DNA of 64,000 nt from Acidobacteriota bacterium (GTDB lineage Bacteria > Acidobacteriota > Blastocatellia > Pyrinomonadales > Pyrinomonadaceae). The stretch is from NCBI GenBank assembly GCA_025463125.1, contig JAOAPX010000152.1, forward strand, positions 19,816 to 83,815, in the 5' to 3' direction. Numbering within the stretch: position 1 is the stretch's first letter; each line of letters opens with the position of its first letter. Shown here piece by piece: positions 1 through 64,000 of the stretch. Under the pieces are notes generated by a model, which searched no databases, was not told the DNA's origin, and saw nothing but the letters and a program-made list of their open reading frames with translations. The position numbers and the translations under genes are program-made.

Positions 1-1
1 C

Positions 2-301
2 GCTCTGAGCCGCGGAATTATTATCGCCGACACAAAATTTGAGTTCGGTTTGGACGAAGACGGCAATATTCTCTTAATCGACGAAGTTTTAACGCCCGAC
101 TCTTCCCGCTTCTGGTCGGCTGAAACTTACGCGCCCGGCAAAGCGCAGCCGTCTTTTGACAAGCAATTTGTCCGCGAATACCTGGAAACGCTTGATTGGA
201 ACAAGCAGCCGCCCGCCCCTGAATTACCGTTTGAAATCGCCGAAGCGACGACCGAGAGATATATACAGGCTTACGAATTACTGACAGGAAAAACTTTCTG
301 A
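2..301 (+). CDS. purC: SAICAR synthetase, C-terminal part (5' end lies outside the window)
   Basis: The frame is open from the window edge. The translation [38 protein letters not shown] matches the conserved PurC core. Stop codon at 299-301. Confidence 0.85.
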
Positions 302-302
302 A

Positions 303-370
303 CAAGTGCCGTTTACAAATTACAAAATTAAAATAAATGCTTGATTTGTAATTTATAAAACCGGCACTTG
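303..370. repeat. Long imperfect palindrome (about 24-bp arms) between purC and the Fis-like gene
   Basis: Left arm caagtgccgtttacaaattacaaa (303-326) pairs with right arm tttgtaatttataaaaccggcacttg (345-370), with one mismatch and one bulge. No U-tract follows. Confidence 0.6.
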
Positions 371-380
371 GAAAAAACTT

Positions 381-626
381 ATGCAAATACGAGATCGAAT
401 GGAAGTTTTGATTGAGGAAATGCTCAACGGGCAGATTATGCTCAATGAAGCGCTGACCGAATTCGAAAAATTATATATTCAGAAAGCAATGGAAAAATAC
501 GGCGAGCATCTTTCAAAAACAGCCGACGCGCTCGGGATTCACCGTAACACGCTTTCCAAACGCGTTTCGAACTACCAGACCGTCACGCAAACTCCTAAAA
601 GACTTATATCAAGACGTTCGCGCTGA
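381..626 (+). CDS. Small Fis-family helix-turn-helix DNA-binding protein
   Basis: 81-aa ORF. The C-terminal segment HLSKTADALGIHRNTLSKRV is a typical Fis/NtrC-type HTH. Confidence 0.6.
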   Translation: MQIRDRMEVLIEEMLNGQIMLNEALTEFEKLYIQKAMEKYGEHLSKTADALGIHRNTLSKRVSNYQTVTQTPKRLISRRSR

Positions 627-1445
627 TCTCGCGGTTTCGACAATCTCCACTTTATCGCCGATTTTTATAGTTTCTCCGGTTTTTTCAGCAATTAAATATC
701 GCCCAAACAACACTTTACCGTTTTTGTTTCTGTAATTAGAAAGAGTGCGAAGCGGTTCGACGCCGTCTTTCACGCCGTTTTCCTGATCGACGGTTGTTAT
801 AACGCAGCGCGCGCACGATTTGACGACGTGAAAAAGAGAATTGCCGATTTTGATTTTCTTCCACGAATCTTCTTCAAACGGCTTTGCGCCGGAAACGACA
901 AGATTCGGACGAAAACGATTCATCGAAATCGGTTTTTCTAATTTCTCATTCAAATCGAGCAGCGAGCTTTCCGCTGTTAAAAGAAACGGGTAAGCGTCCG
1001 CGAAACTTACCGCGTCTTTAAATTTTCTCACCGCGTAAAAAGGCTCGACGATTCTTTTGGAATCTTCCGGCATTAAAACGAGACGGCAATCAATCCGCAA
1101 ACTCGCCGAAAACCATTCGTTGATTTCGTTCTGATAATTTTCGGCTTTTACGCTGCTGCTCCAAATTTTAACGCGCGAATATTCGCCCGAATCCGGCTGA
1201 AGCGGAATTTCAATAGCCGTTCCTTTATAAGAAACTTGAAGATTCTCACGTTCGAGCGTGACGCGAAACCTTGCCATCTCGGGAAATTCACGCTGCGATA
1301 GAAATTTATTCTTTTCATCGACAAGCATTCGTCTCCGGTCGAATTCTAACCCGCGATTTGTGATTAAAGCCGATTTTGCGGCTACCGCGCCCAAAGATTT
1401 AACAGGATAGAAATTTAATTCGGATAAAAACATAAAACTTGACAA
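609..1445 (-). CDS. MOSC domain protein (YcbX-like: MOSC N-terminal beta-barrel plus MOSC)
   Basis: N-terminal FYPVKSLGA motif and the conserved MOSC cysteine context VKSCARCVITTVDQ. 278-aa ORF. Confidence 0.8.
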   Translation of the reverse strand: MSSFMFLSELNFYPVKSLGAVAAKSALITNRGLEFDRRRMLVDEKNKFLSQREFPEMARFRVTLERENLQVSYKGTAIEIPLQPDSGEYSRVKIWSSSVKAENYQNEINEWFSASLRIDCRLVLMPEDSKRIVEPFYAVRKFKDAVSFADAYPFLLTAESSLLDLNEKLEKPISMNRFRPNLVVSGAKPFEEDSWKKIKIGNSLFHVVKSCARCVITTVDQENGVKDGVEPLRTLSNYRNKNGKVLFGRYLIAEKTGETIKIGDKVEIVETARSARTS

Positions 1446-1482
1446 TAAGCTTATCAGATTTTCTAAAATATCGAATTCACGC

Positions 1483-1511
1483 TTGACAGTTTAAACGGTG
1501 TTTTCTATACT
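1483..1511 (+). promoter_or_regulatory. Sigma-70-type promoter of groES-groEL
   Basis: TTGACA (1483-1488), a 17-nt spacer, then TATACT (1506-1511), about 100 nt upstream of groES. Confidence 0.6.
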
Positions 1512-1536
1512 AGCACTCTCGAGCTATGACTGCTAA
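1510..1536 (+). promoter_or_regulatory. CIRCE operator (HrcA binding site)
   Basis: cTAGCACTC-N9-GAcTGCTAA compared with the consensus TTAGCACTC-N9-GAGTGCTAA. It overlaps the -10 box directly upstream of groES. Confidence 0.8.
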
Positions 1537-1612
1537 GATTTTATTTTTTATATGAGTTCGAGTTGTTATCTTAAACTTTTTATCAAATTACCTAGAAGGA
1601 GTAAAAAAAGAA

Positions 1613-1930
1613 ATGGCTACTAAAATCAAACCGTTACATGATCGTGTGATTATTCGTCGAATCGAAGACACAACCAATCAAACAGCAGGCGGATTGTTCA
1701 TCCCCGATTCAGCAAAAGAAAAACCTCAAGAAGGCGAAGTGATCGCTGCCGGTGAAGGAAAATACAAAGAAGACGGCTCGCGCCAGACTCTGGACGTAAA
1801 AGAAGGCGACCGCATTCTTTTCGGTAAATACAGCGGCTCGGAAATCAAAATCGACGGTGAAGAACTGTTGATTATGCGCGAAGACGAAATTCTCGGCATT
1901 ATCGAACGCGCCGGAGCATCGGCTCAATAA
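1613..1930 (+). CDS. groES: Co-chaperonin GroES
   Basis: 105 aa. [12 protein letters not shown]...[20 protein letters not shown]...[11 protein letters not shown] is canonical GroES. An AGGAG ribosome-binding site lies upstream. Confidence 0.97.
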
Positions 1931-2006
1931 ATACAAAAAGCGGTGAGCCGAGAGCAGCTTCACGTCTGCCTTCCGGCTTCTGACTTCTATCAAAACAAAT
2001 TATTAG

Positions 2007-3671
<1,665 letters not shown>

Positions 3672-3713
3672 TCTGAGATTTCAGACTACGAACTTAAAAC
3701 CCCAAAACAGAAA

Positions 3714-3746
3714 AAAGACTTGTCCGGCAACGGTCAGGTCTTTTTC
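3714..3746 (+). terminator. Intrinsic terminator after groEL
   Basis: GACTTGTCCG / CGGTCAGGTC stem (one mismatch, one G-U pair) followed by TTTTT. Confidence 0.6.
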
Positions 3747-3995
3747 TATTTTAAATCTCTAAATACAAACAAAAAGCAAGTCATAATCAAATTGTTTTGT
3801 TGATGTTTTTCGCAAAAAAGCTGTCAACCGGTTTGAAAAAACTTGCATCTAACAGTGCTGTAAACTTAAAATATTGCTCATATTTTCGTACATTCTTTTA
3901 ATTTATTGTTTTTACAGTAAATTTTGATTTTTCAAATAATTCCCATCTTTATCCTTAAACAGTTGAAAACGTCTGTTTTCTAATTTTAAGTATTT

Positions 3996-4025
3996 TTTCT
4001 TTTTATAAAGTTTCTTTTTATAAAG
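3996..4025. repeat. Perfect tandem duplication, 15 nt x2
   Basis: tttctttttataaag occurs twice back to back in the AT-rich spacer upstream of the protease gene. Confidence 0.85.
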
Positions 4026-4150
4026 ATTGTATTCTGAAATCATAAAATAATTGTTAATTTAAGTATTTTGCTTTGCCCGGCAAATACGTTGAAGTTTTAA
4101 CAGGTAAATTTCTGAAGAAGAACGGAAATTTCATACTCAAACCGAAAATC

Positions 4151-6412
4151 ATGAAAAAAGTTTCCTTAATTTTTGTAGTTGCGTTAGTTTGTGCAGTTTT
4201 CGCCAATTCTTTTTTAAGCGGCACGAGCGCTCAGACAGCTTTGGAAATCGAACCGCAAGTGGAAAATCAGCGGCAGAACGAAAACAAAAAGCAAAGAAAA
4301 TTTGCAGAGTTGATTGATTCGGCACAGCAAACCGGCGGCGTTCGCGTTATTGTCGGCTTGAAAATGCCATTCCGACCGGAAGGCAAATTAAACTTTGCCG
4401 ATAAACTTAAACAGCGGCAAGCTATCGAGCAAAAACAGGAAAGCTTTTTCACGCATCATCAATCGAAACGCCTTGAAAAACTAAAACAATTTAAGACTAT
4501 TCCGTTTGTCGCTTTTGAAACCGATGCCCCCGCGCTCGAGCAATTGAAAAGCGATCCGCAAATTATAAGCATCGAAGAAGACGAATTGTCGCCGCCGATG
4601 CTTGCGGAAAGCACCATGCAGGTCGGCGCCACAAAAGCCTGGGAAAGCGGATTTTCCGGCGCCGGGCAAACTATCGCGATCATCGATACCGGGGTCGATA
4701 AAAATCATCCTTTTTTAAGCGGAAAAGTCGTGTCCGAAGGATGTTATTCGTCGAATTACCAAAACGCGACCAGCCTCTGCCCGAACGGCGTCACCGAATC
4801 AACCGAACCGGACTCGGCATTAAACTGCCCGACCACATTAAACGGCTGCGCTCACGGCACGCACGTTGCGGGAATCGCCGCCGGACGCGGACCTAATATG
4901 AGCGGCGTGGCAAAAGACGCGAACCTTATCGCTTTCCAGGTTTTCTCAAAAGTTAATGACGCGGAAGACTGCGGTTCTACGCCGGCACCGTGTATTTTGA
5001 CTTATGTTTCCGATCAGATTAAGGCGCTTGAAAGAGTTTTGGCGTTAAGTAATTCGATGCGCATTGCCGCCGTTAATATGAGCCTCGGAGGCGGACAATA
5101 TGCGGCGAGCTGCGACGCGACGCAGGTCGCGCGAAAGGCGGCGATTGACAATTTGCGTTCAGCCGGTATTGCGACGATCGCAGCTTCCGGCAACAGCAGT
5201 TATTCAAGCGCAATGGGCGCTCCCGCCTGCATTTCATCGACGGTCAGCGTCGGTGCGGTCGAAGACGGCAGTCCCGGAACGACCTTTGACTTTGTTCCGA
5301 ATTTTTCAAACGCATCGGCTAATTTAAGTTTGCTCGCGCCCGGTCGCTGGATCACTTCATCGGTACCGAACGGCGGATTCAGCAATTACTCGGGCACCTC
5401 GATGGCGACGCCGCACGTCGCCGGAGCGTTTGCGGTTCTCAAGCAGCGTGCTCCGGATGCTTCGGTCACTAAAATTTTAACGGCTTTAACGACGAGCGGT
5501 TTGTATGTTACAGACGTGCGAAACAATCTCGCAAAACCGAGAATTAGAATCGCCGAAGCTTTGCGCGCTCTCGATAAAAAACCGGCTTTCGATTATGACG
5601 GCGACGGAAAATCCGATATGGCTGTTTTTCGCGCCACAAATAATATCTGGTATATCCAGAACAGCGCGAACAATTCATTTGATTTCAAACAATTCGGTTT
5701 AAGCGGCGATTTGGTAGCGCCGGCTGATTTCGACGGCGACGGGAAAACCGATGTTTCGATTTTCCGCCCGGCAACAGGCGTCTGGTATCGCCTGGACAGC
5801 TCAAACGGTAATTTTTCTGCCATCAATTTCGGCACAACCGGCGATCTGCCCGTTCCGGCGGATTATGACGGCGACGGGCGAGCCGATCCGGCGATTTACC
5901 GTCCGGTAACCGGAACCTGGTGGATTCTGCAAAGCGGCAGCGGCGCGGTTAAGACTCAAAACTTCGGTTTAGCCGAAGACAAGCCGACGATTGGAGATTT
6001 CGACGGCGACAGTAAATCCGATATCGCCGTCTGGCGTCCATCGACGGGAACCTGGTACCGCATTAACAGCAGCAACAATACTTTGTTTATTCAGCCTTTC
6101 GGCATCTCTACGGACAAACCGGTTTCCGCCGATTACGACGGTGACGGTAAAACCGATATTGCCGTATTTCGCCCGTCAGAAGGCAACTGGTACCGCATCA
6201 ACAGCTTGATGAATTCTCTTGAAGTGACAAGCTTCGGTTTAGCCGAAGACAGCCCTGTCTCAGCCGATTACGACGGCGACGGGCGCGCCGACATCGCTGT
6301 CTTTCGTCCTTCGGACGGCGTATGGTATTTGCTCCGTTCGGCGCAGGGCTTTACGGCGAGCCAGTTCGGATTAAGCGGAGACGTTCCTTCGCCAAACGCT
6401 TTTATTCGTTAA
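4151..6412 (+). CDS. Secreted S8 (subtilisin-family) serine peptidase with C-terminal FG-GAP/VCBS-like repeats
   Basis: Catalytic triad contexts IIDTGVD, HGTHVAG and GTSMATPHVAG. The signal peptide MKKVSLIFVVALVCAVFA begins at 4151, so I prefer this ATG over the 4073 start in the ORF track. Confidence 0.85.
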   Translation: MKKVSLIFVVALVCAVFANSFLSGTSAQTALEIEPQVENQRQNENKKQRKFAELIDSAQQTGGVRVIVGLKMPFRPEGKLNFADKLKQRQAIEQKQESFFTHHQSKRLEKLKQFKTIPFVAFETDAPALEQLKSDPQIISIEEDELSPPMLAESTMQVGATKAWESGFSGAGQTIAIIDTGVDKNHPFLSGKVVSEGCYSSNYQNATSLCPNGVTESTEPDSALNCPTTLNGCAHGTHVAGIAAGRGPNMSGVAKDANLIAFQVFSKVNDAEDCGSTPAPCILTYVSDQIKALERVLALSNSMRIAAVNMSLGGGQYAASCDATQVARKAAIDNLRSAGIATIAASGNSSYSSAMGAPACISSTVSVGAVEDGSPGTTFDFVPNFSNASANLSLLAPGRWITSSVPNGGFSNYSGTSMATPHVAGAFAVLKQRAPDASVTKILTALTTSGLYVTDVRNNLAKPRIRIAEALRALDKKPAFDYDGDGKSDMAVFRATNNIWYIQNSANNSFDFKQFGLSGDLVAPADFDGDGKTDVSIFRPATGVWYRLDSSNGNFSAINFGTTGDLPVPADYDGDGRADPAIYRPVTGTWWILQSGSGAVKTQNFGLAEDKPTIGDFDGDSKSDIAVWRPSTGTWYRINSSNNTLFIQPFGISTDKPVSADYDGDGKTDIAVFRPSEGNWYRINSLMNSLEVTSFGLAEDSPVSADYDGDGRADIAVFRPSDGVWYLLRSAQGFTASQFGLSGDVPSPNAFIR
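5588..6409 (+). repeat. Six tandem coding repeats of about 45 aa (D[YF]DGDG[KR]xD-[IV]A[VI][FWY]RPxxGxWY)
   Basis: Read directly from the translation: DYDGDGKSD, DFDGDGKTD, DYDGDGRAD, DFDGDSKSD, DYDGDGKTD, DYDGDGRAD. Each is followed by an aromatic-Arg-Pro and G-x-W-Y. This is an FG-GAP/VCBS-like propeller signature. Confidence 0.7.
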
Positions 6413-6478
6413 TTAACTTTTGTATTTTTTGTATTTAAGGTGCAAAAGGCTTTGTTTTGAACAAAGCCTTTTTTGTTT

Positions 6479-7639
6479 TTAGACAATTTGTTCGCCGGCA
6501 AACTCCTGTATTTTCGGCGAGTTTTCGTCGGTTTTCTTCTCCTCGCGAATATTTGCAAGCTCCGCAGCGGAGATAATTTTCTCCGACGCGGCGTGAACGG
6601 CGGCGAATTCCGTATCCGGCGCAAGCACCAATTGACAGCCCGTATCCTTTATTTCGTCAATTAATTTATCGATCGAAGCGATGCGCTCCGGCTTTAGATT
6701 TATGTTTCGGATGTAAACGGTTTTTATCCGCTGCGGATATTTTTTGACGACTTCGCTGTAAATTTCCGGGTCTTGTTCGCCGCTGTCGCCGATTAATATA
6801 AAAGGCAGATGCGGATAAGTGTTCAAAACGCTTTCGATGTTGTTAAGTTTATGAGTTTTATGGTCGCCGGACGAAAAAATCGTGTGATTGCCGAAATCTT
6901 TCAAAAAAAGCGGTCCGGTCGGAATATCCTGTATTCTTAAAAACTCTGTAAGCAGCGGGTACAAATTCCAGGGGCTGCTTGAAACATAAAAAATCGGGTT
7001 ATTTTCCGCGCCGGTCAAACCCTTTTGCAGCGCTTTATAAAAAGCCGCGACGCCTTTAAAAGGCATTCTTGTGTGTTCGTTCAAAAGCGCGACGGTTAGA
7101 AACATCTTGATTTTATTGGTAACGTTCGTCGTTAGAACCGTATCATCGAGGTCGCTGATAACGCCGAAACGCGCGGTTTCGGGCGGAACCAAAACTCGAC
7201 CGACAGTTTCAGCCATCTGCCCGTTTGCGAGCAAAGGCTCCTGCAAACTCAGTTTAATTTCGCGGAAAGGCGAATCGGAAATTTCCGCCGCGCTCATTTC
7301 CAAATAGAAATAACCTTCTTTATCGGTGAAGACTTCCGTTTCAGCGTTTCCGAAAACGGCGCGAATCCGCGCGCCGGAGACTTCATCGGTTTCAAAGCGT
7401 TTGTATAAATTAACCAGATTTTGCAGTTTGCCGTCGTTTTGATTTGTGACAATATCGCCATCATCTTCCAGAACGCGACCGCTCATCCAGAATTTTTCGC
7501 GCGTGCCGTAACCTGTAAACGGTATTATCTTTAAAGGATTTTCCGTTCCCTTAATCCTTTTCAATCTTGACCTGAAACCGTCTGACAAATTATCTATATC
7601 TTCAAATAAATTTTCTATTTTTGCTTTCCAATCTCTCAT
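6479..7639 (-). CDS. App1-family (DUF2183) phosphatase
   Basis: HAD-like DLDDTVL motif and a C-terminal LIGDSGEQDPEIY motif typical of App1-like phosphatidate phosphatases. Confidence 0.7.
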   Translation of the reverse strand: MRDWKAKIENLFEDIDNLSDGFRSRLKRIKGTENPLKIIPFTGYGTREKFWMSGRVLEDDGDIVTNQNDGKLQNLVNLYKRFETDEVSGARIRAVFGNAETEVFTDKEGYFYLEMSAAEISDSPFREIKLSLQEPLLANGQMAETVGRVLVPPETARFGVISDLDDTVLTTNVTNKIKMFLTVALLNEHTRMPFKGVAAFYKALQKGLTGAENNPIFYVSSSPWNLYPLLTEFLRIQDIPTGPLFLKDFGNHTIFSSGDHKTHKLNNIESVLNTYPHLPFILIGDSGEQDPEIYSEVVKKYPQRIKTVYIRNINLKPERIASIDKLIDEIKDTGCQLVLAPDTEFAAVHAASEKIISAAELANIREEKKTDENSPKIQEFAGEQIV

Positions 7640-7792
7640 AAATCTATGTTTATAAGCATTTTATACAAACTCCTGCGATTATAAAAATAATCTGTTTTAG
7701 CTGCGCCCGCCCGATCCGCACACCTTGCCGGCTCAAGCGCTTTCGCTGAGTTTGTAAAACGCTTCTTCTCATTCAATTTTTCCCGCAATTTA

Positions 7793-7821
7793 TTGTTAAA
7801 ACAAAATCGTTCATTTATACT
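7793..7821 (+). promoter_or_regulatory. Candidate sigma-70 promoter for the small Cys-rich ORF
   Basis: TTGTTA (7793-7798), a 17-nt spacer, then TATACT (7816-7821). A short palindrome CTTGC-TGT-GCAAG follows at 7829-7841. Confidence 0.4.
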
Positions 7822-7872
7822 TTAAGTCTTGCTGTGCAAGTCTAAATTTCAATTTCAGGGAGGGATGTTTTT

Positions 7873-8025
7873 ATGGCAGACGAAGGTAAACGATGCGGAC
7901 ACGACGGGTGTTTATGCGCAACAACGGGCGATTCGGAATATTGCAGTCCTTATTGCGAAGATGCGGCAGATCAGGATCTGACCGAAATTCGCTGCGACTG
8001 CGGTCATCCCGGCTGCTCCGCTTAA
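7873..8025 (+). CDS. 50-aa cysteine-rich protein, bacterial metallothionein-like (BmtA/SmtA-like)
   Basis: Absent from the ORF track because it is under 60 aa. Translation: MADEGKRCGHDGCLCATTGDSEYCSPYCEDAADQDLTEIRCDCGHPGCSA (9 Cys, 2 His). A GGGAGGG ribosome-binding site lies 6-7 nt upstream, and a strong hairpin terminator lies downstream. Confidence 0.6.
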   Translation: MADEGKRCGHDGCLCATTGDSEYCSPYCEDAADQDLTEIRCDCGHPGCSA

Positions 8026-8045
8026 CACGGATTTCAATTTTTAAT

Positions 8046-8081
8046 AAATAAAGGCTTCACAAAAAAATGAAGCCTTTATTT
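8046..8081. terminator. Bidirectional hairpin terminator
   Basis: aaataaaggcttca / tgaagcctttattt is a 14-bp stem with an A-rich loop. It sits between convergent genes. Confidence 0.7.
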
Positions 8082-8146
8082 ATTTACACGAAACGCCGTT
8101 CCCGTTTTCACAGGCGGTTACGCTTTTATATTTGTCACTGAATAAA

Positions 8147-8662
8147 TCAAATGGATGTTTTGCGATGAGCGAAAATTCTTAACAAACCGTTAATAGCCAG
8201 ATGCAAAACCATATAAGCGACGATTGCGATAATAATCGGCAGAGCCAATGTAAAACCGTCTTTCGAAGGGCTCGGAACGATACCCGAAAAAGGCGCGTAG
8301 AAAATGCCGGTTACGCTTTTGATAAATTTTACAAAGCCCGCGCTTTCGCGAGCCGCAAAAAGTTCGAGTAAAAGCCGTATCGCCAGAAGCCCGTAAATAA
8401 CGAAAAAGATATAATCGACCACCTGCGAAACTCTGGCTAGAGCGCGCCCGCGCCCGACTTCCCTTTCCGTTTCCGCGACTTCTTCAACCGCTTTATGACG
8501 CATATTAGCCGCGATATTTTCCACTCGCGCCGCCTGTGAAACGGTCGGCGCGCCGGCATTTGCGGCGATTTCGGCATCGACATCGGCTTGAACCGTCGAT
8601 TTTACGGTTTCGTAATTAATCGCTCTCTGAGCTTCATCCTGTGCTAATTTATTGTCAACCAT
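8147..8662 (-). CDS. YggT-like integral membrane protein with a long soluble N-terminal extension
   Basis: The C-terminal half VVDYIFFVIYGLLAIRLLLELF...FVKFIKSVTGIFYAPFSGIVP plus a second TM helix resembles the YggT family. The N-terminal ~80 aa are hydrophilic. Confidence 0.55.
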   Translation of the reverse strand: MVDNKLAQDEAQRAINYETVKSTVQADVDAEIAANAGAPTVSQAARVENIAANMRHKAVEEVAETEREVGRGRALARVSQVVDYIFFVIYGLLAIRLLLELFAARESAGFVKFIKSVTGIFYAPFSGIVPSPSKDGFTLALPIIIAIVAYMVLHLAINGLLRIFAHRKTSI

Positions 8663-8942
8663 TGATATTCGCCTTTTCTTTTACATCGTTTTTCGCTTCT
8701 TCGCGTCCCTGCGGAGTGTCTTTCGAAGCGGATCTTCCGGCGATGTCTCTTTCGTCGGCATCTCCTTCGGTTTCGTCGCCGCGCCTGATTTGACGCTGAA
8801 TCTCATTTTCATCGATCTGGCTGCCTTCATCGGACAATTCCTTAACGTTCCACCCTTCTCTCTGACCTTCAGCGCTTCCGCGGCTGACGCCGTCTCTCGG
8901 ATCGTCTTCAAGCGATTGCGAATCCTGAACTTCTTCGTGCAT
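8655..8942 (-). CDS. Highly acidic, low-complexity 95-aa protein of unknown function
   Basis: A GGAGG ribosome-binding site lies 4 nt upstream of the ATG. Its stop overlaps the downstream YggT-like start by 8 nt, suggesting an operon. Two other overlapping frames exist, so the call is tentative. Confidence 0.45.
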   Translation of the reverse strand: MHEEVQDSQSLEDDPRDGVSRGSAEGQREGWNVKELSDEGSQIDENEIQRQIRRGDETEGDADERDIAGRSASKDTPQGREEAKNDVKEKANING

Positions 8943-9019
8943 AATTCCTCCGAAAACTACTGAATATTTCCGCGAAAAAAAATATTTACTTTCTAAAACA
9001 TTTCTTCCGCAAACAATGA

Positions 9020-9035
9020 GTCAAATGTCGTGCCA
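9020..9035 (-). promoter_or_regulatory. Degenerate sigma-54-type -24/-12 element
   Basis: Minus strand reads TGGCAC-GACAT-TTGAC. The spacing is correct but the -12 element is GA instead of GC. It lies about 78 nt upstream of the 8942 start. Confidence 0.35.
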
Positions 9036-9104
9036 ATATTAAATGCATTAAATATATACACTTAAATTACAATTTCCCATACCTGTTTCGCTCTTTTCGT
9101 TAAA

Positions 9105-9138
9105 GTAAAAAAAGGAGTGAATATAAAACTCACTCCTT
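9105..9138 (-). terminator. Intrinsic terminator of the 9162-11141 gene
   Basis: Minus strand: AAGGAGTGA-loop-TCACTCCTT followed by TTTTTTT. Confidence 0.7.
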
Positions 9139-9161
9139 ATAAAAGCTCCAGTCTTTCGGAT

Positions 9162-11141
9162 TTACCGAATGTTATTCGGAGCCGAAGCTGTAATACCAAA
9201 CTCCGAACCTTGTCCGAGTTCGATATTGTCACGCCCCTGCAGAATCACCGTGCCTGCGCCGGCGCCTGCACCGACAGCGGCACCGATCGCCGCGCCCTGA
9301 CCGCCACCGGCGATTGCACCGATGATCGCGCCGAGAGCAGCGCCGATTCCCGCTCGAGTTACGGTTTTCGTAGTTTGATTACTGTCGCGAACGGTTCCTT
9401 CATTATTGACCTGAACGTTGTCGCCGTTGGCGGCGCGAACCGAGTCGATAAATCCGGCGAAACGATAAGTTTGACCGTTTGTTAAACGAATCGTATCAAA
9501 TTCCATCGAAAGATTGGCACGACCCGAAACCCGTCCCGATTGATTTGTGTTGGCAATTCGCCCTTCGATAATCGCGCCGCGAAACTGCGAAGGTGAAGTT
9601 ACTTCCAGTTGGAAGCGATCACCGTTCTGGCTGACCTTGGTATCGATCGCGTTGCGAAGAACCGCTGTGATTTTCGTGTTGTTCTGAACTACGAAATCAT
9701 TTAAGTTTCCGGTTCCGCTATTTACATTGCCGTTATCATTGCCGCTCCAGTTTCCGTTATTGGTAACGTTTGACCATTGAGCGACGTTATCGGTTTTGTC
9801 GTAAACGCTGACTGCCGTTACGGCTGTATTCGTATTTTCCAGATAAACTCGTCGCGAAACGCGCAATTGCCCGTTGCTGAGCGGCGTAAAGCTGACGAAA
9901 AAGTCATTCATCCGATCGCCCTCGTAATTGATTGTTACATCGTTTGAGGTAGCCGAGACGCGCGTGTTGACCACTCGACCGTTAGGGCTTGTTTCCGAAC
10001 GCTGAACGTTGTCGGCGGCAAATGAAACCTGCGGCGACATTGAAGAAGCAAGCGATACTTGCTGACCGCGTTTTTCAAGAACAAGCATATCAGGCGGCGT
10101 TAAGCGACGCTCGAGGGTTCCGCGAACGCGATCTTGCTGATTGACGTTTATGCGCCCGCTGGTCAACGCGCGGTTGACGATATCACTTACATTATCGCTC
10201 TGGCTGACGTTTAATCTGTAAGTTCCGGTTAAACGCGTGTCGATATTGCCCGCTACCGGGAAAGTTCTATTGTTCCAATCCCAGCTGACGCGGTAATTGC
10301 CGGCTAAAGTGTTCAAATCGCTGCGCAGAAGATTCCACTGGCGCTGAACTGACGGGCTTAAACGATTTGTGCGAATAAAGCTGTCGATAACCGAAGCGCG
10401 CTGAAGCACTTCTTCGACATCCGCCGAAACCGAATCGCGCTCGTCGAAATTGCGGCGCAGACTGTCGGTAGCATTTTCAAAATCGGTTACGTACTGAGCG
10501 ATATTTTCATCGAATCTCGTACCGTTTCGATTGCTTCTATTAAGCACCGTGTCTACATCGCGCCGGAAAACGTCTGTTCTCTGTTCTATTCGCGCGAGTA
10601 AACTTTGCACTGAAGCGTCGGAAACCATATACGGTCTGGTAACGACCGGAGCTGTAGGCGTGTTTCTGTTATACGGAGCCGTAGCTCTGCCATTCCATGT
10701 CCACGTAACGCGGTAATAGCCGGCTAATGTATTCAAATCATTTCTGATAAGGTTCCATTGATTTTGCGCCTGCACCGAAACGCGGTTATTGCGCATATAC
10801 TCGTTAATGAACAAAGCCCTGTCGAGGATTTCCTGCACATCGGCAGCCGTCGAATTTCGCGAAGAAAAATTATTTCTCAACCGATCCGTAGCATTCTCAA
10901 AGTCGGTAACGAATTCCGTAATATTTTCTTCAAATCTGCTGCCGTCAACGCGGCTGTTATCCAGAGATCGATCTACCTCGCGACGGAAATTGTCGGTTCT
11001 GGTTTCCAATCTGGACAGAAGCGTTTGCATCTGATTATTAGTTACACGATATGGATTTACCTGTGCTGAAGTTTCCCTTGCTGTCGTGAAAACGAAGGCT
11101 AGTAGCGCCATTGTAAAAAAGCTGTATATTTTTGTTCTCAT
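9162..11141 (-). CDS. Secreted protein of unknown function: two ~124-aa tandem repeats, a beta-rich middle region and a C-terminal glycine zipper
   Basis: The signal peptide MRTKIYSFFTMALLAFVFTTARETSAQ starts at 11141, with a GGGAGA ribosome-binding site 8 nt upstream. The internal duplication spans 10266-11057. The GIGAALGAIIGAIAGGGQGAAIGAAVGAGAGAG zipper is encoded at about 9240-9360. Confidence 0.75.
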   Translation of the reverse strand: MRTKIYSFFTMALLAFVFTTARETSAQVNPYRVTNNQMQTLLSRLETRTDNFRREVDRSLDNSRVDGSRFEENITEFVTDFENATDRLRNNFSSRNSTAADVQEILDRALFINEYMRNNRVSVQAQNQWNLIRNDLNTLAGYYRVTWTWNGRATAPYNRNTPTAPVVTRPYMVSDASVQSLLARIEQRTDVFRRDVDTVLNRSNRNGTRFDENIAQYVTDFENATDSLRRNFDERDSVSADVEEVLQRASVIDSFIRTNRLSPSVQRQWNLLRSDLNTLAGNYRVSWDWNNRTFPVAGNIDTRLTGTYRLNVSQSDNVSDIVNRALTSGRINVNQQDRVRGTLERRLTPPDMLVLEKRGQQVSLASSMSPQVSFAADNVQRSETSPNGRVVNTRVSATSNDVTINYEGDRMNDFFVSFTPLSNGQLRVSRRVYLENTNTAVTAVSVYDKTDNVAQWSNVTNNGNWSGNDNGNVNSGTGNLNDFVVQNNTKITAVLRNAIDTKVSQNGDRFQLEVTSPSQFRGAIIEGRIANTNQSGRVSGRANLSMEFDTIRLTNGQTYRFAGFIDSVRAANGDNVQVNNEGTVRDSNQTTKTVTRAGIGAALGAIIGAIAGGGQGAAIGAAVGAGAGAGTVILQGRDNIELGQGSEFGITASAPNNIR

Positions 11142-11226
11142 TGTAATTTCTCCCTTGATCATCGAAATGTTTTGCAAGATAGGGAAAGCATTTTAAACAT
11201 CTCGCAGTGTCACTTCTATACGAGCT

Positions 11227-11242
11227 TGCAATCATCGTGCCA
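11227..11242 (-). promoter_or_regulatory. Sigma-54 promoter (consensus-perfect -24/-12)
   Basis: Minus strand reads TGGCAC-GATGA-TTGCA, 86 nt upstream of the 11141 start codon, in intergenic DNA. Confidence 0.75.
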
Positions 11243-11351
11243 GAAATCTCTCTTTTTTTTAATTAAGCTCGTAATTACGCTTGATATCATTAATCTTACA
11301 AAGATTTAGCGGTCGCCCTTAATTATTTTATTTGTAATAAAGCCGTACAAG

Positions 11352-13229
11352 TCAGACGCTTCTGCGAACCGGAAACTTAACCATAAAGGTTGAACCCTTA
11401 CCTTTTCCATCACTGTCGGCGCTGATTTTGCCGCGATGCAGATTCACGATGTGCTTTGAGATTGTCAAGCCGAGTCCGAGACCGCCGTAGTCGCGTATAT
11501 TCGGATTATCGGCTTGTTTATAGCGCTCAAAAACATACGGCAAAAATTCCCGGCTGATGCCTCTGCCGTCGTCTTTGACGATCATCTGAACATCGCCGTT
11601 CAATTCGCTCACGCTCGTCTCGATTTTTCCGCCGCTTTGCGTAAACTTCACGGCATTGGTCAATAAATTCTGAATAACTATTTTTATTTTTTCCTTGTCG
11701 CCGTAAATCAAATGATGATCCAGCTGATTGAATTTCGATAAAGTGATGTTTTTCTCTTTTGCAAGCGGTTCTATCTGAGAAATCGTCTCTTCAAATAATT
11801 CCGAGAAATCGACGTCTTCGACCTTTAAAACACTTTTACCCGAAATTATCTCCGAGTAATTAAGCAGTTGTTCGACGAGTCTCGCCTGCGAGCGCAAATT
11901 TTTATCGATCTTCTGCAAAGCAAGTTCCTTTGTGCCGCGCGACAGTTCGTGCGTTCTTAAAATTCTCGCCCAGCCGGCAATCGCGTTTAGAGGCGTTTTC
12001 AGCTCGTGCGAGATTATAGAAATGAATTCGTCTTTGGAGGTATTGGCTTCTTCTGCGATTTGTCTTGCCTGGCGCTCGTTTTCCAGCAAAATTTCTCTTT
12101 GTTTCTGCATTTCCAGAAGCTCGCCGGCGGTTTTCTGCGCTTTTGCGCGCGAAGCCGCTTCCCAGTAAGTCATACCGAAAAGCAGGAAACTGAAGGCGAA
12201 ACCGCACAAAAGAATCAGCGGCGTCCAGCCGACGCTCGATTGCTCCGTAAAAATCGGCAGAGTATTGTATTGCAGTATCCATTTTCTGCCGATTATTTCT
12301 ATGCTGTTTTGCGCTTCGTGTTTTTCTTCCGTTATATTTGCAAAGTTCAGCGGAACGGAATTATTACTTTCTTTATAAGCCAGAAGATTTTGCTCGCTTA
12401 CCTCGCCGTCAAAAACCTTGAAACGAATGTCCTGTTCGGGAATTGTTTCATAAACGTCATTAAAAAAATTGTTGGCTTTTAAGGCGATAAAGACAAAGCC
12501 CAGCAAATCGCCTTTAAATTGCCTGCTTGAAGCGGAAATCTCGCTTTTTTTATAAACGGGCAGAAAAATCACGAAACCTTCCTGTCCGCCGCTTTTCCCG
12601 TCACCGGCGAAAACCACTTTTGAGCTTGCCGCCGCCTCGCCGGTTTCTTCGGCGCGCCGCATCGCTTCGCGGTAATGCGGCTGCGTCGTCATATCGAAAC
12701 CGATAATTTTTTTATTGTGATCCTCAAACGGTTCGATATAAACCACAATTTGACCACTGCCCGTTTCGTTTGGCGGATAGATTTTGAAATCGCTAAAACC
12801 GTCGGCGTTCATACGCTTGTTTAAAGCTTCATAATCCTGAGTTTTAACGGTTTGGGCAAAACCCATTCCCTGTACGCCCGAATCGTGATTTTGAAGATTA
12901 AGATAACTTACATACTCGGAAAATTTACCGTGGGTCAATTCCGGCGCGGTCTCAATAAAGCCTTTGCTGCCTTTCAGCAAAGCCACGTATAAATTTATTT
13001 TGCTTTCAATCGACGATTCGAGAAGACTGATGTGATTGCTGAATCTGATTGTATCCTTGCTTTTCGCGCTCTTAAAAAAATTGTAAGTAACACCGACAGT
13101 CAGCAGTATCAACACGGCTAGAACCAAATATGAGAGATTGAAAATTTGCGAGTCTTTCTCCTTGTTAAAATTTTCGATTGGATCCGACATGGCTGCACCG
13201 CTTATTTTCCTGAAACTATTGCAAAACAA
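11352..13229 (-). CDS. Sensor histidine kinase with a periplasmic CHASE-like domain
   Basis: TM helix, a ~280-aa extracytoplasmic domain (GMGFAQ...IVVYIEPFEDHNKKIIGFDM resembles CHASE), a second TM helix, H-box SHELKTPLNAI, and HATPase G-boxes. The start may instead be 13190. Confidence 0.85.
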   Translation of the reverse strand: MFCNSFRKISGAAMSDPIENFNKEKDSQIFNLSYLVLAVLILLTVGVTYNFFKSAKSKDTIRFSNHISLLESSIESKINLYVALLKGSKGFIETAPELTHGKFSEYVSYLNLQNHDSGVQGMGFAQTVKTQDYEALNKRMNADGFSDFKIYPPNETGSGQIVVYIEPFEDHNKKIIGFDMTTQPHYREAMRRAEETGEAAASSKVVFAGDGKSGGQEGFVIFLPVYKKSEISASSRQFKGDLLGFVFIALKANNFFNDVYETIPEQDIRFKVFDGEVSEQNLLAYKESNNSVPLNFANITEEKHEAQNSIEIIGRKWILQYNTLPIFTEQSSVGWTPLILLCGFAFSFLLFGMTYWEAASRAKAQKTAGELLEMQKQREILLENERQARQIAEEANTSKDEFISIISHELKTPLNAIAGWARILRTHELSRGTKELALQKIDKNLRSQARLVEQLLNYSEIISGKSVLKVEDVDFSELFEETISQIEPLAKEKNITLSKFNQLDHHLIYGDKEKIKIVIQNLLTNAVKFTQSGGKIETSVSELNGDVQMIVKDDGRGISREFLPYVFERYKQADNPNIRDYGGLGLGLTISKHIVNLHRGKISADSDGKGKGSTFMVKFPVRRSV

Positions 13230-13454
13230 TTTTTGTTTAATTAGCGTTTATGCAATGATTATGCCTCTAAGCGCTGGTATAGCCTGATAAAGGGTTTAAC
13301 CGCTGTAAACTTTAGCAGTCAGATATTATTCGAGTATTTCCGGTATGATATTTCGTATCAATTGCTTACAGCTTTTTTCCTCGTTATATTACAAATTATT
13401 TTTTATTTAGTATTAAACGTCGTAAAAGCATTCAAATTACGCGTTTCTTTAATC

Positions 13455-13470
13455 TGGCATTGAATTTGCA
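13455..13470 (+). promoter_or_regulatory. Sigma-54 promoter
   Basis: TGGCAT-TGAAT-TTGCA, 59 nt upstream of the 13529 ATG. Confidence 0.7.
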
Positions 13471-13528
13471 AAATAAAATTGAAAAATGATTGTTTTACAA
13501 AATTTTATTCACAAAAGGAGTCAGAAAT

Positions 13529-13693
13529 ATGGCTGAAGAAAACGGAACAGGAAATAATTTGATTTGGGCGATCGCAATGATTATTATCGTTGCGATTATT
13601 GCCGGAGCTGTATATTTTGTTGCCTTAAAAGGCGATACTAAACCTGATAAAATAGATATTAATGTCAGCGCTCCGAGCGGTTCGACAAGATAA
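13529..13693 (+). CDS. 54-aa single-pass membrane protein
   Basis: An AAGGAG ribosome-binding site lies 8 nt upstream of the ATG. Translation: MAEENGTGNNLIWAIAMIIIVAIIAGAVYFVALKGDTKPDKIDINVSAPSGSTR. A terminator follows. Confidence 0.55.
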   Translation: MAEENGTGNNLIWAIAMIIIVAIIAGAVYFVALKGDTKPDKIDINVSAPSGSTR

Positions 13694-13711
13694 TTCAAAT
13701 ATTTATATTAA

Positions 13712-13756
13712 ACAGAAAAGGCGTTCTCATAAAAAAGAACGCCTTTTCTGTTTTTC
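13712..13756. terminator. Bidirectional intrinsic terminator
   Basis: acagaaaaggcgttc / gaacgccttttctgt is a 15-bp stem with U-tracts on both strands. Confidence 0.75.
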
Positions 13757-13776
13757 CGTTGTTTTCCATCAAACGA

Positions 13777-15303
13777 TTATAATCTTTCGTCGATATTGTG
13801 CCTTTTAATCATTCCGTAAAGTCTCGGACGATAAAGCCCTAAAAGATTAGCCGCAGCCTGCTTGTTGCCTTTGGTTCTTTTCAGCGCCGCCATTACCACG
13901 ACATTTTCGATTTCGTTAAAGACGTCCTTTTGTTCGCTTCCGTCAACCGGATCGGGCAGTCTTTCAACGATAAATTTACCGACTTCTTCAAAAAGCTCTT
14001 CATCCGATAAATTCTGTTTACCGAGCAGGCTTCCGCCGTTGGACGAGCCGGCGGCGGCGGCAACGAAAGATTCCACACCGGAAGTTTTATCGCGTTCCGG
14101 TATATCTCTTTTAATGTCTGCGAAAGAAATCGTATTGTCGAGATTTTTCGGTATATCTAAATTGTTGATTTTGCCGCCTTTGCTCAAAAGAATCGCCCGC
14201 TCGATGACGTGCTGCAGCTCGCGCACGTTGCCGCGCCAGTTGTAATTGAGCATTTGATCATAAGCGTGCTGCGAAAATTCGGGATTTTCGCGTTTATATT
14301 TATCGGCGTAAATATGCAGAAAATGTTCTGCGAGCATCGGCACGTCTTCCATTCTTTCGCGAAGCGGCGGAATTTTTATTTCGATCGTGTTTATACGGTA
14401 ATATAAATCTTCGCGTAAATTTCCGTCCTGAATAGCGTCAAAGGGATTCCTGTTTGTCGCGGAAATCAAGCGAAAATCCACTTCCTGCGGCTTATCGCTG
14501 CCGACGCGGTAATAAATTTTTTCCTGCAAAACCCTGAGCAGCTTCGGCTGCAGATCGACCGGCATTTCACCGATTTCGTCGAGCAGAATGCTTCCGCCGT
14601 TCGCCTGCCCGATAAATCCGACTTTATCGTTGACGGCGCCCGTAAAAGAACCTTTGATATGCCCGAACAATTGCGATTCGATCAAATCTTTCGGCAGCGC
14701 CGAACAGTTTACTTTGACAAAAGGTTTTTTCGAACGATGGCTTTTATAATGAATTGCGTTGGCGATTACTTCTTTACCCGTTCCGGATTCTCCGAGAATC
14801 AATATATTGGCGTCGGATTCGGCGACGCTGTCAATGATTTCAAAAATATTCTGCATCGAACGGCTGCCGCCGATAATGCCTTCGTATGATGTACGGCTGG
14901 AAAGCTTGTTTCTCAATTCCCTGATTTCCGCCGCCTGCTGTTTTCTTTCAACCGCTTTTTCTATTAAAAGAAAAAGTTCATCAAATTCGACGGGTTTTTC
15001 AATAAAATGAAACGCACCGGCTTTCGTTGCTTCAATTACTTTTTCCGTCGAGCCAAAGCCCGTAATCATTATAATTTCCGTTTCCGGAGCGATTTCTTTT
15101 AAACGACGAACCATTTCAATGCCGTTAATATCAGGCAAATTTAAATCTGTCAGGATAATGTCAAATTCATTTTCCTGTACAAAACTCAGCCCTTTTGCGC
15201 CGCAATCAGCCGTTGTCGTCGCAAAGCTTTCAGCCTCGAGCTGAAACTTCAAAAGATCGAGCGTTGTTTTGTCATCATCGATAACCAGTGCTTTATATGT
15301 CAT
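13777..15303 (-). CDS. Sigma-54-dependent response regulator (NtrC family bacterial enhancer-binding protein)
   Basis: REC domain (DIILTDLNLPD), AAA+ Walker A GESGTGKE, sigma-54 contact loop GSFTGA, and a C-terminal Fis-type HTH AAANLLGLYRPRLYGMIKR. Confidence 0.92.
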   Translation of the reverse strand: MTYKALVIDDDKTTLDLLKFQLEAESFATTTADCGAKGLSFVQENEFDIILTDLNLPDINGIEMVRRLKEIAPETEIIMITGFGSTEKVIEATKAGAFHFIEKPVEFDELFLLIEKAVERKQQAAEIRELRNKLSSRTSYEGIIGGSRSMQNIFEIIDSVAESDANILILGESGTGKEVIANAIHYKSHRSKKPFVKVNCSALPKDLIESQLFGHIKGSFTGAVNDKVGFIGQANGGSILLDEIGEMPVDLQPKLLRVLQEKIYYRVGSDKPQEVDFRLISATNRNPFDAIQDGNLREDLYYRINTIEIKIPPLRERMEDVPMLAEHFLHIYADKYKRENPEFSQHAYDQMLNYNWRGNVRELQHVIERAILLSKGGKINNLDIPKNLDNTISFADIKRDIPERDKTSGVESFVAAAAGSSNGGSLLGKQNLSDEELFEEVGKFIVERLPDPVDGSEQKDVFNEIENVVVMAALKRTKGNKQAAANLLGLYRPRLYGMIKRHNIDERL

Positions 15304-15384
15304 AATTATTTGTAATTTATTGTATCAAAAATAGACAATACCCAAAACATCTCAGGTTTAACAATCAATTACCGTCTAAGTTAG

Positions 15385-15420
15385 AAAAAAAGAGGCAAGT
15401 TCCCCTTAACTTACCTCTTT
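15385..15420 (-). terminator. Intrinsic terminator upstream of the activator gene
   Basis: Minus strand: AAGAGGTAAGTT-loop-AACTTGCCTCTT (one mismatch) followed by TTTTTTT. Confidence 0.6.
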
Positions 15421-15566
15421 CGAGCGTTCACTCTCCCCGGATACCGTAAAATAAATAAAAAATGAAACAGATTAAAAATTCGGAAGTTATAAAACAATTG
15501 CCTGCCTTAAACATTTAGTAAAATTAACCCAAATCCCCCAATTATAAATACAGCCAACTTCTATGC
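15385..15566 (-). ncRNA. Candidate ~180-nt sigma-54-dependent transcript (sRNA, 28-aa sORF carrier, or attenuated leader of the activator gene)
   Basis: Bounded by the sigma-54 element at 15577-15592 and the terminator at 15385-15420. It contains only a 28-aa hydrophobic ORF (15428-15514) that lacks a ribosome-binding site. Confidence 0.3.
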
Positions 15567-15576
15567 CCAACTAATT

Positions 15577-15592
15577 TGCAACGAGTGTGCCG
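15577..15592 (-). promoter_or_regulatory. Sigma-54 promoter
   Basis: Minus strand reads CGGCAC-ACTCG-TTGCA, with GG and GC at the correct spacing. Confidence 0.55.
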
Positions 15593-15896
15593 AAACAGCT
15601 AACTTACGTTTTTGCTTAAAGTTACGGCAAGAGGATATTTTCCATCCAACAAATACCGTACTATAATAATACATAAAAATCTCTTTTTTATAAGTGTATT
15701 ATCTCTAATCATTTACAGCTAAGATTTAGACTTTAAAGAATATTTATCATCCGGCGAGTTTTATTTCGTTCGGCGGAAGATTCCCCGTCTGAACCTGTGC
15801 AGGTCTTGTACTGAATTGATACTAATTTTTATATTAATTATTTTGCGGATTAGAGTAATTATATGTAAATACTGGGCTTAATGGAGTTCAGTCAAT

Positions 15897-15912
15897 TGGC
15901 ACACTAATTGAA
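15897..15912 (+). promoter_or_regulatory. Degenerate sigma-54-type element
   Basis: TGGCAC-ACTAA-TTGAA (-12 is GA instead of GC), 56 nt upstream of the 15968 ATG. Confidence 0.35.
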
Positions 15913-15967
15913 TTAAAGGTTTTCACCAATGCTTTGAAAGCAAAATTTGACAAGAGGGTGAAAACAG

Positions 15968-16120
15968 ATGTTAGAAACTTTAATTATTATTTTACTTGTT
16001 TTGTGGCTATTAGGACTAATAGCGGGTCCTGCATCGCTGGGCGGATGGATTCATCTTTTATTATTAGTCGCTTTAGCTGTATTTGTAATCAGATTAGTTA
16101 GCGGCAGAAGAGTTGTGTAA
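15968..16120 (+). CDS. 50-aa two-helix membrane protein (Lmo0937-family-like)
   Basis: Absent from the ORF track because it is under 60 aa. Translation: MLETLIIILLVLWLLGLIAGPASLGGWIHLLLLVALAVFVIRLVSGRRVV. A GAGGGTG ribosome-binding site lies upstream. Confidence 0.55.
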   Translation: MLETLIIILLVLWLLGLIAGPASLGGWIHLLLLVALAVFVIRLVSGRRVV

Positions 16121-16279
16121 CTTATAAATTGAACGGCAACAGATTTTTGCAGTTAATCCTTTTTTGCCAAACATACCTCGCTTTTGATTAAATCAAAACG
16201 AGGTATTTCTGCTTGTAAAATTTTAAATAATTTTCTACAAAAGTTGAAAATATTTTGCTCGTGTAATCAAATCTATTAT

Positions 16280-18268
16280 ATGAATACAAATTTCGATTAT
16301 AACCCTACCCCGAACTCTCAACCGATTTTCAATTTTAACGAGCAGATAAAATCTATCTTTACAGAGATATTTGCTTTTTTCGGGACGGTTAACAAACAAG
16401 GGTATTTATTAAATTTAAGCGGCAATATTTTAGAAAAGACCAATTTAAATGCAAAATTATTAATTGGTCAGAAGTTTTCCGAGACGGTTTTCTGGCAATC
16501 TTCGGAACATACTTCCAGGATTCTTGACCAGGCGATAGAAGAAGCAGCCATGGGAAAGCCCGTAAAATCTCTGCTTAATTTCAGAATCAGTTCCGACAAC
16601 AAACTAATAATCGAATTGCATCTTTATCCTTCGCCGGAAAACGCGCCGGAAATCTTTTTCTGCGCCTATGACGTTACCGAACGCGAACGCGAAGTCGAAT
16701 ACCATAAACAGCGCAGCGAGCAATTGCTTTACGCCGCCGAAAGCGCCGACATCGGTTTATGGTCGTGGGATTTAACGGATAACACGTTTTATTCGACGCC
16801 GAAATGCAACGAGTTTTTCGAAACGAAAGCGTACGAACCGCTGATGTACGAATCATTTGTCGGCATCGTTCACCCGGAAGACCGCGAGCGCGTCGAAGAG
16901 GTTTTGCAGAATTCGCAATCGACCGGGACAGAATTTAACGAGCAATTCAGAGTTGTTTATTCAAACGGCAATACCGAATGGATTTCAGCGCGCGGAAAAA
17001 CCTTTCTTGACGCCGAAGGCGAACCGAATAAAACGATGGGCGTCGTTCGTAAAATCACCGAACAAAAAATTGCCGAAGAAGACCTTTCGAGAGTTTACGA
17101 CCGCGAGAAAAAAGCGCGCGACGAAGCCGAAGACGCCAATCGCGCCAAAGATTTTTTTCTCGCCTTTGTGTCCCACGAACTTCGCTCGCCGCTAAACGCG
17201 ATTTTGGGTTGGTCGAAAATTCTTTTGACGAAAAAAGTGGACGAAGAAACGCAAACCAGTGCGCTCGAAACGATCGAACGAAGCGCTCGCGCGCAAGCAC
17301 AGCTCATCAACGATCTGGTCGATTCGGCGCGCATTACTTCGGGCAAGCTGCGGCTCGAATTTCATCCGGTTAACTTATACGAAATCGTAAAAACCGTTTT
17401 CCATTCACAAAAACCGTCGGCTGAAGGGAAAAACATTAATCTTCAGTTTGATTATACAAGCGAGGAAATACCGGTTTTTGCCGACGCGGGACGGCTGCAG
17501 CAAGTTTTTAATAACTTAATTTCCAATGCTTTAAAGTTTACGCCCGAAGGCGGAATGATTTCCGTTCGCGCCGAAACGCAAAATGAATTCGCGAAAGTGA
17601 CGGTCAATGATAACGGGCAAGGAATCAGCCCGGAATCGCTGCCGAATATTTTTCGTCAATTTTCGCAGGGCAACGAATCGGATTTACGCGATCGCGGCGG
17701 ACTCGGTTTAGGATTGTCAATTGTGAAAATTCTGGTCGAAAAACATAACGGAAAAGTGCAAGCCGACAGCGCGGGCGTCGGTAAGGGATCGTCCTTTACC
17801 GTTTTCTTACCGTTATACAAGGAAAATCGAGCGAATTCTGACGACCGCGAAAGCGAAACCGAACAAAGCAATGAAAAACCTTTGCGCAAAGTTAAAATTC
17901 TGCTTGTAGAAGACGATGAAGATTCGCGCGAAGTTTTGGCGCTTTTCCTCGAACAGTGCGGCGCGCTGGTAATAAGCGCCGATTCGACAAAAGCCGCGAT
18001 GAGATTGCTGGAAACTTCCGTAAATGATCTGCCTGATGTAATTATTTCCGATCTGGCGATGCCGGATGAAGACGGTTATTCATTTATCAGCCGGATTCGC
18101 AAATTGCCGCAAAAAGACGGCGGAGAAATTTCCGCGATCGCTCTCAGCGCATTTGCGACAAAAGAAAATAAAGAAAAAGCTTTCGAGCTTGGATTTCAAA
18201 AATACAACACGAAACCGTTCGAGCCGGATTTATTGATTCAGGAAATCTTATCGCTCGTTAAAAAATAA
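16280..18268 (+). CDS. Hybrid sensor histidine kinase (PAS domains, HisKA, HATPase, C-terminal receiver)
   Basis: H-box SHELRSPLNAI, G-boxes GGLGLGLSIV, receiver motifs VEDDEDSREV...DVIISDLAMPDEDG. The start is uncertain (16184 or 16280). Confidence 0.85.
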   Translation: MNTNFDYNPTPNSQPIFNFNEQIKSIFTEIFAFFGTVNKQGYLLNLSGNILEKTNLNAKLLIGQKFSETVFWQSSEHTSRILDQAIEEAAMGKPVKSLLNFRISSDNKLIIELHLYPSPENAPEIFFCAYDVTEREREVEYHKQRSEQLLYAAESADIGLWSWDLTDNTFYSTPKCNEFFETKAYEPLMYESFVGIVHPEDRERVEEVLQNSQSTGTEFNEQFRVVYSNGNTEWISARGKTFLDAEGEPNKTMGVVRKITEQKIAEEDLSRVYDREKKARDEAEDANRAKDFFLAFVSHELRSPLNAILGWSKILLTKKVDEETQTSALETIERSARAQAQLINDLVDSARITSGKLRLEFHPVNLYEIVKTVFHSQKPSAEGKNINLQFDYTSEEIPVFADAGRLQQVFNNLISNALKFTPEGGMISVRAETQNEFAKVTVNDNGQGISPESLPNIFRQFSQGNESDLRDRGGLGLGLSIVKILVEKHNGKVQADSAGVGKGSSFTVFLPLYKENRANSDDRESETEQSNEKPLRKVKILLVEDDEDSREVLALFLEQCGALVISADSTKAAMRLLETSVNDLPDVIISDLAMPDEDGYSFISRIRKLPQKDGGEISAIALSAFATKENKEKAFELGFQKYNTKPFEPDLLIQEILSLVKK

Positions 18269-18272
18269 AATT

Positions 18273-18302
18273 AAAAAGGCGGATATTTATTCCGCCTTTT
18301 TA
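18273..18302. terminator. Bidirectional terminator
   Basis: AAAAAGGCGGA-tatttat-TCCGCCTTTTT between convergent genes. Confidence 0.8.
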
Positions 18303-18321
18303 ATTTTACAAAAATCGAAGA

Positions 18322-19947
18322 TCAATCTTTCAAACGTCTTGCTTTTTCAACCAGAGTTAAAAATTCGCCGCGATAATTCTGTAAATCCTCGCCGGTCGAA
18401 TTACGCGCTAAATGAGTGATATTTTCAAAATTCGCAGTTCCTTTATAGCGCGAATCGCGCAAAAGCAGCCCGAATTCGGCGACTGCCGCGGCAAAGCGTA
18501 AATTGTCGGAAGCCGCTTCAATCGGGTTGTTTTTATCCAGAACGCCCATCGTCAAAAGCTTGCTTTGATCTTCATCAAGCTCTTTATACCTGAGTTTTAC
18601 GGTCAAAAGCTCTTCGTTAAAAGTGGTCTCCGATGGAGCGAATTTTGAGTATTTCAGCGCGACGCCGCCGTTTTCCACTTTTTCGCCAGCCGGAACTATT
18701 TCATACAAAGCCGTGACAGAATGTCCCGCGCCGATTTCGCCCGCGTCTTTTTTATCGTCGCTAAAATCGCGATCAGCCAGCAGACGGTTTTCATAGCCGA
18801 TGAGCCGGTAGCCTGCAACTTTTTTCGGATTGAATTCGACCTGAATTTTCACGTCCTTAGCGATTGTGTAAAGCGTTCCGGCGATTTGCCGCCCGAGAGC
18901 TTTTCCGGCTTCTTCAGCCGAATCTATATACGCGTAATTTCCGTTTCCTTTATCGGCGAGCTTTTCCATCATCGAATCGTTCGTGTTTCCGGTGCCGAAG
19001 CCGAGAACCGACAGATATACGCCGCTTCGACGTTTTGTTTCGATAAGATTTACAAGCTCTGAATCGCTTGAAAGCCCGACATTGAAATCACCGTCGGTTG
19101 CGAGAATTACGCGATTGTTTCCATTTTCTATAAAGTTCTCGATCGCCGTTTTATAAGCCAGCTGAATTCCCTGTCCGCCGTTTGTCGAACCGCCTGCTTC
19201 CAAGTTTGCAAGAGCGCCGAGAATTTCCCGTTTATTGCCGGTCGAAGGCAAAACCAGACCGCCCGCACCGGCGTAGACGACAATCGCCACGCGGTCTTTC
19301 GCCGTCAATTGGTTAACCAGAATTCGCAGAGATTTCTTTAAAAGCGGCAATTTGTCCGGGTCGTTCATCGAGCCCGAAACGTCTATCAGGAAAACCAGGT
19401 TCGACGGCGGGACATTGTCGAGCGAAATCTTTTTGCCCTGCAAACCGATCTGAACGATTTTATGCTTCGAATTCCAGGGCGCGACCGCGATTTCAGTGTT
19501 TACCGAAAACGGCAGATCGCCGACCGGCTGCGGGTAATCGTATTCAAAATAATTGATTAATTCTTCGATGCGGACTGCATCTTTCGGCGGCAGTTCGCCG
19601 TCGTTCAAATACCGTCGAACATTTGCGTAAGAAGCCGTATCGACATCGATCGAAAACGTCGAGAGCGGGGCGCGCGAGCTTTCGAGAAAAGGATTTTCAG
19701 TGATTTCAGCGTATCGCTCGCCGCTCGATTTATGTTCTTCAAGCGATTCATTGGTGATTGTCGATGTATTGGATAAAGTATTTGTCGAGATTTCCCGAGC
19801 AATTGAAGCGTTCGAATTTACCCGGTAAGGATTTGTATCTGAACTCGTGCCCGAATTTATACTGCTCGAACCGCAGGCGACGCACAAGATTGAAAAGATT
19901 AATAAACCGGCGAACAATTGAATGCGAGAAATTGAGAATTGTTTCAT
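18322..19947 (-). CDS. YfbK-like von Willebrand factor A lipoprotein
   Basis: Lipobox-like SILCVAC-G, the N-terminal TFSIDVDTASYANVRRYL...IRIEELINYF segment typical of the YfbK family, and the MIDAS motif DVSGSM. Confidence 0.8.
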   Translation of the reverse strand: MKQFSISRIQLFAGLLIFSILCVACGSSSINSGTSSDTNPYRVNSNASIAREISTNTLSNTSTITNESLEEHKSSGERYAEITENPFLESSRAPLSTFSIDVDTASYANVRRYLNDGELPPKDAVRIEELINYFEYDYPQPVGDLPFSVNTEIAVAPWNSKHKIVQIGLQGKKISLDNVPPSNLVFLIDVSGSMNDPDKLPLLKKSLRILVNQLTAKDRVAIVVYAGAGGLVLPSTGNKREILGALANLEAGGSTNGGQGIQLAYKTAIENFIENGNNRVILATDGDFNVGLSSDSELVNLIETKRRSGVYLSVLGFGTGNTNDSMMEKLADKGNGNYAYIDSAEEAGKALGRQIAGTLYTIAKDVKIQVEFNPKKVAGYRLIGYENRLLADRDFSDDKKDAGEIGAGHSVTALYEIVPAGEKVENGGVALKYSKFAPSETTFNEELLTVKLRYKELDEDQSKLLTMGVLDKNNPIEAASDNLRFAAAVAEFGLLLRDSRYKGTANFENITHLARNSTGEDLQNYRGEFLTLVEKARRLKD

Positions 19948-20055
19948 AAAAAATTTCCTCCAAAAGAAAAATTGCAAGTTTGAAACTTGTCTGCGAACCG
20001 TCTATGCGAACAGGAACGAGCGCCGAAATTCAAACTTGCAATTTATTTTCGAAGT

Positions 20056-20089
20056 TTATTTTAGAAACTTATTTTAGAAACTTATTTTA
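20056..20089. repeat. 13-nt tandem repeat, about 2.6 copies
   Basis: ttattttagaaac x2 plus a partial third copy. It overlaps the stop codon of the 20074-20562 gene. Confidence 0.7.
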
Positions 20090-20562
20090 TTGCCTGAAAC
20101 CAAAACCGGAACCGCTTGTGATTCATCGAATTCCCGCTCGGAGTTATTCGTATTCTGTTCGTTTTCGACTATCACATAAAGATTTGCACCCGGATTTATA
20201 TCGCTCGACCAATCGAAAGTCTTAAAAAACGTGCTGCCGTTTTTGCAGTGAGAAGACGGCTGGAAATTGATTCTTTCGACGCCGATCAATTCAGTTTTAT
20301 CAGCTTCTTTCTCGTAGAATTTTAATAAAACTTCTTTCGGTTTATCTTTACATCTGATTTCGAAACCGAACAAACCGGTTTCTGAATTAAACAAAACCTG
20401 CCGGATCTCAAGATTGTAATTTTTGTTTTTTAATTGCTCGCTTTCTTTTGATTCAAACACAGGTTCGTTAACAGATTCCGGTAATTTAAATTCAGAGAAA
20501 ACAAGCAGAGAAGTTAGTGTAATGAGAGCGAAAAGCGCGAAGCCGACGACGTGTTTTTTCAT
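20074..20562 (-). CDS. Hypothetical exported or anchored protein
   Basis: 162-aa ORF with the N-terminal hydrophobic segment MKKHVVGFALFALITLTSLLVF. I recognised no family. Confidence 0.5.
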   Translation of the reverse strand: MKKHVVGFALFALITLTSLLVFSEFKLPESVNEPVFESKESEQLKNKNYNLEIRQVLFNSETGLFGFEIRCKDKPKEVLLKFYEKEADKTELIGVERINFQPSSHCKNGSTFFKTFDWSSDINPGANLYVIVENEQNTNNSEREFDESQAVPVLVSGNKISF

Positions 20563-20628
20563 GGCGTAAAATCTCCTTTTAAAAACTAGAACGATATTAA
20601 GCCAAACGCTTGCGGCGATACAAGATTT

Positions 20629-21171
20629 TTATGCAAATCTCGCCTCAATTAAATCGCCGCTGCGTTTTCCGAGTTTCGCCGTCAGATGCGGGTAAGTTTC
20701 GTGCTCGATTTCGTAATCTTCGATACCTAAAAACATTTCGGCTTCGGCGATCGCCGTTACAGAGCCTTCAATTTCCATAAAATCGCCGAACGGCAATTCG
20801 TCCACAACGATCTCAACCGAGCGAAAATCCCAGGTTTTTCGCCGTTTTTCATAAACTAAATTCCGCTTAAAGCCGAGATTCGCGATGATTTTTTCCAGCT
20901 CTGCGGCATTTTCGACCGCGGTTTCGTGTTCGAGCTGCCGCTTTACATCAAATTCGTTTTCAATGCGCTGCTTGAAAGTTAAAATCGTTTTATCCAGAGT
21001 TTTCCTAACGCGCAAAATCGCTCGCTTTTCGTCTAAATTTCCGCCGCCGTAAATCGTGTTTTCTTCGAAATCTTCGCCTTTGTACTCGGCTTTTATTTCA
21101 ATCAAAGCGCTTAAAACAAAATGCTTTTGCTCGCCCGTTAAGCGATATTTTTTCTCAATTTCTATTGCCAT
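20629..21171 (-). CDS. CYTH domain protein (class IV adenylate cyclase / triphosphatase fold)
   Basis: N-terminal ExExK signature in MAIEIEKKYRL. The size (180 aa) is typical. Confidence 0.8.
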   Translation of the reverse strand: MAIEIEKKYRLTGEQKHFVLSALIEIKAEYKGEDFEENTIYGGGNLDEKRAILRVRKTLDKTILTFKQRIENEFDVKRQLEHETAVENAAELEKIIANLGFKRNLVYEKRRKTWDFRSVEIVVDELPFGDFMEIEGSVTAIAEAEMFLGIEDYEIEHETYPHLTAKLGKRSGDLIEARFA

Positions 21172-21240
21172 AAATCGCGATCATTTTTCGTCTCTGGAAA
21201 TATTCGAATTTATTTTCAACCCAGATCTTCTTTCATTATT

Positions 21241-22593
21241 TTAAGCCTGGCGAATCCATTTCCAGACTTCGGGAATGGTCGCCCGTTTGCCGTACATCAG
21301 CATTCCGACGCGGTAGACGCGCGCCGCGAGCCAGACGAGCGCGGCAATCGCGAGGCTGTTTATCAAAATTGAAAGCCCGATCTGCCAAATGGGCGGAGTT
21401 TCGGCGAGAATTCGAACGGGCATTGTAATCGGAGCGAAAAACGGCGCGATAGAAACCCAGAACGAAAGGCTCGAATTCGGATCGCGGATAACGGCAAAGC
21501 TGAAATAAAAGCCGATCAGCAGAAGCATTATCGGCGGAAAAGAAAACTGCCCGCCTTCCTGCACGCTCGTCACCATCGCGCCGATAAGAGCAAAGATCGA
21601 AGCGTATATAAAAAATCCGAGCAGAAAATAAATAAAAAACAGGAGAATCATCAGCGGCGTAATGTTCGGAATCGCTATGTCCATTCCGGCTGCCGTAAAC
21701 ATTGTCGCGCCGAATCCGGCTAAAATCACCGCCGAAATTATCCAGATCGAAAGCTGCGTAAGTCCCGCCAGACCGACGCCGACGAGCTTGCCCATCATCA
21801 GTTCGAACGGCTTTGCCGAGGAAAACAGTATTTCAGCAATCCGCGTTTCTTTTTCCTCGACGACCGCAGACATAATCATCTGCCCGTAAATCGCCAGCGT
21901 GATATAAATCATCAAACCGATAATAAACGCGGCGATAAAGCTGCTGTCGGAATCCTTCTCGTTCCCTTTTTCATCAACGCCCTTCGCTTCAAAATCAACA
22001 TTCCGGCTCAACGTTTTTATTTTCGATTCATCGATCCGGGCGTCGGCGAGCCTCTGCGAGCGGACGGCTTCGTTCACCGCGTCTTTTAAGATTCTTTCGG
22101 TAACGAAATCTCCGGCTTTGCGCGAGAAAAATTCATATTTCGCGACCGGCGCGTCGAATTCTTTCGGAATCAAAAGATACGCGTCCAATTCCTTTCCAAT
22201 GATTTTTTCGTTCAGCTCCCGGCGAATTTGTTCGGGCGATTTTTCGGCGCCGCTGTATTCGGCAAAAGCGAAACTCTCGCCCAATTGCTGAACGCCGCGC
22301 TGCATTTTTTCTTCTCCGGAGGCATTTATATCCGTCACGGCGTCTTTTGTCGCCTGCCGGGATTTTTCCAGTAATTTTTCCGACGCGAGACTTTCCCGTA
22401 AACGCGGCTCGATTTTTCCGGTCGGATCAACGATCGCGATTCGGGTCGGCTCGCCCTTGATTGAAAAAATTATCGCCGGAACAACCGCAAATCCCGCGGC
22501 GATTACCGGAAAAAGCAAAGTTCCGATCAGAAAAGCCCATTTCAGAACGATTTTTTTGTATTCGTGTTTTACAACGGCTAAAAATTTACGCAT
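21241..22593 (-). CDS. ABC-2 type transporter permease
   Basis: N-terminal TM helix, a large extracytoplasmic loop, then 5-6 C-terminal TM helices. It overlaps the upstream ATPase gene by 8 nt. Confidence 0.8.
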   Translation of the reverse strand: MRKFLAVVKHEYKKIVLKWAFLIGTLLFPVIAAGFAVVPAIIFSIKGEPTRIAIVDPTGKIEPRLRESLASEKLLEKSRQATKDAVTDINASGEEKMQRGVQQLGESFAFAEYSGAEKSPEQIRRELNEKIIGKELDAYLLIPKEFDAPVAKYEFFSRKAGDFVTERILKDAVNEAVRSQRLADARIDESKIKTLSRNVDFEAKGVDEKGNEKDSDSSFIAAFIIGLMIYITLAIYGQMIMSAVVEEKETRIAEILFSSAKPFELMMGKLVGVGLAGLTQLSIWIISAVILAGFGATMFTAAGMDIAIPNITPLMILLFFIYFLLGFFIYASIFALIGAMVTSVQEGGQFSFPPIMLLLIGFYFSFAVIRDPNSSLSFWVSIAPFFAPITMPVRILAETPPIWQIGLSILINSLAIAALVWLAARVYRVGMLMYGKRATIPEVWKWIRQA

Positions 22594-23503
22594 TTGTTTC
22601 TTTTACTTTTTCGATAAAAATGTCATTAAGGCTCGCCTCGATTTGCTCGAATTTCGTAATCGTCGCGCCGCTTTCAATCAATCTTTTTAAAAGGCTCTGC
22701 GAATCCGCGCCGGCGGCAAGTTCTATTTCTTTTTCGTCAGAGTGTTCGACGATTCTTGCGACTAAATTCGCGTCATGCAAAACATTCAAACCGCCTTCGC
22801 AGCGCAGCGAGATCAGATTTTTCCCGAAACTCGCCTTAACTTCGCGCAAGCTTCCGCCGACGACTTTGCGCGATTTATTGATTAAAATGATATCGTCGCA
22901 GAGTCTTTCGGCAGTTTCCATTAAATGCGTGGAAAATATAATTGTTTTATGCCGCGCTTTCAGCTCGGCGACGACATTGATCATAAATTCGACGTTTACC
23001 GGATCGAGACCGGAAAAAGGTTCGTCGAGAATGAGCAGATCCGGGTCGTGCAGAACGGTCGAAATAAACTGTATTTTCTGCTGCATTCCTTTGGAAAGAT
23101 CGGTTGTTTTTTTCTTTTTCCATTCCGAAAGCTGCATTCTGTCGAGCCAGAAATCAATCCGCCGATCGGCTTCGGCTTGCGGAACGTCTTTCAAAGCCGC
23201 GAAATAACGCAGTTGATCCTGAATCTTCATTTTTTTATAAAGACCGCGTTCTTCCGGCAAATATCCGATCCGATTTTGCAGTTCGGTCGATATTCGATCG
23301 CCAAAAAGCTCTATGTTTCCCGAATCCGGGAAAGTAATGCCGACGATCATTCGAATGGTCGTGGTCTTGCCCGCGCCGTTCGGTCCGAGAAATCCGAAAA
23401 CCCGTCCGGACTTTACCGAAAAACTTAAATTTTCAACTGCGGTAAAATCGCCGAAACGCTTGGAAACGTTTTCAACTTTTAGCGTCGTATTTTGTTCTGT
23501 CAT
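22586..23503 (-). CDS. ABC transporter ATP-binding protein
   Basis: Walker A GPNGAGKTT, signature LSKGMQQK, Walker B LLILDEP. Confidence 0.92.
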   Translation of the reverse strand: MTEQNTTLKVENVSKRFGDFTAVENLSFSVKSGRVFGFLGPNGAGKTTTIRMIVGITFPDSGNIELFGDRISTELQNRIGYLPEERGLYKKMKIQDQLRYFAALKDVPQAEADRRIDFWLDRMQLSEWKKKKTTDLSKGMQQKIQFISTVLHDPDLLILDEPFSGLDPVNVEFMINVVAELKARHKTIIFSTHLMETAERLCDDIILINKSRKVVGGSLREVKASFGKNLISLRCEGGLNVLHDANLVARIVEHSDEKEIELAAGADSQSLLKRLIESGATITKFEQIEASLNDIFIEKVKETNA

Positions 23504-23616
23504 TATTTAGCGATAACTATAAATGAAACTTTTGAATTTGGAAAACTTATTATATTTTATCAATTACGAAAGTATTTAATACGTAAGGTCGGCAGATTTT
23601 GTTTGGAGAATGTTAA

Positions 23617-23973
23617 GTGAAATCAATAAGAGTAATTTACTGGATCGCAACGGCGCTTTTGTGCCTGATGATGCTCGCTTCCGGAATAATGTATCTGGTC
23701 AATTACGCGGAAGTCGCGAAAGTTTTCAGCGATCTCGGCTACCCGGCATATCTCGTTTACCCGCTCGGCATTGCGAAGATTCTCGGCGTCGCCGCGATTC
23801 TCACCAAAAAATCAAAAACATTGAAGGATTTAGCTTACGCCGGATTTTTCTATGATTTCACGCTCGCTTTGATAGCTCATATAAATGCCGGCGACGGCGG
23901 ATTCATCGTGCCTTTAATCGCCTTGACGCTTTTAATCGTTTCTTTCCTGACCGACCGGAAAATCTATGGCTAA
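23617..23973 (+). CDS. DoxX-like membrane protein
   Basis: 118 aa with four hydrophobic helices and a DoxX-like pattern (ATALLCLMMLASGIMYL...GIAKILGVAAIL). GTG start preceded by GGAGA. Confidence 0.7.
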   Translation: MKSIRVIYWIATALLCLMMLASGIMYLVNYAEVAKVFSDLGYPAYLVYPLGIAKILGVAAILTKKSKTLKDLAYAGFFYDFTLALIAHINAGDGGFIVPLIALTLLIVSFLTDRKIYG

Positions 23974-24061
23974 AGTTTTTTGCGGCTGTTTTTTTTAATC
24001 GATTAATCGGATGAATGTTTTTCACAAGCTATAATTATTACGTATTACGCAGGAAAATAAT

Positions 24062-25081
24062 ATGGAAGTTTTCGTTTACCGTCCCGGCACCGATCAGATA
24101 GAAGAAGGTTTTACCGAAAGAGAGCTTCCGGAGCTTTTAGCCGATGAAAGAAACATCGTTTGGATCGATATGGAAGCTCCGACGATCGAAGATGAAAAAA
24201 TTCTTTTGAATCTTTTCAAATTTCATCATTTAACTGTCGAAGACGCGCACGAAACCAGGAATCATCCGAAAGTCGAAGCTTTTCCCGATTATTTGTTTTT
24301 TATTGTCCACGGAGTTAAAAACGAAACAAATTCCTACAATTTCGTCACCAAGGAAATGGACGGCTATTTAGGAAAAAACTTTGTCGTCACTTATCACCAC
24401 GAAAAGTTTCGCTCGATCGACGCAGTCAAACGACAGCTTCGTTCGACGCCTTACGCGTGCTCGCGCGGCGCGGATTACCTCCTTCATCAGATTCTCGATC
24501 AAATCGTCGATCTATACATTCCGATTGTCGATGATTTTGATAACGCGATCAATCAGATCGAAGAACGCATTTTTCGAATGAAACAAGCCGATAACAGTAT
24601 TCTCGAAGAGATAATGGATTTAAAGCGCAGCGCAAACCGTTTGATTAGAATCAGCACGAAACAGTTAAACGTCTTATACCGGCTGGCGCACGGCGAGTTT
24701 CCCCTGATTAATCAAAGCATACTGCCGTTTTACCGTGATGTTTATGACCATTTGCAGCGCGTTTCCGACCTTGCCGAAAATTACCGCGATTTGATCGGCG
24801 GGCTGCTCGACATCCATTTCAGCATCATCGCCAATCGCACAAATGACGTGATGAAAGTAATGACGATTTTCTCTTCGATTATGCTGCCGCTTTCGCTGAT
24901 CGCGGGAATTTACGGAATGAATTTTGATAATATGCCCGAGCTGCATTCAAAATACGGTTATTATATAACGCTCGTTTTTATGGCGATGGTCGCCGCCGGA
25001 TTATTATTTTATTTCTGGCGAAAAGGCTGGATTCTTCAAAGAGAAAATTATATTAAAGAGACGGATGAGGAAAACCAATAA
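24062..25081 (+). CDS. corA: Magnesium/cobalt transporter CorA
   Basis: YGMNF (GMN) motif between two C-terminal TM helices. 339 aa. Confidence 0.9.
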   Translation: MEVFVYRPGTDQIEEGFTERELPELLADERNIVWIDMEAPTIEDEKILLNLFKFHHLTVEDAHETRNHPKVEAFPDYLFFIVHGVKNETNSYNFVTKEMDGYLGKNFVVTYHHEKFRSIDAVKRQLRSTPYACSRGADYLLHQILDQIVDLYIPIVDDFDNAINQIEERIFRMKQADNSILEEIMDLKRSANRLIRISTKQLNVLYRLAHGEFPLINQSILPFYRDVYDHLQRVSDLAENYRDLIGGLLDIHFSIIANRTNDVMKVMTIFSSIMLPLSLIAGIYGMNFDNMPELHSKYGYYITLVFMAMVAAGLLFYFWRKGWILQRENYIKETDEENQ

Positions 25082-25088
25082 TGCGCGC

Positions 25089-25811
25089 TTAAATTTCCTG
25101 CATAATTCTTTTCAGCTGCGCGTCGCCGAAGCCGTAAACCCCTGCCCGGCGCGAAAATTCGCTGAATATTTCGGAAAAGTCAGTTGTACCGTTTTCGGCA
25201 ATCTGTTCGAGTATTTTACGCGGTCGAGAATCCTTTTCGATTTCCGCGCGGCAAACTTCCTTCAAGAATGGAAAACAAGCCGAGTTTGTTTCCGAAAGCG
25301 ATTCGAGAGTTTCGTGATCTGAATTCTGATAAGCTTTCCAGAGATTTGCGCCCAGGCTTATATCATCTTTTTCAAACTTTATTTTACGCTCGAAACATTG
25401 CCGCAAATCTTCAATGTCTAACTTGCCGAAACCCGTCCAGACGTTCTTTGCGTCTTTTATAACCGGCGCGACGCGGTAAACCGTCGCTTTTGTTTCGCTC
25501 AGCAAATCAAGGCAAAACCACATATTCGCCTGGCAAAACAATTCGTGTTCAAACCAGAGATAAACATTTGTTCCCGGCGCGAGATCGTTTAATTTTTGCA
25601 GCTCGGCGGCGACTTTTTTAAAGTATTGTTCCTTGCTCTCGCCGTAAGAAAGCTTTATAAAATTCGCCCTCGTTTCCCAGAAATCATTTATATTTTCAGC
25701 TTTGACATCGCCTTCGATCAGACATTCGCGACAAATTGCGATTTCGCCGTTTAGACCGGTTTTATTAAATTTTTCCGCTAAAGCGTCACCCGGCAGCACG
25801 TGTAAAATCAT
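25089..25811 (-). CDS. DUF1835-like protein
   Basis: The N-terminus MILHVLPGDALAEKF resembles DUF1835 proteins. The ATG at 25811 overlaps the pgpA stop as ATGA. The longer track ORF (to 25886) would overlap pgpA by 79 nt. Confidence 0.5.
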   Translation of the reverse strand: MILHVLPGDALAEKFNKTGLNGEIAICRECLIEGDVKAENINDFWETRANFIKLSYGESKEQYFKKVAAELQKLNDLAPGTNVYLWFEHELFCQANMWFCLDLLSETKATVYRVAPVIKDAKNVWTGFGKLDIEDLRQCFERKIKFEKDDISLGANLWKAYQNSDHETLESLSETNSACFPFLKEVCRAEIEKDSRPRKILEQIAENGTTDFSEIFSEFSRRAGVYGFGDAQLKRIMQEI

Positions 25812-26416
25812 ACAATTAAACTCAAAGCGTATAGTAAACTCAGAATCGCCCCGCCGTAAACGCCCGCTAAAATATCGTCGGCGCAAACGCCGATTCCAGC
25901 CGGAAGGTTTTGCAGCGAATCGATCGGGTAAGGCTTCCAGATATCGAAAAGCCTGAACAAAAGGAAACCGGCTAAAACCAATTTCCAGGAAATATTGAAA
26001 GGAACGAAAAGGAACACCAGCAATTGACCGATAACTTCGTCAACGACAGCCTGCTGCGGGTCTTTGTTCTTAAAAAGCTCGGTCGCGCGATTAGCCGCCC
26101 AGATGCCTAAAAGGCAAAAAAGCAAAAACAAAAAAGCGATGCCGACATGGACGATTGCCGAAATTTGCTCGGGCAGAAACCCGCTGTCTGAAAAATATAT
26201 CGAAAAGTCGGATTCCAGTTTGCGAAATCCCAGGTAAATCAAAACTCCGACCGCCGATCCCCAGGTTCCGGGCGCGAGCGGCAGATACCCGACGCCAAAA
26301 GTAGTGACGCCGAGAGAAAAGTAATCGAGAAAACTTTTATTTTCGTTTTGTTTCGCGGCAAGTTTCTGCGCTTCGACAGCGGCGGATGTGTGTATTATTT
26401 CGTCGTAACCGGGCAT
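25808..26416 (-). CDS. pgpA: Phosphatidylglycerophosphatase A
   Basis: FGVGYLPLAPGTWGS...FDIWKPYPI motifs characteristic of PgpA. Confidence 0.85.
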   Translation of the reverse strand: MPGYDEIIHTSAAVEAQKLAAKQNENKSFLDYFSLGVTTFGVGYLPLAPGTWGSAVGVLIYLGFRKLESDFSIYFSDSGFLPEQISAIVHVGIAFLFLLFCLLGIWAANRATELFKNKDPQQAVVDEVIGQLLVFLFVPFNISWKLVLAGFLLFRLFDIWKPYPIDSLQNLPAGIGVCADDILAGVYGGAILSLLYALSLIV

Positions 26417-26457
26417 TAATTCGTCTTCTTATCAGTATAATTATTAAAATTCAATTA

Positions 26458-27039
26458 TTAAAATTCGATTCCCTGCTGCGCGTAGATTCCGGCGTGAAAA
26501 GGATGTTTTATCTCTTTCATTTCCGTTACCAGATCGGCAGCTTCGATCAGTTCGGGCGGCGCGTTTCTGCCCGTCATTATAATATGCAGATGCGGCTGTT
26601 TTTCGCGAATTTCACGAATTTCGCCGAGAATCTTTTCCACATCTAAAAATTTATAATCGAGCACATAAACGATTTCGTCAAAAACAAGCAAATCGTATTC
26701 TTCCGAACGCATTTTTTCAAGACAGAGCGCCCATGTTTCTTCGCTTGTTTTAATATCCTGGGCTTTATCGTTCGTATCCCACGTAAAACCGTCGCCCATC
26801 GTGTGAATTTCTACGCCGAGCTTTTCCAGAGATTCGTGTTCGCCGTAACGATCGGTCTTGGATTTCATAAATTGAATCAGACAGCAATTCAATTCACGCC
26901 CGGTGGCGCGAATCAAAACGCCGAGCGCGGCGGTCGTCTTGCCTTTGCCGTCGCCTGTATTGACCATCAATAAACCTTTCGTTTTTTCTTTGTAATCTTC
27001 GCGCCGCCATTTATAGCGCTTTTCTTTGTTTTCCGTCAT
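26458..27039 (-). CDS. cobO: Cob(I)yrinic acid a,c-diamide adenosyltransferase (CobO/BtuR type)
   Basis: P-loop TGDGKGKTTAALG and downstream CobO-type motifs. I prefer the ATG at 27039 over the TTG at 27075. Confidence 0.85.
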   Translation of the reverse strand: MTENKEKRYKWRREDYKEKTKGLLMVNTGDGKGKTTAALGVLIRATGRELNCCLIQFMKSKTDRYGEHESLEKLGVEIHTMGDGFTWDTNDKAQDIKTSEETWALCLEKMRSEEYDLLVFDEIVYVLDYKFLDVEKILGEIREIREKQPHLHIIMTGRNAPPELIEAADLVTEMKEIKHPFHAGIYAQQGIEF

Positions 27040-27061
27040 ATTGATTTTTAAAACTAAAAAG

Positions 27062-27160
27062 CGGGTGAACATCAATTTTATGCTAATTTGCGAAAATTAT
27101 TAAATAGCGGCGATCCGCGCAAATTCAGCTTCGCAAATTCAGCTTTTTGATGTTCACCCG
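27062..27160 (-). repeat. Structured ~100-nt intergenic element (nested stems plus a 14-nt tandem duplication)
   Basis: Outer 14-bp stem cgggtgaacatcaa (27062-27075) / ttgatgttcacccg (27147-27160). Inner stem aatttgcgaa (27085-27094) / ttcgcaaatt (27130-27139). Tandem cgcaaattcagctt x2 (27118-27145). Confidence 0.5.
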
Positions 27161-27187
27161 TGTTCGATTTTTCCGGTTTCGAGCCGC

Positions 27188-28180
27188 TTAAACCAGACTC
27201 AATTCCATTTCTTCGATATCAATAAAATCCCCGTACTTAACCGCTTTTATAACTTCCGCGACGATTTCCTTTTCTTTTTCGTCCCAATCGCCTTCGACAC
27301 GCAGCCCGGCAGCGTTTTTATGACCGCCGCCGCCGAATTTTTCAGCGACTTTCGCGACGTTTATTTCGCCTTTTGAGCGCAAACTCACGCGAAAATAGTT
27401 CGGTGCCGTTTCGCGCATATAAATCGCCGCGACGACTTCTTTAGCGGCGAGCGGAATATTAACGAAACCGTTATTGTCGCCGTCAACCATTCCGGCATTT
27501 ACACGCATTTCCAGAGTTTGCCGCATCCAGGCGACTTTTCCGCTCGGATCGCGTTTTACGGTATTTAAAACCTGCCGCATCAGCTCGATACGCGACCAGG
27601 GATATGAATTATAAACCGCTTCGGAAATTTGTGCGGGCTTAACGCCGGCTTTGACGAGTTCCGAAGCGACTTTTAATGTTCGATCGGTCGTATTCGGAAA
27701 GTGAAATGAACCGGTGTCCGTCACGAGCGCCATGTAAACGCATTCGGCAATTTCTTTGGTAACGCGTCCGCCGATGGCTTTGCAAAGATTATAAATCATT
27801 TCGCCGACCGCCGATGCCGTCGCGTCAATCCAATTAACGGTGCCGAAATGATCGCTCGTTGCGTGGTGATCGATATTTACCGTAAATTGATCTCTTAAAC
27901 CGGCGATTCCCGGACGGTCAATATCCGAACATTCAATCACGAAAATCGCGTCGTAAGTATTATCTACTTCGGTTACTTTGCGGATTTGATCGGCACCGGG
28001 CAGGCTTTGGTAAGAAACCGGAACGCCGTCGCTGACGATCACTTCGGCGGTTTTCCCGAGAGAACGCAAAAGCCAGCATAAACCTAGAGAGGATCCCACC
28101 CCGTCGCCGTCGGGTCTAACGTGCGTCGTGATGGCAAAATTATTTTTCTTTTCAATTAACTCGACAACTTGACTTAACAC
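27188..28180 (-). CDS. nrnA: DHH-family phosphoesterase (NrnA-like oligoribonuclease / pAp phosphatase)
   Basis: DHH motifs HVRPDGDGVGS and NIDHH, plus the DHHA1 motif GGGGHKNAAG. Confidence 0.8.
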   Translation of the reverse strand: MLSQVVELIEKKNNFAITTHVRPDGDGVGSSLGLCWLLRSLGKTAEVIVSDGVPVSYQSLPGADQIRKVTEVDNTYDAIFVIECSDIDRPGIAGLRDQFTVNIDHHATSDHFGTVNWIDATASAVGEMIYNLCKAIGGRVTKEIAECVYMALVTDTGSFHFPNTTDRTLKVASELVKAGVKPAQISEAVYNSYPWSRIELMRQVLNTVKRDPSGKVAWMRQTLEMRVNAGMVDGDNNGFVNIPLAAKEVVAAIYMRETAPNYFRVSLRSKGEINVAKVAEKFGGGGHKNAAGLRVEGDWDEKEKEIVAEVIKAVKYGDFIDIEEMELSLV

Positions 28181-28245
28181 TTATTAATAAAGTGAACGGT
28201 GAAAAATTAAAGTAAAAAGTCAGCAGATCATAAACTTCTCATTTA

Positions 28246-28626
28246 TCATTTTTCACCTTCACCTTGTTCATTCCTTTCTTGAAATTCACCCTTTATTGAT
28301 AAATCTTCTAAAATTTCCCCGACACGTGAGGCATTTTCCTCCGCCATATCGCGGATGAAGTGCAGGTGCGGAACATAACGAAGACTTTGATTCATCGCAA
28401 CTTGCTGGCGAACGAACGTCGCGGCGCGCTGCAATCCTTTCATAGCTTCTTTTATTTCATTGTCATTGCCTTCGACAAGAACAAAAACTTTAGCGTCACG
28501 CAGATTTTCACTTACCTGTACGTCGGTTACGATGACGCTCTGCAGGCGCGGATCAACCAGTTCAAATCCGACCACCTCGGCAATATCCACTTTTAAAAGT
28601 TCCCCTAATCTTTCTGAACGACGCAT
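28246..28626 (-). CDS. rbfA: Ribosome-binding factor A
   Basis: 126 aa with an RbfA-like core (RSERLGELLK...VTDVQVSENLRDAKVFV...LRYVPHLHF), located directly downstream of infB. Confidence 0.9.
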   Translation of the reverse strand: MRRSERLGELLKVDIAEVVGFELVDPRLQSVIVTDVQVSENLRDAKVFVLVEGNDNEIKEAMKGLQRAATFVRQQVAMNQSLRYVPHLHFIRDMAEENASRVGEILEDLSIKGEFQERNEQGEGEK

Positions 28627-28650
28627 AAATAATGATGAATGATAAAGGAT

Positions 28651-28698
28651 GAACGGCGAATGAATGTTTTTGGGTTACCCGTTTATCATTCGCCGTTC
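28651..28698 (-). repeat. Perfect 13-bp inverted repeat in the infB-rbfA spacer
   Basis: gaacggcgaatga (28651-28663) / tcattcgccgttc (28686-28698) with a 22-nt loop. No U-tract, so this is not a classic terminator. Confidence 0.6.
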
Positions 28699-28705
28699 AA
28701 TATTA

Positions 28706-31597
28706 TTAAAGTTCGGTTGCCGCGATTCTTTCAATTACAAACGCTTCGATCTCGTCATCAACTTTAATATCGTTGAAGTTTACAAGGCTGATACCGCATT
28801 CAAAGCCCTGGCGAACTTCGTTGGTATCTTCCTTAAAGCGTTTGAGCGACGCGATGTCGCCGGTCCAGACAACCACGCCGTCACGAATAAGCCGCGCTTT
28901 TGCCTGACGACGAATCAATCCGTCCGTAACGCGGCAGCCGGCAATCGTTCCGACCTTGGAAACCTTGAACGTATCCTGTACCGAAGCTTTGCCGAGAATG
29001 ACTTCCCGCTCGATCGCGTCGAGCATTCCGATCATCGCCGCGCGAATTTCTTCTTCGACCTTGTAAATGATCGAGTGCAGGCGAATATCGACTTCTTCAT
29101 GCTTGGCGACTTCGGCAGCTTTCGCTTCCGGTCGAACGTTGAAACCGATAATGACAACGGCTGTCTGCATATTGTCAGCCTGCGTCGCCGAAGCAAGCAG
29201 AACATCGGATTCGGCGATCGCGCCAACGCCCGCGCGAATAACGCGCACTTTAACTTTTTCGGTTGAAAGTTTTTCAAGCGTGCCGCGCAGAACTTCGACC
29301 GAGCCTTGCACGTCGGCTTTAAGAACGACGAGAAGCTCTTTAACTTCCGCCAATCCGAGCGATTCGATTCCGCGTTTCGTCGTTTTGAGCATTGCCATCT
29401 GGCGAGCCTGCATCTGTCTCTGCCCGGCAATCGTTACAGCTTTGTCGATATCGGAAACAACCTGGAAAGTGTCGCCAGCCTGCGGAACGCCCTGCAAACC
29501 GAGAACTTCGACCGGTGTCGCCGGCGGCGCTTCGGTGATGATCTCGCCTCTGTCGCTGAACATCGCGCGAACTTTCCCGTAATACTGACCGACGATAAAC
29601 GGATCGCCGACGCGCAGCGTTCCCTGCTGCACCAGAACCGTCGCCACCGAACCGCGTCCTTTATCGAGCTTAGCTTCGAGAACGACGCCCGAAGCGCGGC
29701 GAGTCGGGCTTGCCTTTAATTCCAGAATATCGGAAGTAAGCAGCACGGTTTCAAGCAATGTGTCGAGATTTTCGCGTTTTTTCGCTGAAACCGGCACCAT
29801 TTCCGTATCGCCGCCCCAATCGATCGGCTGTAGACCGAGACCTGCAAGTCCCTGTTTAACTTTATCGGGATTGGCGTCCGGTTTATCGATTTTGTTAATG
29901 GCTACGATAATCGGCACGCCCGCCGCTCTCGAGTGTTCGACGGCTTCGATGGTTTGCGGCATCACGCCGTCGTCAGCCGCGACGACGAGAATTACCACGT
30001 CCGTCGCTTTGGCTCCGCGAGCGCGCATCATCGTAAACGCTTCGTGACCCGGCGTATCGAGGAATACGACTCTTCGTTTTTCATTCGGATTATCGGGATT
30101 GTTTATAAAAACCGAATAAGCGCCGATATGCTGCGTGATTCCGCCGGCTTCGCCCTCAGCGACATTTTCCGAGCGAATAGCGTCGAGCAGAGAAGTTTTT
30201 CCGTGATCGACGTGTCCCATAACCGTTACTACCGGCGGACGAGTTTCCTCAACGTCATCGGAATCGGCGGCGATCAGTTCTTCGAACTCCTGTTCGATGA
30301 CCATTTCTTCAAACGCCACGAAACTGACGTCATAACCGAAATTAACGCCTAAATCTTTCGCCATCTTTTCGCCTACCGGCTGGTTAAGCGTCGCGAAAAT
30401 GCCGCGTTTAACCAAAAGCTGCACGATATCGCGCGGCGTAACGCCAAGGGCTTCGGCAAATTCTCGAACCGTTGCGCCCTCGGTTAAGCGAACAGGCTTC
30501 AGTTGGTTGCCGCCCGGCTTTTTGACCTGATCGAGAATTCGTTCTTCAATAGACCGAAAACGCGGCTGGTCGATTTCTCTTTCCGAATAGCGCCCTTTAT
30601 CGTCAAAGGCTTTGCCAACCGGCTTTTTGCCGCTCGAACGACCCGGTTTGCGTCGATTGTCTGATGGCGGCGTATAAACGATTTGCGGTTTTGCGCTTTC
30701 GCCCGGCGTACCGCGAAATTCCGGTTTTCTTCCGCCTTTCCGATCATCGCGGCGACCTTTTGCGTCGGCTTCGCGAGCTTTTTCAGGATCGAGTTTTCCG
30801 GTCTTCGTCGGCGCTTCGCTGACAACGCGTTCGCCCGGCTTAATGCCTTTCTGTAAAGCGTCTTTCGTCAGCGTCAATTGCTTGACGTGCGTTCCGGTCG
30901 GTCGGAAAACTCTCGGCGCGTTGGCGGCTTTCGGCGGATCAGCCGGTCTTGCTTCTGCCGGTTTCGCTTCCGAAGCCTTTGCCTCGACAGCTTTTTCCTG
31001 TTCGACGACGGCTTCGACTTCCGCCGGTTCCGTTTCGATCGGTGCCGGAACTTCTTCTACATCGGCGGGCGTCGCAGTCTCTTCAATTACAGGAGCTTCT
31101 TCAACGGGCACCGGCTCCGGAAGAGGTTCTTCTTTCGGCTGGACGACGACCCTTTTCTTTAATTGTCTGACCTGCGACGCAGCCGTTTTTTCCTGTTCGG
31201 CGGGCGCAGATTCGGCGACGGGAGGCTCTTCAAGTTCCAATTCCGGCGGCGCGACCGGCTCGACCGGCTCGGGCGGCGCAATCGGCTCGGGCGGGGCGAC
31301 CGGTGCCGCGACTTCTTCCTCTTGCTCGACTACGAGAGCCGGTGCTGTTATTTCTTCTTCCGTCGGCGCGGCATCTTCTTTTTTAGCTGCCTTGATAATT
31401 TTGATTGCCCTTTTAGGTGCAGTTTCAACCTTCGGAAAATATTTATTACGAACTTTTTCCGCTATCTCGACACTAACTGAATTTGAAGGCACGTCTACGT
31501 CTGCGCCCTCTCGTTTTAAATCTTCGATGATGCGCTTTGTATCCTGTTTGAGATCGCGTGCTAAGTCGTAAATCCGAACTTTTTTAGCTATGGGCAT
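28706..31597 (-). CDS. infB: Translation initiation factor IF-2
   Basis: G-domain motifs GHVDHGKTS, DTPGH and NKID, with a long Pro/Glu/Ala-rich N-terminal region. 963 aa. Confidence 0.98.
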   Translation of the reverse strand: MPIAKKVRIYDLARDLKQDTKRIIEDLKREGADVDVPSNSVSVEIAEKVRNKYFPKVETAPKRAIKIIKAAKKEDAAPTEEEITAPALVVEQEEEVAAPVAPPEPIAPPEPVEPVAPPELELEEPPVAESAPAEQEKTAASQVRQLKKRVVVQPKEEPLPEPVPVEEAPVIEETATPADVEEVPAPIETEPAEVEAVVEQEKAVEAKASEAKPAEARPADPPKAANAPRVFRPTGTHVKQLTLTKDALQKGIKPGERVVSEAPTKTGKLDPEKAREADAKGRRDDRKGGRKPEFRGTPGESAKPQIVYTPPSDNRRKPGRSSGKKPVGKAFDDKGRYSEREIDQPRFRSIEERILDQVKKPGGNQLKPVRLTEGATVREFAEALGVTPRDIVQLLVKRGIFATLNQPVGEKMAKDLGVNFGYDVSFVAFEEMVIEQEFEELIAADSDDVEETRPPVVTVMGHVDHGKTSLLDAIRSENVAEGEAGGITQHIGAYSVFINNPDNPNEKRRVVFLDTPGHEAFTMMRARGAKATDVVILVVAADDGVMPQTIEAVEHSRAAGVPIIVAINKIDKPDANPDKVKQGLAGLGLQPIDWGGDTEMVPVSAKKRENLDTLLETVLLTSDILELKASPTRRASGVVLEAKLDKGRGSVATVLVQQGTLRVGDPFIVGQYYGKVRAMFSDRGEIITEAPPATPVEVLGLQGVPQAGDTFQVVSDIDKAVTIAGQRQMQARQMAMLKTTKRGIESLGLAEVKELLVVLKADVQGSVEVLRGTLEKLSTEKVKVRVIRAGVGAIAESDVLLASATQADNMQTAVVIIGFNVRPEAKAAEVAKHEEVDIRLHSIIYKVEEEIRAAMIGMLDAIEREVILGKASVQDTFKVSKVGTIAGCRVTDGLIRRQAKARLIRDGVVVWTGDIASLKRFKEDTNEVRQGFECGISLVNFNDIKVDDEIEAFVIERIAATEL

Positions 31598-31666
31598 ATT
31601 TTATCTAAATTTCTAACGGATTTATAAAAATCCTTTCTGCCTTAACCGGACAATTTCCAGTTGTTT

Positions 31667-33079
31667 TTACTTTTGTTCTTCTGTTGAACTTTCGTCTGTT
31701 TCACCAGCGGTTTCAGCCTCGGAACCGACCTCTTCGGTCGTTCCCGCTTCTTCCGCCGCGGAATCTTCATCTTCGCCGTTTTCGCTTTGAGCGGCGCGCG
31801 TCGCTTCTACGACATCGTTTGCCGAAGAAAGAATCTGTTCCGCTTCGTCAAGACTGATGTCTAAAATATCTACCAAATCATCAATCGACATGTCAGCCAG
31901 AACTTCGACCGTTTCAATTCCTTTTTCACTCAGAGCGTCGGCTTGAGAAGCTGAAACTCCATGCAAATCCCGAAGCGAAACTTCTTCGCCGGCAGCCGTC
32001 ATCTGTCCCATTTGCTGGGAAATTTCTCGTTTCAAAACATCTTCGCTGATAATGTCGATGTCCCAACCTACCAGCCGCGTGGCAAGCCGCACGTTTTGTC
32101 CTTTTTTACCGATTGCCAGGCTGAGCTGATCTTCGGTAACGATAACCGCCATTTTGCGGTTGTTAATATCTGTAATGCGCACTTGCGACACTTTCGCGGG
32201 CGAAAGCGCGTTGGCGGCAAAAACCGAAGGCTCGTCAGACCATTCGATAATATCGATCTTTTCTCCGCGCAGTTCCTTAATAATCGCCTGAACGCGCGAG
32301 CCTTTCATGCCGACGCAAGCGCCGACCGGATCGACGTCTTTTTCGTTTGACGCAACCGCGATTTTCGCGCGGTCGCCCGGCTCACGGACGGCTGATTTAA
32401 TAACAACCGTATCGTCGTAAATTTCCGGCACTTCCATTTCAAACAATCTTTTCAGCAAGTCTGCCGAAGCGCGCGAAACTTTAATTTGCTGTCCTTTTTG
32501 TTCTTTCGTGACATCCTGAATAACAACGCGGATACGCTCGCCCTGATTCCAGACTTCGCCGCGCGCCTGTTCGCGCTTCGGCAAAATCGCTTCGAGATTA
32601 TTTCCCAAATCGATAATCATATCGCCGCGCTCGAAACGCTTGACGGTACCGTTTATCAATTCGCCTTTGCGATCAATGTATTCGTCATACACTTTTTCGC
32701 GCATCGCTTCGCGAACTTTTTGAACCAGAATCTGTTTAGCCGTTTGCGCGGCAATGCGTCCGAGCTCTTCGGTCGGCAAAGGAATCAAAAGCATATCGCC
32801 GACTTCGATCTCGTCGCCGGCAAGCTCCTGTGCTTCTTCGAGGGAAAGCTCGATCGAAGGATTTTCAACTTCCAGAACCACGGTTTTTTGCGCCGAGATT
32901 TCAATCGATCCTTCTTCGTTATTCCATTCAACTTCGATGCTTTCACCGGTTTTATCATGTGCTCTGAACTGCTTGCGCGCCGCCGCTTTAACGGCGTCTT
33001 TCATCGCTTCGATGACCATTGTCCGGTCAAGACCCTGTTCGCTGCACAATGCTTCGATGCTTTGTCCGATAGATGTCAT
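31667..33079 (-). CDS. nusA: Transcription termination/antitermination factor NusA
   Basis: Canonical NusA N-terminal domain, S1 and two KH domains (GACVGMKGSRVQ, AIGKKGQNVRLA), with an acidic C-terminal tail. Confidence 0.97.
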   Translation of the reverse strand: MTSIGQSIEALCSEQGLDRTMVIEAMKDAVKAAARKQFRAHDKTGESIEVEWNNEEGSIEISAQKTVVLEVENPSIELSLEEAQELAGDEIEVGDMLLIPLPTEELGRIAAQTAKQILVQKVREAMREKVYDEYIDRKGELINGTVKRFERGDMIIDLGNNLEAILPKREQARGEVWNQGERIRVVIQDVTKEQKGQQIKVSRASADLLKRLFEMEVPEIYDDTVVIKSAVREPGDRAKIAVASNEKDVDPVGACVGMKGSRVQAIIKELRGEKIDIIEWSDEPSVFAANALSPAKVSQVRITDINNRKMAVIVTEDQLSLAIGKKGQNVRLATRLVGWDIDIISEDVLKREISQQMGQMTAAGEEVSLRDLHGVSASQADALSEKGIETVEVLADMSIDDLVDILDISLDEAEQILSSANDVVEATRAAQSENGEDEDSAAEEAGTTEEVGSEAETAGETDESSTEEQK

Positions 33080-33142
33080 AATTTCGTAAATGCCAAATAA
33101 AAATGAAAAACTGTAAAACGGAAAACCTTATATTTCCGTTAA

Positions 33143-33634
33143 TCATTTTTCGTGTCTTTTAAGTTCTTCGTCCAAATCAATTTCTAAATTCGCTTTAGCC
33201 ACGGCGCTATACGGAAAGCGAACTTCGCCGCTTGTTTTATCTTCGAAAAATATTTCTTCGCTTTCGACTTTTAAGATTCGTCCGCGAAAATTTTTCTGTC
33301 CTTCAATCGGCGTCGAGGTTTTAACTTTCGCTAAACTTCCCGCAAACTTTTCAAAATCTTTCAAACTGTATAGATCGCGCTCAAGCCCGGGCGATGAAAC
33401 TTCCAGCGTATACTCAGACCCGATGTAATCTTCCGCATCGAGTACCGCTTCGATCTGTCGCGAAACTTTTGTACAATCCTGATGCGTTACGCCGCCCGGT
33501 TTATCGATGTAAACCCGCACAACCGGATTCCTCTTCGAACCGAGAACTTCCGAATGAACGAATTCCAGCTGATTTTCCTCCGTTATTTTAACGGCAATTT
33601 CTTGAATTTGCTGCCCAATCGTATCTGTGCTCAT
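33143..33634 (-). CDS. rimP: Ribosome maturation factor RimP
   Basis: RimP-like sequence (VRVYIDKPGGVTHQDCTKVSRQI...EVSSPGLERDL), located upstream of nusA. The ATG at 33634 or 33640 is preferred over 33691. Confidence 0.88.
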   Translation of the reverse strand: MSTDTIGQQIQEIAVKITEENQLEFVHSEVLGSKRNPVVRVYIDKPGGVTHQDCTKVSRQIEAVLDAEDYIGSEYTLEVSSPGLERDLYSLKDFEKFAGSLAKVKTSTPIEGQKNFRGRILKVESEEIFFEDKTSGEVRFPYSAVAKANLEIDLDEELKRHEK

Positions 33635-33645
33635 TATCATTAAAC

Positions 33646-33673
33646 CAAAATAAAAAGTGGGCGCGAAACCCAC
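33646..33673 (-). terminator. Leader (attenuator-type) intrinsic terminator just upstream of rimP
   Basis: Minus strand: GUGGGU-UUCGC-GCCCAC followed by UUUUUAUUUU, ending about 10 nt before the rimP start codon. Confidence 0.55.
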
Positions 33674-33705
33674 CGGACTTTTCCCACGCATTGCGGGAAA
33701 CGAAT

Positions 33706-33735
33706 ATCATACACGAAACGGCGGGAAATTAGCAA
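33706..33735 (-). promoter_or_regulatory. Candidate sigma-70 promoter of the rimP-nusA-infB operon
   Basis: Minus strand: TTGCTA (33730-33735), an 18-nt spacer, then TATGAT (33706-33711). Confidence 0.45.
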
Positions 33736-34017
33736 GTGAGATATTCGATGCATTGTTTTAGTTTCGCGGTTGCCGAATTTTGCCGAGAAAAAACTTTTTT
33801 CGATCTTAAAAAACTATTAAATTTATAAGGCTTTACCTAGCGTTCGACGCGTTTACATTCATATATAAAATATATAAACCTACGGCGTAAAGTAAAAACA
33901 TCGGCGAGCAACCCGGATAAATACTAAATAAATACTGACGATACAGTGTAATTATAGTACAAATCTTTTGGCTTGCCAGCCGATTTTTTTGTTTTGAGCC
34001 CGGAATTTTTTGAAAAG

Positions 34018-35106
34018 TTAGTTTTTCGGACGCTGTTCCGGCGGAACGTTTTTGTAAACGTCTTCAAACGAAACGAAACCGTCTTTGATAACGGTCGTCA
34101 TCAGGTTATTTTTATCGACCGTCGTAACTTCCAGCAGAATTGCGGGAATTTCTTTATTGATTTTTTCATTTTTAAACGGCTTGGCATCTGCCAGCGGTTC
34201 TTTTTTCGCGAGCTTAATTGCGGCTTCAACGGCTCCGCTGGCAAGCGCGATGATCGGTTTATAAATCGTCATCGTTTGTTTGCCTTCGGCAATGCGCTGC
34301 AAAGCGTCTTTTTGCGCGTCCTGCCCGGTTACCAAAACTTTTCCGGTCAAACCTCTTTTGTCGAGAGCTGAAATCACGCCGCCTGCCATTCCGTCATTGG
34401 AAACAACAAAAGCCTGAATATTGTCATTGTTTTGCGTTAAAGCGTTTTCCGCCATTTTCAAAGCTTCTTCCGGCTTCCAATCGGTAATATTCTGATCGGC
34501 TTTAATGAAGATTTTTTTCGCGTCGATCGCCGGTTGGAGAACCGCAAGCTGTTCTTTTTTCATAATTTCGGCGTTGTTGTCGGTTCCTGCGCCGTAAACC
34601 ATTACGTAGTTTCCTTCAGGAACATGCTGCAAAGCATACTCTGCAATTTTTCTACCGATAACCGGAACCTGGTGCGAAATGTACAAATCCAGCTTTTCAG
34701 AATTAATCAAACGATCGTAGCTGATAACCGGAACGCCCTGCGCTTTTGCTTTGTCAACCATCGAAGCCGCCTGCGTTGCATCGTGCGGCGCGATAACCAG
34801 AACGTCGACACCTTGAGTTAAAAGGTTTTCGACGTCGCTCGCTTGTCTCTCGGCAACGTTGTTTGCCACCGTTATAACGCAGTCGACGTTCATTTTCTGA
34901 CAATGAGCTTCAAAAGCCGCCCGGTCACGCTGCCAGCGTTCTTCTTTGAGCGTATCCATTGCAAATCCGATTTTAATCTTGCGGTTCGGATCGTTGTTTT
35001 TCTGCGATGTATTCGATTGCGTCGCAGTTCCTTCGTTTTGCGGCGCGCCGACACACGATGTAATCAGAAAAGCGGCAACCAGCAAAAACAATGCTTTTAA
35101 TTTCAT
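34018..35106 (-). CDS. Periplasmic sugar-binding lipoprotein, XylF-like (D-xylose ABC substrate-binding family)
   Basis: Collinear by eye with E. coli XylF (KIGFAMDTLKEERWQRDR..., VISYDRLI..., VVSNDGMAGG..., GKQTMTIYKP..., VIKDGF). Lipobox LITSC. Confidence 0.85.
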   Translation of the reverse strand: MKLKALFLLVAAFLITSCVGAPQNEGTATQSNTSQKNNDPNRKIKIGFAMDTLKEERWQRDRAAFEAHCQKMNVDCVITVANNVAERQASDVENLLTQGVDVLVIAPHDATQAASMVDKAKAQGVPVISYDRLINSEKLDLYISHQVPVIGRKIAEYALQHVPEGNYVMVYGAGTDNNAEIMKKEQLAVLQPAIDAKKIFIKADQNITDWKPEEALKMAENALTQNNDNIQAFVVSNDGMAGGVISALDKRGLTGKVLVTGQDAQKDALQRIAEGKQTMTIYKPIIALASGAVEAAIKLAKKEPLADAKPFKNEKINKEIPAILLEVTTVDKNNLMTTVIKDGFVSFEDVYKNVPPEQRPKN

Positions 35107-35284
35107 GACTTAAGTTTTTCTCCTTTGGAATAATTCAGACGAGATTCACCGATTAAAACAAAATTTTTATCTTTCGGCAAAAGTAAACGGGCGCTTTTAC
35201 ACAGTTTTCCACTTAAAGACAAAATCTGCCCGAACAGTTTAATAGTTATTTAATAACTAATCGGACTAATTTATGAACTGACTA

Positions 35285-35308
35285 TTTGAACAAAAATTTG
35301 AACAAAAA
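35285..35308. repeat. 12-nt perfect tandem duplication
   Basis: tttgaacaaaaa x2 in the 610-bp spacer upstream of 35718. Confidence 0.8.
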
Positions 35309-35717
35309 TCGGCGTCGCGTATTTACCATTTAATCATTTTATTCATTTTTATTCTTTTTTTTATTCAATTGAGCCCAGCCGCAAGATTTAGAGGAAAAAT
35401 CTTTCAAAATTTTTTCGCAAAATCGGCTTCTGAAAACAGTCTGCATTTTAAGGAAATTCTAAAGAAAGACGGCATTATATCCGGCGAAATTTCCCCTTCA
35501 AAATTTCATTTTATTATTCTTTAAATAATGCCGAAACTATGGTATAACTGTTTTCCAACATTGAATTTAGTCATTTCCAAAATGGCTGAAAAATATATCT
35601 TTCGCTTTTTACGCTTTATACCCAAGAAATTATTGACATCATTTAATAATTCGTGTAAAAGATTGAAAGGTTTGATTTTTTGAAATTATTGATTTTACGC
35701 GATACAAGAGGAGAAAT

Positions 35718-36320
35718 ATGAATAGCAAACTGTGGATTCAGAAAGCACTTTCCATGTGCTTAGTTTTTGCTGTAGTTGCGACCTACTCAACGGTTGCTTT
35801 AGCAAATTCGGGGAAAATTGCCGGTGAACTTTTAGTTTCCGGGCAAAATGTTAACGGCGAGATGCCGTTTGTAGTAGTTAATGGAGAAGCGGCAAAAACC
35901 GGTCGTTCCGTTTTTTCGGCAAGCACAATTACGACACCTGACAATACAAATGCCATTATCAATTTAGGCAAACTCGGCAAAGTTCAATTAGCGCCAAAAA
36001 CAAATTTGGTTTTATCCTTCACTGAAAAAGGAATCACCGGCGATCTGCTCTCAGGCAAATTGACGGTTGTAAATTCTTCTGAAGCCGTAAGCATCAAAAC
36101 CGCTAACGGTGAAACTTTGAAACTTAATGCAGGCGATACAGCAACAGCAGCAGCGGGCAAAGCTCAGGATGATGATAATGCGAGCAGCGGCGGTGCGGCT
36201 TGGTTGCCTTGGGCACTTATTTTCGGCGGTGCTGTAGCAGCTATTGTCGTTGCGACAGTTGTAACCGACAACGAAACACAAATAGGCGGCAGTTCGGTTA
36301 TTGTAAGCCCAAGACTTTAA
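35718..36320 (+). CDS. Unknown exported protein: signal peptide, FecR-like beta-rich domain, C-terminal TM helix and conserved tail (paralog 1)
   Basis: A GAGGAG ribosome-binding site. Signal peptide LSMCLVFAVVATYSTVALA. Core segment AIINLGKLGKVQLAPKTNLVLSF...LLSGKLTV. C-terminal segment WALIFGGAVAAIVVATVVTDNETQIGGSSVIVSPRL. Confidence 0.6.
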   Translation: MNSKLWIQKALSMCLVFAVVATYSTVALANSGKIAGELLVSGQNVNGEMPFVVVNGEAAKTGRSVFSASTITTPDNTNAIINLGKLGKVQLAPKTNLVLSFTEKGITGDLLSGKLTVVNSSEAVSIKTANGETLKLNAGDTATAAAGKAQDDDNASSGGAAWLPWALIFGGAVAAIVVATVVTDNETQIGGSSVIVSPRL

Positions 36321-36435
36321 TTTTTTATTTATCCTTTCTTGATGTATCGTGCCATTAACGTATAATCAGGAAAGGTTTTATTTCATAATTCATAATAGGA
36401 TCATAGTTAAGGATTTGATTCAGGAGGATATTATA

Positions 36436-37158
36436 ATGTTCGGCAAAAATGAGATTCGCAAGTCTATTACCGTACTAACCGCTATTGCTGTTTGGTGCGT
36501 GTATTCAATGGTTGCTTTTGCAGCCGCGCCGGATGTGTCCGGCGTCATTTCAGTAACCGGACAAGTAACGGTTAACGGGCAAACCGCCGTAACAAATTCA
36601 ACAATTGTTTCAGGCAGCACAATAGTCACGGGCGCAAATTCATCCGCAGCTATCAATTTAGGCAAAAACGGCAGAATTGAATTAGCGGCTGATTCGAATA
36701 TAACTTTGAAATTTGCCGATAACAGTATCGTCGGCATTCTTTCATCGGGTAAAGCGCGTGTTTCCAACGCTTCAGGCGTTGCTACAACTATCACAACGAA
36801 AGACTCGGCAATCATTGCTGATGCCGGACAGGCAAACAGTTTTGCAGTTGAAGTTGAGTGTTCACATACACACGTTGACACCATGTCAGGTTTGGTTACG
36901 ATGAGAAGCGGCACCAACGACAAACAGGTTGCTGCCGGAACGGACGCAACTACCGGAAATGTTTCGCAAACCGGTTGTGCTCCTTGCTTACGTCCGAATT
37001 CAGCTCCGCCGGTTGCAACACTCGGCTTGGGCGCATTACCGATCGCTTTGATCTTGCTTGCTGCGGCAGGCGCTGTCGGCACGGCGATTATTATCGGAAA
37101 TAACAATGAAACAACGATTACCCCCGTTACGCCGGTAATCGTTAGTACGACTCGATAA
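36436..37158 (+). CDS. Unknown exported protein, paralog 2 of 35718-36320
   Basis: An AGGAGG ribosome-binding site lies 8 nt upstream of the ATG at 36436. Same architecture: AAINLGKNGRIELAADSNITLKF...LSSGKARV, and C-terminal LPIALILLAAAGAVGTAIIIGNNNETTITPVTPVIVSTTR. Confidence 0.6.
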   Translation: MFGKNEIRKSITVLTAIAVWCVYSMVAFAAAPDVSGVISVTGQVTVNGQTAVTNSTIVSGSTIVTGANSSAAINLGKNGRIELAADSNITLKFADNSIVGILSSGKARVSNASGVATTITTKDSAIIADAGQANSFAVEVECSHTHVDTMSGLVTMRSGTNDKQVAAGTDATTGNVSQTGCAPCLRPNSAPPVATLGLGALPIALILLAAAGAVGTAIIIGNNNETTITPVTPVIVSTTR

Positions 37159-37311
37159 TTTGTCTGCAATTTTACTGTTGTAGGTTTTATATTATTAGTC
37201 TAAAATCTGCGGGTCATATTTTTAGAAATGTGACCCGCAAAACTTTGTCTATATTTGTGAAATATTGAACAATAATCATAAGATTTATTAAAAAGGAATT
37301 ATAAAATATAT

Positions 37312-38610
37312 ATGCATATTACAGTTATCGGTACCGGATATGTCGGTTTAGTGACAGGTGCCTGCTTTGCGGAATTCGGGGTTGAGGTAACATGCGTCGA
37401 TGTCGATAAAACAAAGATCGAAAACTTAAAAAAAGGAATTATACCTATTTACGAACCGGGTTTGGAAAACATAGTTGAAAAGAATTTCAAAGCCGGAAGA
37501 TTGCATTTCACGACCGACATAAAATCTGCTGTCGAACAGGCGTTAGTAGTTTTTCTGGCAGTCGGCACGCCGCCGAAAGCCGACGGTTCGCCCGATATGA
37601 GCTTTTACCAGAAGGCGGCAAAAGACGTTGCCGAAGCAATGAACGGGTACAAAGTTCTGGTTACCAAATCAACCGTACCGGTCGGAACCGGCAAATGGCT
37701 CAAAGAATTTGTTCACGAGCAACAAAAAACTAAAACTAATTTCGGCGTCGCTTCAAACCCGGAATTTTTGCGTGAAGGCGCGGCGATCGATGATTTTATG
37801 CGCCCGGACCGCGTCGTAATCGGCAGCAACGAGGAAGACGCGATCGCGATTATGAAAGACCTTTACCGCCCGCTTTATTTGATAGAAACCCCGATCGTTA
37901 TTACGTCGCTCGAAGCCGCAGAGCTCACAAAATACGCGGCAAACGCTTTCCTGGCTACGAAAATTACTTTTATAAATGAAATCGCTAATTTGTGCGACGC
38001 GATCGGCTGCGACGTTCATGATGTGGCGCGCGGCATGGGAATGGACAATCGAATCGGCAGAAAATTTCTTCATCCCGGTCCGGGCTACGGCGGTTCGTGC
38101 TTCCCGAAAGATACGCGGGCTTTAACAACGGTAGCCGATCAATTCGGAGTTGAAACCTTAATTGTCGATGCGGTTGTCGAAGCAAACGAGCGACAGCGGC
38201 AGGCAATGGTTCCGAAAATCGAAAAGCTCGTCGGAGACTTTAAGGGCAAGCAAATCGGAGTACTGGGGCTTTCATTCAAGCCGCAAACCGACGATATGCG
38301 CGAATCGCCGGCAATCGACATTATCAAGGCGATGATCGAGCGCGGAGCTAAAGTTAAAGCTTATGATCCGGTCGCGATGGAAGAAGCGAAACATTGTCTG
38401 CCTGATATTGAGTACGCTTGCGATGAATATGAAGTGATTGAAGGCGCTGATGCTTTAGTTATAATTACGGAATGGAACGAATTTCGCGCCCTCGATATGG
38501 AAAAGGTCAAAAGTCTTTTGAAAGCTCCGAAAATCGCCGATTTGCGTAATATATACGAACCGGAAGTTATGCGCGCTTTGGGTTTTGAATATGTCGGTGT
38601 CGGGCGATAA
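37312..38610 (+). CDS. ugd: UDP-glucose 6-dehydrogenase
   Basis: N-terminal Rossmann motif VIGTGYVGLVTG and the catalytic Cys context GGSCFPKD. 432 aa. Confidence 0.93.
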   Translation: MHITVIGTGYVGLVTGACFAEFGVEVTCVDVDKTKIENLKKGIIPIYEPGLENIVEKNFKAGRLHFTTDIKSAVEQALVVFLAVGTPPKADGSPDMSFYQKAAKDVAEAMNGYKVLVTKSTVPVGTGKWLKEFVHEQQKTKTNFGVASNPEFLREGAAIDDFMRPDRVVIGSNEEDAIAIMKDLYRPLYLIETPIVITSLEAAELTKYAANAFLATKITFINEIANLCDAIGCDVHDVARGMGMDNRIGRKFLHPGPGYGGSCFPKDTRALTTVADQFGVETLIVDAVVEANERQRQAMVPKIEKLVGDFKGKQIGVLGLSFKPQTDDMRESPAIDIIKAMIERGAKVKAYDPVAMEEAKHCLPDIEYACDEYEVIEGADALVIITEWNEFRALDMEKVKSLLKAPKIADLRNIYEPEVMRALGFEYVGVGR

Positions 38611-38663
38611 TTCATTTTATAGATAAGAATTATACAAAAACAAAAAAAACAATTATTTATAAT

Positions 38664-39617
38664 ATGAAAACAGAAACATTTCTTGTAACCGGAGGCGCGG
38701 GTTTTATCGGATCAAACATTGCTGATGAATTGATACGCAAGGGCGGAAAGGTCAAAATTTTAGATAATTTTGTCACAGGTTTTCAGGAAAACCTCGATGA
38801 GATAAACGGAGACTTCGAATTTATTCGCGGCGATTTAAATGACCCCGACATGTTAAAAAAAGCCGTCGAAGGCGTCGATATCATTTTTCATGAAGCGGCG
38901 CTTCCGAGCGTTCCCCGTTCGGTAGAAAATCCTTTAGAAACTCACGAAGCCTGCGTCAACGGAACGTTGAACCTTTTGCTCGCGGCAAAGCAGGCGAAAG
39001 TGAAACGCGTCATCTATGCGGCGTCAAGTTCTGCATACGGAGATCAGCCGACGCTTCCGAAAATCGAAACGATGCGCCCGGAACCGCTTTCGCCTTATGC
39101 GGCGGCGAAACTGATGGGCGAATATTACTGCCAGGTTTTTTCGAATGTTTACGGGTTGGAAACGATTTGTCTGCGTTATTTTAATGTTTTCGGACCGAGG
39201 CAAAATCCTTCTTCAATGTACTCGGGCGTAATTTCGAGATTTATCAACGCTTTGCTGAAAAATGAAACTCCGGTTATATACGGCGACGGCGAGCAATCGA
39301 GAGATTTCACGTACATCGCCAATGTCGTTGACGCCAATATCAGGGCTTCGCAAACGAACAAAGGAATCGGCGGAGTAATGAACGCGGCAAACGGCGAACG
39401 AATTTCTTTGAATGAATTGCTTGAGGTTCTTAAAAATATTACGGGCAAACCTGACGTTAACGCGGATTACCAGCCGGAGCGAAAAGGCGACGTCAAGCAT
39501 TCGCAGTGCTCGAACGCAAAAGCCGTAGAAATGCTCGGATACGAAAAGAAAGTCGGATTGGAAGAAGGCTTAAGAAAAACTATCGACTGGTGGAAATCAA
39601 GCCGCTTTGCAAAATAA
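38664..39617 (+). CDS. NAD-dependent nucleotide-sugar epimerase/dehydratase (SDR family, WbpP/TviC-like)
   Basis: VTGGAGFIGSN and the catalytic YxxxK motif (PYAAAKL). Adjacent to ugd. Confidence 0.85.
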   Translation: MKTETFLVTGGAGFIGSNIADELIRKGGKVKILDNFVTGFQENLDEINGDFEFIRGDLNDPDMLKKAVEGVDIIFHEAALPSVPRSVENPLETHEACVNGTLNLLLAAKQAKVKRVIYAASSSAYGDQPTLPKIETMRPEPLSPYAAAKLMGEYYCQVFSNVYGLETICLRYFNVFGPRQNPSSMYSGVISRFINALLKNETPVIYGDGEQSRDFTYIANVVDANIRASQTNKGIGGVMNAANGERISLNELLEVLKNITGKPDVNADYQPERKGDVKHSQCSNAKAVEMLGYEKKVGLEEGLRKTIDWWKSSRFAK

Positions 39618-39645
39618 ATCAATTATTCAACTTTTAACTCCGGCT

Positions 39646-39700
39646 GAAAAGCACCGGTAAAATCTTATTTCTAAGGAAATTTGCCGGTGCTTTTCTTTAT
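39646..39700 (+). terminator. Terminator after the epimerase gene
   Basis: gaaaagcaccggtaaa / tttgccggtgcttttc is a 16-bp stem (one G-U pair) followed by a T-rich tract. Confidence 0.7.
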
Positions 39701-39846
39701 TTAAAGGTTTTAATTTATCGAAACAAACTTCCGCGAACACGTTTCCGGTCGATTGCGAGTTCGATATCGCGCGTTTTTTGTAATATTAAGCTTATAGATA
39801 AGTTTGGGTCGGGCTTTGAATGTAAATTTTATCTTTAACAATTATA

Positions 39847-39892
39847 CAAAAAGAAGGAGAAAAGTTTTCATCAACTTTTCTCCTTCTTTTTT
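39847..39892. terminator. Bidirectional terminator downstream of the outer-membrane protein gene
   Basis: aagaaggagaaaagtt / aacttttctccttctt is a 16-bp perfect stem flanked by A and T runs. Confidence 0.75.
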
Positions 39893-39907
39893 GGGTTGAA
39901 TTAGATT

Positions 39908-42900
39908 TTACCAGCTAAATCTCATCGATAATTCGACGCGGCGATTTGCAGCGCTTCCGCCGCCGCCTCCGCCGAAGCCGCCAAACCCGCCCGAGATTGA
40001 TGTGGATCGTCCGAAGCGGCTCGAATTAAGATTTCCGACAGGCGTGCCGTAATTAACGTTATTGAACAAATTATTGATATTTATTCCGACGTTTAAATTG
40101 TAAGGCTTTCTTTCGCCGCCTCCGCCGAAGCCTCCGCGACCGCCACCCATTCCGCCGCGTCCGCCGCCCATTCCGCCGCCGCCGCCGCCACCGCGCTGAC
40201 CGCCACCACCGCCGCGCTGACCGCCGCCTGGCTGATCGTTTTGAGCGACAGTATCACCGGAACCGCCGAAACCGAAGTTTTTATTGATTCTTAAGTTAAC
40301 GCTGAAAAACGTCGGGCTTTGCCCGTAATTGCGCGGGATTATGGCGTTCGGATCGTTGTCGCCGACATTGCAGAATGAGTTTATCAAGTTCAAAAAATTG
40401 CAACGCGCGCTCAATTCCCCGTAAGTCGGGCGTTCTGTAAACAGTGAGTCTCCATTTACGTCAACCCCTCTTGTAATGTTAAACGGTCTTCCGGAATTGG
40501 CTACAATAAACGGGCTCAGCGAGATTCCGTAGGGAATCGTAAAATTGCCGCCTAAAGTAAAGTTATGGCGAATATCAAAGGAAGATCTGCCGAATTCACC
40601 GCTTGTGTCGTAGCTGTAAGCCGGAAAACTTCCCGCCCCATCGCTGTCGCCCTCGGCAAAACCGAGTCGATAATTACCGAAAATAGAAACTCCCTGCGAA
40701 AGCATAGTTCTCAGATTGATAACCATCTGATGTTGATTCAAAACTCCGCTCGATTCGTACTGGTAGATATTTCCGAGTGTCGGGTCAGGTCGCGGCGCAT
40801 TTAGGCAATTTACCTGTAGAGGGCAAATCGGCGCATTAATATTTCTCGATCTGAGAACGTGCAAAGTTCTCGAACCGATATAAAACGCAGATAAAGTCGT
40901 TCTCGAAGGCAATTGTCTTTCGACTCCGAGCGTGGTTTGAATGATATACGGAGCCTGTAAATCGTCTGAAATCGTTCTGATGACGCTTGAAGAAGGCAAA
41001 AGCGATTGTATCTGAGCGACAGTCGGAGCGCCGGTTACGCCGCTCAATGTAAAGACGGGCTGATTTAAAAGCGAGATAGCCGCAGCTCTTCGAACCGGAT
41101 CGGGATCATTAGAGTTAACAATAAAGTTTAACTGATTTGAGCCGTTAAATCTTCTCGACTGCAAGCTCAAATTTTCGCTGAACCGCTCATAAAAGACGCC
41201 GATTCCGCCGCGAATAACCGTTTTCGCAGGCGTTCCTCCGCCTGCTCCCGGCGACCACGCGAATGAAAATCGCGGAGCGAAATTCATATTGTCTTTGATA
41301 TTGGTTTGATTTTCGTAGCGCAATCCGAAGCTTAAGGTTAAAGCCGGATTTATACGCCAGTCGTCGGTCACAAACAAACCGACATCGGTTTGTGAAATAC
41401 CGGCTAAAGGATCGCCCGCCGAGATTGAAAACTGTGTCGGATTAAATCTCGGGTCGGTATTTCCGAGCAAATTCTGCCGGTATTGTTCGAGCGGCGAAAC
41501 TGACGGTGAAACGATACAAGTATTATCCAGCTGCGGATTACAGGTCGCAGTTCTTCTAACTTCCGGGATGCCCGGAAACGTAAAAGTTCCGCCGAAGTTG
41601 TTTTCCGAACGATCCTTTAAGGTAATTCCGCGCAGACGCACGCCGAACTTAACCGCGTGCTGCGAATTTGCGCCGAACGAGGTCGTCGTATAGTTTTGCA
41701 GTTCCCAGCTGTTCGTTCGGTTAAAACTCAAACCGATTTGCGAGCCGCCGCCGACAAATGCCGAAGGAACGCTGATCGTCGGTATCGAATTATCGCCCGT
41801 TTGCTCGCGATTATTAAATTCATACTGAAAACGAGTTTCGTTGATCGTTTTCGGATTGATAATCATCGTTTCGGTCAAGCGAAATTCATGCTGTCTGTTT
41901 TCCGTTTCATATGCGCGGCTCGGCAAAGAAGTTTCGCTAATGCCCTGATTCTTAAAGCTCGCGCGCGTAAAGCTATAGCGCATGACCAGCGTGTTGTTTT
42001 GATTTATCTGGTAATCAAATCGAGGGCTGATGGAAAGTCTGCGGTTAGGAACCTGAAATTCCTCGTTAAAATTTACGACATTAAATGTCGGGTCTAAAAC
42101 AAGCGCGTTGACCACAACGTTGCTGTCATCCTCGCGGTTGCTGACATCGATAAAAAACGAAGATTTTCCTTTTTGCACGGGACCGGAAACATTGCCGCCG
42201 TAAAATCTTCTCTGGCTCGGCGCGCGATTCAAGGCAAACGGATTGCGTGAATTAAGACGCGCGTCGCCAAAATTGAAAAACGCCTGTCCGCGCCATTTAT
42301 CCGTTCCAGGTCTGGTTAAAACTTCGATTCGACCGAATCCCAAACGATCGAATTCGGCTGAAAAAGGATTCTGGTTAATGCGAATTTCGCGAATCGATTC
42401 TCGCGGAGGAAGTCTGCCGCCCGTAAAACCGTCGATGTAAATTTGTCCGCCGTTCGGTCCGGCTGAAGGTCCGGCTAAAGCCTGCAAAGCGGCTTCGAGC
42501 TCGTCCGGATCATCCGGTAAAGCTTCCAAATCTTCCTGGCTTAAAACCGTCGCACCGGCATTGCTGTTCGGGTCGGTTGAAACTTCGCTGCCGCTTGAAA
42601 CGTCAACTTGTTCTTCGACGCCTTCGACCGTCAAAACTACATTTAACGATTCTTCCGCGCCTGCTCCGATTTCCACAGCCGCATTTTCATAAAAAGCAAA
42701 ATTCGGCGCGCTGACCCGCAAAATATAAGTTCCCGGCGCGAGTCCGCTGATCGTAAATTCGCCGCGCTGGTCGCTTGTCGTTGTTTTTTCTTTGCCGTCG
42801 GATGAAACGGCAATAACGTTCGCGCCGACAACGATGGAACCGAGCGCGTCAGTTACCTGCCCGGATAAGCTTCCCGTTTGCTGCGCGAAAGTATTTGAAT

Positions 42901-42952
42901 TTATAAATAAAGATAAAATTCCGATTAATAAAAAAGACTTAAAATATTTCAT
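39908..42952 (-). CDS. Large outer-membrane beta-barrel (TonB-dependent-receptor-like) with an N-terminal carboxypeptidase-regulatory-like domain
   Basis: Signal peptide, a CarboxypepD_reg-like segment (GSLSGQVTDALGSIVVGANV...GTYILRVSAPNF), about 900 aa with alternating beta-strand character, and a terminal aromatic residue (RFSW). It contains Gly/Arg/Met-rich inserts. Confidence 0.8.
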   Translation of the reverse strand: MKYFKSFLLIGILSLFINSNTFAQQTGSLSGQVTDALGSIVVGANVIAVSSDGKEKTTTSDQRGEFTISGLAPGTYILRVSAPNFAFYENAAVEIGAGAEESLNVVLTVEGVEEQVDVSSGSEVSTDPNSNAGATVLSQEDLEALPDDPDELEAALQALAGPSAGPNGGQIYIDGFTGGRLPPRESIREIRINQNPFSAEFDRLGFGRIEVLTRPGTDKWRGQAFFNFGDARLNSRNPFALNRAPSQRRFYGGNVSGPVQKGKSSFFIDVSNREDDSNVVVNALVLDPTFNVVNFNEEFQVPNRRLSISPRFDYQINQNNTLVMRYSFTRASFKNQGISETSLPSRAYETENRQHEFRLTETMIINPKTINETRFQYEFNNREQTGDNSIPTISVPSAFVGGGSQIGLSFNRTNSWELQNYTTTSFGANSQHAVKFGVRLRGITLKDRSENNFGGTFTFPGIPEVRRTATCNPQLDNTCIVSPSVSPLEQYRQNLLGNTDPRFNPTQFSISAGDPLAGISQTDVGLFVTDDWRINPALTLSFGLRYENQTNIKDNMNFAPRFSFAWSPGAGGGTPAKTVIRGGIGVFYERFSENLSLQSRRFNGSNQLNFIVNSNDPDPVRRAAAISLLNQPVFTLSGVTGAPTVAQIQSLLPSSSVIRTISDDLQAPYIIQTTLGVERQLPSRTTLSAFYIGSRTLHVLRSRNINAPICPLQVNCLNAPRPDPTLGNIYQYESSGVLNQHQMVINLRTMLSQGVSIFGNYRLGFAEGDSDGAGSFPAYSYDTSGEFGRSSFDIRHNFTLGGNFTIPYGISLSPFIVANSGRPFNITRGVDVNGDSLFTERPTYGELSARCNFLNLINSFCNVGDNDPNAIIPRNYGQSPTFFSVNLRINKNFGFGGSGDTVAQNDQPGGGQRGGGGGQRGGGGGGGMGGGRGGMGGGRGGFGGGGERKPYNLNVGININNLFNNVNYGTPVGNLNSSRFGRSTSISGGFGGFGGGGGGSAANRRVELSMRFSW

Positions 42953-42975
42953 GCAATTTACTCCTAGCTGAGTAT

Positions 42976-43010
42976 AAAAAAAAAGAACGCAGCAAAAAAA
43001 GCATGCGTTC
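42976..43010 (-). terminator. Terminator of the 43031-44275 gene
   Basis: Minus strand: GAACGCA-loop-TGCGTTC followed by a 9-nt U-tract. Confidence 0.65.
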
Positions 43011-43030
43011 CATTAAATAAATATTAGAAT

Positions 43031-44275
43031 TTATGGAAAATCTATTCCGTCGAGTCCGGGAATCGTAAAGCCGCCCTGCGCGCCTTGTCCGCCGCGCTGA
43101 CCGCCGTTGTTAGCTCCCGCAGAAGCCTGCGCGGCTTTTATAAACGGTTCGACACCGGCAAGAAGCTTGATCGCCGTAATGCGATCGGCGTTTACCGTGC
43201 GGCTGCTGGAAACGGCAATCATATCACCCGCTTTCAAATCGGCAACGGTAATATTCGGAAAACGATCGAGCATATCATCAATGCCTCCCTGCGCCCCGCC
43301 GCGCATTCCGCCTCCGCCGAAGCCTCCGCGTCTCTGCCCGTCCCGCGGCTGCTCGCTTTGCCCGCCGGTTGGCGGCGACGGTCGCATTCCGCCTTCGCCT
43401 CTGTTCTCACCTTGCTCGCCGCGGCGCATTCCGCCCTGCGCGGCTCCCATTGTTTGAAACTGCGCCATTCTTTGCGCCATTTCTTCGGGAAACTTCTTAA
43501 CTATTGTCGATGCGGCGACGGCGACGGTTATATCTTTTTTGGTTTGAAAATCGCTGATTACGACTTCGCCTTTGGCGGCGTCGATGCTTTTAACCGTTCC
43601 GGCGACTGTTTGAAACGCGCCCGTTAAAACTTCTTCTGCCGTAAAAGCCGCGCCGTCCGGACTTTTTTCGCCGCGCGCTCGAAGCATATCACCGACTTGT
43701 ATCTCGGAAACGGAGCTTTCTTTCGCTTCACTGTATTTTACAGAGTTCGGCGCATAGCGACGAAATTTCGCATTTTCTTTCGGCGTCAAAATGACGTTTG
43801 TGGTATTGGTTAACCCGCGCACTTCAATCGTTATTTGATTATTTTGCGGGTTGATCGCCGTAACCTTGCCGGCGACGCCGTTTGTCCGCCATTGTTCGGT
43901 TTCTTTTGTTTGTTTCTGCGCGATATCGGATTTGGTCATTAAAAAGACCGATCGCGCCGGAAGCGTTTTTTTATCAGCCGAAAAAATTCCGCTGACCGCG
44001 AGTTTGTCCCCGACGCCGATGTCGGAAAATTGCGCCGCTACGGCATTTCTCAAACTTGGATTTTCCGGCTGCACTCGCTTGTATTCGGTTTTCGCGCTGA
44101 GCAGGATTTCAACCGTACCGTCTTTTGTCTGCAATACAATTCTGCCCGCATCGAGCGCCGTTACATCGCCGATAATTACCGACGGTCGCAGCGAAGCATC
44201 CGTTGTTTGAGCCGAAACCATTGAGAATATGCCCGTTAACAATAATAATGATAATAAAAGTATTTTTTGACGCAT
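43031..44275 (-). CDS. Secreted protein of unknown function with repeated small beta modules and Gly/Arg/Met-rich tracts
   Basis: Signal peptide MRQKILLLSLLLLTGIFSMVSAQ. Repeated G-D/K-V-T-A-I/L-D...I-x-L/I modules. Low-complexity GGMRRGEQGENRGEGGMR...RRGGFGGGGMRGGAQGG. Confidence 0.6.
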   Translation of the reverse strand: MRQKILLLSLLLLTGIFSMVSAQTTDASLRPSVIIGDVTALDAGRIVLQTKDGTVEILLSAKTEYKRVQPENPSLRNAVAAQFSDIGVGDKLAVSGIFSADKKTLPARSVFLMTKSDIAQKQTKETEQWRTNGVAGKVTAINPQNNQITIEVRGLTNTTNVILTPKENAKFRRYAPNSVKYSEAKESSVSEIQVGDMLRARGEKSPDGAAFTAEEVLTGAFQTVAGTVKSIDAAKGEVVISDFQTKKDITVAVAASTIVKKFPEEMAQRMAQFQTMGAAQGGMRRGEQGENRGEGGMRPSPPTGGQSEQPRDGQRRGGFGGGGMRGGAQGGIDDMLDRFPNITVADLKAGDMIAVSSSRTVNADRITAIKLLAGVEPFIKAAQASAGANNGGQRGGQGAQGGFTIPGLDGIDFP

Positions 44276-44520
44276 TTTTTTTAATATCCTATGGAGGTTT
44301 CTAAAATGTTTATACGCAACAATTCCCCAAAGGTTGCGTGAACTGAATTATTAAGACGTTAATATAAGAACTAAAGTTTGATATGAAATGTAAAGAAATG
44401 TAAATAGTTATATACGTATTAGATTATAAACAGCTTGAAAAAGCCAATATGCAGACGTCCGAAATTAAATATTTTGATTTTTATGTTTTTTTATTGAAGC
44501 AAGCCGCGCGGATTATTGAT

Positions 44521-45480
44521 TCAAGCTTTTTTCCAGACGTTTGGCGAGCGAGCGGTAAAAACCAGACCGACTCCGGCAGCAAAAAGCGCGATCAACGCGA
44601 AAGTCCAGACATATGGAATTGAAAGTAAAACGGTCCAGACAAATACGCCTATGAAAATTGCCAGCGTTTCCGATTGATTTTTATCCGCGACAAGTTGCTT
44701 CTGCAAAACTTTGCCGATGCTGACCTGCATCGCAACACGCCCGAAAACATATGCGAGCATCAGTAAAATAAAAGCCATCAGCCCGAAAAGAGCGCTCAGA
44801 TAGTTCGGCAAAACGCTCAAGCTCGCGATAACCGTGATCGTCGTAACGAGAAACGCAAAAAATCCGAGCGCGAAGATTTTCAAGGTCGATAATTGAAAAC
44901 GAGCGATTGCGCGGCTGATCGCGCCGGGCGCGAGCGTTGTCAAACCGATTGAAATCACAAACCAGAAAAGCATCGAAAGAATACGCTGGGCGAGAAAAGC
45001 GAAGGAAAACGAAGGCGAAAAGATTTGCGTCGGATTTTGCGTCAAATCGCGCAATTCTTCCTCGTAACCGGCGTACATAACCGTTTCTTTTCCTTCATTT
45101 CGCAGCGGATTTTTGCTTTCCGCTCGATAAGTTCCGCCGAACACGATGACGTCGCCGCCGATAAAGGCGTTTTCTTTCTGAGTTATCGAGCCGCCGATCG
45201 ACGCGACGTCGCCCTCGACTTTGCCTTCGATAATCACATCGCCGCCGAACGCCAAAACGCCTTTAGCCTGTTTTTTTACAATGACGGTTTTGCCGAACGC
45301 GAAAACTTCCATTTCCGGCGCGTCTTCGATAACGAGCGTGTTTTCATCCGGCGAACTGATTTGAGTTTGAGCGAAAAGCGAAAGCTGGCAAAGAAAAACC
45401 AGGAAAATTCCGCAGATAACCTGACATGGCGCCAATCTAGGATTTATAAAAATGTCGTTTAGTGTTAATGAATGTTTCAC
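44521..45480 (-). CDS. Membrane protein with a bactofilin-like (polymer-forming) repeat domain and a C-terminal multi-TM region
   Basis: GDVIIEGKVEGDVASIGGSITQKENAFIGGDVIVFGG resembles bactofilin-type repeats. Four hydrophobic helices follow. Confidence 0.6.
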   Translation of the reverse strand: MKHSLTLNDIFINPRLAPCQVICGIFLVFLCQLSLFAQTQISSPDENTLVIEDAPEMEVFAFGKTVIVKKQAKGVLAFGGDVIIEGKVEGDVASIGGSITQKENAFIGGDVIVFGGTYRAESKNPLRNEGKETVMYAGYEEELRDLTQNPTQIFSPSFSFAFLAQRILSMLFWFVISIGLTTLAPGAISRAIARFQLSTLKIFALGFFAFLVTTITVIASLSVLPNYLSALFGLMAFILLMLAYVFGRVAMQVSIGKVLQKQLVADKNQSETLAIFIGVFVWTVLLSIPYVWTFALIALFAAGVGLVFTARSPNVWKKA

Positions 45481-45499
45481 TGATTAATTCTTAAAAATC

Positions 45500-46081
45500 C
45501 TAAATTTGTTTGCGGCGAAACAAAAGACGTGAAAAGATTACGGCTGAAAATCCGAAAATAACTGTAAATAAAGCGATCGAAACGGTCGAGCTAAAAACGA
45601 ACTGGAACAAAAGCGACCGCACAATAACAATGATTCCGAGGGCAATGTCGTAAATCAGGTGAAAGGCAAAGCTGCCGACGACAAGAAACTGTTCGAAAAC
45701 TCTGCCGAACGAAAACAAAACGCTTTTCGCTTCTGCGCCGAGACCGATTAAAACCAGCAAAAAAAGCGCGGAACAAATTAAAAGAGCGTTAAATCTTTCG
45801 CTTGAGCGGCGCAGACCGCTGACGCGGCTCTCGGCATTGGCAACGACAACTTTCGTAAAATTTTCGGGAAGCTCGAATTTTTCTTCTTCCAGAGCGAAAT
45901 CCAAAGCGCGAAGCAATTTCTTTTGTTGATTGAGTTCTTCAGCGCAGCTTTCGCAAACCGCCAGATGCATTTCAAGCTCGAGTTCTTCGCGCTGGGATAG
46001 CTCGCCGTCGATATAAGCGGCAATATCTGCGCGCTGACACTCGTTTGAAATTTCTACGTCCTGAAAACTCATTTTTATCAA
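45500..46081 (-). CDS. Anti-sigma factor (zf-HC2 type), membrane-anchored
   Basis: HLAVCESCAEEL matches the H-x3-C-x2-C zinc motif. C-terminal TM helices. Confidence 0.75.
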   Translation of the reverse strand: MIKMSFQDVEISNECQRADIAAYIDGELSQREELELEMHLAVCESCAEELNQQKKLLRALDFALEEEKFELPENFTKVVVANAESRVSGLRRSSERFNALLICSALFLLVLIGLGAEAKSVLFSFGRVFEQFLVVGSFAFHLIYDIALGIIVIVRSLLFQFVFSSTVSIALFTVIFGFSAVIFSRLLFRRKQI

Positions 46082-46108
46082 AAATTTATCAATAAGAAAT
46101 AAAAAAAA

Positions 46109-46483
46109 CTATTTTAAGAATTTAATGGTCAAAGGATATTCCCAGAATTCCCCGTTGTACGCTTTGACAGCCCCGACGATCGGAAACGCGACGCTTAAAA
46201 CCATCAGCGCGATAAAGCCCAGAAACCCGATTAAAACGATGGCTAAAATTCCGCTCACCACGCTGTAAATCAAAGCGGAAAGCATCCAGTTAGCAATCAT
46301 TTTGCCGTGCGCGTCCAGAGCCGGGATTTTATCTTTTTTCATCTGCCAGATTACGATCGGCGCAATAATGCCTGCCGGCGGAAGGATAAAATTAAAAAGC
46401 TGCGACAAATGCAAAAACATTCCGAGTTGTTTTTGTTCGGGAGTTTGAAGCTGCGACGGCGGTTGATGCTGCATCTGATTCAT
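46109..46483 (-). CDS. DUF4870-like small membrane protein
   Basis: 124 aa. LHLSQLFNFILPPAGIIAPIVIWQMKKD...DAHGKMIANWMLSALIY is typical of DUF4870. Confidence 0.65.
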   Translation of the reverse strand: MNQMQHQPPSQLQTPEQKQLGMFLHLSQLFNFILPPAGIIAPIVIWQMKKDKIPALDAHGKMIANWMLSALIYSVVSGILAIVLIGFLGFIALMVLSVAFPIVGAVKAYNGEFWEYPLTIKFLK

Positions 46484-46499
46484 AAAATTGCTCCTCGAA

Positions 46500-47114
46500 T
46501 TAAATCCCTGTAAACCCTCTATCGATAAACATTTCGCGCATCATCTCGCGCGCCCTGAAAAGGCGATTTTTTACCGTTCCGAGCGGCAAATTGGTAATCT
46601 CCGCGATTTCGTCGTAACTCATATCCTGCGAATGTCTGAGCAGAATCAAATCTCTATAAGTTGCGGGCAGACAATTTACTACCGCTTCAATCTCGTTGCG
46701 CCACTCGGTTCGCTCGCGTTCCTGCTCGGGCGTCGGGCGCGGGCTTTCGATTTGCAGTTCATACGCGCCGTCTTCGCTTTCGGTTTCGAGACTTTGCTGA
46801 TTAACCGAATTACGCCGCATATAATCGATCGCCGCGTTGTGCGCGATGCGGTAAAGCCAGGTTGAAAATTTATAATCGGAACTGTATTTTTCGAGCGAAT
46901 TATAAACCTTGATAAAAACTTCCTGCGTTACGTCAAGCGCCGCTTCGTAATCGGAAAGCATTCGATAGACATATCCCGTAATCGGTCGCTGGTAGCGGCG
47001 AACCAGCTCTTCAAAGCCGTCTTCGCGCCCGCTGATAGCGTTTGCAATCAGTTCGATGTCGGTTGAGGTTTTTATATTTTCCATTGCTAAAATTTGGATT
47101 GCCATAACGCACAA
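46500..47114 (-). CDS. ECF-type RNA polymerase sigma-70 factor
   Basis: Region 2 (ALDVTQEVFIKVY...WLYRIAHNAAIDYMRR) and region 4 (MSYDEIAEITNLPLGTVKNRLFRAR). The start is uncertain (47114, 47105 or 47084). Confidence 0.9.
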   Translation of the reverse strand: MCVMAIQILAMENIKTSTDIELIANAISGREDGFEELVRRYQRPITGYVYRMLSDYEAALDVTQEVFIKVYNSLEKYSSDYKFSTWLYRIAHNAAIDYMRRNSVNQQSLETESEDGAYELQIESPRPTPEQERERTEWRNEIEAVVNCLPATYRDLILLRHSQDMSYDEIAEITNLPLGTVKNRLFRAREMMREMFIDRGFTGI

Positions 47115-47117
47115 GTT

Positions 47118-47145
47118 ATACGAGGATTTTTCACGCTCGGTTTCA
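47118..47145 (-). promoter_or_regulatory. Possible ECF-type autoregulated promoter
   Basis: Minus strand: TGAAAC-N17-CGTAT (GAAC-like -35, CGT-type -10) immediately upstream of the sigma gene. A weak call. Confidence 0.3.
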
Positions 47146-47153
47146 GAAAAGTT

Positions 47154-47202
47154 CGAAATTCAAAGTTTAAGTTTGGCAGGAGAACTTAAACTTTGAATTT
47201 CG
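47154..47202. terminator. Perfect 20-bp stem hairpin between the secretion operon and the sigma gene
   Basis: cgaaattcaaagtttaagtt (47154-47173) / aacttaaactttgaatttcg (47183-47202) with a 9-nt loop. The U-tract is poor. Confidence 0.6.
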
Positions 47203-47226
47203 TGCAGAGAGTTTCTAATTTTGAAT

Positions 47227-48162
47227 TTATTTTAAGCCTAAAGCTGCGAGACCGGCAGGAGCGGCGATGTCGTCGAATCTCAAACTACTCGAAGGAATAT
47301 ATAACCCGATGTCTTCGGGACGCAGTATATTCAACGCTTTTCCGAGCGCGTCATTCGAGATTTCCCTGATTTTTTCGGGAACGAGATCTCTGCCGATCAC
47401 CAAAAGATTGTCGAGCGGACTTTCGCTTTGCTCTTGTGCGAGGCGGTCGCGATAAAACATTAAAAGACGGAAAATTTCATCTTCGCGCTCGCTTTCGCTG
47501 CAAATTACGGTTCGAACGACAACCGGTTCTTCACCGCGCATCAAAAGCGCCGTAAACCCGTCGTTTTGCGAGCTGATTAAAAGCGAATCGGTTTTATTCT
47601 GCCTATCAATCAGCCAGTTCGATTCGCTGACGGCGCGCGGCAAAATCAAGCCGGCTTTCCAGCCCTGCGTTTCAAACAAAGTTTCGTATTCGTCAATCAC
47701 GGAAAGTTTTACGGCTGTCGCGAAATAGCGCGCTTTCCCGTCGCGGTCGGCGGTGATTTTCTGCCGGGAAATTCTCATTTCACCGGAAGTCGCGCCGAAA
47801 ACCTGTTCGGATTTCCAATCGAGAATTTCCGATAATTCATTCGCCGAAGCCGGTTCGGAATCGAGCGTTAAAATAGCAGAGCGCGCCGTGTTGCTCGGCA
47901 ATGAAACCGACCAACGCTTCTGACTTGCCAACCCGGCGTTTACAACCGCTTCGTCAAGCAAAACGCGCAGTTCCTCGACGCCGTGAATATTTTTTTCCAA
48001 AAAGCCAGGTGTCAGCAAATTCGACGGCAGCTCAACAGTTGCCGCCTGCTTGATGCCGAACTGTCCTTTGCCTTCTTTTTGCAGAGCTAATGCGGTAACG
48101 CTGTTTTGTTCCAAGCCGAGAGCCGCTTTCGGATAATTCGGTTGAGTTAATGCTGATAACAT
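47227..48162 (-). CDS. PilM/GspL-like (actin-fold) assembly protein, divergent
   Basis: N-terminal ALGLEQNSVTALALQKEG...ATVELPSNLLTPGF...EELRVLLDEAV follows the PilM N-terminal pattern. It is the last gene of the secretion operon. The assignment is tentative. Confidence 0.5.
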   Translation of the reverse strand: MLSALTQPNYPKAALGLEQNSVTALALQKEGKGQFGIKQAATVELPSNLLTPGFLEKNIHGVEELRVLLDEAVVNAGLASQKRWSVSLPSNTARSAILTLDSEPASANELSEILDWKSEQVFGATSGEMRISRQKITADRDGKARYFATAVKLSVIDEYETLFETQGWKAGLILPRAVSESNWLIDRQNKTDSLLISSQNDGFTALLMRGEEPVVVRTVICSESEREDEIFRLLMFYRDRLAQEQSESPLDNLLVIGRDLVPEKIREISNDALGKALNILRPEDIGLYIPSSSLRFDDIAAPAGLAALGLK

Positions 48163-48284
48163 TTTTTATAGTTGATGATAAGGTCAAATCAATGTTTTTT
48201 AATGGTGAATGATGAATGAAAGAAGCTTTCTTGTTTTTTCATTCCCCATTTACTATTTACCATTAAATACATTGATTATTAATC

Positions 48285-48725
48285 TTAGTAGTCTTCGTAT
48301 TTCTTGCCGTCGCTGTCCTCGCCGTCAGCCATGCTTTTAACGTCGGTTAATCCCTGTTCGCCGTCTGAAGAATTCGGGTCTTCGCCCTGAACGGTTTTCC
48401 ATTCGGCTTTTTCCGTGATCGGATCGACCGGAACTTCACGCAGATATTTTCCTTCGACTAAATCTTCGATCGACTGCGGCAATTTACCTTTATCGGCGGC
48501 ATACTGATCGATCGAACGGCGCATCTGCCAGAGATTTTCGCGCAGAACCGTCTCACGCGCATTTTGTACGCTTCGCTGGTAAGTCGGCATCGCCACCGAA
48601 ATCAAAATGATAAGAATAAACATCGTAATCATCAGTTCGAGCAAAGAAAAACCTTTTTCGGATTTTAATCTGTGAACCGCGATTTTCGATTTTCGACTTT
48701 GATTTTCTAAAAACTTACCAATCAC
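48285..48725 (-). CDS. GspG-like pseudopilin (prepilin-type N-terminal methylation motif)
   Basis: KG-FSLLELMITMFILIILISVAMP (G/F cleavage site, Glu at +5) and a C-terminal GspG-like segment KLPQSIEDLVEGKYLREVPVDPIT. Confidence 0.8.
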   Translation of the reverse strand: MIGKFLENQSRKSKIAVHRLKSEKGFSLLELMITMFILIILISVAMPTYQRSVQNARETVLRENLWQMRRSIDQYAADKGKLPQSIEDLVEGKYLREVPVDPITEKAEWKTVQGEDPNSSDGEQGLTDVKSMADGEDSDGKKYEDY

Positions 48726-49356
48726 TGTATTTCTCCCCGTTTAAGGCTTCATCATCGGAATTCGAGCGAACGTCAAAGACATTTACGCTGTCCCAATTTT
48801 CTTCATCTTTCGCCTGATATGACGAGCGCAATTTCCAATCCGATTCGCCGGTCATCGGATCGATCGGCATTTCCCGAAGATAAACCTTTATAACTTCTTT
48901 TTCTTCGTTCAGATCGGTCGCGTCTGTGTCGGAAAAAACTCCGCCCTGCTTTATTTTAACGCCTCTGGATTTAACCTTGACGCCTTCTGCCAGTATTTCA
49001 AGACTCGGCGGATAGCGGTCGAGATTTTCGGAATCAAAAATAGTGCAGTCGTCAATTACGACGCGGCTGCGCGGATCGGCTGGCGCTGGCGGAACTATGC
49101 CTGCTCCGGCTTGATTTGTCGTTCTAACTGCACCTTGCGGGCACGAACCGAAAGTATCGCGCTTGAATTCGTCGATCGCGCTGCGAATATCCCGAAGCGT
49201 TTCGCGAAGGCGCACTTCTTTCTGTCGCTTAACGGCATTTTGCGCGAGCGGTATCGTGCCCATTATCAAAATCGAAAGGACCGTTAAAGTTATAATCAAC
49301 TCTAAAAGCGTATAGCCTTCAAACGATTTCGGATTTATTTTCTGCTTAATGTTCAC
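48715..49356 (-). CDS. Second GspG-like pseudopilin with an inserted domain
   Basis: EG-YTLLELIITLTVLSILIMGTIPLA and YLREMPIDPMTG. It overlaps the downstream pseudopilin gene by 11 nt. Confidence 0.75.
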   Translation of the reverse strand: MNIKQKINPKSFEGYTLLELIITLTVLSILIMGTIPLAQNAVKRQKEVRLRETLRDIRSAIDEFKRDTFGSCPQGAVRTTNQAGAGIVPPAPADPRSRVVIDDCTIFDSENLDRYPPSLEILAEGVKVKSRGVKIKQGGVFSDTDATDLNEEKEVIKVYLREMPIDPMTGESDWKLRSSYQAKDEENWDSVNVFDVRSNSDDEALNGEKYSDW

Positions 49357-49373
49357 GTTTACCGCTCAACTCG

Positions 49374-51959
49374 TTAAAACTTGACCGCGAAATTCTTTCC
49401 GTCCGCCGTCAAAACAGTCATCATATCTTTAACAAACGACATTTCGTGCTTGCCGTCAATTAAAGCTTCGATTTCGATGTAAGCGAGAACGCCCGAAGCG
49501 TTTTCCGCCATATCTTTCGCCGACGATAAGCTGACAAACGTTTTGCCGTTTTGATTTACAAACGGAGTCGCCGAAGTGTTCGCGATATCTTTACCGAAAA
49601 CATCGCCGTAACTGACCGAACGAACAGCCAGTTTTTTATTATCGAACTGCAAACCTAAAACAGCCGAACGAAACGCCGAAGCGCTTTTCACCATAACGGG
49701 AATTTTCGTTTTCTCGCCGGCTTTCATTTCAGACAAAGCCGTCAGAAACTGAATCTCAGCCAGCGGAGCGTTTGCCGGAACAGTTTCAGAAGCTTTGTTT
49801 TCTTTATTTTCATTCGGTTTTAACGAAGTTTCCTGAAAGTTCAAAATTCCCTGTCCTGTTTGCGTGTTGCCGGCGGTCGGATTGATTTGCAAAGTTTGCA
49901 CGCCGGAATCAATCGGTCGAATGCTCGACAGCTGCAAGCCGGAGCTTTGCGCCGAAGCGTTTGCCGTCGTTTGCTGCCCGGCTGAAGGATTTTCCGCCGC
50001 CGAATTTGTTTGCGAAACCGCTTGCGCGTCGCTTGATTTTACGTAAGCCGGCGCGTCTTCCGCTTTTTGATCCGGCAATTGAACCTGGGCGACGGTCGGC
50101 AGACGGCGGGCGGCGGCGAGCAGTTCTTCGCGTTCTTCCTGAATAATCATCGCTTCGAGCGAACCGCTTGTCGGAACAGCGACGCTTCCCGTCGGGCGTT
50201 CGATTTCATCTTCCGGCAAAATTGAAGGCGCGCGGATAACTCTCGGCGTCACGGCGATAACAATGTCAACCTGGCGGTTGTCTTTCGTCGGCGCTGTAAA
50301 AAGTCTGCCGATAATCGGAATCAAGCCGAGAAGCGGCAATCCCTGCCGCCCGTTGGTTTGAGTATCCTGAGCGACGCTCGCTAAAAGAAGCGTTTTGTTG
50401 TTTTGGACGCGCGCCGTTCCCTTGATTACGCGTTCGGAAAAACACGGGTTTCCCGTGGTGGTTCCGCAGGCGACGACGTCTTTCGATTCGATTTCCATTG
50501 CCACCTGAACGTCCTGATTCGGGAAAACGATCGGTTTGAACTTTAAGGTTAAACCGACCTGTTCGTAATTGATAACCGAAGCCGCATTATTATTGATGCC
50601 TCCGCCGGGCTGACCGGGCTGATTGCCGTAACCGAGAAGCTGCGCGGTTTGTACCGGAACTCGCTGACCGATTCGCGCCGAAGAATCTTCATTGTTAAAA
50701 GCGTGAATCTGCGTCGAAGCGAGAAGCTTTGTGTTTTGCCTGTTTTGAAAAGCGACCAGGTTGACCGCCGGAAGCACCAAGCCGACGCCGAAAATATTTG
50801 AGATTATGTCAGTCCCTCTTCCAATGACTCCGTAATTGTTGTCTCTTTTGCCGAGTCCGACAACGCCGCTCGTTGTTCCGCCTAAATTTGTCAGGGACGC
50901 TTCGTTACCGATCTGATTCCCCAATTTTAACAAGTCGGATTTTGAAACTTCATAAATCGCCACGTCCATCACTACTTCGGCGCGATCTTTATCAAGCGAA
51001 GTAATCAGCTTGCCCATCAAGCGGATATTTTCTTCCGTGTCGCGAATCGTGATGCTGTTTGTATCTTCGTCAACGATTGAAACGGTCGGGATTCTGCCGG
51101 GCTGCGCTGGAATCGCGCCCTGCAAAACTTTCTGCACGTCTTTCGGGTCGGCGTTTGCCAGGTAAAACGTGCGTAAGACCAATTGCTGAAAATTCTGACG
51201 GCGAACGCCGTTAGCGATTAAAATCGTGCGCGGTCCGACCTTTTGGAAAAACAATCCTTCCTGCAAAAAGATATAATCCAGAGCTTTCGCGGCGGTTACG
51301 TTTTTCAACTCGATTTTCGTGGTTCTCGCCGTGCGGAAAGATTCGGAATCGAAAAGCACGTTTAAATCCAGGTCTTTCGCGAGTTCCTTGATAATAAACT
51401 GCAAATCGACTCCGCTCGGAAACGGCACGTCGCGCAATTTTTCGAGTTTTTGCGGAACCTGCACGTCTTGCGACGCGCCCGCGTTGTAACCGGTTTTAAC
51501 GAGCTTTACGTCAGTGCCGCCGTTATCATTTCTTTTCTCTTCGGAGTCGTCTCCGTTTTCCAGTCCTCTTTGCAAACGAATCATTTTTTCCATCTGATCT
51601 TTTGCAAGTTCATTGACCGGGTCGAAGGCATAAGCCTTGCGGTATGCGAGGTAGGCGCCTTCGTAATCTTTTTCCGCCGCCAGCGAATTTCCTCTTTTCA
51701 TAAACATCTGCGAGGCGTTGAAAATAGCGCGCTGGTAATGCAGACGATACTCTGGATTTTTCGGATTGTCGGCGACCGCCAAAGCGAACTGCTCGACGGC
51801 TTTATCCCATTGCTCAGCAATTTCGGCTTTCATTCCTTCTTTGAAGAATTTTTTCCCGTCGCCTAATGCCAGGACAGAGGTGGGCGCAAGCATCGATGCG
51901 ACGAGCATCAAAGAAAGTAAAAAACGAATATAAGCTGCTGTTTTTGCTGATTTATACAT
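49374..51959 (-). CDS. Secretin (GspD/PilQ family) with an N-terminal TPR region and a C-terminal cohesin-like domain
   Basis: The signal peptide starts at 51959. TPR-like helices are encoded at about 51593-51866. Secretin core (ARIGQRVPV...LLASVAQD...IVIAVTPRVI). A low-complexity linker precedes the terminal 129 aa (49377-49763), which resemble a cohesin fold. Confidence 0.85.
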   Translation of the reverse strand: MYKSAKTAAYIRFLLSLMLVASMLAPTSVLALGDGKKFFKEGMKAEIAEQWDKAVEQFALAVADNPKNPEYRLHYQRAIFNASQMFMKRGNSLAAEKDYEGAYLAYRKAYAFDPVNELAKDQMEKMIRLQRGLENGDDSEEKRNDNGGTDVKLVKTGYNAGASQDVQVPQKLEKLRDVPFPSGVDLQFIIKELAKDLDLNVLFDSESFRTARTTKIELKNVTAAKALDYIFLQEGLFFQKVGPRTILIANGVRRQNFQQLVLRTFYLANADPKDVQKVLQGAIPAQPGRIPTVSIVDEDTNSITIRDTEENIRLMGKLITSLDKDRAEVVMDVAIYEVSKSDLLKLGNQIGNEASLTNLGGTTSGVVGLGKRDNNYGVIGRGTDIISNIFGVGLVLPAVNLVAFQNRQNTKLLASTQIHAFNNEDSSARIGQRVPVQTAQLLGYGNQPGQPGGGINNNAASVINYEQVGLTLKFKPIVFPNQDVQVAMEIESKDVVACGTTTGNPCFSERVIKGTARVQNNKTLLLASVAQDTQTNGRQGLPLLGLIPIIGRLFTAPTKDNRQVDIVIAVTPRVIRAPSILPEDEIERPTGSVAVPTSGSLEAMIIQEEREELLAAARRLPTVAQVQLPDQKAEDAPAYVKSSDAQAVSQTNSAAENPSAGQQTTANASAQSSGLQLSSIRPIDSGVQTLQINPTAGNTQTGQGILNFQETSLKPNENKENKASETVPANAPLAEIQFLTALSEMKAGEKTKIPVMVKSASAFRSAVLGLQFDNKKLAVRSVSYGDVFGKDIANTSATPFVNQNGKTFVSLSSAKDMAENASGVLAYIEIEALIDGKHEMSFVKDMMTVLTADGKNFAVKF

Positions 51960-52138
51960 AATTTTGAGTTGAATTGGATTATTTAAAGACTGCAAAAGCT
52001 TGTGTAACTGCAAACTTCACACGCCCGCGGCACCGCAAAGTTTCAAAAGTTTCACGGAGAAACTCGAACAAAATCATTTCATTTTGCAATAATTATTCGA
52101 TTACTTCAATATAATCAACTAAATAATCAACGAAATAT

Positions 52139-53821
52139 TTACCTGACATCTTCGACAAAAGTTACGCGATTTATTTCATGCAGCGTCGTCTGCCCGGCGA
52201 AAACTTTTTTCACAGCCGACTCGCGCAAACTCGAAAGCCCTTCTTTTTCAGCCTGACGCCGAATTTCCGAACCCGGACGGCGCGCGATAATCATTTCGCG
52301 AATCGTGTCCGACATATCGAGCAGCTCGTGAATCGCCGAACGCCCGCGATAACCCGTGTGATTGCAGGCGTCGCAGCCGACGCTCATATAAAAATGCGTG
52401 TTGCCGACGCTTTCGGGTCGAAGTCCCGATTCGATTAATTCATCCTGGCTCGGCTGGTAAGCTCGCTTGCAGGTGGCGCAAAGTTTACGGACAAGACGCT
52501 GAGCGAGAACGCAGTTGAGCGCCGCAACGAAGTTGTACAGGTCAACCTGCATATTCAAAAAACGCCCGATAACGTCGATCACGTTGTTGGCGTGAACGGT
52601 TGTGAAAACAAGGTGACCGGTCAGCGCCGAGTTGATGGCGATCTGCGCCGTTTCCTCGTCGCGAATCTCCCCGACCATTACCTTATCCGGGTCGTGGCGC
52701 AGAATCGAACGAAGCCCGCGCGCGAAAGTCAAACCTTTCTTTTCGTTGACGGGAATCTGCATAATTCCCTGCAGCTGATACTCGACCGGGTCTTCGATCG
52801 TGATGATCTTGTCTTCGGTATTGCGAATTTCGTTAAGCGCCCCGTAAAGCGTCGTCGTTTTACCGGAACCGGTCGGACCCGTTACGAGAACCATTCCGTA
52901 AGGCTCCTTGATATACAAACGAAAGCGCTGCAAATCTTCCGGGTCAAAACCGACGACTTCGAGACTTAAGTTTTTAAATTCCTCGGAAATCTGTTCTTTA
53001 TCGAGAATACGAATAACGCAGTTTTCGCCGTAAGCCGCCGGCAGAATCGAAACGCGAAAGTCAACCGTTCTGCCTTTGTACCGAACTCTGAATCTGCCGT
53101 CCTGCGGGATTCTGCGCTCGGCGATGTCGAGCTCCGACATTACCTTGATACGCGAAATCAGCGTTTGGTGATACGCCATATCGATCGGATCGACTTTTTG
53201 ATAAAGCGCCCCGTCGATACGGAATTTAACGGCTAAATCGCGGTCGCCCGCTTCGATATGAATATCGGATGCGCGCGATTCCATCGCGTTGTAAACGATC
53301 GTGTCAACCAATTTAATAATCGGCGACATATCGGAATCCGACGCGAGACGGTCTAAATCCAAAACTTCTTCGCCCTGATCGGTTTCTTTAACAAGCGAAA
53401 TCTTAAAGCCCGAAGCGGCTTCCTGCAAAACTCTCTGCGTCGCGTCGCCTCTTTTCAGCACGACGTCAATCGCGCCCTGCGTCGCGACATACGGAACGAT
53501 GCGGACGTTCAGCGCGTTTTCGAGCTCGGCGAGATGCTCCAGGTTGGTCGGGTCAGCCATCGCCGCGTGCAGATTTCTGCCTTCGCGTTTTAAGGGAATA
53601 AAATGATTGCGAAGCATCAAATCAACCGGAATTTTCGTCAGCTCGTCATAATCGATCGGCGATTCCTGATCGGGCGGCAGCAAATCGATATAAGGCAAAC
53701 GGTAACGCCGCGCCAGGGCTTTCGCTTCCCTGACTTCGGGCGGCTCGTTTTCGAGAAAATCAGTCGAAATTTTCGGCGGAGCAGCCGTCGTGACAGTCGC
53801 TCCGTTATTTTGATTGTTCAT
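52139..53821 (-). CDS. Type II secretion / type IV pilus assembly ATPase (GspE/PilB family)
   Basis: T2SSE N-terminal domain, Walker A GPTGSGKTT, Asp and His boxes, and the tetracysteine motif CATCKR...CDACNHTGYRGR. Confidence 0.95.
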   Translation of the reverse strand: MNNQNNGATVTTAAPPKISTDFLENEPPEVREAKALARRYRLPYIDLLPPDQESPIDYDELTKIPVDLMLRNHFIPLKREGRNLHAAMADPTNLEHLAELENALNVRIVPYVATQGAIDVVLKRGDATQRVLQEAASGFKISLVKETDQGEEVLDLDRLASDSDMSPIIKLVDTIVYNAMESRASDIHIEAGDRDLAVKFRIDGALYQKVDPIDMAYHQTLISRIKVMSELDIAERRIPQDGRFRVRYKGRTVDFRVSILPAAYGENCVIRILDKEQISEEFKNLSLEVVGFDPEDLQRFRLYIKEPYGMVLVTGPTGSGKTTTLYGALNEIRNTEDKIITIEDPVEYQLQGIMQIPVNEKKGLTFARGLRSILRHDPDKVMVGEIRDEETAQIAINSALTGHLVFTTVHANNVIDVIGRFLNMQVDLYNFVAALNCVLAQRLVRKLCATCKRAYQPSQDELIESGLRPESVGNTHFYMSVGCDACNHTGYRGRSAIHELLDMSDTIREMIIARRPGSEIRRQAEKEGLSSLRESAVKKVFAGQTTLHEINRVTFVEDVR

Positions 53822-53824
53822 AAA

Positions 53825-55063
53825 TTATTTTTTTCCGCCGAACGGACCTGACGAAATCGTTTGAATAATCGGCAGATAAATCGCCAGCAAAATCGTAATG
53901 ACGATTCCAGCCATAAATAAAAGGATTAGAGGTTCGAGAAGCGTTGTGAGTTGCTCTAAACGCACCTCGGATTCGGCATCGTAGAAATTGGCGACTTCAT
54001 CGAGCATTTCGCGCAAGCTGCCGGAGCTTTCGCCGATGCCGATCATATCGAGCGCGAGCTCGGGCAGCCAGTTGGCTTTTCCGAGCGCCTCGGTAAAGCC
54101 GCGACCTTCGCGAATTAAAGGCAAAACCGCCTGGCTTAAGCGGCGAAGTTCCAGATTATTGATCGATTGCGAAGCGATGTCCCACGATTCGGGAACCGTA
54201 ATGCCGCCTGAAAGAAGAGTTGAAAGCGAGCGGGCGAGCTGCGCCATCGTCATTTGACGAATTAAAGCGCCGACGATCGGAAGTTTCAGTAAAAATTTGT
54301 GCAAAAGCAGCTTCCCGTTCGGAGTTCGGAAATAAAGCACTACGGCAAAACCGAGCACCAAAACCATCGGTAAAAGCCACCAGATGTTTGTCGCAACGGT
54401 GGTGGAAATCGCCAGGACGACGATCGTCACCGTCGGCAAACCCTGATTGGCGTTGATGCCTTTGAATAAATCCGACATTCGCGGAACGATATAGAGCGTT
54501 AGAAACGCCACCATGAATGTTGCCGCGACCAGCAAAAAAGCCGGGTAAGCGAGCGCGCCGCGAAGTTTTCGCGAAACGCCGACGCTGCGCTTTAGATAAT
54601 TAACGAATCGTTCGAGAACATTGTCGAGCGCGCCTGATTTTTCGCCGGAAAGCAGCGAAGCGGTGTAGATTTTCGGAAAAATTCCCTGAGATTCAAATGC
54701 TTCGGACAGCGGAATGCCGCTTTTAATCTTGTCTTCGACGTCCGCCAAAACTCTGCGCATACTTTCCGAACCCGAACGGTTTCGCAAAAGCCCGATTGAT
54801 TGCAAAACGGGGATACCGGCGCGAAGAAGCGCGGAAAGCTGCTGGTTGAAAAGCAAAAAATCGCCCTGCTTGACGCGCCCTTTTTTGCCCGGACTGCCGA
54901 TCGGCAAAACAGCGGAAAGACCGCGTTCAGCCGAGGAAACGGTAAAAACCTTAAAGCCTTCGCTTTCGAGCTGCCGCTTTGCTTCGCCGCTCCCGCTCGA
55001 TTCGACGACTCGCGTTATAACATCGCCCGACGGCGTTCCGAGACGACAGATAAATTCAGCCAT
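53825..55063 (-). CDS. Type II secretion / type IV pilus platform protein (GspF/PilC family)
   Basis: Two T2SSF repeats with three TM helices. 412 aa, located directly upstream of the ATPase gene. Confidence 0.92.
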   Translation of the reverse strand: MAEFICRLGTPSGDVITRVVESSGSGEAKRQLESEGFKVFTVSSAERGLSAVLPIGSPGKKGRVKQGDFLLFNQQLSALLRAGIPVLQSIGLLRNRSGSESMRRVLADVEDKIKSGIPLSEAFESQGIFPKIYTASLLSGEKSGALDNVLERFVNYLKRSVGVSRKLRGALAYPAFLLVAATFMVAFLTLYIVPRMSDLFKGINANQGLPTVTIVVLAISTTVATNIWWLLPMVLVLGFAVVLYFRTPNGKLLLHKFLLKLPIVGALIRQMTMAQLARSLSTLLSGGITVPESWDIASQSINNLELRRLSQAVLPLIREGRGFTEALGKANWLPELALDMIGIGESSGSLREMLDEVANFYDAESEVRLEQLTTLLEPLILLFMAGIVITILLAIYLPIIQTISSGPFGGKK

Positions 55064-55389
55064 ACTTAAAAATTACGATTATCGATTAGAAATTTACGAT
55101 TTATATTTGTGACTTTTCGCCTTTTATCCTGGTGTTGTTGCAATAATCGTAAAATTTTATAATTAATTTTAAGAGCGATTAATTAAGCTTAAAAAGGCAT
55201 ATAATAAATCCAAAAAAAGAAATACGTCGAATTATATCACGCACATATAAAAAAAAGGTTGCAATAGAGGCGCATTTGCCCGAATATTTTTTAGCTTGCA
55301 CAACGATATGTAGTTTACCAACATCAAAAAAAATATCTTGCGGAAGTTAAATTCATTGACTTAAACTAGAGACAATCAAGGAGATTATT

Positions 55390-56385
55390 ATGGCTGTGAA
55401 AATTTCGTGTAATTTCAGCCGATTAAGTATCGCGCAGCAGTTGTTTTTGTTGTCTATAGTCCTCACTTTCGGTACGATTTCGGTATTTTCACAAACGCCG
55501 CAGCCGACTCCGCCCGTGCAGGACGACGACGGGCGTCCGATTACGATTAAAACCGATCTGGTAACGCTTACCTTAACCGTTACAGACGTTTACGGTCGCT
55601 ACGTGTCGGGCTTGTCGAAAAACGCATTTACAATTCTCGATAACAATCAGGAACAGGAAATTACTTATTTTAGCGATGCCGACGCGCCGGTTTCGGTCGG
55701 TATCCTGTTTGACGTTTCAGATTCGATGAGCGGCGAGAAAATCGGCAAAGCGCGCAAAGCTTTGGAAAGATTTATCGGCACGAGTCATCCTTCGGACGAA
55801 TATTTTTTAATCGCTTTTAACAATCGCGCCCAGCTTTTGCTTGACCGCACGCGCGACGGCGAATCGGTTTTGCAAAAACTTACGCTCGTTGACCCGCGCA
55901 ACAACACGGCGCTTTACGACGCCGTTTATCTCGGCGCGGAAAAGGTCACGCGCGGTTCGCATCAGAAAAAAGCGATGCTGATAATCAGCGACGGTCAGGA
56001 CAATTCTTCGCGCTATAATTTCGGCGAAGTCCGCCGCCTTTTGAAAGAATCCGACGTTGTAACTTACGCCGTCGGAATTATGGACGGCGGCGACGCGGGC
56101 AGCCCGACCGGTATGCAGGGACAGGCGTTTTTAGACGAGCTGACTTCGGTTACGGGCGGAAAATCTTTTTATCCGCAGACTGACGTTGAGATGGACGAGA
56201 TATTCGAACGCATCGCGCTCGAGCTCCGGCATCAATACTCGATCGGGTATACGCCGAAAGATTTCGACCCGAACGGTAAATGGCACAAAGTAAAAGTTAA
56301 GGTCAAACCTCCGCGCGGTTTACCGCGTCTAACGGTCAGAAGCCGGGATGGTTATTACGCCACGCCGACGACTCTATATCGTTAA
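55390..56385 (+). CDS. Secreted vWA domain protein (acidobacterial VWFA-related type)
   Basis: Signal peptide, an N-terminal beta-sandwich-like segment (IKTDLVTLTLTVTDVYGRYVSGLSKNAFTILDNNQEQEITYF), and the MIDAS motif DVSDSMSG. Confidence 0.8.
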   Translation: MAVKISCNFSRLSIAQQLFLLSIVLTFGTISVFSQTPQPTPPVQDDDGRPITIKTDLVTLTLTVTDVYGRYVSGLSKNAFTILDNNQEQEITYFSDADAPVSVGILFDVSDSMSGEKIGKARKALERFIGTSHPSDEYFLIAFNNRAQLLLDRTRDGESVLQKLTLVDPRNNTALYDAVYLGAEKVTRGSHQKKAMLIISDGQDNSSRYNFGEVRRLLKESDVVTYAVGIMDGGDAGSPTGMQGQAFLDELTSVTGGKSFYPQTDVEMDEIFERIALELRHQYSIGYTPKDFDPNGKWHKVKVKVKPPRGLPRLTVRSRDGYYATPTTLYR

Positions 56386-56405
56386 GTTGTAGTTTAAGAA
56401 ATAAA

Positions 56406-57515
56406 ATGAAAAGAAATATTTTCGTAATTTTGCCGCTTGTCTTGTGCGGAGCATTTGCCCTTGCTTTTTTTGATTTATCGGCTGCGAGCGCTCAGAATCC
56501 GACGACCAATCGTCAGAGACAAATTCCCGCGCCGACGCCTTCGCCGACGCCTTCGGTTGCGCCTTCAGTCAGCCCGACGCCGGAAGTAGAAGAAATTATC
56601 AAGATCGATACCGAGCTCGTAAATTTGAATGTTCGCGTGGTGGATCGCAATAATCGTCCGGTAAACAATTTATCTCCGAAAGAATTTCAAATTTTCGAAG
56701 ACAATATTTTGCAGCCGATTGAATTTTTCTCGAAATCCGAAGTTCCGACCAATTATTCGCTCGTTATTGATAATTCCGGTTCGCTTCGGATGCAGCTTGA
56801 AAAAGTTATCGAAGCCGGAAAAATTATCGTTAATACGAACCGCGCGGACGATGAAACATCGGTTATACGCTTTATCAGCTCAGACAAAATAGAAATCGTT
56901 CAGGATTTTACGCCGAACAAAACCGATATTATAGACGCGCTCGATAATCTTTACACCGAAGGCGGGCAGACGGCGATTATTGACGCGGTTTATCTCGCGG
57001 CTGAAAAAGTTACGGAATACGAAAAATCTCGCTCGGACGATCGCAAACGCCGCGCTTTGATTCTGGTTTCCGACGGCGAAGACCGCGACAGTTTTTACAA
57101 AGAGCCGCAGCTTTTCGAGCTTCTGCGCGAATCCGACGTACAGATTTACACGATCGGTTTCGTCGGCGAGCTCAGCAAAGAAGGCGGATTTATCAGCAAA
57201 AGCCCGCAATCGAAAGCCAAAGCGCTTTTGGAAAGATTGGCGACCGAAACCGGCGGAAAATCTTATTTTCCGAATAGCATCAACGAGCTGACAACGATCG
57301 CGCAGGATATCGCCAGCGAGCTTCGCACACAATATTCAATCGGTTATATTCCGACCAACGACCGCCGCGACGGCACATTCAGAAATATCAAAGTTCAGGT
57401 AGCCGACGGACCCAACAAACAAAAACGAATCGCCGTCACCAGAAGCGGCAGAACCGCTACGCCGGAAGGCGCGCCGCCGAGCCTGCAAAACACGACTAAA
57501 AAGAGCTCGGAATAA
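56406..57515 (+). CDS. Secreted vWA domain protein, paralog of 55390-56385
   Basis: Same architecture: IKIDTELVNLNVRVVDRNNRPVNNLSPKEFQIFEDNILQPIEFF, with MIDAS motif DNSGSL. Confidence 0.8.
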   Translation: MKRNIFVILPLVLCGAFALAFFDLSAASAQNPTTNRQRQIPAPTPSPTPSVAPSVSPTPEVEEIIKIDTELVNLNVRVVDRNNRPVNNLSPKEFQIFEDNILQPIEFFSKSEVPTNYSLVIDNSGSLRMQLEKVIEAGKIIVNTNRADDETSVIRFISSDKIEIVQDFTPNKTDIIDALDNLYTEGGQTAIIDAVYLAAEKVTEYEKSRSDDRKRRALILVSDGEDRDSFYKEPQLFELLRESDVQIYTIGFVGELSKEGGFISKSPQSKAKALLERLATETGGKSYFPNSINELTTIAQDIASELRTQYSIGYIPTNDRRDGTFRNIKVQVADGPNKQKRIAVTRSGRTATPEGAPPSLQNTTKKSSE

Positions 57516-57530
57516 CTAAAACTTAAAATT

Positions 57531-57578
57531 AAAAAACGTATTCCAAATTATAAAAGAAATTTGGAATACGTTTTTTTT
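57531..57578. terminator. Bidirectional terminator between the vWA genes and the BMC locus
   Basis: cgtattccaaatt / aatttggaatacg is a 13-bp perfect stem flanked by A6 and T8 runs. Confidence 0.8.
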
Positions 57579-57628
57579 CGCTATTTTTTGTTTTCACTTA
57601 AAACCGTTGAGGTAAAAACCAACGGCGC

Positions 57629-57952
57629 TTACTTTCTCTCCGGCACTGAACCGGAAATTTTCTTGCGCGTTGTCTCGCCCGTGTCGATAACCGGAATGCC
57701 GTCCGAAACTTCCGCGTGCGGGCGCGGAATAACGTGCACAGCCGTTACGGTTCCGATGCGCCGCGCCGCCGCCGCGCCCGCATCGACAGCCGCTTTTACA
57801 GCTCCGACTTCGCCGCGCACAATCGCGGTGACGAGTCCGGCGTCAATTTTTTCGTAGCCGACGAGACGGACGTTTGCAGCCTTGACCATCGTGTCGGCAG
57901 CTTCGATCATCGCAACCATTCCCATACATTCAACCATTCCGAGTGCTTCCAT
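57629..57952 (-). CDS. Bacterial microcompartment shell protein, BMC-H (PduA/EutM-like hexamer)
   Basis: [79 protein letters not shown] is a full single BMC domain. It is followed by a ~25-aa tail. Confidence 0.93.
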
Positions 57953-58040
57953 AAATTTCTCTCTTAAAGTTTTTTATAAACGTTTATTTTATCAGCCCGT
58001 CTGAAAATAATTAAATAAACAAAATTAAAGCGCGGCGCGT

Positions 58041-58078
58041 TTTTGCTTTTTTACTTTATTTTTGCTTTTTTACTTTAA
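58041..58078. repeat. 19-nt tandem duplication spanning the stop codon of the zinc-ribbon gene
   Basis: ttttgcttttttactttat followed by ttttgcttttttactttaa (18 of 19 positions identical). Confidence 0.7.
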
Positions 58079-58531
58079 TTGAATCGCTAAAAAAACTATG
58101 ACAATCGCAAATACCATTATTACAAGCGCAACGAGCGCGAACGCCGCGCCAGACTTTTCTTCCGGTTCTTCCCAAACAATTTCGATTTCTTTTTTTTGAA
58201 AAGATTTCGCTTTATTTCGCAAAGAAGCGGCGGATTTTAATTTGGCATCTTTTATCAAATCCGGCTTTTTTTCCGCTGATCCGGCTTTTTCTATCGAAAC
58301 GGGTTTTTGCGTCTCATCGATCGCGTCCGGGACTGGAGTTTTTTCGACAACTTCTCTTTGCTGTTTGCCGGAAAACAATTCGTCTTTGATTCGGCTTTTC
58401 CCATTTTTCCCGCCGTTTTCGGAAGAATTCGGAGAAATAGCGCTTCCGCAGTTGTAACAAAACAACGCCTGCGGGCGAACATTGACTCCGCATGTTTTAC
58501 AAACCTGATTTTCGACGATAATTTCAGCCAT
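58070..58531 (-). CDS. Zinc-ribbon protein with a disordered linker and a C-terminal transmembrane anchor
   Basis: CKTCGVNVRPQALFCYNCGS (CxxC-N12-CxxC), a Lys/Glu-rich linker, and the terminal helix AAFALVALVIMVFAIVIVFLAIQLK. Confidence 0.65.
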   Translation of the reverse strand: MAEIIVENQVCKTCGVNVRPQALFCYNCGSAISPNSSENGGKNGKSRIKDELFSGKQQREVVEKTPVPDAIDETQKPVSIEKAGSAEKKPDLIKDAKLKSAASLRNKAKSFQKKEIEIVWEEPEEKSGAAFALVALVIMVFAIVIVFLAIQLK

Positions 58532-58545
58532 TTAACAATCTTAAA

Positions 58546-58595
58546 TTTGCGAGCGAAAACTATAAAAGAATTTGCGAGCGAAAACTATAAAAGAG
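58546..58595. repeat. 25-nt tandem duplication in the AldDH / zinc-ribbon spacer
   Basis: tttgcgagcgaaaactataaaaga(a/g) occurs twice back to back (24 of 25 positions identical). Confidence 0.85.
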
Positions 58596-58627
58596 TTTAC
58601 AAAATATGTCTTAAAGATGTTCGATAA

Positions 58628-60406
58628 TTATTGCTGTTTGGCAAAAATATCTTTTTCATCGCCTAAATCACGGGCTGAAGGCGTGATGATCGTTTTCGCC
58701 GTGACGTAAATTTTTTCGCCGTTTTCCAGCGCCCGCTTCACGTCGTCTTCGCTGACAAAATCCACGGCTTTCGGTTTCGCCCCGTTGCCGGAATTTTCCG
58801 GTTTCAATTCGTGTATGATTGTTTTCACGGGCGACACGGGTGAATTTGCGATTTCCGGTTTCGGAGCCGCGGTTTCTTTCGGCGCTTCGACCGCGCCGCT
58901 CGATTTTTGATTTTCGTTTAACTTGCCCGATAAAAATTTATCGACGATTGCGGCAATCGCTTCGCGTTTTGCTGATTTGTCGCCGCCGCCTGGAGTTTGC
59001 GGTGTAAAATTGCCGGAAACATTGTTTTGGGTTTTGAATTTCGCGCTTTGAGCCGAAGCGACGGGCTTTGTTTCAAAAGCGACGCGTTTGATGTCCATTA
59101 AATGAAGCGGCGAAACATTGTCGGAAGTAACGTTTCCGCCCCAGGAACCGCACCCTAAAGTCATCGAAGGCGCTAAATCCGTCGAAAACCCGATCGCTCC
59201 GTGCGTCGTCGGCGAATTTATAACTACGCGCGAAGCGGGCATCTGCGCGCCGTAAGCGATTGCCGCCGCGCGATCCTGCGTGTGCATTCCGGCTGTGTGA
59301 CCCATTCCGCCGAACTGCAAAACCTCCAAACATCTGCGCGCGCCCTGCTCGACGCCTTCAACTACGAAAAACGCCAAGGTCGGTGAAAGCTTTTCGATCG
59401 ACCAGGGGAAATCGCGCCCGATTCCGCCGCAATCGGCAAGCAGGCAGCGCGTCCCGGAAGGCACGGAAACTCCGGCTAAATTTGCGATGTATTCGGCTGA
59501 TTTTCCAACGATTTTCGGATTTAAGGTTCTTTGCGGGGTCAATAAAACTTCGGCGACTTTTTCGGCTTCCGCCTGATTTAAGAAATGTCCGCCCTGCAAT
59601 TTAAATTGTTCGCGCACCCGCGCTTCGATCGGCGCATCGACAACGACAGATTGTTCGGAAGCGCAAATCGTGCCGTTATCAAAACAGGTTCCGGTCAGAA
59701 TGTCGCCGACCGCCTTTTCGACGTTTGCAGTTCTTTCGATAAAAACCGGAACGTTTCCCGGACCGACTCCGAAAGCGGGTTTTCCCGAAGAATAAGCCGC
59801 GCGAACCAAACCGGTTCCGCCGGTTGCAAGAATGACCGCCGTGCGTTTGTGCTTCATCAGAGCTTCGGTGCCTTCGATTGTCGAATTCGTCAGGCACTGA
59901 ATCGCATCCGGCGGCAAACCTTCTCTGACGCCGACTTCGCGCATTATTCTCGCCGTTTCCGCAATCGAGCGGGCGGCTGAAGGATGCGGCGAGAGAACGA
60001 TCGTATTTCTCGATTTAACCGCGATTATAATTTTAAAGATGGTCGTCGAAGTCGGGTTCGTCGAAGGAATAATCGCCGCGACGACTCCGCGCGGCGAGGC
60101 GATTTCAACGATGCTTTCGGTTTCGCGAACGACGCCGACCGTTTTTAAGTTACGAAAATAATTCCAGACGTCTTCCGCCGCAAAACGATTTTTCTCGCGT
60201 TTGTCTTCGGCTTTGCCGAAACCGGTTTCTTCGTGAGCCATCGAACCGAGACGCGCCGATTCCGCCAGCGCGGCTTTCGCCATCGCTTCGCAGATTCGAT
60301 CGATTTTCGTCTGGTCGAACGCGGCAACAGACGTAAAAGCAAGATGCGCGGCTTCGACCGCGTCGCGCGCTTCCTGCTGTGCAATTAAATCGTTGTGTTC
60401 GGGCAT
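58628..60406 (-). CDS. CoA-acylating aldehyde dehydrogenase (AdhE N-terminal-domain type) with a ~147-aa C-terminal extension
   Basis: Collinear by eye with the ALDH half of AdhE ([68 protein letters not shown]). No Fe-ADH domain follows. Residues 446-592 form a novel tail. Confidence 0.92.
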
Positions 60407-60412
60407 CGTTTT

Positions 60413-60495
60413 TCAATTACGAATTATCAATTGCGAACTTTAAACAGTGAATCTATTTCTTTATTTGTAATTCGCAGATTGAAACTCGTAATTGT
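60413..60495 (-). repeat. Long imperfect hairpin filling the BMC-H / AldDH spacer
   Basis: Minus-strand arms caattacgagtttcaatctgcgaatt and agttcgcaattgataattcgtaattg pair over about 22 bp with small bulges. The hairpin ends 6 nt before the AldDH ATG. Confidence 0.5.
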
Positions 60496-60497
60496 TC

Positions 60498-60893
<396 letters not shown>

Positions 60894-61020
60894 TGTTTAT
60901 TCCTCTCTTTTTTGATTTACCTTATCAGATTTTAATATAAGCTTTTAATAAAGCCTAAACGTAACACGGGGAAAATCAATAATCAAGCCCGCACCTTTTA
61001 ACTAAAAGACTTTGAAACAA

Positions 61021-61050
61021 TTGACATTTTCCGTCCGACAAAGATATATT
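61021..61050 (+). promoter_or_regulatory. Candidate sigma-70 promoter of rodZ
   Basis: TTGACA (61021-61026), an 18-nt spacer, then TATATT (61045-61050). Confidence 0.45.
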
Positions 61051-61113
61051 TCAAATCTAAGATCGTTTTTATTTAGCAGTTTTCCAAACGCAGTAATACC
61101 CGTAAACAACAAC

Positions 61114-61944
61114 ATGTCACAAACACTTGGCGAAAAATTGCGACAAGCCCGCGAAGAGCGAGGCATCAGTATCAGTGAAGTTGCGGAGCAGACGCGAATC
61201 TCTCCGCACTACCTGGAATTAATCGAAAACGATGATTACCGAACGCTGCCCGGCGGAATTTTTAACAAAGGTTTTGTTAAATCTTACGCCAAATATGTCG
61301 GTATCGACGAAGTCGAAGCGTTACAGGACTATTCCAGATTGATTTCCTCGCAAAGCAGTGAAACAAGCGAAGAGCCGAAAACATATCGCCCGGAAGTTTT
61401 GACCGACGAGCGATCGAGTTCTTCGTTTCTTCCGACGCTGATTTTTGCCGCTGTGATTCTCGGTTTAATGACCGTGGGAATACTCGCGCTCGTTAATTAT
61501 CTGCAATCGGAATCGGCTGTTGTCGTAACAAACAATATTAATCAGGCAAATTCCAACGCCGCGAACGCTAATCCGGCTGCGGCGAGCACGCCGCAGGCAA
61601 ACACGGCTCAAGCGATTCCCGCAACCGATGAAATAAAACTGGAATTTAAATCTCTGGCGGATGTTATCTCGGTCAGCGCGACGGTTGACGGAAAATTGAC
61701 GAACGAAAGCGTCACGAAAGAAAATCCGAAAACCTATACCGGGCAGCAGAGCGTAAAGGTTAGGTATTACAAAGGTTTTGCCAATCAGGTTCAATTGTCG
61801 CTTAACGGAAAACAAATCACTGCGCCCGCGGCGCCCGCAAGAGGCAACGGAATCGAGGTTGAAATCAACAAAAACAATATCGCTCAAATTTTACAGAGCG
61901 GACAAATTCAAACCGGAGCCGCGGCACCGGCTGCGCCCAGATAA
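61114..61944 (+). CDS. rodZ: RodZ-like cytoskeleton protein (HTH, TM helix, C-terminal DUF4115-like domain)
   Basis: LGEKLRQAREERGISISEVAEQTRISPHYLELIENDDY...PGGIFNKGFVKSYAKYVG, a TM helix, and a C-terminal beta domain. I prefer the start at 61114 because the candidate promoter lies inside the longer track ORF. Confidence 0.8.
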   Translation: MSQTLGEKLRQAREERGISISEVAEQTRISPHYLELIENDDYRTLPGGIFNKGFVKSYAKYVGIDEVEALQDYSRLISSQSSETSEEPKTYRPEVLTDERSSSSFLPTLIFAAVILGLMTVGILALVNYLQSESAVVVTNNINQANSNAANANPAAASTPQANTAQAIPATDEIKLEFKSLADVISVSATVDGKLTNESVTKENPKTYTGQQSVKVRYYKGFANQVQLSLNGKQITAPAAPARGNGIEVEINKNNIAQILQSGQIQTGAAAPAAPR

Positions 61945-62027
61945 AAAGTTTTTTTATGTTGCTTTTACGAAAGCTGAAAATCATATTCCAATTACGAAAA
62001 TTACATTTTAAGCAGAAAAGCGCCCGC

Positions 62028-62059
62028 CAATTATGTGCGGGCTTTTTTGTATTTCTATT
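62028..62059 (+). terminator. Terminator after rodZ
   Basis: GCCCGC-caattatgt-GCGGGC followed by TTTTTT. Confidence 0.75.
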
Positions 62060-62121
62060 TCAAAGGGTCCGGCGGCAATTTTTGCGGCGCGCCGACTTGA
62101 AATCTGAACCTTTAAACTTGA

Positions 62122-63603
<1,482 letters not shown>

Positions 63604-63608
63604 TAAAA

Positions 63609-63648
63609 AAAAGAAAGGACGGGCACAAGACTCGTCCTTTCTTTTTTC
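63609..63648. terminator. Bidirectional terminator after guaB
   Basis: aagaaaggacg / cgtcctttctt stem flanked by A and T runs. Confidence 0.8.
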
Positions 63649-63695
63649 TTCCTTTTAACTTTTCTCTTTCAACCTTTCTCTTTTAATTTTTCCTT

Positions 63696-64000
63696 TTAAT
63701 TTTCCAGAAGTTTTTCCCACTCGGCGTAAAGCGATTGAACCTGTTTTTCGGTCTGATCAAACTGCTTGTTGACTTCGAGTAGTTTTGCGTGATCGGCGGC
63801 GATTTCCGGGACGCTCATTTGCGACGTCAGATGCGACATTTTTTCTTCAAGCGCCGGAATTTCCTTTTCGATTTGTTTTATCCTGTTTTCGATTTGCTGA
63901 CGCTGGTTCTTGCTCAAGTTATCAACTTTCGGTTTTTCTTCGATTTTCGGCTCGCTTGTTTCCGGCGTCGCGCCGCGCGCCAGTTCTTTGCCGTTATTCG
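63696..64000 (-). CDS. ABC-F family ATPase, C-terminal coiled-coil part (5' end lies outside the window)
   Basis: The frame stays open to the window edge. KNQRQQIENRIKQIEKEIPALEEKMSHLTSQM...LYAEWEKLLE is the typical C-terminal coiled coil of Uup/YheS-like ABC-F proteins. Confidence 0.7.
   Translation of the reverse strand, partial: NNGKELARGATPETSEPKIEEKPKVDNLSKNQRQQIENRIKQIEKEIPALEEKMSHLTSQMSVPEIAADHAKLLEVNKQFDQTEKQVQSLYAEWEKLLEN

Follow-up and report, generated by a model that had tools for sequence, protein, structure and literature searches.

A probable local sigma-54 regulon centred on an NtrC-family activator in an uncultured bacterium of the Pyrinomonadaceae

Described sigma-54 systems and the present locus

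The ZraPSR system of Escherichia coli and Salmonella comprises a histidine kinase, a sigma-54 activator and divergent sigma-54 promoters arranged around a central enhancer region; the system is autoregulated, and its main target is a periplasmic/envelope protein. PspF governs a small, dedicated sigma-54 regulon (pspABCDE, pspG) whose products are membrane-associated or small membrane proteins and which responds to envelope stress; PspF lacks a receiver domain, and PspA controls it. NtrBC, acting at glnAp1/glnAp2, is autoregulated, and the enhancer sites for its sigma-54 promoter overlap a sigma-70-type promoter. In the glmY-glrK-glrR arrangement, a sigma-54-dependent sRNA gene lies upstream of the two-component genes whose regulator activates it (PMC3045617, PMC6075780, PMC8745638), and the upstream sites of GlrR read TGTC-N10-GACA (PMC3045617). 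Control of envelope functions by sigma-54 is a known pattern across phyla (PMC3162934).

Here we describe a locus around positions 9000-16000 of a 64,000-nt stretch of DNA (the whole analysed stretch, hereafter the window) that probably represents a compact local sigma-54 regulon. Its owner is an uncultured soil bacterium of the Pyrinomonadaceae (Acidobacteriota, Blastocatellia) (Table 1). Evolutionary conservation of the cluster is well supported; a regulon of this kind is fairly ordinary, and two of its details are unusual. Like ZraPSR, the locus combines kinase and activator, divergent sigma-54-type promoters with a shared enhancer-type site, predicted autoregulation and a predicted envelope target; unlike ZraPSR, its activator scores 346 bits against the ZraR cutoff of 760, its targets are unrelated to ZraP, and it has more promoters as well as a candidate RNA gene. 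It shares with PspF the character of a small, dedicated sigma-54 regulon of small membrane proteins, but its activator has a receiver domain and domain and family searches found no Psp proteins here. As with NtrBC, an element next to the activator gene, TTTGATACAAT, overlaps a half-site or full site of the upstream dyad motif (UAS) described below, and by analogy with glnA the basal promoter of the activator may be subject to repression; the activator differs in scoring 406 bits against the NtrC cutoff of 559, and there are no nitrogen-assimilation genes here. The likeness to GlrK/GlrR-glmY extends to a candidate sRNA gene immediately upstream of an NtrC-family activator in the same orientation, independent transcription of the activator genes, TGT...ACA-type dyads and a link to the envelope (PMC3045617, PMC6075780, PMC8745638). 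The two nevertheless differ in that the RNAs are unrelated by sequence or Rfam, the activator falls below the GlrR equivalog cutoff (356 vs 763 bits), the dyad spacing is one base shorter, and the present locus has six promoters and protein targets in a different phylum.

Table 1. Predicted features of the locus, in window coordinates
Feature	Position	Strand	Details
YggT-like membrane protein, 171 aa	8147-8662	-	start overlaps stop of acidic gene
Acidic hydrophilin-like protein, 95 aa	8655-8942	-	pI 4.4, GRAVY -1.64, 10.5% Gly
P1, sigma-54-type, GA at -12	9020-9035	-	TGGCACGACATTTGAC; would drive acidic 95-aa and YggT-like genes
UAS-like dyad by P1	9042-9062		13.9 bits; centre about -43, unusually near
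Secreted 659-aa protein	9162-11141	-	signal peptide, C-terminal glycine zipper
P2, canonical sigma-54	11227-11242	-	TGGCACGATGATTGCA; 19.1 bits, best match in the window
UAS for P2	11333-11351		CTTGTACGGCTTTATTACA; 18.2 bits; centre about -126
Sensor histidine kinase CHASE-HisKA-HATPase	11352-13190	-	Pfam
P6, sigma-54-type	13251-13266	-	AGGCATAATCATTGCA; 13.2 bits; 60 nt upstream of CHASE kinase ATG
Shared UAS, divergent P3/P6	13352-13370		18.2 bits; centre about -120 and -121, equidistant from both start sites
P3, sigma-54	13455-13470	+	TGGCATTGAATTTGCA; 15.8 bits
Single-pass membrane protein, 54 aa	13529-13693	+	conserved ORF
Bidirectional terminator hairpin	13712-13755		between 54-aa membrane-protein gene and activator gene (read from sequence)
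NtrC-family enhancer-binding protein	13777-15303	-	REC, AAA+ sigma-54 interaction domain, HTH_8 (Pfam)
Activator proximal element	15319-15329	-	TTTGATACAAT; one copy per locus
Predicted non-coding transcript from P4, ~182 nt	15383-15566	-	conserved 3' module CCGGGGAGAGUGA + 12-bp hairpin, AAGGGG loop, U7
P4, sigma-54	15577-15592	-	CGGCACACTCGTTGCA; 14.8 bits; upstream of short RNA and activator
UAS for P4	15655-15675		15.9 bits; centre about -99
UAS for P5	15807-15825		TTAGTATCAATTCAGTACA; 18.0 bits; centre about -107
P5, sigma-54-type, GA at -12	15897-15912	+	TGGCACACTAATTGAA; 13.3 bits
DUF5670 / lmo0937-family membrane protein, 50 aa	15968-16120	+	Pfam E=1e-11
Hybrid histidine kinase PAS-HisKA-HATPase-REC	16280-18268	+	conserved neighbour of DUF5670 gene

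Six candidate promoters and two forms of the -12 element

The initial annotation had reported five intergenic 16-mers with the -24/-12 spacing. On re-reading of the sequence, their letters, coordinates and strands are all exact and all five are intergenic; four lie near ORF starts, with gaps of 77, 85, 58 and 55 nt to the start codons, and the fifth, P4, faces a stretch of about 182 nt that ends in a 12-bp hairpin followed by U7. The five sites therefore stand, but their total does not, the region containing a sixth, P6. The initial annotation noted, by eye, no other intergenic match in the remaining ~57 kb of the window; a weight matrix gives none there at or above 13 bits.

How often such 16-mers arise by chance depends on the stringency of the search, and a pile-up of sigma-54-like sequences in AT-rich intergenic DNA would be the simplest alternative to a regulon. 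A loose IUPAC pattern with one mismatch favours that alternative, with 8 matches over the whole window against 5.4 expected, and at this level the window as a whole shows no enrichment. The weight matrix, a rough one whose frequencies are the analyst's approximation of the published consensus, does reveal local clustering, returning five matches of at least 13 bits in 9000-16000 against 0.165 expected, a value reached in none of 5000 shuffles. Moreover, the sites are conserved in position and strand across dozens of genomes while the intergenic sequence around them diverges in the orthologous loci. On these tests, chance was rejected as an exceedingly improbable explanation.

All six sites recur with the same genes downstream in about 25-35 orthologous Pyrinomonadaceae loci, relative position and strand being preserved in up to 24-26 loci with activators 62-90% identical; many of these loci are related, so that the counts do not represent independent events. 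A more distant clade (L018-L026, L098-L103; activators 58-60% identical) was left out of the counts because it has no enhancer motif and a different gene order. As negative controls, the flanking vWA and APP1 genes have no sigma-54 site in orthologous loci. P2 is kept 69-93 nt upstream of the glycine-zipper gene in 13 loci, P4 in about 24-26 loci, and P6 precedes the kinase start by 54-96 nt in all 14 kinase-bearing loci. The promoters are correctly oriented at 55-85 nt from start codons, with an enhancer-type site upstream, and comparative synteny, conserved ORFs and independent gene calls indicate that the downstream genes are conserved and real. The regulon reading is supported, decisively, by recurrence at the same place and on the same strand in orthologous loci, together with the shared upstream motif; on the same grounds the promoter calls of the initial annotation, its tie to the adjacent NtrC-family activator and its list of targets were borne out. 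A domain search of the 64-kb window found no rpoN.

The promoters fall into two groups at the -12 element. P2, P3, P4 and P6 have GG and GC doublets 10 bp apart in TGGCAC-N5-TTGCW, with GC at -12 in 14/14 sites for P2, 24/24 for P3, every locus for P4 and 18/18 for P6, which amounts to 80 of 80 orthologous sites for these four classes. P1 and P5 depart from the canonical GG/GC pattern: both match it perfectly in the -24 element, in the TTG and in spacing, yet read GA at -12. Among P5 orthologues (24 loci) the doublet is GA in 23, GT in one and GC in none; P1 orthologues score 13-14 bits in nine further loci, and nine of the ten P1 sites have GA. Across both GA classes (DUF5670; acidic plus YggT-like), GA accordingly occupies -12 in 32 of 34 sites and GC never does; GA here is a strictly conserved, gene-specific feature and not sloppiness.

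Whether the GA sites work with sigma-54 is a fair question, as the -12 GC is near-invariant in sigma-54 promoters and the fork junction forms there (PMC5095919). P1 and P5 lack its C, and P1 in the window is the weakest site of all, at only 11 bits, so that they might be kept for some other reason or serve another sigma factor or regulator. We nonetheless consider this improbable, though somewhat less so than the alternative discussed below for the upstream motif. Both retain a perfect TGGCAC at -24, TTG at -15 to -13 and exact spacing; both precede conserved genes by 50-90 nt, P5 in 24 loci and P1 in 10; the UAS of P5 lies at the same distance as for canonical promoters; and the DUF5670 gene of the distant relatives L018 and L021 has a canonical GC promoter. 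By context, P1 and P5 would thus behave as sigma-54 promoters, albeit non-canonical ones.

A shared upstream dyad and the adjacent activator

The search for activator sites recovered a dyad-symmetric motif, TGTAw-N7-wTACA, which precedes five of the six promoters by about 100-125 nt and is almost absent elsewhere. The k-mers common to four intergenic regions of the window were A/T-rich words only, and the motif surfaced only when orthologous regions were compared. It was built from the two divergent regions alone, with the P2 region outside the training set, and then picked out in the window an 18-bit site that precedes P2 by 90 nt. In the whole window eight matches score 13 bits or more, where shuffles give 1.35, and six of the eight fall inside the four promoter regions; UAS-like matches at 16272-16290 (overlapping the start of the hybrid kinase gene) and at 22555-22573 lack conservation and were put down to chance. 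Nine of 12 P2 loci have a like-oriented site that scores 13 bits or more and precedes the promoter by 85-108 nt, the P3/P6 site is kept in 17/17 orthologous regions, many of which have a further copy 21 bp off, a second UAS occupies the P4 position in 10/10 divergent regions, and orthologues of the P5 UAS lie 64-87 nt from P5. The dyad by P1 is the weakest and lies nearer than enhancer sites normally do; it has the same position in L001 and stands 59-74 nt upstream in L006, L007, L009 and L010. Correlation of the motif with its own reverse complement (r=0.73) fits a dimeric Fis-type HTH.

The adjacent gene supplies a candidate for such a protein. As initially proposed, 13777-15303 encodes a sigma-54 activator between two histidine kinases (by Pfam, a CHASE kinase and a PAS hybrid kinase). 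The protein has the full complement of enhancer-binding domains (PF00072, PF00158 with E=4e-68, PF02954) and an intact GSFTGA loop, GSFTGA and GAFTGA alternating among orthologues. It falls below every NCBIfam equivalog cutoff (NtrC, AtoC, ZraR, GlrR, LuxO), the best match, AtoC, reaching 411 bits where the cutoff is 714. By adjacency and co-conservation, this activator is the probable binder of the motif. A competing view accepts the promoters as real but takes the motif for an IHF-type bending site, or that of another regulator, and allows that different enhancer-binding proteins might serve the promoters. Some copies do fit the IHF consensus WATCAANNNNTTR (PMC3045617), for example TATCAATTGCTTA within 13352-13370 (read by eye), and the P1 copy at about -43 occupies an IHF-like position. 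The information of the motif, however, sits in symmetric, palindromic outer TGTA/TACA arms and IHF sites are asymmetric; the other five centres (-99 to -126) are typical for enhancer sites; the P3/P6 region has tandem copies 21 bp apart; and the motif is missing from the more distant clade, with activators just 58-60% identical. We judge this competing view improbable.

The activator gene would also have a conserved proximal promoter/operator of its own. Each of 23 loci has a single copy of the element TTTGATACAAT, invariably right upstream of the activator; the element lies within a full UAS in L090, L091, L094 and L095, and is kept in loci without P4. It probably represents an extended -10 (TGnTACAAT) overlapping a UAS half-site.

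Targets, the P4 transcript and a proposed circuit

The predicted targets are mostly small or unfamiliar proteins. The acidic 95-aa protein matched no known family in a domain-profile search, and its gene is also called in independent JGI contigs. Its 171-aa partner, whose synteny is conserved, remains outside the Pfam YGGT family (E=0.0019; 19 bits vs a cutoff of 27). A PDB sequence search with the 659-aa glycine-zipper protein gave nothing, and its structural model (pLDDT 68.7) comprises two 4-helix-bundle repeats, an FABP/calycin-like beta-barrel and a second beta domain, with matches to FABPs (Foldseek against the PDB) at E of about 1e-4 and target-normalised TM of 0.6-0.67. In 18/18 loci the 54-aa gene is represented by a conserved ORF of about 53 aa that has a Shine-Dalgarno sequence and lies 47-63 nt from the promoter. 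The DUF5670 protein belongs to its family at 45.2 bits against 23.5, and to NF033488 at 44.7 against 30. The earlier label of an envelope or stress module is inferential; the module may serve to protect the envelope against osmotic or desiccation stress.

From P4, orthologous loci are predicted to yield a transcript of 80-210 nt with a conserved G-rich 3' hairpin in which five pairs have compensatory changes and the AAGGGG loop is constant. The 3' module is present in one copy per locus; a covariance model of it turned up no further copies, either in the window or across 50 loci, just generic terminators, and Rfam 15 gave no match at gathering score over the window and noise only (E above 1) in 15250-15950. 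A small protein was rejected as the product, there being no conserved ORF and five loci without any ORF of at least 12 aa, as was a CsrA-type GGA sponge, the loop GGA being retained in just 7 of 15 sequences (read from the alignment).

The transcript could be a trans-acting sRNA or a cis-acting leader, with P4 autoregulatory and the hairpin tuning read-through or stability of the activator mRNA. In L015, L017, L023 and L093, the P4 16-mer ends 49-82 nt before the activator ATG with no RNA module between, so that in more distant relatives P4 appears to be the activator's own autoregulatory promoter, and a leader role therefore stays a live alternative. It is consistent with the weak U-tract after the hairpin in 6 of 15 loci, suggesting poor termination, with the poorly conserved 5' part, with a whole-RNA fold no more stable than shuffles (z=-0.6), and with the finding that the complement of the G-rich motif, as a target, does not occur in the window. 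Against a leader, the hairpin (12 bp + U7) forms a strong intrinsic terminator in the window and eight other loci, the promoter-like element of the activator lies downstream of the hairpin and is retained where P4 is missing, the constancy of the loop while the stem co-varies goes beyond the needs of a terminator, and the layout is identical to that of glmY-glrK-glrR, which is experimentally established (PMC3045617). On balance we hold the leader to be possible but not the favoured account.

Also tentative, and to be taken as one combined proposal, is the idea that the locus has two evolutionarily fixed promoter classes in which the -12 C is a conserved tuning element and that the P4 product is a new sigma-54-dependent regulatory RNA family of Pyrinomonadaceae, its functional face being the G-rich single strand and the AAGGGG loop. 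Were this so, the -12 C could act as a tuning element because it lies where the fork junction locks the closed complex, and it could set a different threshold, leakiness or timing.

For the regulon as a whole, we envisage that a sensor kinase, either the CHASE neighbour or the PAS hybrid, would phosphorylate the REC-AAA+-HTH activator, which would then bind the dyads centred about 100-125 nt upstream and remodel sigma-54 RNA polymerase at the six promoters. Which kinase is cognate, and the action of sigma-54 and this particular activator at these sites, are matters we infer. The outputs would be the secreted 659-aa protein, with its lipid-binding-like barrel and glycine-zipper anchor; the acidic hydrophilin-like protein with the YggT-like membrane protein; the 54-aa membrane protein; the 50-aa DUF5670 membrane protein; the CHASE kinase itself, its control by the sixth promoter implying positive feedback; and a short non-coding RNA immediately upstream of the activator gene. 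The activator would retain a basal promoter of its own, TTTGATACAAT, overlapping a half-site of the same dyad motif.

A literature search found no paper on sigma-54 promoters in Acidobacteriota, nor on rpoN in Blastocatellia. The Pyrinomonadaceae are abundant in soil and seldom cultured, and almost none of their regulation has been characterised; with six promoters, an enhancer consensus, an activator and two candidate kinases, the locus constitutes a ready-made, testable regulon. That two promoter classes keep GA so strictly at -12 represents a natural experiment on the role of this element. Finally, the regulon offers a handle on a protein family with more than 1000 "hypothetical" secreted glycine-zipper members, and the short RNA would carry the glmY-type design, an sRNA gene beside its own sigma-54 activator, into another phylum.

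Sigma-54-type promoters around the activator gene

The NtrC-family activator gene lies between two histidine kinase genes, as the initial annotation had described and domain content confirms (table), and the five sigma-54-type 16-mers quoted there occur in the window exactly as claimed. A loose IUPAC scan of the whole window returned 8 matches against 5.4 expected, and hence no enrichment. With a weight matrix built as our own approximation of the TGGCACG-N4-TTGCW consensus frequencies, the top five matches of the entire 64 kb all fall within 11227-15912. At a threshold of at least 13 bits, this approximate matrix yields 5 matches in 9000-16000 against 0.165 expected, a number reached in 0/5000 shuffles, and zero matches across the other 57 kb, bearing out the proposed clustering around the activator gene. 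One of these five matches is an additional site, AGGCATAATCATTGCA (P6), located 60 nt upstream of the CHASE kinase gene; all five original sites stand, and the total rises to six. The lowest-scoring of the original sites is P1, at 11 bits. A weak sigma-54-like 16-mer, CGGCAAAATGATTGCT (46292-46307, minus strand; 11.8 bits), lies in the spacer that separates the gene for a zf-HC2 anti-sigma protein (45500-46081) from that for an ECF sigma factor (46500-47114); it has no enhancer motif (see below) nearby and is probably a chance match. A scan of all large ORFs found no rpoN in the window.

Features of the locus and of the surrounding window
Feature	Position	Strand	Remarks
P1	9020-9035	-	acidic and YggT-like genes
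P2	11227-11242	-	gly-zipper gene
P3	13455-13470	+	54-aa membrane protein gene
P4	15577-15592	-	short RNA/activator
P5	15897-15912	+	DUF5670 gene
P6	13251-13266	-	CHASE kinase gene
Activator	13777-15303	-	REC, Sigma54_activat (E=4e-68), HTH_8
CHASE kinase	11352-13190	-	CHASE-HisKA-HATPase; flanks activator
Hybrid kinase	16280-18268	+	PAS-HisKA-HATPase-REC; flanks activator
Target of P2			659 aa; sole family match C-terminal Gly-zipper_YMGG
Target of P1			95 aa, acidic; no family
Target of P1			171 aa; YGGT match below threshold
Target of P3			54-aa membrane protein
Target of P5			50-aa DUF5670 protein
Enhancer motif match	15655-15675		centered about -99 from P4 start
Enhancer motif match	15807-15825		about -107 from P5
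Enhancer motif match	13352-13370		about -120 from P3, -121 from P6
Enhancer motif match	11333-11351		about -126 from P2; 18.2 bits
Enhancer motif match	9042-9062		about -43 from P1
Stray motif match	16272-16290		14.5 bits; overlaps hybrid kinase ATG; not conserved in orthologues
Stray motif match	22555-22573
Sigma-70-like match	15541-15569	-	TGGGCA-17-TATAAT, 10/12; directly downstream of P4
Type II secretion/type IV pilus-like cluster	48715-55063	-	secretin with cohesin domain, T2SSE ATPase, T2SSF, prepilin-type protein
Outer-membrane barrel protein	39908-42952	-	large; CarboxypepD_reg
Housekeeping genes			elsewhere in window: GroEL, IF-2, NusA, RimP, IMPDH

The activator is an orthologue of no named family. 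Its closest relatives are found in Pyrinomonadaceae and Blastocatellia MAGs of the Acidobacteriota (62-90% identity) and in soil metagenome contigs. The conserved gene order runs vWA, hybrid kinase, DUF5670, a divergent region, short RNA, activator, small membrane-protein gene, a second divergent region, CHASE kinase, gly-zipper, acidic plus YggT-like, and APP1. Some orthologous loci lack the CHASE kinase, the hybrid kinase being the steadier neighbor. All six sigma-54-type sites keep their relative position and strand in orthologous loci. When only the top site ahead of each gene is counted, and with related genomes included so that the counts are not independent events, a site precedes DUF5670 in 17/20 loci, the CHASE kinase in 14/14, the activator in about 26, and the gly-zipper gene in 13/21, the remainder of the latter being mostly alignment-offset cases. 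In the same scan, the flanking vWA and APP1 genes had no site above 7 bits at a plausible distance. In three loci (L002, L096, L102), the segment carrying P4, the RNA and DUF5670 is swapped for the 3' end of another gene, which in L096 and L102 is Cys/His-rich and HNH-like.

A shared upstream motif and two promoter classes

We ran expectation-maximization on orthologous sequences of the two divergent intergenic regions, with the P2 and P1 regions left out of the building set, and obtained the motif tTTGTATGAtTTTaTTACA. Because it correlates with its own reverse complement (r=0.73), we describe it as a dyad, TGTAw-N7-wTACA. At 13 bits or more the window contains 8 matches against 1.35 in shuffles, and in 9/12 orthologues P2 is preceded, at a distance of 85-108 nt, by a same-orientation match that reaches this threshold. 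Across ~280 kb of orthologous loci, nearly all matches of at least 14 bits lie in these intergenic regions; the motif was not found in a clade whose activators are 58-60% identical. In form and position it matches the enhancer sites of NtrC-family activators, among which the GlrR site is TGTC-N10-GACA (PMC3045617). The motif also partly resembles the consensus for IHF, but the symmetry and placement of the motif, and the fact that its copies in the P3/P6 region stand in tandem 21 bp apart, argue against an IHF site.

The GA at -12 that had been pointed out in two of the sites proved to be real and gene-specific. When dinucleotides at -13/-12 were tallied with a matrix that ignores positions -12 and -11, GC was found in P2 (14/14), P3 (24/24), P4 (24/24) and P6 (18/18), whereas P5 has GA in 23/24 loci (GT in 1/24) and P1 has GA in 9/10 (GG in 1/10); background matches carry mixed dinucleotides. 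By these counts GA is a fixed feature of particular genes and not noise. At the -12 GC, sigma-54 Region I and the HTH nucleate a fork junction, by which the closed complex is held in its locked state (PMC5095919), and the conserved C-to-A change would plausibly tune promoter behavior.

The predicted P4 transcript and a probable basal promoter of the activator

Transcription from P4 is predicted to start near 15566; the sequence from there to 15383 closes with a 12-bp hairpin and U7. In 15 loci the RNA has a 3' module that consists of YCGGGGAGMGUGA and, after it, a hairpin whose GGGG loop is A-rich; the conserved segments are CCGGGGAGAGUGA and AAGGGG, and five stem pairs show compensatory changes. 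A covariance model of this module picks out a single copy in each locus, in every case upstream of the activator. The RNA homologues share no conserved ORF, and for the P4 RNA itself we found no Rfam match, no unusual stability of the overall fold, and no complementary target within the window. The closest known layout is that of glmY followed by the independently transcribed glrK-glrR (PMC3045617). In four loci (L015, L017, L023, L093), just 49-82 nt separate the end of the P4 16-mer from the activator ATG and no RNA module intervenes; a good U-tract is missing after the hairpin in 6/15 loci. For both reasons P4 appears to be an ancestral autoregulatory promoter, and a serious alternative to a trans-acting sRNA is a leader that acts in cis. 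Eight of 10 RNA homologues having the GGGGAG motif contain a mini-ORF of 5-8 codons (15385-15443, minus strand, and the RNA alignment A1), which starts with GUG, AUG or UUG 1-2 bases past GGGGAG, a spacing below that of a normal Shine-Dalgarno start, and stops within the 5' arm of the hairpin (e.g. MNARKR*).

Downstream of the hairpin, 23 orthologous loci each have a single copy of the 11-mer TTTGATACAAT (15319-15329, minus strand, in the window), in every case shortly before the activator ATG and at a distance that varies. It resembles an extended -10 and persists in loci without P4; given these features, we read it as the activator's own basal promoter. The 11-mer also corresponds to one half of the enhancer motif and, in L090, L091, L094 and L095, forms the right-hand part of a complete site. 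This overlap suggests that the activator binds at its own basal promoter, and the 11-mer is possibly an operator as well. One locus (L081:870-960) carries a tandem duplication in the RNA 5' part, with ttttattcattttgaagttcttaagatatt present twice, and TTTGATACAAT is duplicated there too.

Target genes and the proposed regulon

Our gene models match independent gene calls on JGI contigs of the same organism, and in 18/18 loci the gene downstream of P3 has a ribosome-binding site and encodes a conserved single-pass membrane protein of ~53 aa. For the gly-zipper protein >1000 homologues were found; none of them has a name, and those with a stated source come from Pyrinomonadaceae or Acidobacteriota. 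The AlphaFold model of the protein (38 sequences, mean pLDDT 68.7) comprises a signal peptide, a pair of four-helix bundles, a beta-barrel carrying a helical lid, a second beta domain and the glycine zipper; the barrel (approximately residues 300-450) matches fatty-acid-binding proteins in Foldseek (E about 1e-4, target-normalized TM 0.6-0.67). The acidic protein is hydrophilin-like (pI 4.4, GRAVY -1.64, 10.5% Gly). Convergent to the YggT-like gene is an acidic, cysteine-rich 50-aa ORF (8 Cys; 7873-8025, plus strand), preceded by a good ribosome-binding site. Two independent JGI contigs also have it annotated as a gene; it has no Pfam match, and its product may be a small metal-binding protein.

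Judged by composition and weak homology, the hydrophilin-like, YggT-like, DUF5670 and 54-aa proteins would fit an envelope or membrane protection response, perhaps triggered by osmotic or drying stress. Such a target set is consistent with the general link of sigma-54 to the cell exterior (PMC3162934). Conserved positions and strands, together with the shared upstream motif, support the proposal of a local sigma-54 regulon of the adjacent activator, with six promoters. On this sequence evidence, the locus appears to combine an enhancer-binding protein with a local sigma-54 regulon of its own, as is normal for activators of this type; unusual here are the conserved GA at -12 in two of the promoter classes and the undescribed short RNA that precedes the activator gene.

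Follow-up and report, generated by a model that had tools for sequence, protein, structure and literature searches.

The closest described systems are compartments of the ACI type, catalogued by Sutter, Melnicki, Schulz, Woyke & Kerfeld (2021, Nat Commun 12:3809). Their shells consist of BMC-H and BMC-P proteins, with BMC-T only occasional, and their main locus holds a PF00596 aldolase with a C-terminal peptide, a 2-hydroxyacid dehydrogenase and a triplet of BMC-P genes (Sutter et al. 2021). The aldehyde dehydrogenase (AldDh) is found apart from these genes, in a satellite locus beside a BMC-H gene; it has an encapsulation peptide near the C-terminus and, after it, a ~50-aa domain of unknown function (Sutter et al. 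2021, Supplementary Data 2). C-terminal encapsulation peptides are also a feature of the ‘type I’ clade of BMC AldDhs (Sutter et al. 2021).

A second point of reference is EutQ of Salmonella, of which residues 1–99 are sufficient to target GFP and in which deletion of residues 9–41 causes the shell to separate from its cargo (Yang et al. 2025, Sci Adv 11:eadx9774, PMC12487888). On the basis of deletions, localisation and AlphaFold models, with no solved complex, segment H1/H2 (residues 9–41) has been assigned to shell binding, and H3/H4 to the binding of cargo peptides (Yang et al. 2025). Association of Salmonella EutQ with the shell needs the BMC-T protein EutL plus EutM.

The 64-kb stretch of DNA analysed here (the window) comes from the same phylum as the ACI satellite loci (Acidobacteria, subdivision 4 / Blastocatellia) and contains an AldDh gene that matches them both in position, beside BMC-H and away from a main locus, and in architecture: a peptide near the C-terminus, then a domain of ~50 aa. 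There is no structural difference from the catalogue, whose text leaves unmentioned one conserved gene for a zinc-ribbon protein with a transmembrane (TM) helix. The window gene is thus an instance of the catalogued ACI-type satellite AldDh, the whole architecture of which is already published. A first-pass annotation of this DNA had regarded the architecture as unusual; it had in fact been described for ACI satellite loci, the terminal domain included. The features of the locus are as follows.

60498..60893, minus strand: BMC-H shell protein (131 aa), directly upstream of the AldDh gene; PF00936, 3.8e-29
58628..60406, minus strand: AldDh gene (592 aa plus stop), from the list of open reading frames; PF00171; TIGR02518, 566 bits
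59069..60406, minus strand: catalytic core of the AldDh, residues 1–446, from alignments with TIGR02518, 5j78 and 3k9d
59663..59665, minus strand: codon of the catalytic Cys248, in a motif that aligns with type I AldDhs and AdhE
58979..59068, minus strand: variable low-complexity linker 1, residues 447–476, with indels in 120 homologues and AF2 pLDDT <50
58907..58978, minus strand: encapsulation-peptide-like helix 1, residues 477–500, a near-invariant island and AF2-predicted helix
58802..58834, minus strand: second short amphipathic motif, residues 525–535, near-invariant in 120 homologues
58637..58786, minus strand: terminal module, conserved over 541–591, predicted fold 548–590, with homology to EutQ-N/EutT-N/TIGR02536-C
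58070..58531, minus strand: zinc-ribbon protein of 153 aa with a C-terminal TM helix; weak zinc-ribbon Pfam matches
57629..57952, minus strand: second BMC-H (107 aa), downstream; PF00936, 2.8e-28

The order is therefore BMC-H, AldDh, small zinc-ribbon/TM protein, BMC-H. A BMC-H gene lies directly upstream of the AldDh gene here, as it does in each of the seven other related contexts; the second BMC-H is kept in loci of the Pyrinomonadaceae type, and the zinc-ribbon/TM gene, placed between the AldDh gene and this second BMC-H, holds the same position in loci L001, L087, L088, L089 and L090. The ACI main locus is absent from the 64-kb window, and a tblastn search of the same 64 kb with EutN returned no BMC-P-like sequence. 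The AldDh protein is 100% identical to one protein from a MAG labelled Acidobacteria bacterium and has more than 120 full-length homologues in Pyrinomonadaceae/Acidobacteriota, the closest of them in Pyrinomonadaceae (Blastocatellia); divergent relatives that bear the terminal module include one from a Terriglobia MAG. One source labels the protein ‘adhE’. The reading frame, the Cys248 codon (59663–59665), the extent of the tail (58631–59071, residues 446–592) and the helix within it (58919–58975, residues 478–496) all stand as first annotated. The module had been placed at 58643–58768: the end at 58643 holds and the start is, trivially, one codon too far upstream (V548–F588 is 58643–58765).

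Alignments of the core begin at residue 3–6 (residues 5–459 with TIGR02518, 6–449 with 5j78, 3–444 with 3k9d), leaving the enzyme without an N-terminal extension. Among NCBIfam models TIGR02518 scores best, at 566 bits, which is below its equivalog cut-off of 620.1: the protein is a member of the clade, but the acetaldehyde-specific equivalog is not assured, and a substrate other than acetaldehyde is possible. The AdhE model NF010378 reaches 538 bits against a cut-off of 951, covering profile positions 10–451 of 872, and PRK15398, a model of the EutE/PduP type, 244 bits against 403. Matches to proteins in the PDB fall in the same order (5j78, 3e-146; Listeria 3k9d, 2e-135; AdhE, 1e-111 to 1e-102; PduP-type, 1e-46 to 7e-50), and a Foldseek search with the full-length model returned ALDHs only, headed by 5j78/5j7i and 3k9d. 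Cys248 is invariant across the aligned homologues. The core motifs align with those of E. coli AdhE, whereas the corresponding stretch of E. coli EutE reads FDNNIICADEKVLIV; core identity is 42–44% to the N-terminal half of E. coli AdhE and 27.5% to EutE. To this extent the first-pass annotation, which had placed the core nearer to the ALDH half of AdhE than to EutE/PduP, was right (42% against 27.5%, 538 against 244 bits). It had also held that the core is unlike the clade usual in BMC loci and that its recruitment would be unusual, and here the evidence points the other way: the best matches are stand-alone enzymes of the TIGR02518/IPR013357 type, the group defined as type I by Sutter et al. 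(2021).

A tree bears this out. In an NJ analysis with just one AdhE and one type II (EutE) sequence, the ACI enzyme and the type I enzymes were monophyletic to the exclusion of E. coli AdhE in 195 of 200 bootstraps; a type I group excluding ACI was recovered in 5/200 and a pairing of ACI with AdhE in 0/200. The clade in which ACI nests is dominated by EUT2. By homology, then, the AldDh is a CoA-acylating enzyme and a member of the type I BMC AldDh clade (IPR013357/TIGR02518-like), and this clade is, as far as the tree indicates, sister to the ALDH domain of AdhE. An ALDH phylogeny had been proposed in advance as the test of an AdhE-lineage recruitment; that idea is refuted, because the core nests in a known BMC-associated AldDh clade with AdhE outside it.

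Comparison with the neighbouring families makes the placement concrete. EUT2 type I AldDhs (Listeria 3k9d, C. difficile) share 42–51% core identity with the ACI enzyme and have an identical active-site motif; like it, they are without an N-terminal extension and end in a linker and an amphipathic helix, for example KEELINLLVQRLVKELA. Their tails are of 40–100 residues, against 147 in the ACI AldDh, and the Priestia type I AldDh has two C-terminal helices. AdhE and type I fall within one acylating ALDH superclade, and AdhE has catalytic motifs in common with the ACI AldDh; unlike the latter it is fused to an Fe-alcohol-dehydrogenase (Fe-ADH), forms spirosomes and is not encapsulated, and it falls outside the clade of ACI and type I. 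A Pfam scan of the AldDh found PF00171 only, with no trace of an Fe-ADH domain. The PduP/EutE enzymes (type II, IPR012408) share superfamily, acylating chemistry and a metabolosome role with the ACI AldDh, but have an N-terminal encapsulation peptide and the motif C-A-D/E-E-K, and at 27.5% identity the ACI AldDh falls outside type II. The tail had also been described as replacing the ADH half of AdhE. Since the nearest stand-alone relatives are already tailed with an encapsulation peptide, it is better seen as an elaboration of the type I tail than as a substitute for ADH.

That tail (residues 446–592, 147 in all) was compared across 120 full-length homologues, 77–86% identical overall. It contains three near-invariant islands (480–500, 525–535 and 541–591); its linkers, by contrast, differ freely from one homologue to the next in both length and sequence. 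Relatives with only 40–46% core identity (for example P0251, 665 aa) have all three islands too. From these alignments the conservation of the tail is not a matter of chance.

AF2 predicts much of the tail to be disordered. The first island forms a predicted helix both when the tail is modelled alone (476–501, pLDDT 70–87) and in the full-length model (477–498). The helix follows the pattern hxxhhxxhh, as do the C-terminal peptides of EUT2 type I AldDhs: in a qualitative pattern match, IAAIVDKFL corresponds to LINLLVQRL, IKNIIKSVL and, in EutE, IEQVVKAVL. Its hydrophobic moment over the full length is unremarkable and not separated from that of shuffled sequences (known peptides, 0.27–0.61); as this measure does not discriminate, we rely on the residue pattern. 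Near-invariant, predicted to be helical and canonical in pattern, the segment does appear to resemble an encapsulation peptide, as had been suggested. The 525–535 motif, whose counterpart in high-GC relatives is SIAAEIADRLFG, gives no confident helix in either the tail-only or the full-length AF2 model. By eye, KTIIHELKP is similar to ETIIAQLP in the H3/H4 segment of EutQ, and IAAIVDKFL to VAQLMEKVM; these stretches are short and their order is permuted, and we make no claim for them.

The third island is the terminal module. Compared with EutQ-N/EutT-N/TIGR02536-C it gives an hhalign match of 98.3% (E = 1.3e-14), and profiles built without ACI sequences still match it in a search of 8150 sequences (EutT-N, E = 2.3e-4; TIGR02536-C, E = 5.3e-4), as does the C-terminus of NCBIfam TIGR02536 (E = 6.4e-4). 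The profiles share, in register, the pattern ITE-x-D-hR ... I-hTP-x-A+D. BLASTP places module residues 10–43 on residues 4–39 of E. coli EutQ, the H1/H2 segment, with E = 6e-5 (residues 550–583 of the ACI protein); the first-pass annotation was thus correct in seeing a EutQ-N-like motif. The last ~45 residues are, on this homology, a member of an EutQ-N/EutT-N/TIGR02536-C module family, a modest new annotation. A Pfam search with the tail and with the last 50 residues returned only noise at E ≤ 10 (DUF4258, E = 0.12), and the module profile found only chance matches among all PDB sequences (nucleolin, TBP) and no solved homologue. PF12557 (Co_AT_N), a possible name for the module, matched neither EutT nor the module in Pfam scans.

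In the full-length AF2 model the module is predicted to fold as beta-alpha-beta-beta-alpha-beta with pLDDT 81–89; folded with the tail alone its confidence is low (pLDDT 45–75). The higher value could mean that the module docks on the enzyme core, or could come merely from a more diverse alignment. The predicted alpha/beta mini-domain differs from EutQ, for which helices only have been described (Yang et al. 2025). In both EutQ and the ACI AldDh the module is combined with flexible linkers and amphipathic helices. It stands at the N-terminus of EutQ, before H3/H4 and a cupin acetate kinase, whereas in the ACI protein it is C-terminal, after the helices, on an AldDh.

Searched exhaustively with the module profile (HMMER), 1.84 billion representatives yielded 620 matches, of which the best 150 are ACI-type AldDhs, full-length or as C-terminal fragments. 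Those 150 say nothing of other carriers, and related type I AldDh loci were therefore taken from genomes. In this sample of 80 loci, 61 have a BMC-H gene within 10 kb; the module is present in 54 of these 61 and in none of the 19 others (Fisher, 6e-13). In none of the 80 does the AldDh itself carry the module, which sits instead on separate proteins, TIGR02536 and EutT. Carriers in enterobacterial EUT1 are EutQ and EutT; those in Gram-positive EUT2, where EutQ is without the module, are TIGR02536, EutT and stand-alone ‘module plus helix’ proteins of 80–96 aa. The module accompanies very different chemistries (adenosyltransferase, cupin acetate kinase, flavoprotein-like protein) and is found at either terminus of unrelated folds. 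Shell docking is its likeliest function, because H1/H2 of Salmonella EutQ has been reported to bind the shell; by this analogy the module probably docks the AldDh to the shell.

We think it likely that the AldDh is the aldehyde-oxidising core enzyme of an ACI metabolosome, held on a tethered tail with the module docking to the shell. The core would carry out thiohemiacetal chemistry on Cys248, oxidising an aldehyde with acylation of CoA inside an ACI-type metabolosome. The tail would be a flexible tether bearing helix ~477–498, the amphipathic motif 525–535 and the compact alpha/beta module 548–590: its helices may let the enzyme coalesce with further cargo that bears such peptides, the ACI aldolase for example, and the module may dock on the shell from the inside, probably on the co-encoded BMC-H hexamers, by analogy with Salmonella EutQ.

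Other readings of the same data can be weighed against this one. That an AdhE-lineage enzyme lost its ADH half and gained a targeting tail, an independent recruitment of AdhE to a microcompartment, is highly improbable: stand-alone type I enzymes outscore AdhE in both sequence and structure, ACI falls within type I in 195 of 200 bootstraps and never pairs with AdhE, the C-terminal peptides pre-exist in type I, a documented BMC clade, and no trace of Fe-ADH is left. What gave the idea its appeal is the 42–44% identity to the N-terminal half of E. coli AdhE over residues 13–445 (tblastn, 2e-94), the active-site and second core motifs, nearly letter for letter those of AdhE, and the ‘adhE’ annotation in one source. 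We give as little credence to a cytosolic AldDh that merely neighbours shell genes, its tail a disordered appendage with no role in targeting. Close relatives of the Geobacillus type (5j78; L004–L009) do have short tails and lack neighbouring shell genes, and AF2 predicts disorder for much of the ACI tail, but its three near-invariant islands hold in 120 homologues and persist at 40–46% core identity, BMC-H adjoins the AldDh gene in every context examined, and across the 80 type I loci the module is restricted to those that contain shell genes.

A more serious alternative, though still an unlikely one, leaves encapsulation to the helices alone and makes the module either a lid, or a piece for oligomerisation, that packs on the ALDH core, or else a handle by which EutT, EutQ, TIGR02536 proteins and the ACI AldDh all bind a common lumenal partner, for example in cofactor recycling. 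Among homologues, only EutQ has been studied by experiment; there the region is assigned to shell binding and is shown to be needed for the association of shell and cargo. For the Listeria TIGR02536 protein, an interaction with EutL is predicted in a computational atlas. On the other hand, ACI shells are mostly without the EutL-type protein that EutQ needs in Salmonella, and carriers of such different chemistry would fit any common partner, not specifically the shell. For a piece seated on the core one can cite the pLDDT of 81–89, seen in the full-length AF2 model and not in the isolated tail; against it, ~100 residues of variable linker separate module and core, and a lid specific to this core would hardly be expected at either end of unrelated folds, where the module occurs.

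As gene and architecture are already catalogued, the locus does not represent a new kind of system. What it adds is that the ACI ‘domain of unknown function’ joins a recurrent module, shared with EutQ, EutT and TIGR02536 and matched by no Pfam model here, one member of which (EutQ) has recently been tied by experiment to shell binding. We tentatively raise the possibility, which we hold to be somewhat short of an even chance, that this ~45-residue module is a portable, general metabolosome shell-docking domain, distinct from encapsulation peptides and moved between carriers. If so, the tail of the ACI AldDh, with its two amphipathic helices and module, would do the job of EutQ 1–99, acting as a hub between shell and cargo in a compartment without EutQ, and the module would offer a ready-made, transferable tag with which to engineer the loading of cargo. 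A general module would also explain how cargo is linked to the shell in Gram-positive EUT2, whose EutQ is without these helices. To our knowledge ACI compartments have no known substrate; they are abundant in soil Acidobacteria, and the module, if general, would provide a handle on their assembly.

The gene encoding the aldehyde dehydrogenase (AldDh) lies on the minus strand between two bacterial microcompartment shell genes of the BMC-H type, both of which match PF00936 (Pfam, E-values 1e-28 to 1e-29). The locus is composed as follows:

57629..57952, minus strand: BMC-H shell gene, 107 aa, single-domain (PF00936)
58070..58531, minus strand: 153-aa protein between AldDh and the second BMC-H, weak zinc-ribbon match (Pfam)
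58628..60406, minus strand: AldDh ORF, 592 residues
60498..60893, minus strand: BMC-H shell gene, 131 aa, single-domain (PF00936)
61012-61944, plus strand: HTH_25 (RodZ-like) protein with a predicted membrane segment, divergent from the upstream BMC-H

A tblastn search of the 64-kb window with E. coli EutN detected no BMC-P-like sequence. The first-pass annotation had correctly equated 58631-59071 with residues 446-592 and had placed the Cys248 codon and the tail helix correctly; its start of the terminal module was one codon off.

A MAG Acidobacteria entry matches the window AldDh at 100% identity. Full-length homologues (574-608 aa, 77-86% identity) number more than 120; where named, they belong to Pyrinomonadaceae/Acidobacteriota. 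Pyrinomonadaceae are members of Blastocatellia (subdivision 4), and the ACI compartment type was described from 125 loci, exclusively in Acidobacteria and chiefly in subdivisions 4 and 6 (Sutter et al. 2021). In their account the AldDh is encoded together with BMC-H on a satellite locus away from the main one, and has an encapsulation peptide close to its C-terminus with a ~50-aa domain of unknown function behind it. The window fits this account in full; both the AldDh family and the architecture have been published before. The gene order (HTH_25 gene, BMC-H, AldDh, zinc-ribbon/transmembrane gene, BMC-H) is conserved in four long contigs of close relatives and in a fifth, truncated contig, and an AldDh relative of ∼46% identity still has BMC-H directly upstream. 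Among the contexts examined no ACI-type tail-bearing AldDh was found without an adjoining shell gene.

Two neighbours of the shell genes deserve comment. The 153-aa protein has a zinc ribbon (CxxC...CxxC) at its N-terminus and a transmembrane helix at its C-terminus, and hence a tail-anchored topology; between them are a disordered linker and a conserved basic stretch (‘LKSAASLRxKxK..WEE’). Five related loci have this protein in the corresponding place, and the 2021 ACI description does not mention it; a role in linking compartment and membrane is speculation. The HTH_25 gene adjoins the satellite locus in every context examined, that of the high-GC relative of ∼46% identity (L084) among them; it may have a regulatory role or simply reflect synteny. 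On its downstream side (49374-57515) the satellite locus is followed by two VWA-domain genes and a type IV pilus/T2SS-like cluster with T2SSF-, T2SSE- and secretin-like ORFs, a neighbourhood conserved in related Pyrinomonadaceae contigs with no evident microcompartment link. In two related genomes (L087:5497-8322 and L088:1482-4403) the adjacent IMPDH gene contains an intein (Intein_splicing plus LAGLIDADG); the window IMPDH (62134-63603, 489 aa) has none.

PF00171 is the sole Pfam domain seen in AldDh. The NCBIfam ranking runs from TIGR02518, ‘acetaldehyde dehydrogenase (acetylating)’ (566 bits; cut-off 620), through the AdhE model NF010378, matched in the N-terminal half only (538 bits; cut-off 951), and SauS (312 bits; cut-off 600) to the EutE/PduP-type PRK15398 (244 bits; cut-off 403). 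PDB sequence matches rank likewise, with the stand-alone enzymes 5j78 (3e-146) and Listeria 3k9d (2e-135) ahead of AdhE (1e-111 to 1e-102), SucD (2e-87) and PduP-type enzymes (1e-46 to 7e-50), and Foldseek with the AF2 model gives the same order again. The motifs from which an AdhE origin had been read are real and common to AdhE, but they are equally common to stand-alone enzymes: the 15-residue motif is identical in Listeria 3k9d, its EutE counterpart being FDNNIICADEKVLIV.

BMC aldehyde dehydrogenases comprise two types: type I (IPR013357), mostly EUT2, with a C-terminal encapsulation peptide, and type II (IPR012408; PduP/EutE), with an N-terminal one (Sutter et al. 2021). Our comparison set consisted of 80 loci encoding 5j78 relatives, taken from species-representative genomes; 61 of these type I loci have BMC-H within 10 kb. 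Core identity to the window enzyme is 42-51% for type I AldDhs of the fetched loci, 42% for the N-terminal half of E. coli AdhE and 27.5% for EutE. A neighbour-joining tree built from 448 core columns and rooted on EutE (200 bootstraps; a distance method with minimal AdhE and type II sampling) puts the five ACI sequences included inside type I. ACI and type I group to the exclusion of AdhE in 195/200 bootstraps, ACI pairs with AdhE in 0/200, and type I is monophyletic without ACI in 5/200. The HMM, PDB and Foldseek rankings are consistent with this placement, which is the result that the first-pass annotation had itself set as refuting its view; the view that the core stands outside the BMC-associated clades falls with it.

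Where the locus contains shell genes, the C-terminus of type I AldDhs is made up of a variable linker and an amphipathic helix (C. difficile ‘KEELINLLVQRLVKELA’, Brevibacillus ‘LSRDEIKNIIKSVLTEMT’; Priestia has two helices), so that in this clade AdhE-like ALDHs have a targeting tail at the C-terminus as a rule, and the window enzyme is no oddity. Recruitment of an AdhE whose ADH half was replaced by a tail is contradicted by the nesting within type I and by the type I tails; nothing points to an ADH domain ever having existed. The first-pass annotation was right as to the AdhE-like core (42% identity to the E. coli AdhE N-terminal half; 538 bits with NF010378), the peptide-like helix and the EutQ-N-like module; its thesis of an unusual recruitment is not upheld.

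The nearest ACI neighbours in the tree (60% bootstrap) are Ignavibacteria/Bacteroidota type I AldDhs (L037, L043-L046, L051, L053, L056, L060, L064, L065, L067, L082). No shell gene lies within 10 kb of them, yet their tails are long and contain two helical motifs that are conserved (‘SWIEEIEERIRLKAGN’ and ‘GISKEKVDELMKKF’); they are probably scattered FRAG-type compartments. In Faecalimicrobium dakarense (L070:1923-3824) a 633-aa AldDh ORF runs past the C-terminal peptide into BMC-P-like sequence (‘MILAKVVGRVIS...’), either a natural AldDh-pentamer fusion or an assembly/frameshift artefact.

Across 120 homologues the ACI tail shows three nearly invariant islands (residues 480-500, 525-535 and 541-591) between variable, indel-rich linkers. 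An exhaustive profile search with island 541-591 returned 620 representatives at E<=1e-3. The best 150 of these 620 are all AldDh C-termini, chiefly fragments, and include high-GC relatives (one cluster from a Terriglobia MAG) with far longer Ala/Pro-rich linkers and all three tail elements kept, among them ‘DRQVVAKIVERVMTQFGIPRG’ and ‘SIAAEIADRLFG’. Helix 1 carries the hxxhhxxhh pattern of known encapsulation peptides and is predicted as a helix by AF2, at 476-501 in the tail alone (pLDDT 70-87) and at 477-498 in the full-length model (pLDDT 39-51); its global hydrophobic moment is not distinctive, a measure that fails for known peptides too. The module is weakly predicted in the tail alone (pLDDT 45-75) and reaches 81-89 at full length (E548-551, H553-562, E566-574, H576-584, E588-590), a rise that may reflect either docking on the core or a more diverse alignment.

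The module has no Pfam model and no homologue in the PDB. It weakly matches the C-terminal 40 positions of TIGR02536 (NCBIfam, E 6.4e-4) and aligns with E. coli EutQ residues 4-39 (BLASTP, E 6e-5). Among 13 E. coli Eut proteins and AdhE, an ACI-module HMM matches only the N-termini of EutQ (0.005) and EutT (0.02; E-values scaled to a 4300-protein proteome). Run against all 8149 ORFs of the 80 loci, it finds the N-terminus of a long EutQ (E 1.7e-8), the C-terminus of TIGR02536 proteins (7.8e-7), the N-termini of EutT-type adenosyltransferases and EutT-PduL fusions, and small proteins of 80-96 aa. As the Pfam EutQ cupin of this long EutQ covers 80-222, the module lies outside it. A profile iterated on non-ACI matches only recovers ACI residues 551-580 (E 1e-6), and an hhalign comparison of 28 ACI with 46 non-ACI modules reaches a probability of 98.3% (E 1.3e-14, 39 columns). 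Because the hhalign sets were seeded from ACI, two ACI-blind profiles were built, from the first 50 residues of EutT homologues picked by catalytic domain and from the last 50 residues of TIGR02536 homologues picked by the N-terminal 165 residues; these match ACI residues 553-581 (E 2.3e-4) and 551-580 (E 5.3e-4), respectively, among 8150 sequences. The EutQ-N-like character of the module, as the first-pass annotation had it, is confirmed, and extended to EutT and TIGR02536. The module is present in 54/61 loci with BMC-H versus 0/19 without (Fisher 6e-13; loci phylogenetically non-independent), and on 0/80 non-ACI AldDhs of the sampled loci.

The stand-alone 80-96-aa proteins, encoded in Fusobacteria/Clostridia EUT2-type loci (L078:13813-14085, L083:13853-14143, L059:11879-12121), are built from an EutQ-N-type module with one or two encapsulation-peptide-like helices behind it, a cupin-less ‘EutQ 1-99’; no Pfam or NCBIfam family scores above threshold. 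In Priestia (L032:12496-13155) the C-terminal module region of a TIGR02536-like protein also weakly matches the PduM C-terminus (TIGR04493, E 5e-4), a hint that PduM may carry the same module.

In Salmonella, residues 1-99 of EutQ are enough to direct GFP to Eut compartments, and shell and cargo come apart when 9-41 (helices H1/H2), the flexible region or 62-99 (H3/H4) is deleted (Yang et al. 2025). H3/H4 binds the peptides of EutC and EutE (Kd about 6-8 uM) and H1/H2 is the reported shell-specific binder (EutM/EutL), an assignment based on deletions, localisation and AlphaFold models (Yang et al. 2025). Gram-positive EutQ is without the first three helices, from which the authors conclude that assembly there must differ (Yang et al. 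2025). The short Gram-positive EutQs of our loci (148-160 aa; ORFs near 15.9-16.5 kb in L047, L049, L061, L062, L080 and others) start with a peptide-like helix only and are without the module, which the same loci carry instead at the TIGR02536 C-terminus (ORFs near 13.3-14.1 kb) and the EutT N-terminus. This suggests that the shell-binding element has been relocated, not lost. A Listeria TIGR02536-EutL complex is predicted by a 2026 structural-interactome atlas.

H1/H2 is the segment of EutQ to which the ACI module aligns. On the simplest interpretation the tail has two parts: the peptide-type helices would coalesce with further cargo that bears such peptides, for example the ACI aldolase, and the terminal module would dock to the shell, possibly onto the co-encoded BMC-H proteins. 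We infer this by homology, and EutQ needs EutL, which is mostly absent from ACI; given the AF2 result, the module may also pack intramolecularly. What this analysis adds to the ACI description, at the level of sequence, is an identification: the terminal domain ‘of unknown function’ belongs to a BMC-restricted module family, and for one protein of that family, EutQ, there is experimental evidence of shell binding.
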